Positions 1 to 38,406 are shown, numbered from the stretch's first letter. The stretch is 38,406 nt of DNA from Alphaproteobacteria bacterium (GCA_017392345.1 JAFOVN010000047.1:1-38406); one strand, 5' to 3'. Notes: generated by a model not told the origin, from the sequence alone. A program made the numbers and translations.

Positions 1-6
1 GATGTC

Positions 7-438
7 ATGGCCCGAAACATTGCAGAGCTGACCGACACGATTGATTATTATCAGGTAGCAGTCGATGAAACGGGAACGGTTGTTGGTTTGTGCGGCATCG
101 GCAAAGTCAAAGAAGACAATGATTATGGCCTTAACCTGGGCAAGCATCGTGATGTTTTATATGTTGTGGTTAGTCAAGATTACCAAAGGCAAGGAATCGG
201 CACAATGCTGTTAAAAAGTTGCCTGAGAGATATTCACGATTATCCTGTGATTTACGAGGCATGGGGCGAAATAAAAAACGGCGACGTGAATTCATATAAA
301 ATGCTTGCCAAATGTTCGTTTGAATTGTTGGCGGATATGGGAACATCTTTTTATCGCGATCATGGATATTGCCCATATTGCGTGAACAAAGGCAGAAATT
401 GCCGCGCCTGTTTTTGCAAAATTTATATTTATAGATAA
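7..438 (+). CDS. GNAT-family N-acetyltransferase with C-terminal Cys cluster (5' end may extend outside the window)
   Basis: Acetyl-CoA motif A VVVSQDYQRQGIGTMLL; C-terminal CPYC...CRACFC. Confidence 0.8.
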   Translation: MARNIAELTDTIDYYQVAVDETGTVVGLCGIGKVKEDNDYGLNLGKHRDVLYVVVSQDYQRQGIGTMLLKSCLRDIHDYPVIYEAWGEIKNGDVNSYKMLAKCSFELLADMGTSFYRDHGYCPYCVNKGRNCRACFCKIYIYR

Positions 439-439
439 C

Positions 440-1339
440 CTATGATATCAATGTCATCATCACACCGGCACCAATCATAACGAAACAAACTATCTTTTTA
501 ATCATTGCACCGCGTGAAATATCTTCGTGGAATCGCTTGCCGAAAAACCGTGCCAAGATTACACCGTAAAGTGCGACAAAAATTGGCTGAACCGATTGAA
601 TCCCGGAATCAACCAAAACCGGAATCAACGATAATGCGAATATAGGACTGAATGAACCAATTTGGTCAAAGAATTCCACAAATAAAAACATGCCGAACTT
701 TTTGCGATATTTGCCAAAGTTTTTAACTATGTCTGTACGCACCGGACGATAGAATATCATCATGAATTGGACAACAAAAGATATAACCGCCACCCAGAAT
801 GCCGCCGACACCCAATCGGTATGTCCCAATAATGCCTTGTAAAAAGCACCATCAAACGACAGTATTATCGCCGTTAGGCACATCAGCCAAAAACCAGTAT
901 TGATTTTTATATTCGCCTTTGGATTTATATTCAGCAGCAACGAAAACAAAATTATGACGCCAAAGCCAGCATATTGAACCGGATGTAAAACTTCGCCAAC
1001 AATCAAAAAAGCCCACAATGGTATAAAGACCTTTTCCAATTGAAACAGGGCCGCCACCACCGATGTATCTGTTTTATTCAGTGCGGCATAATACGGAAAC
1101 TGGTATCCAACATTTATGATGGACAATAACAGCACAAACAACCACGCAGCCGGCGACAAAGAATGAATTGGTCCAAACAGTGGCAAACATAGAATCCCCA
1201 GAATATTGGTCAGATTTACATAAAAGATTGTCGTTGGAATACGCTTGAATACTGTGCCGGACACATATGCATCAAAGATATTTGATACCGCATGCGCCAT
1301 AGGACTGATAAAAGCAACCAAGATACCCAGTAAATTCAT
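440..1339 (-). CDS. EamA/DMT-family transporter
   Basis: 299 aa, about 10 hydrophobic segments, YYAALNKTDTSVVAALFQL...FLIVGE pattern typical of DMT/EamA. Confidence 0.85.
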   Translation of the reverse strand: MNLLGILVAFISPMAHAVSNIFDAYVSGTVFKRIPTTIFYVNLTNILGILCLPLFGPIHSLSPAAWLFVLLLSIINVGYQFPYYAALNKTDTSVVAALFQLEKVFIPLWAFLIVGEVLHPVQYAGFGVIILFSLLLNINPKANIKINTGFWLMCLTAIILSFDGAFYKALLGHTDWVSAAFWVAVISFVVQFMMIFYRPVRTDIVKNFGKYRKKFGMFLFVEFFDQIGSFSPIFALSLIPVLVDSGIQSVQPIFVALYGVILARFFGKRFHEDISRGAMIKKIVCFVMIGAGVMMTLIS

Positions 1340-1401
1340 AGCATAGGAATTATATCACAAAGAGTTCGAAAATGACAAATTTTTGATGTTTTTCGATGAT
1401 A

Positions 1402-1431
1402 AACTTTCGAACTCGGTGAAAGTATTACAAA
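1402..1431. repeat. 30-bp direct repeat copy 1 (contains ACTTTC-N9-GAAAGT inverted repeat)
   Basis: aactttcgaactcggtgaaagtattacaaa; 28/30 identical to 2017-2046. Confidence 0.85.
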
Positions 1432-1437
1432 ACAAAC

Positions 1438-1464
1438 AAAAACTTGCCCCGATGGGCAAGTTTT
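1438..1464 (-). terminator. Intrinsic terminator-like hairpin
   Basis: aaaacttgccc-cgat-gggcaagtttt with flanking A/T runs. Confidence 0.65.
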
Positions 1465-1574
1465 GAAATTCTGGTTGTGCTATATGTGCAATTTGCGAAC
1501 CGAATTGTTAGAAATTGGGCGAGAGATTGATGGGTTGAAAGAGAAATTAGAATTATCAAATTCGTATTAATTTA

Positions 1575-1603
1575 TTGACTTCTTCTCATATTTTTGATAT
1601 ACT
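1575..1603 (+). promoter_or_regulatory. Sigma70-like promoter for the ORF at 1629
   Basis: TTGACT-17 bp-TATACT. Confidence 0.6.
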
Positions 1604-1628
1604 TTCTACGAAACAAAAAGGATGTTAT

Positions 1629-1955
1629 ATGAAAGAAGAAAAATTTAATGAAGGAACACTCAACATCTACAAAAAACGTATATACGATGCTGATGTTCTA
1701 ATTAATCGAGGTATAGGGAAGGCATCAAATGGTGAACATGTCTATGAAACATTTTTTGTTGATGAACCTGGTGCTAAAAATTTGTTCGTGATTGGTCATG
1801 ATTTACAAACAGGCGATATCAAATTACGCATGCATGATACACCAGCTGATTTTCCAGTTGAAACTTTAAAGCAATTACTGTCTGACATCCGAACAGAATA
1901 TGACAAAAGAGAAGAATTAAAAAGGAAAGCGTTAGAACAAAACAGAACATTGTAA
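1629..1955 (+). CDS. Hypothetical protein (108 aa, AT-rich)
   Basis: ATG at 1629 after AAAAGGA RBS; upstream promoter and downstream hairpin 1983-2010. Confidence 0.7.
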   Translation: MKEEKFNEGTLNIYKKRIYDADVLINRGIGKASNGEHVYETFFVDEPGAKNLFVIGHDLQTGDIKLRMHDTPADFPVETLKQLLSDIRTEYDKREELKRKALEQNRTL

Positions 1956-1982
1956 AATAACTTATTTTACACCGATTGGTCC

Positions 1983-2010
1983 GAAAGTGGTGATTTTTCA
2001 CCACTTTCTT
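1983..2010 (+). terminator. Hairpin after the 1629-1955 ORF
   Basis: gaaagtggtga-tttt-tcaccactttc perfect 11-bp stem. Confidence 0.55.
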
Positions 2011-2016
2011 AATTTC

Positions 2017-2046
2017 AACTTTCGAACTCTGTGAAAGTATTATAAA
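2017..2046. repeat. 30-bp direct repeat copy 2
   Basis: aactttcgaactctgtgaaagtattataaa. Confidence 0.85.
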
Positions 2047-2083
2047 TCAAAATAAAACCCGCTTTTATTGGCGGGCTTGTCTA

Positions 2084-2107
2084 TCTTGGTTGGGGCAACT
2101 GGATTCG
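2084..2107 (-). repeat. Duplicate of the tRNA-Gln 3' end (att-like or tRNA-linked repeat)
   Basis: tcttggttggggcaactggattcg identical to 2269-2292. Confidence 0.9.
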
Positions 2108-2242
2108 CTCGGTCGGGTTTGCCGACACTGCGCGCAACCCGTAACGATTTGCGGGCGCGTTGCTTCGCAAATCTACTTGGTTTCGAACCTTTTGCAACGT
2201 TCGTTGCAAATGATTCAACCATCCGACCCAGAACCAAAAATT

Positions 2243-2263
2243 AAAACACCCATTCGGGTGTTT
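2243..2263 (-). terminator. Terminator of tRNA-Gln
   Basis: On minus strand aaacacccgaatgggtgtttt followed by T-rich tract. Confidence 0.7.
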
Positions 2264-2271
2264 GAATTTCT

Positions 2272-2345
2272 TGGTTGGGGCAACTGGATTCGAACCAATA
2301 CTAGCGGAGTCAGAGTCCGATGTTCTACCATTAAACTATGCCCCA
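2272..2345 (-). tRNA. tRNA-Gln (anticodon CTG), CCA encoded
   Basis: Reverse complement TGGGGCATAGTTTAATGGTAGAACATCGGACTCTGACTCCGCTAGTATTGGTTCGAATCCAGTTGCCCCAACCA folds as a cloverleaf; anticodon loop CTCTGAC; U1-A72. Confidence 0.95.
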
Positions 2346-2356
2346 AGGTGCCTTGG

Positions 2357-2385
2357 ATTATATACCCCCGCTTTTCCTTTTGCAA
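2357..2385 (-). promoter_or_regulatory. Sigma70-like promoter of tRNA-Gln
   Basis: TTGCAA-17 bp-TATAAT on minus strand. Confidence 0.7.
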
Positions 2386-2404
2386 TACTTTTCAATATAC
2401 AATT

Positions 2405-4117
2405 TTATTTTTCCCGAATATCGGTTAAAATCGGTTTTTTGGGCGAACGACCATATTTTTTAACAAACGCCTGTGTCGCCGATTCAATTTTTTTCAAATA
2501 CTCTTTCCGTGCATTTTCCATAACCTTCGCAAATCTATCGACAAAATCTTCTTTGTCTCTCGAAAGTTCTGCATACTGGTTTTCTAACCTATTGAGCCCC
2601 AATCTAGCACTGCTTTCTTCACCGCCCAAGCGAAACGCATCACTATCTAAATTGCGCAATTCATCATCTTCCTTACGTGTCCACGGATCCAACGGATGTC
2701 GATACGCATGCAATAATCCATTAAAAATAGATTTTGCATCATCCAGCCGCTTTTTTTCTTCCTTGTTACCAAAAATCGTCCACGGATGCCCAGTAATCTC
2801 GGCGATCTTAGTTTTACCATTTTTAACATCCATCAATAAATTAAAATACTTTGAATAAAACTCTCGCTCCGCTTTGGAACCAGATTTTGTCAAAGCCCTA
2901 AAGTTCGATTCTAATTCATCAATGTCATTCACACTTTGCCGATACGCATCTCTAGCCTGTGTCTTCTCTCTTATTTTCTCAGCGGTCTTTGCCTGCTTAC
3001 CGCGAATTCCATCATATTTTTTTCGTTGCTCTTTCTCTTCTTTTTTGCACTCTGATAAATTTTGTTCTATCTCTCTGGCGACCCTGCCAAACCTTTTATC
3101 AAACAAACTTAGCAATTTATAATCATACGCATACATTCCAAACACAAGATACCGGGAAAGTTTTTTATACCAATCCTTGTCCACAGGTGCACGTTTTATC
3201 AGCAACTCTAACATTGCCCTGTCTTGGGTTTCCGTTCTTTTGCCCCGCCCAGTACCAGCATATATCTCATATATATCCGATGCGTCCATTCCCGCAAGGT
3301 CACTTGCCGATATTTTTCTAAAAATTCCCGCCGACAAGCCAATAATTTCCTTCACAGGAACTTTTTTACCACTTTTTATTTTTTTCACAATTTCTAATTC
3401 TTTCTCATCCCTCTCGGAAATATCGCGCATGCGCCCACGGATTGCCTTGTCCTGTGCTTTTTCCAAACGTGTTCTTTGGGTTCCTGTATCTTGTTCCCAA
3501 CGTTCGGTAATACCCTTGAACAAGCCACCTTTTGTTTGTTTTTCAATTTGCATTGCTATCGCAGCCAATTTTTGATGCAATGGATTATCGACATCAAAAC
3601 GTTGCCCAACAGTCAAATTTATTTTGTTTTTGTAATCCAACAAAGCCAAAACAATCTGTGCATCAAGACTTTTAAGAACCGATCGCCACACTCCATCAGC
3701 AAACACATCCGCCAACATATAAACTAAATATTCTGGATAATACATTTTTAAACTGAAAATATTTTCATCGTTACCTGTAAACCTGGCCACGGGTGGTTGT
3801 GAATAATAATATTCCAAATTATTTTCCCCAAAATCACGCAAGCAATCTTCTACAAAATTTAATTTATCCGATTTCTTTTTATATTGTGCAAGCGTGTTTT
3901 TCAAAAGCTGCTTAACAAATAAATACTCTGTATCGTTATCATAATTTACACGATACGCCAACAGGCGTTTTTTATCAAAATCTGGTGCCAAAACATAATC
4001 TTTCATAATTTCATTAATCTTGTTAGTACTACCGGCACTATGTCTCGCCTTCCATATTGGTTCATCCGTTTTTTTCCTTGCCTGAATAAAATCATCATAT
4101 GTTTTTATTTGAATCAT
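2405..4117 (-). CDS. Hypothetical Lys/Glu-rich, probably coiled-coil cytoplasmic protein (570 aa)
   Basis: Long ORF with AAGGA RBS and TGGTATAAT extended -10 upstream; no recognisable motif. Confidence 0.75.
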   Translation of the reverse strand: MIQIKTYDDFIQARKKTDEPIWKARHSAGSTNKINEIMKDYVLAPDFDKKRLLAYRVNYDNDTEYLFVKQLLKNTLAQYKKKSDKLNFVEDCLRDFGENNLEYYYSQPPVARFTGNDENIFSLKMYYPEYLVYMLADVFADGVWRSVLKSLDAQIVLALLDYKNKINLTVGQRFDVDNPLHQKLAAIAMQIEKQTKGGLFKGITERWEQDTGTQRTRLEKAQDKAIRGRMRDISERDEKELEIVKKIKSGKKVPVKEIIGLSAGIFRKISASDLAGMDASDIYEIYAGTGRGKRTETQDRAMLELLIKRAPVDKDWYKKLSRYLVFGMYAYDYKLLSLFDKRFGRVAREIEQNLSECKKEEKEQRKKYDGIRGKQAKTAEKIREKTQARDAYRQSVNDIDELESNFRALTKSGSKAEREFYSKYFNLLMDVKNGKTKIAEITGHPWTIFGNKEEKKRLDDAKSIFNGLLHAYRHPLDPWTRKEDDELRNLDSDAFRLGGEESSARLGLNRLENQYAELSRDKEDFVDRFAKVMENARKEYLKKIESATQAFVKKYGRSPKKPILTDIREK

Positions 4118-4266
4118 TATAAATCCTTTGTTTTATATGCGATAATTATACCACAAAAATCCCGAAAGTATATAAAAAATCGCCTTTGACACCCACCGAA
4201 TTCGTTCCTGTGGCGCATGCACGGCGCAATAGATAAAATCATAGAAAACAACCAAAAGGAACAAAC

Positions 4267-5352
4267 ATGAAAACCAAAATCACTATTTCATTTCTTGCCA
4301 TTGCCATCGCAACCATACAAAGCGCAAACGCATGCACCGGCATCACACTAACCGCGGCGGACAAATCTTTCGTCCTTGCGCGCACCGTCGATTGGTCGGG
4401 TTCGGAAATGGATAACCTGTACGTCATCAGTCCGCGGGACCACACCGAACAATCATTACTGCCCGACGGGTCAAAGGATGGTATGAAATTCACATCTAAA
4501 TACGGCTTTGTTGGTCTTGGCATGCAAAGGCCCGAATTCATCGTTGACGGCACGAACGAGGCTGGACTTTCCGCCGCCCTATTCTATTTTCCGGACTATG
4601 GCAAATATGTGCCGTATTCATCGGCCGATAACGCAAACACCCTTGCGGATTTCCAGGTTGTATCATGGATACTGTCGAACTTTTCAAGCATTGACGAAGT
4701 AAAATCCGCGATGGACACCGTAAACGTCGTAAACATTGACCCCACTGCATCAACTGTTCATTGGCGCATCGCCGAAGCATCTGGGCGCGTGGTCGTCATG
4801 GAAATTATCGATGGCATACCAACATTTTATGAAAACCCATTGGGCACCATCGCAAATTCGCCAGAATTCACGTGGCATTTAACGAATCTTGATAATTATA
4901 TCAATTTGCAATCCGGCACAATCGCGCCGACGGTATTTGGGCCGATTAAATTGCAATCGTTAAGTCATGGAACGGGCTTGCTCGGCCTGCCCGGGGACTT
5001 TTCATCGCCGTCACGCTTTGTCCGCGCATCGTTTTTCAAGAATTATTCAATAACGCAACCCGATGCCGCCGCCACGATTAAACAGGCGTTTCATATACTT
5101 AACAACTTTGATGTTCCGTTCGGCACGACCCAGGCGGCAAAGTCGGGAACTTTCGACATGCCGTCCGCAACCCAGTGGACAATCGCAACCGATATTACGA
5201 ATCGGAAAATTTACTATCACACAATGTATAACCGCACAATTCGTCGTATCGACATGAACACAATTGATTTTGAAACCGTACCGTTCCAATCGCACCCATT
5301 GGATACAGCGCGCGCCGAAACGATCTTTGACGTGGCGATTGACACGGAATAA
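4267..5352 (+). CDS. Choloylglycine hydrolase / penicillin V acylase family Ntn hydrolase with signal peptide
   Basis: Signal peptide ending ANA then nucleophile C-TGITL; ARTVDW, DGTNEAGL, NSP, GLPGDFSSPSRFVRA motifs. Confidence 0.92.
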   Translation: MKTKITISFLAIAIATIQSANACTGITLTAADKSFVLARTVDWSGSEMDNLYVISPRDHTEQSLLPDGSKDGMKFTSKYGFVGLGMQRPEFIVDGTNEAGLSAALFYFPDYGKYVPYSSADNANTLADFQVVSWILSNFSSIDEVKSAMDTVNVVNIDPTASTVHWRIAEASGRVVVMEIIDGIPTFYENPLGTIANSPEFTWHLTNLDNYINLQSGTIAPTVFGPIKLQSLSHGTGLLGLPGDFSSPSRFVRASFFKNYSITQPDAAATIKQAFHILNNFDVPFGTTQAAKSGTFDMPSATQWTIATDITNRKIYYHTMYNRTIRRIDMNTIDFETVPFQSHPLDTARAETIFDVAIDTE

Positions 5353-5361
5353 AAACTAAAT

Positions 5362-5389
5362 TTGCCTTTTGTAAAAACAGGGTTATAAT
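5362..5389 (+). promoter_or_regulatory. Sigma70-like promoter for the DUF1015 gene
   Basis: TTGCCT-16 bp-TATAAT, then AAGGAG RBS. Confidence 0.55.
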
Positions 5390-5419
5390 CAACACCGTTT
5401 AATACAAAAGGAGTGATTC

Positions 5420-6658
5420 ATGAAAATAAAACCATTTGCGGGTGTACGCCCACCAAAAGAATTTGCGGCCGAAGTGGCATCGCGTCCATACGATGTCTTA
5501 AATTCAGCCGAGGCGAAGGCAGAGGCCGGTGAAAAATCACTGTTGCATATTATTAAACCAGAAATCGATTTTGACCCGATTGCCGACGAACACAGTCAAG
5601 CCGTTTATGACAAAGCGGTTGAAAATTTCAAACTGTGGCAAGACCGCGGTTGGTTGGTCCAAGACGACAAAGAAATGTATTATATCTATGCCCAAACAAT
5701 GGACGGCCGCACCCAATATGGACTTGTTGCGGCGGCAAATGTCGACGATTATATGACTGGAAAAATCAAAAAGCACGAACTTACGCGCAAGGATAAAGAA
5801 GACGACCGTATGATTCACGTGCGCATTCAAAACGCAAACATCGAACCGGTGTTCTTTGCGTATCCCGATGTTGCGGAAATGAACGAAATCGTTGAAAACT
5901 TTGTTAAAAACAATGCACCCGAATATGACTTTACCGCCGCCGACGGTTTTGGTCATAAATTCTGGGTCATTCGTGACGATGCAATCAACGCGCGCATTAC
6001 CGAAATCTTTAAAGACATACCGGCACTTTATGTTGCGGACGGCCACCATCGCACTGCGGCGGCGGCACGCGTCGGTGCGGAAAAGCGCGAACAAAATCCG
6101 AATCATACCGGAAATGAAGAATACAATTTCTTCCTTGCCGTGATTTTCCCAGAAAGCCAATTAAAGGTTATCGACTATAACCGCGTGGTCAAAGATTTGA
6201 ACGGACTTTCGGCGGACGAATTCTTGGCGAAACTGTCGGAATCATTCGAAGTAAAAGAAATGGGAACGGATATTTACAAACCGAATAAATTGCACAACTT
6301 TGGAATGTATTTGAACGGCAAATGGTATTCGTTGACGGCCAAACCCGGAACATACAACGACAACGACCCAATCGGTGTGTTGGACGTGACGGTTCTTTCG
6401 AATTTGGTGTTCGACAAGATATTAAACCTTGGCGACCTGCGTACCAGCAAGCGCATCGATTTCGTCGGCGGAATCCGCGGCCTTGGTGAACTGCAAAAAC
6501 GCGTGGACAGTGGTGAAATGGCGGTGGCCTTTGCACTGTACCCGGTCACAATGCGACAAATTATCGACATTGCGGACACCGGCAACATTATGCCACCCAA
6601 GACAACATGGTTTGAACCAAAACTGCGCAGTGGTTTGGTAATCCACAAATTGTCATAG
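5420..6658 (+). CDS. DUF1015 family protein
   Basis: IKPFAGVRP...PYDV, IKKHELTR, YVADGHHRTAAA, MPPKTTWFEPKLRSGL motifs. Confidence 0.93.
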   Translation: MKIKPFAGVRPPKEFAAEVASRPYDVLNSAEAKAEAGEKSLLHIIKPEIDFDPIADEHSQAVYDKAVENFKLWQDRGWLVQDDKEMYYIYAQTMDGRTQYGLVAAANVDDYMTGKIKKHELTRKDKEDDRMIHVRIQNANIEPVFFAYPDVAEMNEIVENFVKNNAPEYDFTAADGFGHKFWVIRDDAINARITEIFKDIPALYVADGHHRTAAAARVGAEKREQNPNHTGNEEYNFFLAVIFPESQLKVIDYNRVVKDLNGLSADEFLAKLSESFEVKEMGTDIYKPNKLHNFGMYLNGKWYSLTAKPGTYNDNDPIGVLDVTVLSNLVFDKILNLGDLRTSKRIDFVGGIRGLGELQKRVDSGEMAVAFALYPVTMRQIIDIADTGNIMPPKTTWFEPKLRSGLVIHKLS

Positions 6659-6683
6659 ACAGTGGAAAGTGTTAGTATAAGTC

Positions 6684-6753
6684 CGTCACGACCGCGGCGC
6701 GGCGTGCCGCGACGGGTGATTAGTGACGGGCGCGAACGCGCCCGTTTCTTTTT
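6684..6753. repeat. REP-like palindrome plus bidirectional terminator between convergent genes
   Basis: cgtcac...gtgacg outer stem; acgggcgcgaacgcgcccgt hairpin with T-tract, also present at 23669 and 25372. Confidence 0.7.
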
Positions 6754-6763
6754 CAATTTTTTT

Positions 6764-7162
6764 TCAACGACTATACGGACCAAACAATTCCGGCAAAACC
6801 GTATCCCGAAAATATGTCACATCATCAATTGTTTTTTGCACATCATGCATAAATTTCTGATTCCGGTCACGCACACGCAACGCCAACATTTCTTGCGTTT
6901 CGTTATTTTTATTCAACACAGACTTATAACATAACCTTCCTGTAATTTTATTCGCACGTAAAACACGCATCACATCCAATACATAATCATTGTTATACGC
7001 CGAAAACACAATATAAAAGCAATTATGTCCAAATAAATTTTTGCCACGTACAATTTTGTAAACTGAAAGTGCAACAGACAAAACATCCGTACAACGCGCA
7101 TCACGTGACGGCAATAAATCTGCAAAAAAATCATGACAAAGCCCGCACACAAAAACAACCAC
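6764..7162 (-). CDS. Hypothetical protein (about 132 aa, start uncertain)
   Basis: ORF preceded on minus strand by TTGACA-16 bp-TAGACT (7178-7205). Confidence 0.5.
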   Translation of the reverse strand: MVVFVCGLCHDFFADLLPSRDARCTDVLSVALSVYKIVRGKNLFGHNCFYIVFSAYNNDYVLDVMRVLRANKITGRLCYKSVLNKNNETQEMLALRVRDRNQKFMHDVQKTIDDVTYFRDTVLPELFGPYSR

Positions 7163-7210
7163 TTTTCTTGGTGGGAAAGTCTACAAAAGCAAACCACAAT
7201 GTCAAGATTT

Positions 7211-10200
7211 TTAGATACCAATCCGGTGCGCCATTTTCATCATAAATATAGATTCATTTCCAAATTCATGCGTATTATTTGGATTCACGCGATATATAAA
7301 CCCAATTGCCCCATCGGTAAATTCACCGATTTTTTGCCGATACGACGCGTTAAACCGAACCTCACGCGCGTCTGGTGCAATATCAATATCACGCACGCCG
7401 GCATTTGAAATTACCAAATCATATCGGTCTTCGTCATCAGTCACAATATCATAGTCGGCATAATCATAATACATCTTTCCATGGCGCACCGCCAACGGCA
7501 ACGACACCCCAAGCGAAAAATTATGTGCATCAACACCAAGCGAAAACGCATTCGAATCCAATTCAGAAAGCGATATTATCGCGCCACCATCCACACCCGG
7601 GGTCGTGCGCGCAAATGTTGCCCGCGCATGCGCACGCACATCATCAAACAAATTCCAATATACACCCGCATCAACATATCGCGTTTCCGCCGCCCCCAAT
7701 CCCAAAAGCCCAGTTCCCGACGCACCAAGCAATGTATCACTTTCATGCGCAACACCAAAACTTGTTGTCAAACCAAAATTCTTTGCGCGCCACCCAACAC
7801 TTGATTGCACCGCCGAAAAATTCCCCAACTTCATGGGTTCCAGGTTTGCCGAAATCGTCGGATCATTGGCAAGTAAACCTTCATCCGTAATCGCACCTGA
7901 AACACTGCGCGCACCAAAGAACAAATTACCATATTTATATTCCGCACCCACCGACGTCGCATTCGATGCAAGACCAAAAATCGGATTCGACGCACCACCG
8001 AATCGTGATTCCCCGTCCGTCAAATAACGCTGATAATCCGCAGAAATTTTCCAAGAATCATTTGCATATTCAAACCGCATATTATCAACACCGCCCATAC
8101 CGTCGTCATAGTTGCGTTCACCCCTTGTAAAACCAAACGACATATTTCCAACACGCGTCATATTATCGTCATTCGCACGCACACGCAAATCCGACAGAAC
8201 ATCCCCCATATAAAGCGCGTGCCGCCCATCCGACCCAAGTGAAAAATTATTTTTCCAAATACGCGGCAACCGCATTGTTCCATCCACACTTTCCAAGACA
8301 TCATATGCCGCGGTACTTATCGCGACGCGTCCCATATTCAACGCCCCCGAACCACGAAAACCCGTCGTTGTCGCCGCACGCCAATACGCATTACCCGACG
8401 TTGACACAATATCGCCACCGGAATAGAAATACAAATTTGTCCCTGGCGTTGTTGCACGTTCAAGATTTATTACACCATAACCAAAAACTTCCTTGAACAC
8501 ATCCAAATAGTTTTCATTATTGTTATCTATGCGCCACTGATACGACGCGGGCATTTCATACATCGATTGCAAGTGCGCGGCAAGCGCAGATTCCGTAAGT
8601 GTTTGTCCGGAACTAAGCCGCCCCAAATATGGTCCATCCGCCGTTAGTGCCATCAACATAAAAATTTGCTGTGGCGTCATATAGTAAAACGCAGACGTCA
8701 ACACCCCGGCCGCGCCCGCCGCCGCCGCGGTTGCCATTTCATCGGTCACACCAACCGCCGCAAAGCACCACGGATCAATTCCCGCACCACCTGTTCCGGC
8801 GGTACCACACGTGCGCGCCTTGTAATAAGTCATACCGTCTGTCGGGTCATTAACCGCCCATTGTGCCAACTGAAATTGATTCGTGTTTGTATCGGTGTTC
8901 GGCGCAATTCCGCTTTCGCCCGCCGTGGGCGCACCAACCGCAACAACCGACATAAACAAATGTTCAAGGTTCGAATAAACCAACGGCGCCGCATTTTCAA
9001 ATGTCGCGGTCATTGGCGCATCCGCCCAACCCGCATTTGTAATTGATGCACCCGTTGAAAAAACCGTCAATGGGGAATACGATACCCCAAGCGAATTAAA
9101 AAAAGATGTCGCGTTCGTTTGTGGTAAATTATTGCTATCCGTTGCACCATATGCACCCGCAATTAGATTTCCAAATGTTGTTTCGTAATTACCCGCACCG
9201 CCCGCAAGCACCGTTTGAATTGTTGCCGCACTTGTTAAATGCAACGGTTCAATCACATCGGTATTTGCGATAATGCTAACCCGTGAACGCCCGCCGGAAA
9301 CGTCCCCCGAACGCGCCGCCGCATTCACCATCGCGGAATAATTATAGTAATCCGTTTGCTGCAATTGTTTGTATTGAAGAATAGTCCCCGCGCTCATCAA
9401 ATATGCACCATCGGCACGCCCATCACCATCTGAATCAATATATAAATACGGATTACCAACACTCATATAACCGCGATAAGTATGCGTTTCATTTGACAGT
9501 GTCACCGCATAACCATTAACCGTCACATTCAATTCTTCACTAAACAACGTCACAGTATCACCTGTGGCAAGTTCCGTTCCGGCCATTGAACACGTTCCGA
9601 CTTCAAGTGGACTTGTCAATTCAACCATATGTGTTCCACCGCCGGTGCGATAAATTGTCATCTGGCCATTTGGCATAAAACCGATATAGTCCGCATTTGA
9701 ATATCCCGCGGTATTTCCACCAACAATCTTGGCCGAGACATTATCAACGGCCGTGGCCGCATTGTTATAAACCGCCGTCCCCGAATTAGATAAATCGAAA
9801 AAACTTAAAAAATTGGAATCTTCCACCGTCGTATCATCAGCCACAGACGACGCATCCGCCCCAGTTATAATTTTGTTATTGTAATACTTGCTGGAAATCA
9901 TTGTGTTGCTTGCCGGATTTAACGATGACGGCCCGTTTGTTGTTGTCCATATAACTAACTTGTCCGCCAATGATGTATTCGCCGCCGCATTCACACCGTT
10001 CGCCGTCACCAAGGCGACATTTACTGGCCGCCCACCTTCGACCGGGTCATTGCCCAAATTATAACCACTTAAACTGAGCGGTGCATACGTACTTGAATCA
10101 CGCAGTGTCCGCATTCCCAAATACCCGCGTGCAAGGGGCGAATACCCCCGCATCAATAACAAATAATTTTCTTGTTGATTCATAAATTGAAAGTTTTTAT

Positions 10201-10831
10201 ATAAAATACTTGTCGTATCCGCCGGGGCGTAATACGACAAATTTTCCGCATAGTTTTTACTTTCCGCCGCCGCATTTGGCAACAACGGCCCATACGGCAA
10301 ACCATTTGCAAACAAAGGCGCGACCGTTTCGGGGTTATCACCACCGCCACCGGAACCACCACCGCCACCGCCGGCACCACTGCCCGTGTATCCGTTATCG
10401 TTTTCCGCATCAAAAACATCGGTCAATAAAAAAAGTCCACCTACAACAACGGCGGCACCCGCCGCCGCCAATATCAGTCCCTGGGCGGTGGACAGCCCAC
10501 CGAACAACCCACCCGTTCGCTCTGGCGCGCGGCGGGACCTGTATTTTCTAATTTGTTGGTCACACTTTGATGCATCCGCACCATACATCTGTAAAATCTG
10601 GGCCGCACGCAGGTCATTATTCATGAGTGCCGTACAAACAAGTGACAACCCCGTCGAATCAACAAAGTTTATATTCGCACCCGCCGCAACCAACGATTGC
10701 ACCTGGCGAATATCGGCATTTCGCGCCGCGGCCAATAACTGTGACGCCACGGTAAATTCGGTGACAGGCGCCGCATGCACCGCAAACGGACACAAAAACA
10801 AAGCAAATACAACCAATCGTATGAATTTCAT
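7211..10831 (-). CDS. Large exported protein: ankyrin repeats + hydrophobic helix + degenerate S8 subtilase-like domain + probable C-terminal beta-barrel
   Basis: Signal peptide MKFIRLVVFALFLCPFAVHA (ATG 10831); ankyrin LLAAARNADIRQVQSLVAAGANINFVDSTG; S8-like ARGYLG, FMSVVAV, CG...WCFAAVG, FGYGVINLERATTP; amphipathic beta-rich C-terminus. Confidence 0.75.
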   Translation of the reverse strand: MKFIRLVVFALFLCPFAVHAAPVTEFTVASQLLAAARNADIRQVQSLVAAGANINFVDSTGLSLVCTALMNNDLRAAQILQMYGADASKCDQQIRKYRSRRAPERTGGLFGGLSTAQGLILAAAGAAVVVGGLFLLTDVFDAENDNGYTGSGAGGGGGGSGGGGDNPETVAPLFANGLPYGPLLPNAAAESKNYAENLSYYAPADTTSILYKNFQFMNQQENYLLLMRGYSPLARGYLGMRTLRDSSTYAPLSLSGYNLGNDPVEGGRPVNVALVTANGVNAAANTSLADKLVIWTTTNGPSSLNPASNTMISSKYYNNKIITGADASSVADDTTVEDSNFLSFFDLSNSGTAVYNNAATAVDNVSAKIVGGNTAGYSNADYIGFMPNGQMTIYRTGGGTHMVELTSPLEVGTCSMAGTELATGDTVTLFSEELNVTVNGYAVTLSNETHTYRGYMSVGNPYLYIDSDGDGRADGAYLMSAGTILQYKQLQQTDYYNYSAMVNAAARSGDVSGGRSRVSIIANTDVIEPLHLTSAATIQTVLAGGAGNYETTFGNLIAGAYGATDSNNLPQTNATSFFNSLGVSYSPLTVFSTGASITNAGWADAPMTATFENAAPLVYSNLEHLFMSVVAVGAPTAGESGIAPNTDTNTNQFQLAQWAVNDPTDGMTYYKARTCGTAGTGGAGIDPWCFAAVGVTDEMATAAAAGAAGVLTSAFYYMTPQQIFMLMALTADGPYLGRLSSGQTLTESALAAHLQSMYEMPASYQWRIDNNNENYLDVFKEVFGYGVINLERATTPGTNLYFYSGGDIVSTSGNAYWRAATTTGFRGSGALNMGRVAISTAAYDVLESVDGTMRLPRIWKNNFSLGSDGRHALYMGDVLSDLRVRANDDNMTRVGNMSFGFTRGERNYDDGMGGVDNMRFEYANDSWKISADYQRYLTDGESRFGGASNPIFGLASNATSVGAEYKYGNLFFGARSVSGAITDEGLLANDPTISANLEPMKLGNFSAVQSSVGWRAKNFGLTTSFGVAHESDTLLGASGTGLLGLGAAETRYVDAGVYWNLFDDVRAHARATFARTTPGVDGGAIISLSELDSNAFSLGVDAHNFSLGVSLPLAVRHGKMYYDYADYDIVTDDEDRYDLVISNAGVRDIDIAPDAREVRFNASYRQKIGEFTDGAIGFIYRVNPNNTHEFGNESIFMMKMAHRIGI

Positions 10832-10885
10832 AAATTCTCTCTGTATCACGCACCATTTTACCAAAAAATGAATATTATGTCTAGC

Positions 10886-10920
10886 AAAAAAATCGGGGCG
10901 GTTGCCCCGATTTATTTTTT
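10886..10920 (-). terminator. Intrinsic terminator after the 172-aa gene
   Basis: aaatcggggc-ggtt-gccccgattt with A/T flanks. Confidence 0.75.
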
Positions 10921-10934
10921 ATGATTAAAACCAA

Positions 10935-11453
10935 TTAACGACCATTGCAAGGCGTTTGATATGTGATCACAACCGTGCAATGTTTTTCAACAACCTCTGG
11001 CTTTGGTTCTGGTTTCGGTTCTGGCTTTGGTTCAATTACCGGTTCCGGTTGAACAACAGTCTTTTTAACAACCTTTTTCGGTTGCGGTCTTGTTGCACGT
11101 TCCCAAGTTTGTGTTCCACTATTGCGCGAAGAAACATTGTTACCATTACCCTTGGTAAAGTTGACATCATTGTTGTCACCTTCGACATTTATCATATCAC
11201 CACCGACATGATAATCTTTTTTGATAACATAAACTGTATCTTTTTTCGGTTCGACGACCGATTTATCACAATCAGCGCACCCCCGTTTACAACCACGCGG
11301 GAAACAACAAAGCAGAAAAGGTATCGCAAGCACCGCCGCCGACCCCAAAATCCAGGGACCCAATCCGGCCTTGGCATTATTAGTTTCGCGATTTTCTTGC
11401 GTTTCGTTTTCACGCACTTCATCGCAACGATTATCTTCCATATTTTGTGGCAT
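10935..11453 (-). CDS. Hypothetical single-pass membrane protein with Cys cluster and PEPK repeats
   Basis: TM WILGSAAVLAIPFLL followed by CCFPRGCKRGCADC; EPKPEPKPEPKPE near C-terminus; AAGGAGG RBS. Confidence 0.75.
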   Translation of the reverse strand: MPQNMEDNRCDEVRENETQENRETNNAKAGLGPWILGSAAVLAIPFLLCCFPRGCKRGCADCDKSVVEPKKDTVYVIKKDYHVGGDMINVEGDNNDVNFTKGNGNNVSSRNSGTQTWERATRPQPKKVVKKTVVQPEPVIEPKPEPKPEPKPEVVEKHCTVVITYQTPCNGR

Positions 11454-11485
11454 CTGTGCCTCCTTTGTTTTATTTGTTCACGAAT

Positions 11486-11563
11486 ATTATAGACAAATTT
11501 TTACCCTTGTCAATGGATTTGTTAAAAAAAATTTTTGCGCCCGCGGCGTTTTTCTGATATAAT
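11486..11563. promoter_or_regulatory. Divergent sigma70 promoter pair
   Basis: Minus: TTGACA-16-TATAAT (11513-11486); plus: TTGCGC-17-TATAAT (11535-11563). Confidence 0.7.
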
Positions 11564-11583
11564 GCAGAACAATAGGCAGGGAG

Positions 11584-12453
11584 ATGAAACGCCACAATAT
11601 ATTCTTTATCGCGACGATTTGCGCGGTTGCGCCGGTTTTGTGCGCGCACGCCGCGGTATCAAAGTGCCAAAAGACCAGCATGCAACGGTGTCTTGATTCC
11701 GCGTGTGCAATAAATATCGGCATGAATCCGTCCGCCCGGTGCCAGTATTGTGGCACATCCGCCGCCGGCAATCCACCATCGCAAAAGGGTTTATCAACAA
11801 TAACCGCGGGGCAATCAACAAAATATGTTTTAACCGACCGCGAACTGCGTGTTGCGCCGTCCGACCCGGGCCGACGGTATATCTGGGCCACAACCGAATG
11901 CATTAAACGGTTGCCCGATTGCACGGCGGACGATGTATCCGACATATACGACAAACTTATTGAACAATCGTGCAAGGCCGCGGGCATCAGCATGCAAACC
12001 GCAAGCGCGATGCAAACAATAAACAAAAAGCCGACAAAATCATCATGCAACGACGCACTTACCGTATGTATGAACAAAAAGTGCGGCACAACATTTGAAA
12101 ACTGTGCCGAAGACGCGATATTCACCCGTTCCATCGCCGAATGCGCGGCGGAATCGACGGGTTGCGACGATTACATTGCGGAATTTAGAACAAGCGTAAC
12201 AAACGACCGAAAAACCGCGGCGGCGCGGCGCGAAAGCGTGCTACAAAACCTGGTCAAAGATTATCAAAGTACGCGTGAATCCAAGGTTGCCGGTGCAAAA
12301 ACAAACTGTAAAAACAGAAAAACATTTGAAAACTGCGTCACCGCGACATGCAACAATAATATGCCAAACAAATGCGACAACAACAAAACCGAACGGTCAA
12401 TGGCGGAAAGGTTGTGTCAGTTCTATAAAACGGCATGCACGGTATTAAAATAA
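11584..12453 (+). CDS. Exported Cys-rich hypothetical protein A (289 aa)
   Basis: Signal peptide ending AHA; dense regularly spaced Cys; motif CNDALTVCMNKKCGTTFENC. Confidence 0.85.
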   Translation: MKRHNIFFIATICAVAPVLCAHAAVSKCQKTSMQRCLDSACAINIGMNPSARCQYCGTSAAGNPPSQKGLSTITAGQSTKYVLTDRELRVAPSDPGRRYIWATTECIKRLPDCTADDVSDIYDKLIEQSCKAAGISMQTASAMQTINKKPTKSSCNDALTVCMNKKCGTTFENCAEDAIFTRSIAECAAESTGCDDYIAEFRTSVTNDRKTAAARRESVLQNLVKDYQSTRESKVAGAKTNCKNRKTFENCVTATCNNNMPNKCDNNKTERSMAERLCQFYKTACTVLK

Positions 12454-12454
12454 A

Positions 12455-14482
12455 ATGAAAACGAATTTGAAAATTTTTTGCGGGCTTTCGATTTTCGCGA
12501 TTATTGCGGCGACAAACACATTACACGCGGCAACCACGTCCGTCGTCAACAACAAAACGTCACAGTTTAATGATGTACTGTCGGAAATGGGCGCAAATGC
12601 GACCGATTCGTCGAACGCCGCACTCGCCGAAACAATTCGGCGGCAACGCGCATTGCTTGATGCGGCGGGCGATACAGGTGCGACCACAACCGGCGGAACA
12701 AACATAACAACGGCGAACGCGTGCGACGCGGCATTGCGTAAATGTATGTCGGAAAAGTGCGGTGCGGATTTTACAAAGTGCGCATCGGATTCCACAACCG
12801 TTTGGGGCAACAAAATGGACGCGTGCCGTCGAAACACAAAATGCACCGGCCACGAATACACATTACTTGCGCCGGAAATCTTGGCGGACCGGGATGCGGC
12901 AATTGAACTTTCATATTATAATTCCGTTGTGAATTGTGGCAACCGCTATAACAATTGCATATTTGGAATTTGTGGCAAATCATTGGAAAATTGCCTTTCC
13001 AAATCCGCGGGCGACAGTGCGATTGCAAAATGCAAATCAATCGCCGACGAATGCCGTGAACAGGATAGTGGCCTTGCCGCACGCGTGATGGGCGTGTTTG
13101 GCGACCGGCGAAACATCGCCGCCACAGAGGCACAAAGGGACGAAAAACGCCTTTACGAATTGCGCGATTTAATGCGCACCCAATGCACACGATTCGGCGC
13201 AATGTTTGACGAAAGAACACTTGATTGCGTATATACCGTGAATTTCTTTGCGGGCGCGGACAACACACTTATGGCATCAAAGAAACTTTATTCCGGCGAC
13301 ACATTCCAATGCACACCGGATTGGTTTGGTGTTGATATCACAACATATATGGAAAATGCCCAAAGACTTACCCGGTCGCAAACATCCGCATCCGCGGCGG
13401 CAATGGGTGCGGGCCTTGGGACGGCGGCGTCACTTTGGACATCGGGCGCGGTGACACGTGCAATAGATACACAAAACGCAGAAAAACAGGCCAAAGAAAA
13501 ATGCACGGCCGTCGATGGCGAATGGGTCAGTGCCGGATTCAACCAAGGCAGCAAATGCGACATGCGCAAACCAAAGGCCAATTGCGAAGGCCAAGGTTAC
13601 ACATGGGACGACAAAACCGGCTGTTCCGGTGGGAACAATAACAGCACAAACAACAGCGGTAATAACCCCAACCCCACAGGTAACAAACCATATGATACAC
13701 TCACCAACATATTAAACAAAAACCAAGACCTTAGCAACACAATAGCCACCGTCGCAAATTGCATACAATATAATAATCAAACCGAATGCGAAAAAGCAGA
13801 TGGTTGTACCTGGGGCGCCCCAAATGAAGAAAGCCCAGACAGCAAAGGTTGTATCGCAAAAATAGATTCATCAACCGGGGGTGGGAGTAATTCGATAACA
13901 GATGATAAACAACTTAATAAAAACAATACCAAATCCGCTAAAGCTGATCTTGTAACTGTATCCACAAAGGTCACAACGATTGCTGGTAATAAAATATCCG
14001 CCACAGTAACATGTGGCGATATAGTTGGAAAACCGAACATATTGGGTAATATCGCCCTAAGAAACGTTCCAAAAAACACCACTTGCACGGTAAATGCAAA
14101 CAATTGTCAATCAACGACATTTAATATAGAAAATATTCCAAAAACCACAACACTTACCTGCGAAAAAATTGACGATTGTTTTGATTCCCATGGTAATTGG
14201 AAAAGCGATGCTTGCGATTGTGGAGACACAAGAAAATTGAATGGCACAAAATGCGAGAATAAAACAATAACCGAACTATGTGAAAAAGATTGTCAAAAAT
14301 ATGCGAAAGATTTGAACCAAAATAATCGATTTACACAAATTTCAACCACACGAGATTCAAATTGTTATTCTCATTGTGATGATGTGTTTAAAGAAAAATG
14401 TAACAGCATATCAGGGGTTTGGCAAATGACAAAAACATGCAATACTGATGCTTGCAAATACGAATGTCATTCCCCAAGATAG
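12455..14482 (+). CDS. Exported Cys-rich hypothetical protein B (675 aa) with glycine zipper
   Basis: Signal peptide; CDAALRKCMSEKCGADFTKC; AAAMGAGLGTAASLWTSGA; starts 1 bp after the previous stop. Confidence 0.85.
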   Translation: MKTNLKIFCGLSIFAIIAATNTLHAATTSVVNNKTSQFNDVLSEMGANATDSSNAALAETIRRQRALLDAAGDTGATTTGGTNITTANACDAALRKCMSEKCGADFTKCASDSTTVWGNKMDACRRNTKCTGHEYTLLAPEILADRDAAIELSYYNSVVNCGNRYNNCIFGICGKSLENCLSKSAGDSAIAKCKSIADECREQDSGLAARVMGVFGDRRNIAATEAQRDEKRLYELRDLMRTQCTRFGAMFDERTLDCVYTVNFFAGADNTLMASKKLYSGDTFQCTPDWFGVDITTYMENAQRLTRSQTSASAAAMGAGLGTAASLWTSGAVTRAIDTQNAEKQAKEKCTAVDGEWVSAGFNQGSKCDMRKPKANCEGQGYTWDDKTGCSGGNNNSTNNSGNNPNPTGNKPYDTLTNILNKNQDLSNTIATVANCIQYNNQTECEKADGCTWGAPNEESPDSKGCIAKIDSSTGGGSNSITDDKQLNKNNTKSAKADLVTVSTKVTTIAGNKISATVTCGDIVGKPNILGNIALRNVPKNTTCTVNANNCQSTTFNIENIPKTTTLTCEKIDDCFDSHGNWKSDACDCGDTRKLNGTKCENKTITELCEKDCQKYAKDLNQNNRFTQISTTRDSNCYSHCDDVFKEKCNSISGVWQMTKTCNTDACKYECHSPR

Positions 14483-14554
14483 GCAACGCTTCTTATTATT
14501 TCCACTTACACTAACACTTTTCACTAACTCTTCCCTGCCCTGCACAACCGGTCT

Positions 14555-14685
14555 CCCCTTCTTCCCAAGAAGGGGTGGATTGTGAGCAACGCGAACAAGA
14601 CGGGGTAATTCTTGGCGCACCGCGCCAACATGAACCCATACCCCCCGGCGGTTCCGCCGGACCCCTTTCCACAGGAAAGGGGACT
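14555..14685. repeat. Inverted pair of REP-like palindromes (CCCCTT...AAGGGG type)
   Basis: ccccttcttcccaagaaggggtgg...gacggggtaatt and acccataccccccggcggttccgccggacccctttccacaggaaagggga; homologues at 18361, 23708, 23775, 24858, 25243. Confidence 0.85.
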
Positions 14686-15724
14686 ACCCAACAACCACTC
14701 CAACTAACTCTTCCCTGCTCTTCACAACCACTATCCCGTCCGATGCCCATTCGGCGGAATTTTTATCCAAATCCATAATACTATCGGTCCCCAGGTACAA
14801 AATCGGTTTCAAACCACGTTCTTCCCGCGCCCGCCGCAATGCCACAATCGGCGAAGGCCGCTGTTTCCCCGCCGCAAACCAATCAATTTCGTCCGGCACC
14901 CAGAAATCTTCGTCATCGTGCACCGCAATCGCATAACCGTTCGCAACAATTAAATCATCATGCGCCTTGGCATCAATCCCCGCCGCACGCAGCCACGCAC
15001 ATACCTTTTCAACCGGGCTTTCGCCCGCGGGCGCGGCCCCGTCCGACGGCGCACCGTCATTATCATCATCAAAATTTATATCGGCAAAGACTGGCACATC
15101 CGCCGTATCCGCCGACGCATCCATATCAAAGTCCGTTGGTATCGGCATCGCACCATACGCCGCCACATCTTCGGATTTTGCCGCGCCCACCGGTTCGGCG
15201 ATTGGTTCACGCGCCGGCTCAACCGAACCCGCCGCCCCCACCGGCGCAACAGGCATCGCCGTATCTGGCCCTGGTACATTTTGGCGATTAAACACCGACA
15301 TTTGCCGCGCGCCATAGTTTTTCTGTGCCCGCATAAATGTTTCGCGCATCTCCATCGGCACACCCGCACGAACCGGCGGCAAAGTTTCCCGCGCCGTCAC
15401 AACCGGCACAACCGGTTCGGGCTTTGGGGCCGGCGCCGTTTCGGTTAAACACTTTGGCAACGGCAACTTAACCGGCATTTCTTTATTTCGCACCGTCAAC
15501 ACCGTTGTCGCAACATAAAGTGGCACCGCCGCCAAAACCAAGATTCCAAACACCGCACCCGCAAACCCATGCAATTGCAAATGTAAAAGTTTCGTCAAAT
15601 GCGCCACCGAAAACATATTAAAATTAAACAGCCCGCGCAAAATCGCCCACATCACGAACACATAAATCCCCGTCCACGCAACCGCGCGCCAAAAATTCGC
15701 AAAAGATTCCTTTTTATCACTCAT
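14684..15724 (-). CDS. Hypothetical membrane protein: 2 TM helices, Pro/Ala/Asp-rich linker, C-terminal globular domain
   Basis: Two N-terminal hydrophobic helices; C-terminal FW...WFAAGKQRPSPI segment. Confidence 0.8.
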   Translation of the reverse strand: MSDKKESFANFWRAVAWTGIYVFVMWAILRGLFNFNMFSVAHLTKLLHLQLHGFAGAVFGILVLAAVPLYVATTVLTVRNKEMPVKLPLPKCLTETAPAPKPEPVVPVVTARETLPPVRAGVPMEMRETFMRAQKNYGARQMSVFNRQNVPGPDTAMPVAPVGAAGSVEPAREPIAEPVGAAKSEDVAAYGAMPIPTDFDMDASADTADVPVFADINFDDDNDGAPSDGAAPAGESPVEKVCAWLRAAGIDAKAHDDLIVANGYAIAVHDDEDFWVPDEIDWFAAGKQRPSPIVALRRAREERGLKPILYLGTDSIMDLDKNSAEWASDGIVVVKSREELVGVVVG

Positions 15725-15735
15725 TTACACTAACT

Positions 15736-15828
15736 ATTATAGACATATTTTTCTTTCTGTCAATAAAGTATTTATTTTTATATTTTTTTCAAAAAACACT
15801 TTTTTATTACCTTTTTCTATGGTATAAT
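15736..15828. promoter_or_regulatory. Divergent promoter pair
   Basis: Minus: TTGACA-16-TATAAT (15763-15736); plus: extended -10 TGGTATAAT (15820-15828), AAGGAGG RBS before 15855. Confidence 0.65.
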
Positions 15829-15854
15829 GTCACAGATAGAAAGGAGGGTTTTTC

Positions 15855-18311
15855 ATGCGAAATATGCTGAAAACTGTATGTAAAAGTGTAACATGCTTAT
15901 CAATTATCGCAATCGCGACCGCGGCTTTTGCGGTGACGGACGTATCACGCGGAACGGCAACCGCGAATCGTGGACGTGGCACGGCCAATGCGCGTATGCC
16001 GTCTATTCCTATTTTGCCGGTAAGTGCCGTTGGAAATATGACCGTTAGCAGTAATGACATCGACCCAAAGCCAACGCCACAACCGAAACCAACGCCAACA
16101 CCGACGCCGACACCGACACCGGACCCAGATCCAACCCCGGATCCCGACACACCGGTTCCACCGGCACCAAATCCGCCGACCCCGGAATGCCCCGATGGCG
16201 GTGTGGAAAATTCATCCTATTCTGTCGAAAACTGTATGAACGATGTTTTGGGCTGTGTCAACGGCGGCGCATTGCCAAACGGCATAAATTCGCTGTTTAA
16301 CGAAGACCTGCGCAATTCCATCGTAAATGGCATGGGGCTTTGTTTGACCCAAGTGGAAAAGTGTGTTTCCACCGTTCGTCGCAATTGCCAATATGTTTAC
16401 GCATCGACATCGGATGTATGGCTTGACTTTAACGCACGCAAGGTTCAACCGGAATACTATGCGTTCGTTTTGCGTCAAACGGGCCTTACCCCGACCCAGG
16501 CAGAAAACACATGTTTGTTGCTTGACCGCAACACATACGGTGCGGCGTTTAACGCGGTTTCCGTCAGTGATAACGTGACATCTGAATACGACCAACGCGT
16601 CGGCGCATACAACAGTGCAAAAAATGATTCACTTAGCAAACTAAACCCACTTGGTGCGCGTGTAAATGATACCGGCATTGATGGCAAGCGCGGATACTAT
16701 GCGCGTTGGGACGCGGAAAACGCACAATGCTTGTTGCGCGTGGCGGCGTATAACAAAGACACACCAATTACCAACAGTTGGCTCTTTGGTGCGGTTGGCG
16801 ATGATGCAATGGCCGAAGTGTGGCGTGCGACCGGATCTTCGTTCACATGCAACAAAGATTTGTTTGGATTCTCACTTATGCCAACAACAAAAACGGTTGC
16901 GGCGACCGCAATTCCCGGTGGAACATTACTGGGTGCGGGAATCGGTGCATTGGCGGGCCACGGCGACCGCAACTTTGATTGCACAATTGAATCTATGCGC
17001 AACACGTTGCTAAAAGAATTGCAAGACAACCAAAAAATTGGCGCAATAAATCAATATATTTCATCGGATTTGTCCAGCACATCAAAATCGATGACACTGG
17101 GTCAATGCCGCGAAATTGTTGACCTTTACGATATGTGGGAAATGGGCAAAGAAGCAGTCAACACATGTCGCGAACCAGGAACTTCTTCAACCAAACAAGA
17201 CAAATGCACACTAGAAACCGCCGGACTTCATTTTGATTGCGAAGGCGACGAAGCGTATATAAAACAATGCTTATCTAATGCTATAGAACTATTTTGTACA
17301 ACCGCGCCTTGCGCATGTGATGCATTAAAGAACGAAACAAATATCGAGACATTTAAATCGTTTGGTAATGTTGAACCTGAAAAAATTAAACAAGCAATCA
17401 TTGATTGGGTCAACCAACACCCAGACGCATGTTCCAAGAACTGTTCCGGCAATACAACCACAACCGAAACACACGAATGCAGATTTGTTAACCTGAATCA
17501 ATCATGGCGCGACGGCACAGATGTGTATTGCAGCCGCAGCACCGAATGCCTTGGCAAAGACGAATTCAAACGGCAACTTAACGCACTTGACAAGATATTC
17601 AATTCAATTGAAATCATAACACAGGGCGAAAAAGGCAACCGTCTAAAAACAACATTGGTTGGCGCGGGCATTGGTGCGGCAACCGGTGGAACGGCAACGG
17701 CAATCACAGCGTTTGTTGAAAAGAACAACATCAATTGCCGCGTGGCGGACGGCCTGGCCAAGGTTGGATTCGGCAAGTCATATTCAATCGACCGTCTGCG
17801 CGACTTCTATGTCAAATGGGCGTTGAATTTGCCGTCAACAATTGCGCCGACCGCGGTTGTCACGAACTGTGATAACTGGTCATTGACATGCGCGTTGTTC
17901 ACGGATGCCAATGAATGCAGGAACGCAAAGTTCAACTATCGTCCGGGCAATTTGTCCAGCACGACATTGGTGACGAATCCATGCACCCCATCGGGCAGTG
18001 CCTGTATCGCGAACATCGGCGTGGCACAATCGTATGGCGCATGCCTTGTGAACCCGACACCAAATCCAGGGGATGAACCGGATCCAAATGCGGGATTGTC
18101 GCGGGTATCGGACTGTAACGAATGGATTGACGCATGTAAAGTATTCACCAACGAATCCAGTTGTAATTCGGCCAAGGTAATATATGTTCCGCGTTCCATG
18201 CGTGTTTCGAATGCATGCAAATATCAATCGCGGATCAAAGAATGCCGCCCAAGTGCGCAAAAGGCAAAACAGTACTTGGACGTAAACAATTGTCCGATAC
18301 GACTTGAATAA
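15855..18311 (+). CDS. Exported Cys-rich hypothetical protein C (818 aa) with Pro-Thr linker and two glycine zippers
   Basis: Signal peptide ending AFA; PTPTPTPTPDPDP linker; GGTLLGAGIGALAG and GAGIGAATGGTATAITAF. Confidence 0.85.
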   Translation: MRNMLKTVCKSVTCLSIIAIATAAFAVTDVSRGTATANRGRGTANARMPSIPILPVSAVGNMTVSSNDIDPKPTPQPKPTPTPTPTPTPDPDPTPDPDTPVPPAPNPPTPECPDGGVENSSYSVENCMNDVLGCVNGGALPNGINSLFNEDLRNSIVNGMGLCLTQVEKCVSTVRRNCQYVYASTSDVWLDFNARKVQPEYYAFVLRQTGLTPTQAENTCLLLDRNTYGAAFNAVSVSDNVTSEYDQRVGAYNSAKNDSLSKLNPLGARVNDTGIDGKRGYYARWDAENAQCLLRVAAYNKDTPITNSWLFGAVGDDAMAEVWRATGSSFTCNKDLFGFSLMPTTKTVAATAIPGGTLLGAGIGALAGHGDRNFDCTIESMRNTLLKELQDNQKIGAINQYISSDLSSTSKSMTLGQCREIVDLYDMWEMGKEAVNTCREPGTSSTKQDKCTLETAGLHFDCEGDEAYIKQCLSNAIELFCTTAPCACDALKNETNIETFKSFGNVEPEKIKQAIIDWVNQHPDACSKNCSGNTTTTETHECRFVNLNQSWRDGTDVYCSRSTECLGKDEFKRQLNALDKIFNSIEIITQGEKGNRLKTTLVGAGIGAATGGTATAITAFVEKNNINCRVADGLAKVGFGKSYSIDRLRDFYVKWALNLPSTIAPTAVVTNCDNWSLTCALFTDANECRNAKFNYRPGNLSSTTLVTNPCTPSGSACIANIGVAQSYGACLVNPTPNPGDEPDPNAGLSRVSDCNEWIDACKVFTNESSCNSAKVIYVPRSMRVSNACKYQSRIKECRPSAQKAKQYLDVNNCPIRLE

Positions 18312-18330
18312 ATCATGTGGTGTCCACTAT

Positions 18331-18359
18331 AAACGTCCGCCCCGCGCGGACGTTTTTTT
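18331..18359 (+). terminator. Intrinsic terminator
   Basis: aaacgtccgc-cccgc-gcggacgttttt. Confidence 0.75.
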
Positions 18360-18360
18360 A

Positions 18361-18410
18361 TCCCCTTCTTTCCAAGAAGGGGTGGATGGCGAAGCCAGAC
18401 GGGGTAATTT
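18361..18410. repeat. REP-like palindrome
   Basis: ccccttctttccaagaaggggtggat...agacggggtaatt, nearly identical to 14555-14610. Confidence 0.85.
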
Positions 18411-18482
18411 TTATTTATATTCCCGCTTGTTTAGATTCTTTTTTTATGATAAAATACAGAGAATAGTAGAAGGGGGTTTCTT

Positions 18483-21400
18483 TTGAAACGGTTATCTTTT
18501 GCATTGATAATTTTTGCATGCACATCCGCCGCATTCGGCGCAACGCGCCAAGATACAGTTGCACGTTCAGCAACGGCGCCACGTGTTTCACGTGCGCCAC
18601 AAAATACCGGCACAACAAACGCAACACAATCAACAACACGCGCCGTCACATCACGCAGTGCAACAACGCAACAAAACACGCCGCCGGTCGCGCGTGGGCG
18701 CGCCGCGGTACAAACCCCAACAACAAACGCACGCGCGGCGAAACAAAGCGTAATTAGCACCGGAACCAAGGTCGCGGCCGCCACGGAAAACACTGCGGTT
18801 GACCAAGTGTGCTGGGCCAAGTTCAGCGGTTGCATGGATTCATTTTGTATGTTGGACAACGCAAACGGCGGCCGTTGTATTTGCAGTGATAAAAACGCCG
18901 AATACGACGCAATACTCCAAGAAATTCAAAACTTGGACGACCAAAGTTATCAACTTGCGACCGTCGGTGTCGAACGCATTGAAATGGGCGACGCGGTCGA
19001 TGCGGTTATGTCAAAAACCGATTCGGTGACAAAGCGCGTGACGGCGGACGCGGCGAAATCTAAACGCCAATCATTGGATTTAAGTTCATGGAATTCGCTG
19101 GACCTGGACTTTGATGCCGACGCCGAAGACATTTTTGACTTTTCATCGGACGGCGTTTCAATTGCCAACAAAACCGGCGATGCACTTTATCGCGCGGCGG
19201 CAAAACTTTGCAGCGCACAAATTCCCGAATGCAAATCGCAATCGACATTGATGGATTTAATGTATAAACAGCGCGTGCGTTCCGATTGCACCGCGTATGA
19301 AAATAGCCTACGCGCCGCCCGCACACAAAGCGCACAAAAACTTTACGCCGCACAAAGCGCCATGCGCGAAGCCGCATTGGAACAATACCGCAACGCGAAC
19401 AAATACGACCTTGGGCAATGCACGGTGCAATTCAAACAGTGCATGCAAACAACGGGCGGTTGTGGCGATGATTTCACCGGTTGCGTTGATTTGGCGGCGC
19501 GCGCAAATTCCATGGTCGGCCTAACCGGCAACACAACCACCCGCAAAGAAAAAACAATCAAAGGCACATCATCAAAAATAAAAATTTCCGCCGAAACGTA
19601 TGATACGTTAGAGGCGAAAAAAGCCCTGTGTATGACCGTAACCCAAGAATGCGTCAATGTCCGTGACCAAGTATGGGACGCCTTTTTGCGAGAGGCCGCA
19701 CCACAAATAAAATCTGCAGAATTGATTGTGGAATCGAACCTGCGGACATCTTGTATTTCAAACATATCAAACTGTTTTCAAAAGGCATGCCACGACACAA
19801 TGGATCCCAATGACCCAGAGGGTTCATATGACATGTGCCTTACACGGCCGGACACATTGCGTTCGGTGTGCAAGGTTGAAATCGACCCGTGCGAAGCCGC
19901 CGAACCGGCAATCATGGACTATGTCCGCGCGCGGTTGAAATCCATGCGCGTTGATTCATGCACCAACGAATTTAAGGCATGCTTGCAATCCGAAGACCGC
20001 TGTGGCGAAGATTACACACAATGTATTGGATTGGACACCGACACAATCGTCGATATGTGCCCGGCGGAAAAATTAACGGGTTGCACATACAAATACGGAA
20101 GCGATACAAAAACCGTAAAACAAACACTTGCAGACATCGCCACCGGCATATTCCTGAACATAGACAACAACATGCTAACGGCATGTCAAAAGGCCGCCAA
20201 TGCCGCAATGATAAAGGTCTGTGGCAGCACGGAAAATTGCAACGAATTGATTGCGGACAATGGTTTGGGATCACGTAGTTTAGAGTATAAAATATGTGAA
20301 TACTACGGCAACGAAAATAACATCAGCATCAACTACAATCAATGTCGTCCAAATATAGATATGATTACCGATATAGAATTAGGACGAAATTCCAGTGACC
20401 TTGTTACCGGATCTGATGGCAATATAAATTATACACCAAACACAGAAAAACCATTTGCAGGAGTCATTGATGGTATTATATATTGGGATAGTGTCACAAT
20501 AACCAATGATGGTTTAATTAGTACCAGTGAATACTATGATAACTTGGAACAAAAAGACAAAGACGAAGAAAATGGCCACATTGCCGAAAACAATCCTCAG
20601 CACGGTGGCGATCGCCAAGGTAATCAAACACCTAATAGACCCAATGGTTCATCAGGTAGCGGATCATATGGTAATGGTTCAGGTGGCATGTCCAATGGTA
20701 TATTATCAGGCAATGGTAGAAGAACAGATATCACAGAAGATCAAATGCATCGCATCAATGACGAATTGGCGGCTTTACAAACAAACATTCAAAACACAAT
20801 CAATGCAATCGAATCCGATCCAAAGGTTCAGTTCTGTATGAGTGGTCGTGAATTTCAAGGTTATAAAGAAATGTTAGGTGCAAAGGGCAACAAAACACGT
20901 TTCCCACAACTGACCGCACAAATGCGAAGGATTATATCGGAATCGGCATTATCACAAACCAAAGCGAACTACTATGCAAAGTATGATGAATTAAACGCAA
21001 AAATGCTAAAAGATTATTCGAAGATTGCCGAACGCAAAGCTGAAATTGCCGGACAAAACAGTAAAGATCAACGTCGTGAAATTGCACGTCAATCCTGTTT
21101 GTACATGGCAGATATGTCAACACTTGCACGTTCAGCCGAACCACCACGAAGTGCTGGGGGGATTGTTATAGGGTCAGTAATGGTTGTTGGTGGGGCAGTA
21201 GGGGCATTCTTTACTGGTGGTGCAACAACGCCCATTGCAGTGGCTGGGATGGGGTTATTGAGCAATGAACTTAAAACACCATCATCCGCTAACGGTGACG
21301 ATAAAGAACCTGATCGCCAGCCTCTTGTTTCATCCAAAAAAATGAATCAATGGAATTATAGAGAAACGATTACTACAACATTTGATTGGGAAAACTTGGT

Positions 21401-21518
21401 TTGCCACAAATGTGTTCGTTCTACACCTTGTGAAAAGACAAAGAACCCGTTAGTTGGTGACAAATATTGCGATCTATGGGGTGAAGAAACAGAAACATGC
21501 ACCGACACCCAATTCTAA
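18483..21518 (+). CDS. Exported Cys-rich hypothetical protein D (1011 aa) with C-terminal hydrophobic Gly-rich segment
   Basis: TTG start, signal peptide; Arg/Ala/Thr-rich N-terminus; CTVQFKQCMQTTGGCGDDFTGC and CTNEFKACLQSEDRCGEDYTQC; GGIVIGSVMVVGGAVGAFFTGG. Confidence 0.85.
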   Translation: MKRLSFALIIFACTSAAFGATRQDTVARSATAPRVSRAPQNTGTTNATQSTTRAVTSRSATTQQNTPPVARGRAAVQTPTTNARAAKQSVISTGTKVAAATENTAVDQVCWAKFSGCMDSFCMLDNANGGRCICSDKNAEYDAILQEIQNLDDQSYQLATVGVERIEMGDAVDAVMSKTDSVTKRVTADAAKSKRQSLDLSSWNSLDLDFDADAEDIFDFSSDGVSIANKTGDALYRAAAKLCSAQIPECKSQSTLMDLMYKQRVRSDCTAYENSLRAARTQSAQKLYAAQSAMREAALEQYRNANKYDLGQCTVQFKQCMQTTGGCGDDFTGCVDLAARANSMVGLTGNTTTRKEKTIKGTSSKIKISAETYDTLEAKKALCMTVTQECVNVRDQVWDAFLREAAPQIKSAELIVESNLRTSCISNISNCFQKACHDTMDPNDPEGSYDMCLTRPDTLRSVCKVEIDPCEAAEPAIMDYVRARLKSMRVDSCTNEFKACLQSEDRCGEDYTQCIGLDTDTIVDMCPAEKLTGCTYKYGSDTKTVKQTLADIATGIFLNIDNNMLTACQKAANAAMIKVCGSTENCNELIADNGLGSRSLEYKICEYYGNENNISINYNQCRPNIDMITDIELGRNSSDLVTGSDGNINYTPNTEKPFAGVIDGIIYWDSVTITNDGLISTSEYYDNLEQKDKDEENGHIAENNPQHGGDRQGNQTPNRPNGSSGSGSYGNGSGGMSNGILSGNGRRTDITEDQMHRINDELAALQTNIQNTINAIESDPKVQFCMSGREFQGYKEMLGAKGNKTRFPQLTAQMRRIISESALSQTKANYYAKYDELNAKMLKDYSKIAERKAEIAGQNSKDQRREIARQSCLYMADMSTLARSAEPPRSAGGIVIGSVMVVGGAVGAFFTGGATTPIAVAGMGLLSNELKTPSSANGDDKEPDRQPLVSSKKMNQWNYRETITTTFDWENLVCHKCVRSTPCEKTKNPLVGDKYCDLWGEETETCTDTQF

Positions 21519-21522
21519 ACCC

Positions 21523-21545
21523 TGCCCGCAACCGCGGGCATTTTT
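21523..21545 (+). terminator. Intrinsic terminator
   Basis: tgcccgc-aacc-gcgggca-ttttt. Confidence 0.8.
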
Positions 21546-21570
21546 ATATGTAAAAATTCCACCAAAATCC

Positions 21571-21599
21571 TTGACTTTTCGAAAAAAACGCTATACAAT
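21571..21599 (+). promoter_or_regulatory. Sigma70 promoter of rpoA-rplQ
   Basis: TTGACT-17 bp-TACAAT. Confidence 0.75.
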
Positions 21600-21669
21600 G
21601 CGCGGGCATGCAAAGGTTTGTGTGCGGCCGATTGGCGAAAATGATAAACTAAGCTAAAAGGAAATATAA

Positions 21670-22698
21670 ATGATTGAAAAAAACTGGATGGCTTTGATAA
21701 AGCCGAAAAAACTGAATATCACCACCGATGAACATAATCCGAACATGGCCAAATTGGTCGCGGAACCGCTTGAAAAGGGCTTTGGTCTTACGCTTGGCAC
21801 GGCGTTGCGTCGTGTTCTGTTGTCTTCACTCCAAGGTTGCGCGCCACTGTATGTTAAAATCGAAGGTGTTCAACACGAATTTTCAAGTATCCAAGGCGTG
21901 CACGAAGATGTCGCGGATATTTTACTGAACCTTAAGGGTGTTTATTTCAAGGCAAATTCCGAAGGTCAGCACAAGGTTGCGTTGCATGTGACCGGGCCGG
22001 CGGTTGTCAAGGCGGGCATGATCGAATGCACCAGCGCAATAGAGGTTATGAACCCCGACGCGGAACTTTGCACATTGGACAAAGGCGCGCAATTTGATAT
22101 GGAAATCACACTTGGCACGGGCCGCGGCTATGTTCCGGCGAACGCACATGCCGATGGATTGCCACTGGGCGTGATTCCGGTTGATTCAATCTTTTCACCA
22201 ATTTTGAATGTCGCGACCGTGGTTTCGGAAACCCGTGTTGGGCAATCAACGGACTATGACAAATTGGAAATGACCGTCAAAACGAACGGCAGTGTCACAC
22301 CCGAAGACGCAATCGCATTTGCGGCGCGCATCTTGACCGACCAATTGACTTTGTTCATCAATTTCGAAGACCCAACGCAAATCGCGGCACCGACCGAAGA
22401 AGAAGTCGCCAAGGATGCGTTGCAATTCGATCCGAAATTGCTGAAACGCGTGGACGAACTGGAATTGTCTGTGCGTGCGAACAATTGTTTAAAGAACGAC
22501 AAAATCAACTGGCTTGGCGAATTGGTCCAAAAGACCGAGGCGGATATGTTAAAGACCCCGAACTTTGGACGCAAGTCATTGAACGAAATCAAAATCCAAT
22601 TGGAAGCGATGGGCCTTGGCCTGGGGATGGAAGTCCCGGGTTGGCCGCCGGAAAACATCGCAGAATTGGCAAAAAAGTATGAGGATCCGTATAAATAA
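21670..22698 (+). CDS. rpoA: DNA-directed RNA polymerase subunit alpha
   Basis: [44 protein letters not shown]. Confidence 0.99.
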
Positions 22699-22709
22699 AG
22701 AGTGATACG

Positions 22710-22865
22710 ATGAAAGAAAACACTAAGAACCCGAAACAAGGACAGGGTAAAAACGCTTATGACGGATTTCAATGTGTGGTTGTGTGCCCACTTTCGAAGT
22801 TTAATGAAGCGAATAGGCGGTTTAGCACGTTTACGCGTGTGGGCTCTATGTATATCGTTAGATAA
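22710..22865 (+). CDS. Putative small protein (51 aa) between rpoA and rplQ
   Basis: Manual translation MKENTKNPKQGQGKNAYDGFQCVVVCPLSKFNEANRRFSTFTRVGSMYIVR; below the ORF-track cutoff. Confidence 0.4.
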   Translation: MKENTKNPKQGQGKNAYDGFQCVVVCPLSKFNEANRRFSTFTRVGSMYIVR

Positions 22866-22951
22866 ACGCGTGTTGCTGAATCACTGATTTGGGGCACGAA
22901 AAATGGTGCAATCCCGGAAAACCGGGCGGAAACAGAATAAAGGAGTAACCG

Positions 22952-23515
22952 ATGAGACACCAAAAATCTGGTCGCACTTTTAATCGCGACACAAATGCAC
23001 GCAAGGCCTTGTTTATTGGGCTTGCGAAAAACCTGATTGAAAAAGAACAAATCAAAACAACTTTGCCAAAGGCCAAAGATCTGCGCAGTGTCGTGGAAAA
23101 ATTGGTTACCCGCGCCAAGGTTGATACCGTTGCGAACCGCCGCCTGACCGCGTCGGAATTGGGCAACGCGTGCGATGCAACCGTGAAAAAATTGTTCACG
23201 GTGCTTGGGCCACGCTATGCGAAACGTCCGGGCGGATACACCCGCGTGTTAAAGGCCGGTTTCCGCTATGGCGATGCCGCACCGATGGCGATTATCGAAT
23301 TCATTGACCGCGATGTGAATGCGAAAAAACCACAAAAACCAGAGGTCGCCGCGGCCAAGGCCGAAGAAGCGACCGCAACCGATGCGCCCAAGGCACCCAG
23401 GGCACCAAAGGCCGAAAAAACAACCAAGGCACCGGCCAAAGAACCGGCGGCGAAAAAAGCCAATACAACGGCGAATAAAACCGTTGCGGTAAAACGCCGC
23501 GCCACCGGGAAATAA
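22952..23515 (+). CDS. rplQ: 50S ribosomal protein L17 with Ala/Lys-rich C-terminal extension
   Basis: [34 protein letters not shown]. Confidence 0.98.
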
Positions 23516-23540
23516 AAAGTTGTTGATCATTTGTAATTAA

Positions 23541-23826
23541 CGTCATACCGCCGTATCGGGCCCCACGAAAAACGCGCGGCGTTTTTGTGGGTGATTTCAG
23601 GCGGTATCTTGTTGAACTTCGACAAATGCAAAGAGATACCGCCTTTCGGCGGTATGACGGAAAAAAACACGGGCGCGTTCGCGCCCGTTTATTCCAGAGC
23701 ATGAAGTTCCCCTTTCCTATGGAAAGGGGTCCGGCTGAACAGCCGGGAGGTATGGGTGATAAAAAACATTATTACCACTACCCCGGCGGGATTCCCCGCC
23801 ACCCCTTCGCCAGCGAAGGGGAATTA
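23541..23826. repeat. Cluster of REP-like palindromes
   Basis: cgtcataccgcc...ggcggtatc...gataccgcctttcggcggtatgacg element plus inverted CCCCTT...AAGGGG pair (23708-23757, 23775-23826). Confidence 0.85.
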
Positions 23827-24837
23827 CCGTCCCACATTAAATTCATCGCCATAGCCGGCTACGGATTGACCACCGATATAACAACCGATGTCTTCGAAAC
23901 CTTGTTTAACCTGGGCCTTTTTGACAAGGTTCGCCGTCACAATTCCGCCAACGGTCCCCAAAACAACACCCGCAATACTGTCCGATGCAAGACGCGCGGT
24001 GTTAAATTCGCCGTTTTCATCACGCCATACATTTTTTTCAAACCCACCAATCGTTGCCGTTAAACTGTTAAATTTGCTGTCCAGGTCGCTTTCCAAACCC
24101 GCAACATATTTTGCCGTCCATTCACATTTGCCATTTTTGATTTCTTTGTTTGGATTGTCACATTCTGTTCCGTTTAATAAATTATCATTATTCAGTAAAT
24201 TAGCTGAATATGTTATACATTGGTGTAAATCATGGTCATACCGTTTTTTGTCATCTATACATTTGCATTTGTATGGTCCATCGTTTATTAAATTAATTTC
24301 CACTTCACAACGACAAAAAGGACCTTCAGACCATGGTGCAGTACCACCAGACAGAAAACATTCTCTATCCAACGAATCAAATTTATCATAATCATATTTA
24401 CAAATAGTGTCCTTCTGTATCGCCCATCCTTCCCTTTCATTTCCGTAACAAATCGATCTTTCATCAAAACCCGTTGCACAATTATATCTAGCTCTATTAT
24501 GTGTATTTATTACTGTTTGCAAGTCGTCACCACATTTTGTATTCACATAGAAATCTTTCCATTCACCCCGAGCATTGCATATTTGCGCTGTAACTTTAAG
24601 TGGTGTCCATACAACATCATCAATATCACAACCTTTATTATCATCATGACCATTTTTATCATGGTGTGTACCACAGAAAACAAATGTTCCGGCATTTGAA
24701 CCTGTATTTTCTAATAAAACATACGAAGAAATAGAATTATAATCTATATCAGAGGCAAGTATTGGTAAACATTTTCCACAAAACGCAAAATTAATAAAAC
24801 CCAAATAAAAATATAACGCAAATAAAATTTTTTTCAT
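23824..24837 (-). CDS. Exported Cys-rich hypothetical protein E (337 aa) with C-terminal glycine-zipper domain
   Basis: ATG 24837 MKKILFALYFYLGFINFAFC; C-terminal RLASDSIAGVVLGTVGGIVTANLVKK...IGCYIGGQSVAGYGDEF. Confidence 0.85.
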   Translation of the reverse strand: MKKILFALYFYLGFINFAFCGKCLPILASDIDYNSISSYVLLENTGSNAGTFVFCGTHHDKNGHDDNKGCDIDDVVWTPLKVTAQICNARGEWKDFYVNTKCGDDLQTVINTHNRARYNCATGFDERSICYGNEREGWAIQKDTICKYDYDKFDSLDRECFLSGGTAPWSEGPFCRCEVEINLINDGPYKCKCIDDKKRYDHDLHQCITYSANLLNNDNLLNGTECDNPNKEIKNGKCEWTAKYVAGLESDLDSKFNSLTATIGGFEKNVWRDENGEFNTARLASDSIAGVVLGTVGGIVTANLVKKAQVKQGFEDIGCYIGGQSVAGYGDEFNVGR

Positions 24838-24857
24838 AGTTTTTTCTCTCTTTTTTA

Positions 24858-24910
24858 CCCATACCCCGTCGCCGTTCGGCGACACCCCTTTCCCCAGAAA
24901 GGGGAATTAA
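24858..24910. repeat. REP-like palindrome
   Basis: ccccgtcgccgttcggcgacacccctttccccagaaaggggaatta, same orientation and ending as 23775-23826. Confidence 0.8.
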
Positions 24911-25086
24911 AAAACCACCGAATTGCTTCAAGTGGTTGGAGATTAACGACTACGTTCCGAGGAAATAGTGGGCTTATTCTATATACCCACTGCCCTCCAA
25001 CCACACGTGGTTGGAGATGTTTTATGTCCCCGCGGACACTCGGAATCGTGGGTCATTACACCCCACCGACGGAACACCCGCCGGCA
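24909..25086 (-). ncRNA. Candidate structured non-coding RNA or leader (about 177 nt), family unassigned
   Basis: Bounded by promoter 25092-25120 and hairpin + T-run at 24909-24937; extensive base pairing found by eye. Confidence 0.6.
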
Positions 25087-25091
25087 TATAA

Positions 25092-25120
25092 ATTTTACCA
25101 TAAAATGACGGTTGGTGCAA
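25092..25120 (-). promoter_or_regulatory. Sigma70 promoter of the candidate ncRNA
   Basis: TTGCAC-17 bp-TAAAAT with TG extension. Confidence 0.7.
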
Positions 25121-25154
25121 GAGCGTTCGTAAAAAAGAAAATAATTCCAGAGAA

Positions 25155-25428
25155 TCGTCACACCGCTGAAGAGCGGTGCCCAGGCATCGCGACAGCGATG
25201 ACTTGCCCCGCAGGGAATGCGATGTGCGCTTTGCGACATCGCACCACTACCCCGTCCGCGTTCGCGGCCACCCCTTCGCCAGCGAAGGGGACTTGTCTGC
25301 GACGCGATCGCGGCATTTGCTATCGCAAAGCCGGATGGATACCGCCCTTCGGCGGTATGACGGAAAAAAACACGGGCGCGTTCGCGCCCGCACCCGTCAC
25401 GGCCACGGTACCGCTTTGCGGTGACGGG
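25155..25428. repeat. Nested REP-like palindrome cluster
   Basis: CCCCTT...AAGGGG unit (25243-25293) inside a cgtcac...tatgacg element; 25338-25390 is 52/53 identical to 23635-23687. Confidence 0.85.
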
Positions 25429-25478
25429 ACGGACTTACACCTTGTCTCGCTGTAGCAATAGCGAAAGCGGATAACACT

Positions 25479-25504
25479 AAAAAACACCCTTTCGGGTGTT
25501 TTTT
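25479..25504 (-). terminator. Terminator after rpsK
   Basis: aaaaacacc-ctttcg-ggtgttttt hairpin with A/T runs on both sides. Confidence 0.8.
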
Positions 25505-25505
25505 C

Positions 25506-25883
25506 TTAAACTCTACGCACTTTCTTTGGACGACAACCGTTGTGCGGAATACGCGTTGTATCGGTAATACTTTGCACAACCAACCCGGCATTAGCCAAAC
25601 CACGAACCGCGGATTCACGACCCTGACCAATTCCGCGCATAAGGACATCGACGGTCTTCATACCCATTTCGGCAACCTTTTTGCCAACCGCGTCCGCAAC
25701 AACCGTCGCCGCATACGGGGTCGATTTCTTTGCGCCCTTGAAATTATTCGCGCCCGCCGTCGCCCAGGTCAAAACCGCACCCGATTGATCAGTGATTGTG
25801 ATACGCGTATTATTATTCGTGGCAACGACATGAGCAATGCCGTGCGAAACTTTTTTTACAACTTTCTTTTTATTTATTGCCAT
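25506..25883 (-). CDS. rpsK: 30S ribosomal protein S11
   Basis: NNTRITITD, KKSTPYAA, PHNGCRP. Confidence 0.98.
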   Translation of the reverse strand: MAINKKKVVKKVSHGIAHVVATNNNTRITITDQSGAVLTWATAGANNFKGAKKSTPYAATVVADAVGKKVAEMGMKTVDVLMRGIGQGRESAVRGLANAGLVVQSITDTTRIPHNGCRPKKVRRV

Positions 25884-25947
25884 TTTTATTTTTTCCTTTT
25901 ATTAGATGTCTTCAATTAACTATCGTGTTAATCTCTACCCAACGGGA

Positions 25948-26325
25948 TTATTTACCCTTGACCGCAGAACCCGCGACAACGATACGTTTACCCTTGCGCG
26001 TACGGGCATTGGTCTGTGTCCGTTGACCGCGAACCGGCAAACGGTTACGATGACGGATACCGCGATATGTTTTCAAATCTTGCAACCGTTTGATATTCAT
26101 CGCAACTTCACGACGAACGTCACCTTCGACCTTGAAATTCTGTTCAATATAGTTCGAAATTTTGATAACGTCTTCGTCGGTCAAATCCTTTGCGCGCAGA
26201 CCATCCTTTAACTTTAATGCCTTGCAAATCTGTGCGGCGCGGGTTGGCCCAATGCCGTGAATGTATTGCAAAGCGGCCTCGATACGTTTTTCTGTGGGTA
26301 TATTTACACCTGCTATACGTGCCAT
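25948..26325 (-). CDS. rpsM: 30S ribosomal protein S13
   Basis: [27 protein letters not shown]. Confidence 0.99.
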
Positions 26326-26388
26326 TTTTATTTTTCCTTTTTATTTTTTTGTTCGGACGTTTCCGCCCCCATTTTTGCCATCACGACA

Positions 26389-26416
26389 ATTCTATACGAA
26401 TCGGCGCAAAAGTCAA
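26389..26416 (-). promoter_or_regulatory. Internal promoter for rpsM-rpsK
   Basis: TTGACT-16 bp-TAGAAT. Confidence 0.6.
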
Positions 26417-26436
26417 ACCTTTGTTTCACGCAAGTT

Positions 26437-27753
26437 TTAATTACGGAAACGACCTTTCTTTGCGGCGCCCATAACGCCATGATACTGTTTTGCAACCAAA
26501 TATGATTGCACCTGGTTCATGGTGTCAAGCACGACACCCGCAACGATTAAAACACTGGTTCCGCCAATCATCAACGGCATTCCAAAGTGCGTATTCAAAA
26601 TAATCGGCAACACGCACACGACAATCAGGTACAAAACGCCAATCGCCGTCACCCGTGACACCATGGAATCCAAGAAACTCACCGTCTGTTCGCCCGGCCG
26701 TACGCCCGGAATATAACCACCGGCATTGCGCAGATTATTACTGGTTTCTTCGGAATTGAACACGACCGCCGTTTGGAAATACGCAAAGAACGCAATCAAA
26801 ATCGTGTACAAAATGATATATGACCACGCCCCATAAGTAAAGAATCCCATTATATTTTGCACAACAAGATTTTCACTTTGAACGAATCGTTGCACAAACG
26901 CCGGCAACATCATAATGGACGATGCGAACACCGGCCCCATAACGCCCGACATATTGACCTTTATCGGCAAATACGACGCGTTAGTATTCACAACACCGTT
27001 CGCCATAACCTGGCGCGGGTACAAGATTTGCACGCGACGTTGCGCCAATTCAAAGAACGCAATCAACGCAACAATTCCGACCACAAACAATATCACCAAC
27101 GCAATCATCGCCGGCGACATTTGCCCAACGGACCCAAGGGACACAATTTTCGCGACACCTTCGGGAATTTGCGCGATAATGCCCGCGAAAATAAGCAACG
27201 ATGCGCCCTGGCCTATGCCACGCGCGGTAATTTGTTCCGCAAGCCACATGACAAAAACCGTTCCACCGACCAGCGCAATAATCGCCGACAATTCAAACGA
27301 AAATCCCGGATTCACAACCGCACGAACACCATTGACCGGCGCCATCACTTCTAATCCGCGCACCACGGCCCAACCCTGAACCACCGCAAGCAATACCGCC
27401 AAATAGCGTGTATATTGGTTGATTTTGATACGACCCGATTCGCCCTCTTTGCGTAAATCATTTAGCGATTTGCTGGTCGCGGTCAACAATTGCAACACGA
27501 TAGATGCCGAAATATACGGGAAAATGTTAAGTGCCAACACCGACATACGCGAAAGCGACCCACCAGTGAACATATCAAACATGCCCATCATACCACTGCC
27601 TTCGCCGGTAAACAGGTGCAACACCGCCGACGCATTTACGCCCGGCAACGGAATAAACGACCCGATACGATAGATAACCAGCGCCCCGAGCGTAAATAAA
27701 ATACGCTTTTGCAAATCTGAAAGTTTCCCAAAAAACCTTGATATGAATTTCAT
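26437..27753 (-). CDS. secY: Preprotein translocase subunit SecY
   Basis: PYISASIVLQLL, WLAEQITARGIG, IPGVRPG, GGTSVLIV. Confidence 0.99.
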   Translation of the reverse strand: MKFISRFFGKLSDLQKRILFTLGALVIYRIGSFIPLPGVNASAVLHLFTGEGSGMMGMFDMFTGGSLSRMSVLALNIFPYISASIVLQLLTATSKSLNDLRKEGESGRIKINQYTRYLAVLLAVVQGWAVVRGLEVMAPVNGVRAVVNPGFSFELSAIIALVGGTVFVMWLAEQITARGIGQGASLLIFAGIIAQIPEGVAKIVSLGSVGQMSPAMIALVILFVVGIVALIAFFELAQRRVQILYPRQVMANGVVNTNASYLPIKVNMSGVMGPVFASSIMMLPAFVQRFVQSENLVVQNIMGFFTYGAWSYIILYTILIAFFAYFQTAVVFNSEETSNNLRNAGGYIPGVRPGEQTVSFLDSMVSRVTAIGVLYLIVVCVLPIILNTHFGMPLMIGGTSVLIVAGVVLDTMNQVQSYLVAKQYHGVMGAAKKGRFRN

Positions 27754-27779
27754 GCGCCGTCTCTCTTTCCTATTCCCGT

Positions 27780-28238
27780 TTATTTATTTTTGATTGTTCC
27801 GCCCACTTTGGTAATGGCTTCTTCGGCCGCCTTGGACCATTTTGCCGCAACGATATTCACCGCGGTTTTAATTTCGCCTTTGGCCAAAACCTTCAAACCC
27901 GACATACGACGATTCAAAATTTTTGCCGCCATCAAAGAATCGATACTGATTTCCTTGGCCGCATCAATTTTACCGGCCGCGATAAATTTTTCAATATCGC
28001 CCAAATTGATTGTCGCATAGTGTTTCGCAAATGGATTTGTAAAACCATATTTCGGGAAACGACGCAAAATCGGCATCTGACCACCTTGGAAAGTTGCCTG
28101 TTTACGCGAACCCGCGCGCGCCTTTTGACCCTTGGTTCCACGACCCGCGGTCTTACCATAACCCGACGCCATACCACGCCCAACACGTTTAATATCGGAA
28201 CGTGCACCCTTATTATCCATCAAAGCATTTAATTTCAT
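27780..28238 (-). CDS. rplO: 50S ribosomal protein L15
   Basis: RVGRG...GKTAGRGTKGQKAR, GGQMP. Confidence 0.98.
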   Translation of the reverse strand: MKLNALMDNKGARSDIKRVGRGMASGYGKTAGRGTKGQKARAGSRKQATFQGGQMPILRRFPKYGFTNPFAKHYATINLGDIEKFIAAGKIDAAKEISIDSLMAAKILNRRMSGLKVLAKGEIKTAVNIVAAKWSKAAEEAITKVGGTIKNK

Positions 28239-28315
28239 TTTTTTTCCTTTTTGTCCTATGACTATTATAGTCTATTTCGCGCATAATACAAGATTACACA
28301 CTCGGTTAATTTTGG

Positions 28316-28657
28316 TTACTTGCCAAGTTGTTGCATTTGTTGTTCTGCATAACTCCTTAATACAGGCAACATCGCACTCAATTTCTCCAATGTGTTGTAT
28401 GATCCTAACTCCATATCCTTCGACACCGCAAGCACAAACAAACGTTCTACCGCTCTTGCACGGCTGACCTTGAAAGGACAACGTTCTTTTCTGCGAATTG
28501 CTGAAGCATACAGATTAAACAACTTATCCATTTGGTTAGGATGGAAAGCACACATCCACTGGAAAATCCACAACAATTTTTCTCCTGTTTTTATTTTGTC
28601 CATATTAACAGAAAGAGAAAAACCTGACCTGCCGCCCAACATCCTATTTCGCCTCAC
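28316..28657 (-). CDS. Hypothetical protein inserted between rpmD and rplO (start uncertain, about 95-113 aa)
   Basis: Co-oriented ORF filling a 419-bp gap; no recognisable motif. Confidence 0.5.
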   Translation of the reverse strand: MRRNRMLGGRSGFSLSVNMDKIKTGEKLLWIFQWMCAFHPNQMDKLFNLYASAIRRKERCPFKVSRARAVERLFVLAVSKDMELGSYNTLEKLSAMLPVLRSYAEQQMQQLGK

Positions 28658-28840
28658 CTATTCTTCCGTTACACTGACCAAATGCGCGACTTTGGCAATC
28701 ATACCACGAATCGCGGCATTGTCCGCGAATTCATGCGATTTGCCAATACGCCCCAATCCCAATGTCGCCAAAATTTTGCGTTGCGATTCCGGACGACCGA
28801 TAACACTCTTGATTTGTTTTACAATTATTTTTTTTGCCAT
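28658..28840 (-). CDS. rpmD: 50S ribosomal protein L30
   Basis: [31 protein letters not shown]. Confidence 0.97.
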
Positions 28841-28855
28841 AACAATCACCTTTTA

Positions 28856-29419
28856 TTATTTGTCTTCCGTTTCTTTTGCTTCTTCGGCCATTTTCTTGCC
28901 GTCACGACCCGCAACAATTTCCGCAACCGTTTTACCACGACGCGCCGCCACGGTCTTTGGCGAATTCATCTTTGAAAACGCAAGGAACACCGCACGAATC
29001 ATATTGTTCGGGTTATTCGCACCCTGGGACTTCACAACGACATCTTGGACCCCCAGGCAATCGAACACCGCACGCAACGCACCACCCGCAATAATACCAG
29101 TACCGGGAACCGCACTACGCAGAACCAATTTACTTGCACCATATTTAACCGAAATATCATGATGCAATGTGCGGCCTTCTTTCAGTGGAACGCGAATCAT
29201 TTTTGCCTTGGCGGCCTTGGTTGCTTTTTGCACGGCGGATTGCACTTCCAACGCCTTGCCTTTACCAAAACCAACCTTGCCGGCCTTGTCCCCAACAACG
29301 ACGAGTGCCGAAAAAGACATATTCTTACCGCCCTTCACAGTTTTGGAAACGCGGTTCACAGAAACCAATTTATCTACTAAATTATCTGTCTGTAAATTTT
29401 TATTATCAAAACGTGCCAT
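28856..29419 (-). CDS. rpsE: 30S ribosomal protein S5
   Basis: [19 protein letters not shown]. Confidence 0.98.
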
Positions 29420-29438
29420 TTATAAACTCCATTTATAT

Positions 29439-29795
29439 TTAGATTCTGACGCCACCGGCGCGGATTGCCTCGCACAATGCCTTTACACGACCATGATAGC
29501 GATACGCCCCACGATCGAAATAGCAATTGTCCGCAATTTTTGCCGCGACAACACGTTCGGCGAACGCCTTGCCAACCAATTCGGCACCCGCGATATTCCA
29601 ACCGTGCCCCTTAAAGCCCTTTTCTTTGGACGATGCGGCACAAATTGTACGGCCCTTTACATCATCAATGGCCTGAATTTCAATATGACGACCACTGCGG
29701 AAAACCGACAAACGGATTTTCCCAGGGTTTTTCTTTTTCAACGCAACGCGTGTCACCAATTTGCGTCTTTCTTCCGTAGATAAATGTTTCAACAT
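29439..29795 (-). CDS. rplR: 50S ribosomal protein L18
   Basis: RLSVFRS, FDRGAYRYHGRVKAL. Confidence 0.98.
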   Translation of the reverse strand: MLKHLSTEERRKLVTRVALKKKNPGKIRLSVFRSGRHIEIQAIDDVKGRTICAASSKEKGFKGHGWNIAGAELVGKAFAERVVAAKIADNCYFDRGAYRYHGRVKALCEAIRAGGVRI

Positions 29796-29842
29796 TTTTT
29801 TTCCTTTTTTCCAATTCCCGTAACAGCGGAAATTTTTACTTA

Positions 29843-30394
29843 TTATTTCTTTTTACCTTCTTTGTGGCGAACCTTTTCACCCTTATAGAAGATGCCCTTG
29901 GCCTTGTACGGGTCCATTTTGCGAATCTTGTGAATTTTGTCCGCGAACAGACCGACCGCACATTTGTCATTACCACTGATGGTAAATTCCGTCGGCGTTT
30001 CACCCATTGTCACGGTCAAACCATCCGGAATTTCCATAACAACATCATGCGAAAAGCCAACCACCAAAGTGAATTTTTTGCCACTGACCGATGCCTTGTA
30101 TCCGACACCCTTCATATACATCGCCTTGGAAAAGCCATGTGTCACGCCTTCGACCGCATTACGGATATTGCGGGTCATTGTCCCCCACATCGCACGCGAC
30201 GCCTTGTCTTCGGCATCTTTCGGGGTGACTACAACCTGGCCGGCTTCGACCTTGACATCAACCAAACCGGAATTTTTCGTATTCATTGGAACGGTCAATT
30301 CACCCTTTGGCCCTTTGATAACCAATTTGTCGCCATCCACAGATGCAACCACACCATCAATCAATTTAACTGGATATTTTCCTGCCCTTGACAT
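29843..30394 (-). CDS. rplF: 50S ribosomal protein L6
   Basis: KGPKGEL, GVGYKA, GFSH, PYKAKGI. Confidence 0.98.
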   Translation of the reverse strand: MSRAGKYPVKLIDGVVASVDGDKLVIKGPKGELTVPMNTKNSGLVDVKVEAGQVVVTPKDAEDKASRAMWGTMTRNIRNAVEGVTHGFSKAMYMKGVGYKASVSGKKFTLVVGFSHDVVMEIPDGLTVTMGETPTEFTISGNDKCAVGLFADKIHKIRKMDPYKAKGIFYKGEKVRHKEGKKK

Positions 30395-30410
30395 AATTAC
30401 ATCCTTTTAA

Positions 30411-30809
30411 TTATATAACCTTGCACAAAACTTCACCGCCGACATTCATCAGGCGCGCCTTGTGATCCGTCATGACACCATGTGGCGTTGACACAATCGA
30501 AATCCCCAGGCCATTCAACACGCGTGGCATCTTTGCGGCACCAGAATAGACACGGCGTCCCGGTTTTGAAACCGCAGAAATATCTTGAATTGCACCATTT
30601 CCGCCGACATATTTCAACACGACGACCAAATTTGAACGATGTTCATCGATTTCTTCTTTGCGAAAATCTTCGATAAAACCTTCTTCTTTAAGAACCGCCA
30701 AAACCGCGGCACGTAATTTGCTGTTCGGAACAGTTATGGTTTCTTTACCCGCGTTTTGACCATTACGTATACGCGCAACCATATCTCCGATTGGGTGTGA
30801 TAATGACAT
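30411..30809 (-). CDS. rpsH: 30S ribosomal protein S8
   Basis: PIGDMVARIRNG, SKPGRRVY, GGEVLC. Confidence 0.98.
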   Translation of the reverse strand: MSLSHPIGDMVARIRNGQNAGKETITVPNSKLRAAVLAVLKEEGFIEDFRKEEIDEHRSNLVVVLKYVGGNGAIQDISAVSKPGRRVYSGAAKMPRVLNGLGISIVSTPHGVMTDHKARLMNVGGEVLCKVI

Positions 30810-30862
30810 CTTTTTACTCCTATGCTAACCGATTGCATTGTCCACAACCGGCACGTTTATTT

Positions 30863-31165
30863 TTACCAACTCGACTTACGAACGCCCGGCAATTTACCTT
30901 CGGATGCCTGGGTTCTAACCTGTTGACGACAAAGACCGAACATACGGAAAAATCCGCGTGCACGTCCCGTAATACTGCAACGATTGTGCAAACGCGTCGG
31001 GTTCGCATTGCGCGGCAACTTTGCCATTTTAAGCATCGCTTCCTTGCGTTCTTCGGGTGTTGCATTACGTGACATTTTTTCCTTTAATGCGGCACGCTTT
31101 GCGGCATATTTCTTGACCATACCTTCACGTCTTTTTTGTTTATTTCTTAACGCCAATTTAGCCAT
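30863..31165 (-). CDS. rpsN: 30S ribosomal protein S14 (long form lacking the CxxC zinc motif)
   Basis: LPRNANPTRLHNRCSITGR, LPGVRKSSW. Confidence 0.98.
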   Translation of the reverse strand: MAKLALRNKQKRREGMVKKYAAKRAALKEKMSRNATPEERKEAMLKMAKLPRNANPTRLHNRCSITGRARGFFRMFGLCRQQVRTQASEGKLPGVRKSSW

Positions 31166-31180
31166 TTTTCGTTCCTTTTA

Positions 31181-31726
31181 TTATTTCAATACCAACGGCA
31201 GGCCGATTTTTGTCAGCAATGCGCGCGCTTCGTCATCCGTTTTCGCGGTTGTGGCAATCACAATATCCATACCACGAATAGAATCTATTTTATCAATGGA
31301 AATTTCCGGGAATATCAAATGTTCTTTGATACCAAAGGCGTAATTTCCACGACCATCAAATTTTGATTTCGAAAGACCGCGAAAATCCTTGACACGCGGC
31401 AACGCAATCGTAATCAGTTTATCAAGAAAGTCATACATACGTTTCCCGCGCAACGTCACCTTGGTTCCAATCGCCTGGCCTTCACGCAAACGGTATGTCG
31501 CGATGGACTTTTTCGCATGTGTAATAATTGGCTTTTGTGCGGCAATCGCGGTCAAATCAGTCACCGCCGCATCAAGTTTCTTTTTATCAGCAACCGCTTC
31601 GCCAACGCCCATATTCAAAACAATCTTTGACAGTTTCGGAACCGCCAACATATTTTTGTATCCGAATTCTTTGACCAATTCAGGCACAATTTCCTTTTCA
31701 TAAATTTCACGCAATCTGCTTTGCAT
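31181..31726 (-). CDS. rplE: 50S ribosomal protein L5
   Basis: [27 protein letters not shown]. Confidence 0.99.
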
Positions 31727-31765
31727 TTTTTTATCCTTTTATTTCCCGTAACAGCGGGATGTTTT

Positions 31766-32068
31766 TTACAGTTCTGTCCCAGATTTCTTGGCAACACGAA
31801 CTTTTTTACCCTTTTCCATTTTGTATCCAACACGCGTAGGTTTCTTGGTTTTCGGGTCAACCAACGCAACATTGGAAACATGAATTGGCGCCTCGCGGTC
31901 AACAATGTGCCCTGCTTCGTTTTGTGTCGGTTTAATATGCCATTTGTGACGATTTACACCGGCAACAACAACACGTGATTCGGCCGGCCGTGCTTCTAAA
32001 ACCGCACCTTTGACACCCTTGTATTTCCCAGAAATAACTACGACTTCATCGCCTTTTTTAATTTTCAT
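31766..32068 (-). CDS. rplX: 50S ribosomal protein L24
   Basis: [24 protein letters not shown]. Confidence 0.98.
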
Positions 32069-32085
32069 CTTGAAACCCTTTTGTT

Positions 32086-32460
32086 TTATAACACTTCTGG
32101 TGCCAAAGACACAATCTTTTGAACGTCATATTTGCGACGCACTTCACGGGCAATTGGCCCAAAAATACGCGTTCCAATCGGTTCAAAGTTGTTCTTGTTT
32201 ATCAAAACGACCGCATTATCGTCGAAACGAATTATCGAACCATCCGGACGTTTAATCGGGAACTTGGTCCGCACGATAATCGCACGTTGCACCGTTCCTT
32301 TTTGCACTTTGCCACGCGGAATTGCTTCTTTGATGGCGACCACAATTTTATCACCGACGGTGGCATAGCGCCGATGCGAACCACCCAAAACCTTGATACA
32401 CATCGCCTTGCGTGCCCCGGAATTATCCGCAACCGTCATAACTGTTTCATGTTGAATCAT
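32086..32460 (-). CDS. rplN: 50S ribosomal protein L14
   Basis: MIQ...[22 protein letters not shown]. Confidence 0.99.
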
Positions 32461-32569
32461 AACCTTATCCTCGTCCTGCAAACGGGGCAGTTCCCCGCCG
32501 CTTTGTTATGGAACCCGACTGATGCAATCGTCCAAAGACCATCGCACCCTCAAAGGCCCCTGGGTTGAT

Positions 32570-32839
32570 TTAGTCCACTACCTCTACATCACCATCTTTG
32601 GATACGCCGACCAAGCCCTTGACAATCCAAGATTTGGTTTTCGATATCGGGCGATGCTCTTCAATCGCAACGATGTCGCCAACTTTATATTTATTGTCTT
32701 CATCGTGCGCTTTATACTTTTTATTATGCTTCACGAATTTTCCATACAGCGGGTGACGAAAACGACGTTCCACTTCTACAACAACCGTTTTATCATTCGC
32801 CGCACTTCTAACCGTGCCTTGCAGTATACGTCTTGGCAT
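32570..32839 (-). CDS. rpsQ: 30S ribosomal protein S17
   Basis: [19 protein letters not shown]. Confidence 0.98.
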
Positions 32840-32933
32840 AACACTATCCCTTATATACTTTTTGTTTTACTTTAACCTAACCTGGCATATGATAACCTAA
32901 ATTTTGGAAATCTCAACCAAAATTAGTATTTTT

Positions 32934-33119
32934 TTATTGCGCCGCATTCAATTTTGTTTTAACACGTGCAATTTCACGACGGGTTTTACGCAAAACATGT
33001 GTTTTTGGTAAATTCCCAGCCGCATGTTGAAAGCGTTGATTCATCTGAGTTTTCTTCAAATTCATCAATTCGCCTTGCAATTCTTCTTTCTTCAAAGATT
33101 CCGTCTTCTTTTCTGCCAT
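32934..33119 (-). CDS. rpmC: 50S ribosomal protein L29
   Basis: NQRFQHAAG, RREIARVKT; position between rplP and rpsQ. Confidence 0.95.
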   Translation of the reverse strand: MAEKKTESLKKEELQGELMNLKKTQMNQRFQHAAGNLPKTHVLRKTRREIARVKTKLNAAQ

Positions 33120-33131
33120 AATTGCCACCTT

Positions 33132-33545
33132 TTAGTTTACTTTGCGTTCAACAATTTTTGTTTTGATTGGCAATTTTGCCGCCGCAAGTGCAAACGCTTC
33201 CGCCGCAACATCCGGCTTTACACCGTCCAATTCAAAGATTATACGTCCCGGTTTCACACGGCAAATCCAGTATTCAACGGCACCTTTACCCTTACCCATA
33301 CGAACCTGGGCCGGTTTCGCGGTAACCGGAACATCCGGAAAAACACGAATCCAAAGTTTTCCCATACGACGCATACGACGGGTGATGGCACGACGCGCGG
33401 CCTCTATCTGGCGTGCGGTAATGCGTTCCGGCGACAACGCCTTTAATCCAAAAGAACCGAAAGCCAATTCACTGCCACCCTTGGCGACACCATGAATGCG
33501 TCCTTTGTGCTGTTTGCGAAATTTTGTTTTATTTGGCATTAACAT
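33132..33545 (-). CDS. rplP: 50S ribosomal protein L16
   Basis: [26 protein letters not shown]. Confidence 0.99.
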
Positions 33546-33563
33546 GATAAAACCTCAACTTTC

Positions 33564-34265
33564 TTATTTTCTTTTGTTTTCACTTGTTCCGGCATATTCG
33601 GTTGGACGCGCCATTTCCGAAGCCCATTTTTCTTTGTTCACGACGTCCCCGGTATAAATCCAAACCTTAACCCCAACAACACCGTATGTGGTTTTGGCCT
33701 GAACCGCGGCATAATCAATATCCGCACGCAAAGTATGCAACGGAATACGACCTTCACGAATTTGTTCACTGCGCGCAATTTCCGCACCGTTCAAACGCCC
33801 AGAGCACATAATTTTAACACCCTGTGCGCCGGCCTTTTGTGCGTTTTGAATACCCTTTTTCATCGCGCGTTTATATGAAACACGACCCTCTATCTGTTGT
33901 GCAATACCTTGGGCAACCAATTGGGCATTCAAATCCGGTCTGCGGACTTCATAGATATTCACAACAACCTGATCATTTTTGACCAATTTTTTGATATCGT
34001 TACGCAACGCTTCGATATCCGCACCATTTTTACCGATAATCATACCCGGCCGCGAAGTATGCACCGTTATAACAACCTTTTTAGCAATACGGTCAATAAC
34101 GATTTTTGCAATCCCCGCCTTTTTAAGTTTTTTCTCTAAAAACTTACGAATAACATTATCTTCTTCCAAACAAGCCGCATAGTGCTTCTTGTCCACAATC
34201 CAGCGCGAATCCGGAACTTTGTTTATGGATAAACGCTGTGCAATTGGCGATACTTTCTGTCCCAT
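33564..34265 (-). CDS. rpsC: 30S ribosomal protein S3
   Basis: MGQKV, RPGMIIG, SGRLNGAEIARSE, PLHTLRADIDY. Confidence 0.99.
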   Translation of the reverse strand: MGQKVSPIAQRLSINKVPDSRWIVDKKHYAACLEEDNVIRKFLEKKLKKAGIAKIVIDRIAKKVVITVHTSRPGMIIGKNGADIEALRNDIKKLVKNDQVVVNIYEVRRPDLNAQLVAQGIAQQIEGRVSYKRAMKKGIQNAQKAGAQGVKIMCSGRLNGAEIARSEQIREGRIPLHTLRADIDYAAVQAKTTYGVVGVKVWIYTGDVVNKEKWASEMARPTEYAGTSENKRK

Positions 34266-34351
34266 TTTTTTCCCTTATGTTTATGTTTAGTGTTCTTGAA
34301 ACCTTTCAGTTTTATTCCGGGGTCGCCCCCATACCACCAAACATTGTTCTT

Positions 34352-34762
34352 TTATTTTGCTTCTTTTTTTGTTTCTTTCTTTTTTGCCGTTTCCTTTTTC
34401 GGTGCAACCCCAGATTCCAAAACAATCGTCAAATTTGAAAACGGTTTCAAAATCGGACGTGCACTGCCACGCGGTCCCGGCATAATACGTTTCATGGTCA
34501 ACGCCTTGCCACACCAAATTTCTTTGACGAACAAAGTATCAACCGCCAAGTTCTTGTTATGTTCCGCATTCGCAATCGCAGACATCAAAGTTTTCAACAC
34601 TTCGCCCGCGACACGCTTTTTGGAAAATTTCAACACATCGATGGCGCGTCCCACCGGCAACCCACGAACCATAGCACAGACCAAGTTCAATTTTTGGGTA
34701 CTGATGCGTATCATTTTGTTAAATGCGCGAACCTGATTATCTTTTATTCCATATCTTGCCAT
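34352..34762 (-). CDS. rplV: 50S ribosomal protein L22
   Basis: RISTQKLNLV, SAIANAEHN. Confidence 0.97.
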   Translation of the reverse strand: MARYGIKDNQVRAFNKMIRISTQKLNLVCAMVRGLPVGRAIDVLKFSKKRVAGEVLKTLMSAIANAEHNKNLAVDTLFVKEIWCGKALTMKRIMPGPRGSARPILKPFSNLTIVLESGVAPKKETAKKKETKKEAK

Positions 34763-34775
34763 AATCTAACACCTT

Positions 34776-35066
34776 TTATTTTTTTGCTGCTGCGGCCGCG
34801 GCTTTTTTATTTGCGGCATGCCCTTTAAATGTACGTGTCGGCGCAAATTCACCAAGTTTATGTCCAACCATATCTTCGACAATAGACACCGGAATAAACT
34901 TGTTACCATTGTGAACTTCAAAGGTCAAACCAACCATCGGCGGAACAATCGTACTGCCACGAGACCAAGTTTTAATTGGTTTGTGATCATTTTTTTCATT
35001 CGCCACCGCCACCTTTTTCAAGATAGACGGATGAACATATGGACCTTTCCAAACTGAACGAGACAT
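34776..35066 (-). CDS. rpsS: 30S ribosomal protein S19
   Basis: [22 protein letters not shown]. Confidence 0.99.
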
Positions 35067-35090
35067 TTATCTAACTCCGTTTTTTATAGT

Positions 35091-35924
35091 TTATTTCTTC
35101 TTTGCCAAATGTCTGCTACGAATAATCATTTTGGCCGTACGTTTATTTCTGCGTGTGCGATAGCCCTTGGCCGGGATACCGGTGCGCGATACCGGTTCAT
35201 GTCCCTTGGAATGACCGTTACCACCACCCATCGGATGATCGACCGGGTTTTGTGCCATACCACGCGTTGACGGACGAATACCCAACCAACGTGCACGCCC
35301 CGCCTTGCCCAAATTGACATTACGTTGATCCTGGTTAGAAACCGTTCCAACCGTCGCACGACAATCAGAATGAACCTTGCGCAACTCACCACTGTTCATT
35401 TTAATCTGGGCATAAACACCATCTTTACCCATCAATTGGGCATAGCAACCCGCGCTGCGCGCCAACTGACCGCCCGCGCCCGGTTTCAATTCGACATTAT
35501 GCACAATCGTTCCAATCGGCATATTTTTAAGTGGCATCGCATTACCCGGTTTAATATCTTCACGCGTTCCAGAAATAACAACATCACCCGCCTTTAGGTC
35601 ACGCGGCGCCAAAATATACGAACGAACGCCATCTTTGTATTCAATCAACGCAATAAACGCGGTGCGATTTGGATCGTATTCCAAACGAACAACCGTCGCC
35701 GGCATATCCAATTTTTTGCGTTTGAAATCAATCAAACGATATTTGCGTTTATGCCCCCCACCTTGGTGCGGAACCGTCACATGTCCAAAATTATTACGCC
35801 CACCCTTGGATTTCAATCCAACGGTCAGGGATTTTTCCGGTGCACCACGGTGCAATTCACTGTGGTCAATCAAAACCAAACCACGTGTTCCTGCGGTTAT
35901 CGGTTTATAGTTTTTTAATGCCAT
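35091..35924 (-). CDS. rplB: 50S ribosomal protein L2
   Basis: [23 protein letters not shown]. Confidence 0.99.
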
Positions 35925-35991
35925 TTTACTATCCTTTTATCACCCCAACATTAACGTCCAATTTCCGGATTATCTGCCGGGGATATTACTT

Positions 35992-36324
35992 TTATGCGTT
36001 TGTGGTTAAATCTAATTTCGCATCCGCCGGCAAAGACACATACGCCTTTTTAACCGTGCGCTGTGTTCCCGTGCCACGACCGCGGAAATGTTTAACCTTG
36101 CCCTTGGCAACGACAATGTTCACCTTACTTGGTTTCACATTGTAAATTGCCTGAATTGCACGTGCTACATCTTCTTTGGTTGCACGCACATCAACTTCAA
36201 AGGCAATTGCATTGCCTTCGGACAACTGAACCGCCTTTTCCGAAACAATCGGACGACGAAGTATATCATAAACACCGGCTGTCACAACGGACTTTTTTTC
36301 TGCCTGAACTTTTTTTTCTGCCAT
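35992..36324 (-). CDS. rplW: 50S ribosomal protein L23
   Basis: PIVSEKA, KGKVKHF, KKAYVSL; ATG 36324 after GAGG. Confidence 0.96.
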   Translation of the reverse strand: MAEKKVQAEKKSVVTAGVYDILRRPIVSEKAVQLSEGNAIAFEVDVRATKEDVARAIQAIYNVKPSKVNIVVAKGKVKHFRGRGTGTQRTVKKAYVSLPADAKLDLTTNA

Positions 36325-36356
36325 ATCTATAACCTCTTTTGTCAAACCGATTGCCA

Positions 36357-36980
36357 TTATGCCCCAAGGCGTTTTTCTATCGCTTTGACCGCATCCGCCG
36401 TCAAAACCAATTTATCATGTTTCAAAATATCCAACACATTCAACCCAACGGTCGGCAAAACATCAACATTGTTGATATTCGCCGCGGATTTTTTGAAATT
36501 TTCATCCAACGCATCCGCACCAACGAACAAAGCCGAAGAAATTTCCAACTTTTTCAATTGTTTCGCGAACGCCGCCGTTTTCACCGCCGACAATTTTTCA
36601 GAATCGACGATAACCAACGCATTATCTTTCACCTTGGACGACAACGCCATTTTCAATCCCAAGCTACGGATCTTTTTCGGCAAATCAATGCTGTGGTCAC
36701 GAACAACCGGTCCATGAACCACACCACCGCCACGCATATGAACATTATAACGTTCACCTTGACGTGCGTTTCCGGTTTTCTTTTGCTTAAACGCCTTTTT
36801 ACCACTGCCCGCGACATCAGAAACGGTTTTTACCGCATGCGTACCCGCGCGCGCCTTAGCCCGTTGCCATGTCACAACACGATGCAACACATCCGCACGT
36901 GCATCCAAACCAAAAATAGAATCTTGCAATTCAATCTTGCCGACCGTCTTGCCATCAAAATTTATAACATTTGCTTGCAT
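36357..36980 (-). CDS. rplD: 50S ribosomal protein L4
   Basis: RAGTHAVKT, RGGGVVHGP, LPKKIR. Confidence 0.98.
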   Translation of the reverse strand: MQANVINFDGKTVGKIELQDSIFGLDARADVLHRVVTWQRAKARAGTHAVKTVSDVAGSGKKAFKQKKTGNARQGERYNVHMRGGGVVHGPVVRDHSIDLPKKIRSLGLKMALSSKVKDNALVIVDSEKLSAVKTAAFAKQLKKLEISSALFVGADALDENFKKSAANINNVDVLPTVGLNVLDILKHDKLVLTADAVKAIEKRLGA

Positions 36981-36995
36981 CTTTGTTCACCTCTA

Positions 36996-37727
36996 TTACT
37001 CTGCAACAGATTCTGATTTGGTTTCTTCCGCTTTGGATTCTTCCGCCGCGGCCGCCTTTACTTCACATGTCGGAATTGGCAAATCTTTCTGTTCTTTTTT
37101 AATTGCGTCTGTGACCAAAACAAACGTTCCATTTGCACCCGGCACCGCGCCTTCGACAAAGATTAAATTATCCGCGTCATCCGTGCCAAAAACTTTCAAA
37201 TTCTGAACTGTAACGGTTTCATTACCCATCTGACCAGACATCTTTTTACCCGGCAAAACACGACCTGGCCATTCACGCATACCCGTACCCCCCAGTGATC
37301 GATGCGCCTTTAACACACCATGGGTTGCTTCCTTACCACCAAAGTTATGACGTTTCATCGCGCCTTGGAAACCTTTACCCTTGCTTGTCGCCTGAACATC
37401 AACAAATTGCCCTGCCACAAAGTGAGATGCAATCATGTTTGTTCCAACCGGAATCACACAATCATCCGTGCAACGAAATTCCACAATTTTGTGATACGGT
37501 TTCACACCGGCCTTTTCGGCAGCCACCGCCTGAGGTTTCGCGACATGTTTCGCCTTGGCCTCACGCATACCTAAAACATTTGCGACATAACCATTTTTTT
37601 CGACCGTCCGATTACCAATAACCGTGCAATCCCCAACTGACAAAACCGTCACCGCATGCGCAACGCCCGCATCATCATACAGACGCGTCATACCCATTTT
37701 TGTTGTAATCAACCCACTACGTTTCAT
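36996..37727 (-). CDS. rplC: 50S ribosomal protein L3
   Basis: KMGMT, SKGKGFQGAMKRHNF, GAVPG. Confidence 0.98.
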   Translation of the reverse strand: MKRSGLITTKMGMTRLYDDAGVAHAVTVLSVGDCTVIGNRTVEKNGYVANVLGMREAKAKHVAKPQAVAAEKAGVKPYHKIVEFRCTDDCVIPVGTNMIASHFVAGQFVDVQATSKGKGFQGAMKRHNFGGKEATHGVLKAHRSLGGTGMREWPGRVLPGKKMSGQMGNETVTVQNLKVFGTDDADNLIFVEGAVPGANGTFVLVTDAIKKEQKDLPIPTCEVKAAAAEESKAEETKSESVAE

Positions 37728-37802
37728 TTTTTTGCCTTTTTTTCTGCCAGAGGTTAGAACATTGTTTTAAAAAGTCAACAAATATCTAACGCTAACAACC
37801 CT

Positions 37803-38114
37803 TTATAATTTAATTTTCACATCAACGCCCGATGCCAAATCCAACTTCATCAGTGCATCAACTGTCTGAGGGGTTGGATTAACAATATCGACAACCGCCT
37901 TGTGATTGCGGATTTCGAATTGTTCACGCGATTTTTTATCAACGTGCGGCGAACGATTAACCGTGAATTTTTGAACCAATGTCGGCAAGCGAACAGGTCC
38001 AACGACATCTGCGCCCGTGCGCTTTGCAGTTTTGACAATCTCGTCCACTGATTCCACTAAAACTCTATGGTCAAAAGCCGTCAATTTGATGCGAATCTTT
38101 GATGCTGGTACCAT
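37803..38114 (-). CDS. rpsJ: 30S ribosomal protein S10
   Basis: [24 protein letters not shown]. Confidence 0.98.
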
Positions 38115-38194
38115 TTTGCTTGTTTCCCTTATTTTATCTATTTCTGTCGTTGGTCGCCCGGGATATTTCCACGGGCGACCAAACAACATCGTTA

Positions 38195-38406
38195 TTATTT
38201 AATAATCTTTGACACAACACCTGCGCCAACGGTACGACCACCTTCGCGGATAGCGAAACGGCGACCTTCGTCCATTGCAATAGGTGCAATCAAAGCAACC
38301 GTGATACGAACGTTATCACCCGGCAAAACCATTTCTTTATCGGCCGGCAAAGTGATTGTTCCGGTTACGTCGGTTGTGCTAAAGAAGAACTGCGGGCGAT
38401 AGTTGC
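38195..38406 (-). CDS. tuf: Elongation factor Tu, C-terminal part (truncated by window edge)
   Basis: Manual translation ...[14 protein letters not shown]...[21 protein letters not shown]. Confidence 0.98.

Follow-up and report, generated by a model that had tools for sequence, protein, structure and literature searches.

Comparative analysis of a 38,406-nucleotide stretch of an Alphaproteobacteria genome (GCA_017392345.1, JAFOVN010000047.1:1-38406; hereafter the window) points to a small beta module that precedes glycine zippers (pre-zipper module) and a C-terminal tail that follows them (post-zipper tail). Tentatively, at a shade under an even call, we read this pair as halves of a single glycine-zipper unit for anchoring and docking. 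With much the same reserve, we place the proteins B, C and E of the window in a group of envelope proteins that is specific to the lineage, exported by Sec and rich in cysteine. Together, the halves would probably make up a two-part glycine-zipper anchor in the outer membrane, a location and a binding that we infer. Two additional proteins enter the argument: F, which is 1,123 residues long and encoded on contig C18 of the same genome, combines a C-like pre-zipper module with an E-type tail, and X is a stand-alone protein of the F-type first half. The relevant features of the window are as follows.

11584..12453, plus strand: protein A, 289 aa, signal peptide and cysteine-rich helical repeats of the A/B/D type
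12455..14482, plus strand: protein B, 675 aa
13199..13339, plus strand: B pre-zipper module, residues 249-295, FDERTLDC...TFQCTPDWFG
13397..13456, plus strand: B glycine-zipper segment, residues 315-334, an uncharged Gly/Ala-rich run
15855..18311, plus strand: protein C, 818 aa
16701..16877, plus strand: C pre-zipper module (module 1), residues 283-341, related to the B and F modules
16893..16958, plus strand: C zipper 1, residues 347-368
16968..17624, plus strand: C inter-zipper variable region, residues 372-590
17649..17717, plus strand: C zipper 2, residues 599-621
17718..17804, plus strand: C post-zipper beta tail, residues 622-650, NINCRVADGLAKVGFGKSYSI
18483..21518, plus strand: protein D, 1011 aa, from a large family of paralogous Cys-rich proteins with helical repeats
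21150..21230, plus strand: D Gly/Ala-rich segment, residues 890-916
21345..21515, plus strand: D conserved C-terminal tail, with FDWENLVC at 21381-21404 and ending in QF
23824..24837, minus strand: protein E, 337 aa if the start is MKKILF; the ORF extends to 24885
23827..24102, minus strand: E-type C-terminal module, ~92 aa, comprising a conserved lead-in, zipper and tail
23923-23979, minus strand: E zipper
23827-23922, minus strand: E tail, DIGCYIGGQSVAGYGDEFNVGR

The signal peptide of B is followed by a conserved Cys-helical domain, the pre-zipper module, the zipper and a hypervariable C-terminal region. That of C precedes a Pro-rich linker, a conserved N-domain, module 1 and zipper 1, after which come a variable helical middle, zipper 2, the beta tail and a Cys-rich C-domain. 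E comprises a signal peptide, a variable Cys-rich head and the conserved C-terminal module, and its start is presumably Met17, judging from the MKK-type signal peptides of its relatives. Putative signal peptidase I sites of the Ala-x-Ala type were recognized by eye in B (LHA/AT), C (AFA/VT) and F (ASA/AL); the signal peptide of D (IIFAC) appeared ambiguous on the same inspection, and no canonical lipobox was seen by eye in B, C, E or F. Residues 153-262 of A resemble residues 88-179 of B (BLASTP, E 1e-4), and A matched no family in Pfam or NCBIfam. All seven strings that a first-pass annotation had quoted as traces of a shared module were located in the window where it had placed them, including FDERTLDC (from 13205) and SGDTFQCT (13292) in B, and WDAENAQC (16707), TGSSFTCN (16830) and NINCRVADG (17727) in C. 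The E string DIGCYIGG runs from 23892 downwards on the minus strand, and the E gene (23824-24885) lies outside the range which that annotation had given.

In B, C, the E-type proteins and F, each zipper separates a conserved side from a hypervariable side. Matches to B, present in 23 of the 24 genomes of the genus, are restricted to residues ~29-350; pairwise identity amounts to 62-76% up to the zipper and 7% beyond residue 350, and relatives that are 96-98% identical over residues 85-350 vary in length from 402 to 813 residues and end in unrelated C-termini. C has orthologs in 24/24 genus genomes, with identities of 70-77% before, 24% between and 73-75% after the zippers. The zippers themselves are conserved at 77% (C zipper 1), 73% (C zipper 2) and 65% (B, among orthologs). 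E-type heads share 8% identity and the tail 67%, and matches of E in other genomes are confined to residues ~265-352; along F, the corresponding values are 64-67%, 9% and 51%.

The first-pass annotation had proposed that B, C, D and E share one module bracketing the zipper. For the pre-zipper part of B and C, profile-profile alignment placed this kinship above chance. BLASTP returned an E-value of 0.007, and hhalign of the ortholog profiles gave 75.7% (E 2.4e-5) with the zipper included; without the zipper columns, the score of 26.8 (56%, 46 columns) was reached by none of 100 column shuffles. Searched against the 4,734 ORFs of the genome, the B and C module HMMs each ranked the other protein as the best non-self match (E 0.11 and 0.017). 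The C and F modules aligned at 58% in hhalign (0/100 shuffles), X and F at 98% (E 5e-13), and X and C with a score of 17.9 (0/100 shuffles), while X and B gave no signal, 63 of 100 shuffles reaching the score. Judged by sequence, the pre-zipper module connects B with C, C with F, and F with the stand-alone X, with B tied to this network solely via C. The C module, 77% identical among orthologs, is modelled by AF2 as strand, strand, helix, strand, strand, helix (pLDDT 72-92), and that of B with strands at residues 250-252, 257-259, 262-266 and 272-276 (pLDDT 54-69). These strands and those of the C tail follow the order predicted by the alignment.

On the C-terminal side, the tail of F is homologous to that of E (95-96%, E 4.9e-9), and the post-zipper tail connects E, its paralogs and F. 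C had been credited with both halves; the first is upheld by the B-C alignments, and an E-type second half is marginal. C and E gave a BLASTP E-value of 1.8, and hhalign with the zipper included returned 0.8-1.2%, a score reached in 16 of 80 shuffles. The tails alone scored 15.8 (10%, 20 columns), with 2/100 shuffles reaching this value. For the F and C tails, the proportion was 5/100, and in searches of the genome the Emod HMM had no match to C and the Cmod2 HMM none to E. These figures suit the explanation, to which we assign an even chance, that coincidence between short Cys/Gly-containing strings accounts for the D motif and for the likeness of the C and E tails, and that the B-C relationship alone is real. 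Against coincidence, BLASTP and hhalign alike placed the best C-E alignment in the register originally proposed (NINC on DIGC), both tails immediately follow a zipper, and the C tail (75% identity) is modelled as three short strands (pLDDT 83-91).

The assignment of FDWENLVC in D to a B-type module was not sustained: the alignment with B in the proposed register covered 18 columns at 1%, with 5/80 shuffles reaching its score, which further favors coincidence. The motif sits after the zipper, in a tail that is conserved among D orthologs. The Gly/Ala-rich segment of D is prone to insertions and deletions, and several D orthologs have no zipper. Matches to D number 5-21 per genome in 24/24 genus genomes and also occur in 7 of the 10 genera sampled.

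The E-type C-terminal module (profile A2) was found in all 171 genomes of the bacterial family, at 1-11 copies per genome, and in one of 29 genomes of other families. Among 1.84 billion proteins, it was recovered in 1,115 clusters at E<=0.001, and more than 1,000 unrelated cysteine-rich proteins bear it. In E-type proteins, the conserved tail that comes after the helix is ~32 residues long and terminates in VG(I/R); the tail motif lies within 15 residues of the C-terminus in 147 of the 150 best matches, and its single cysteine is invariant in 29/29 aligned tails. C-terminal sorting signals (PEP-CTERM, GlyGly-CTERM, LPXTG, T9SS CTD) were considered and rejected, since this conserved tail stands where a terminal basic cluster would be expected, and E matched no NCBIfam family, sorting-domain models included, at E<=0.1.

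Gene arrangements offer a further line of evidence. X directly adjoins E-type genes in four of the 24 genus genomes, lying 3-10 nt upstream in two (G019, G006) and directly downstream in two (G018, G020). In a fifth (G008), X is fused behind an E-type tail, a single 924-aa ORF passing from the tail straight into mature X with no signal peptide between them. In eight further genomes, including that of the window, X and an E-type gene share one contig, ~3 kb apart at most; related genomes are not independent, so these adjacency counts overstate the support. The halves are thus fused in both orders (F and the G008 ORF) and are adjacent genes in both orders, a pattern reminiscent of split/fused 'Rosetta stone' pairs, although that term denotes a line of inference for interaction rather than a protein family, and here binding is a prediction. 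The earlier idea of one zipper-bracketing unit divided differently among proteins is supported, chiefly via X and F, which the first-pass annotation had not seen; the partner type that can be demonstrated for E is X/F and not B, which that annotation had suggested as a possible complement. The cysteine count is odd in 17 of 19 copies of X (five cysteines in 16 of these) and even in 12/12 orthologs of C, which has both halves. For the E-type proteins, parity varies with the assumed signal-peptide cut: one choice makes 76 of 81 odd, and cleavage at residue 26 or 30 makes 35-36 of them odd.

Comparisons with known structures and families recovered few leads. The whole proteins B, C, D and E matched no Pfam family at E<=0.1, and no relatives turned up in NCBIfam or the PDB. 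C has 735 database relatives, and the source names given among the 120 best listed are all 'hypothetical protein', nearly all from Alphaproteobacteria MAGs. The AF2 model of C (mean pLDDT 73) has confident helices in the inter-zipper region, and both C zippers and the B zipper region are low-confidence coil or partial helix (pLDDT<50). The first-pass annotation had pictured a hydrophobic hairpin projecting from a beta-rich scaffold, as in pore-forming or fusogenic proteins; that such a hairpin would open or fuse the membranes of another cell we now consider very improbable. Glycine zippers were reportedly described in channel-forming proteins by Kim et al. in 2005. PMC12306168 describes these bacteria as lacking standard transporters and probably depending on other cells, which would also suit such a role. 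However, neither the C nor the B model found a PDB match at E<=0.001 with Foldseek, and a wide VIA-align search with the C model found no chain at Z>=5 (best Z 4.6, covering helical parts and barely the beta modules); no pore-former or fusogen appeared among these fold matches. A contiguous hairpin was rejected, as was the Glycine zipper 2TM hairpin with its two contiguous helices, because the hydrophobic segments are single (B and E) or ~230 residues apart (C). Moreover, the presence of the tail on so many unrelated heads fits an anchor better than a toxin.

If the zippers form part of an anchor, the membrane concerned has to be considered. On a simplified scale, the insertion free energy of the B zipper is +5.1 kcal/mol (ortholog median +4.1), and the medians for C zippers 1 and 2 are +3.1 and +3.5. 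The best zipper 19-mers thus fall between +3 and +5 kcal/mol, whereas SecY and P0009 helices from this genome range from -5.3 to +0.35, and the zippers look unlike inner-membrane stop-transfer helices. This argues against ordinary inner-membrane anchors, a quite improbable alternative under which E-type proteins would be of type I, with the head in the periplasm, one TM helix and a short tail in the cytoplasm; C and F would span the inner membrane twice. The Kyte-Doolittle hydrophobicity of the E zipper (1.5-1.8) and the Lys-Lys that follows it, in agreement with the positive-inside rule, favor that topology. So do OmpA-like domains in the heads of two E-type proteins, which suit a periplasmic head; these are weak, near full-length PF00691 matches (E 0.017 and 3.4e-4) below the Pfam cut-off of 27.2 bits, with 15.9 bits over profile positions 1-91 of 98 for a paralog in the same genome and 21.3 bits for the L038 protein, and E itself has no match. 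Yet the topology would place the homologous tails of F (two zippers) and E (one) in different compartments and the Cys-bearing middle domain of C in the cytoplasm, and it sits poorly with the invariant tail cysteine.

Alternatively, these may be soluble exported proteins whose Gly-rich segments serve as flexible hydrophobic linkers or lie buried, with independent small domains on either side and no membrane role, which we consider unlikely. The coil in the AF2 models, the marginal hydrophobicity and the loss of the segment in D orthologs suggest that the zippers may be linkers. Among 29 E/F tails, just four touch any Pfam glycine-zipper model: four match PF13488 (best E 2.3e-4), and two each match PF13441, PF05433 (Glycine zipper 2TM) and PF13436. 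The E tail of the window matched none of these models, nor did the module segments of B, C, D and F at E<=10. On the other hand, B, C and E show 65-77% conservation in their zippers, which always lie at the border of conserved and hypervariable regions and connect halves that recur as fusions or adjacent genes. In addition, the best 19-residue stretches of the zippers are free of charged residues and consist mostly of small or hydrophobic amino acids in B and C, and those of E include no more than one Lys, Asn, His or Asp.

The anchoring unit proposed here resembles several known systems in part. Giardia VSPs combine hypervariable cysteine-rich heads with a conserved hydrophobic C-terminal segment and a short conserved tail, CRGKA. 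E-type proteins likewise join many variable, cysteine-rich heads to a conserved hydrophobic segment and tail at the C-terminus, but they are bacterial and unrelated in sequence, their ~32-residue tail has one invariant Cys and a VG(I/R) end, and they have a separately encoded partner half, X, plus fusions of both halves. Like TraN (PF06986) of F-type conjugation, an outer-membrane protein without a beta barrel, the window proteins are large and cysteine-rich; C has no Pfam match to PF06986 at E<=0.1, and its third ESM Atlas neighbour is a cluster auto-named 'TraN family' at 0.79, a value that shuffled proteins exceed a third of the time. With the glycine-zipper outer-membrane lipoproteins SlyB, YfgH, OsmB and YiaD, the window proteins share export to the envelope and Gly/Ala-rich helices of the GxxxG type, whose hydrophobicity is too low to hold them in the inner membrane. 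They differ in being large, cysteine-rich and hypervariable, and in flanking their zippers with a conserved beta module or Cys-bearing tail, which those lipoproteins lack. According to a preprint (bioRxiv 10.64898/2025.12.22.696046), E. coli YiaD pairs its zipper with an OmpA-like domain, a combination to which the two E-type proteins above are weakly similar.

In the arrangement that we propose, zippers would pair as a helical hairpin within one chain or between two, most likely in the outer membrane. The beta module and tail would form a conserved periplasmic base, possibly disulfide-locked via the one cysteine that is invariant in the tail. The variable heads would point outward, an orientation at odds with the OmpA-like domains of E-type heads, which would imply a periplasmic location. 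C would be a self-contained version, B a base bearing its own variable head, and E a plug-in head requiring an X/F-type, possibly a B-type, base. In keeping with this arrangement, genes for BamA and a DsbA-like protein are present in the genome. It is possible, though doubtful, that this amounts to plug-and-socket surface display, in which a base (X, or one built into F, C and perhaps B) would give one zipper helix and the beta module, and more than 1,000 interchangeable heads would dock via the E-type tail, which would provide the other helix and three tail strands, fixed by a single disulfide. That such a display in these bacteria is previously undescribed is a similarly uncertain suggestion.

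Among uncultured gut bacteria, Candidatus Enterousia and its relatives are widespread and have genomes below 1 Mb. PMC12306168 describes them as having neither respiration nor standard transporters, which raises the question of how they make contact with other cells and exploit them. No publication on these proteins was found in the Enterousia literature among the matches listed, by title and start of abstract, and there was no literature match for Rs-D84 together with cysteine-rich. Unnamed cysteine-rich exported proteins make up a sizeable share of the genome, to which D-type paralogs alone contribute as many matches as given above. A fusible and splittable two-half modular anchor would give a concrete, testable model for mounting a variable coat, and, if located in the outer membrane, would add a helical, non-barrel, non-lipoprotein anchoring mode for Gram-negative surface proteins. 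Should plug-and-socket display prove true, it would represent an alpha-helical outer-membrane anchor with which an obligately dependent bacterium could swap its contact surface.

The genome holding the window spans 677 kb and is 76% complete, with the window as its contig C37; a published study gives Enterousia genomes, of order Rs-D84, as smaller than ~1 Mb (PMC12306168). Five window proteins (A–E) are Cys-rich and begin with hydrophobic, signal-peptide-like N-termini in five of five cases, and neither they nor F, a 1,123-residue protein of the same genome, matched any Pfam or NCBIfam family. Relatives of C in public data were, among the matches listed, 'hypothetical proteins' of Alphaproteobacteria MAGs, apart from a single entry labelled Muribaculaceae.

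A, 11584–12453, plus strand: Cys-rich protein, signal-peptide-like N-terminus, no family
B, 12455–14482, plus strand: Cys-rich protein, signal-peptide-like N-terminus, no family
C, 15855–18311, plus strand: Cys-rich protein, signal-peptide-like N-terminus, no family
D, 18483–21518, plus strand: Cys-rich protein, signal-peptide-like N-terminus, no family
E, 23824–24885, minus strand, beyond rpoA and rplQ: Cys-rich protein, signal-peptide-like N-terminus, no family

Across 21670–23515 and 25506–27753, the plus strand carries rpoA and rplQ, and the minus strand secY (by Pfam) with two ribosomal-protein genes, S11- and S13-like by eye; since gene E sits between these two blocks, the usual rpsM-rpsK-rpoA-rplQ order is broken in the window. 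Between B and C, on the minus strand (14684–15724), is a 346-residue protein, for which no family match was found; it contains a single clear hydrophobic helix, and its middle is acidic and rich in Pro. Also on the minus strand (7211–10864) is a 1,217-residue exported protein with a Gly run, weak ankyrin-repeat matches near its N-terminus (E 0.03) and a C-terminal region that by eye resembles an outer-membrane barrel; all family matches stayed below threshold. The gene at 4267–5352 belongs to the choloylglycine hydrolase family (PF02275, E 1e-64), the family of bile-salt hydrolases, in what is a very small gut-bacterial genome.

The first-pass annotation had proposed that B, C, D and E share a module around a glycine zipper, a Gly/Ala-rich segment, and every sequence string that it quoted was located in the window. 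Orthologs of each protein were collected from 24 congeneric genomes, built into profiles and compared by hhalign, with shuffled alignment columns as the null. The segments preceding the zipper in B and C aligned at 75.7% (E 2.4e-5) and, with the zipper columns removed, retained a score of 26.8 over 46 columns (56%); the null scored 10.9 ± 1.9, and none of 100 shuffles equalled the observed value. When the two module HMMs were run against the 4,734 ORFs of the genome, each recovered the other protein as its best non-self match. By these profile comparisons the B–C module is real, and this part of the earlier proposal is borne out. Its extension to D, through the motif FDWENLVC, is not supported: D aligned to B at 1%, and 5 of 80 shuffles reached the score. 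The motif lies C-terminal to the Gly/Ala segment of D, which is itself absent from several D orthologs, and the hhalign comparisons gave no support for kinship of the D tail with the modules of B, C or X (a stand-alone exported protein described below). The N-terminal Cys-rich helical repeats of D belong to a very large paralog family. Each of the 24 genus genomes (~0.9 Mb) has 5–21 matches, the window's own genome has 10, and of 10 genera sampled across the order 7 have matches.

The same annotation had matched the segment after the second zipper of C to that after the zipper of E. The best alignment does fall in the proposed register, but it is weak: the tails alone scored 15.8 (10%), reached by 2 of 100 shuffles, and with the zipper included 16 of 80 shuffles reached the score. 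The C tail as an E-type tail and the D motif as part of the module are both unproven from these alignments. Conservation in E is limited to its last ~90 residues, an end that recurs in 1–4 copies per genome behind unrelated heads with signal-peptide starts. A profile built from E-type and F-type tails (A2) matched all 171 genomes of the family (151/151 in the genus; 20/20 in ten other genera) at 1–11 copies each, 1 of 29 genomes from other families of the order, and 1,115 clusters at E ≤ 0.001 among 1.84 billion representative proteins. Of the 150 best A2 matches, 147 have the tail motif no more than 15 residues from the C-terminus. The tail of E is a C-terminal module of wide occurrence.

The claim that the module consists of two halves, split differently among proteins, gains its support from F, X and a fusion in genome G008. 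The E-tail HMM weakly matched the C-terminus of F (contig C18), which is present in all 24 genus genomes. The second zipper and tail of F are homologs of the E module, at 96% (E 4.9e-9) together and 95% (0/100 shuffles) for the tails only, and its pre-zipper region aligned to the C module (58%, E 9.6e-5, 0/100 shuffles) and marginally to that of B (1/100 shuffles). Among the neighbors of E-type genes we recovered X, an exported protein of ~285 residues encoded in genome G019 at L031:172–1026, 3 nt ahead of the E-type gene at L031:1030–1908. Between X and the first half of F, hhalign gave 97% over module and zipper, and 98% (E 5e-13) once the zipper was left out. Nine F orthologs were retrieved at E ≤ 1e-5 when X itself served as the query; X occurs in 24 of 24 genus genomes. 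On this profile evidence, X is the F-type first half. Its similarity to C is weak and above the null (score 17.9, 0/100 shuffles); comparison with the B module gave no signal, 63 of 100 shuffles reaching the score. X and E-type genes adjoin in four genomes, X first in G019 and G006 and the E-type gene first in G018 and G020. In eight more genomes, the window's own included, they share a contig at a distance of up to ~3 kb:

C14:3–800: X of the window's own genome, a copy truncated at the end of the contig
C14:3525–4562: its E paralog

In a fifth genome, G008, a 924-residue ORF (L094:570–3341, contig C18) starts with a variable head, continues through an E-type zipper and tail, and then runs into mature X with its own zipper, with neither a stop codon nor a signal peptide at the joint between tail and X.

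Pairwise identity along the chains shows that every zipper is a switch point between conserved and variable sequence.

Pairwise identity by segment
C: N-domain 70%, module 77%, zipper 1 77%, middle 24%, zipper 2 73%, tail 75%, C-domain 58%
B: 62–76% to the zipper, 7% past residue 350
E-type: heads 8%, zipper 70%, tail 67%
F: 64–67% ahead of zipper 1, middle 9%, tail 51%

Relatives of B that are 96–98% identical over residues 85–350 (266 residues) range from 402 to 813 residues in length, with unrelated C-terminal regions; the corresponding region of B (residues 351–675, 13505–14479) is swapped wholesale between such strains. The C of the window's own genome has an extra C-terminal extension of ~80 residues (740–818, 18072–18308) that repeats the motif DCxxWxxxCxxFTxxxxCxxAK of residues ~668–694 (17856–17940), VSDCNEWIDACKVFTNESSCNSAKVIY against VTNCDNWSLTCALFTDANECRNAKFNY; of the other 11 aligned orthologs, 10 end at about residue 735 and one has a shorter, unrelated extension.

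An AlphaFold2 model of C (residues 105–740; 110 sequences; mean pLDDT 73) predicts the module as strand, strand, helix, strand, strand, helix (pLDDT 72–92), the tail as three short strands (83–91) and the middle as confidently helical, with both zippers below 50. That of B (residues 85–350; mean pLDDT 65.7) gives a helical Cys-rich domain and four module strands (54–69), three of which coincide with aligned C strands, a comparison resting on the order of secondary-structure elements. Neither Foldseek with both models nor VIA-align with C returned a meaningful match to a solved structure, and when the alignments of C, B and the E/F tails were searched as sequence profiles against the PDB, every row was a low-complexity or chance match. 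The suggestion of a pore-forming or fusogenic hairpin thus finds no support in the fold searches. The ESM Atlas returned C's own clusters and one 'TraN family' cluster at 0.79, which fell below chance level and was discounted as evidence.

As to the membrane concerned, a simplified translocon scale gives the best 19-residue window of each zipper +3 to +5 kcal/mol, against −5.3 to 0 for the SecY helices and +0.35 for the P0009 helix of the same genome; by this measure the zippers should be translocated through Sec and not be retained in the inner membrane. Were they inner-membrane helices, F with its two zippers and E with its one would have their homologous tails in different compartments. BamA and a DsbA-like protein are encoded in the genome; no DsbB turned up in the incomplete (76%) assembly. 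A preprint places E. coli glycine-zipper lipoproteins in the outer membrane, YiaD also having an OmpA-like domain (bioRxiv 10.64898/2025.12.22.696046). Pfam glycine-zipper models touched only 4 of 29 tails and no window protein. Heads of two E-type proteins showed weak OmpA-family matches below the Pfam cut-off:

L042:1526–2563 (own genome, contig C14): E 0.017, 91 of 98 profile positions
L038:1495–3171: E 3.4e-4

These matches favor an envelope location but fit poorly with outward-facing heads. Of 19 copies of X, 16 have five Cys and 17 an odd number; C has an even number in all 12 orthologs and the E/F tail one invariant Cys, counts consistent with a putative disulfide between tail and base. 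Cys parity of whole E-type proteins was discarded as a test for a free tail Cys because its outcome flips with the assumed signal-peptide cut.

Drawn from homology, from the fused and split arrangements and from the pattern of conservation, our tentative reading, which we place a little short of an even chance, is that a conserved base would hold a variable head through a two-part glycine-zipper anchor, probably in the outer membrane.
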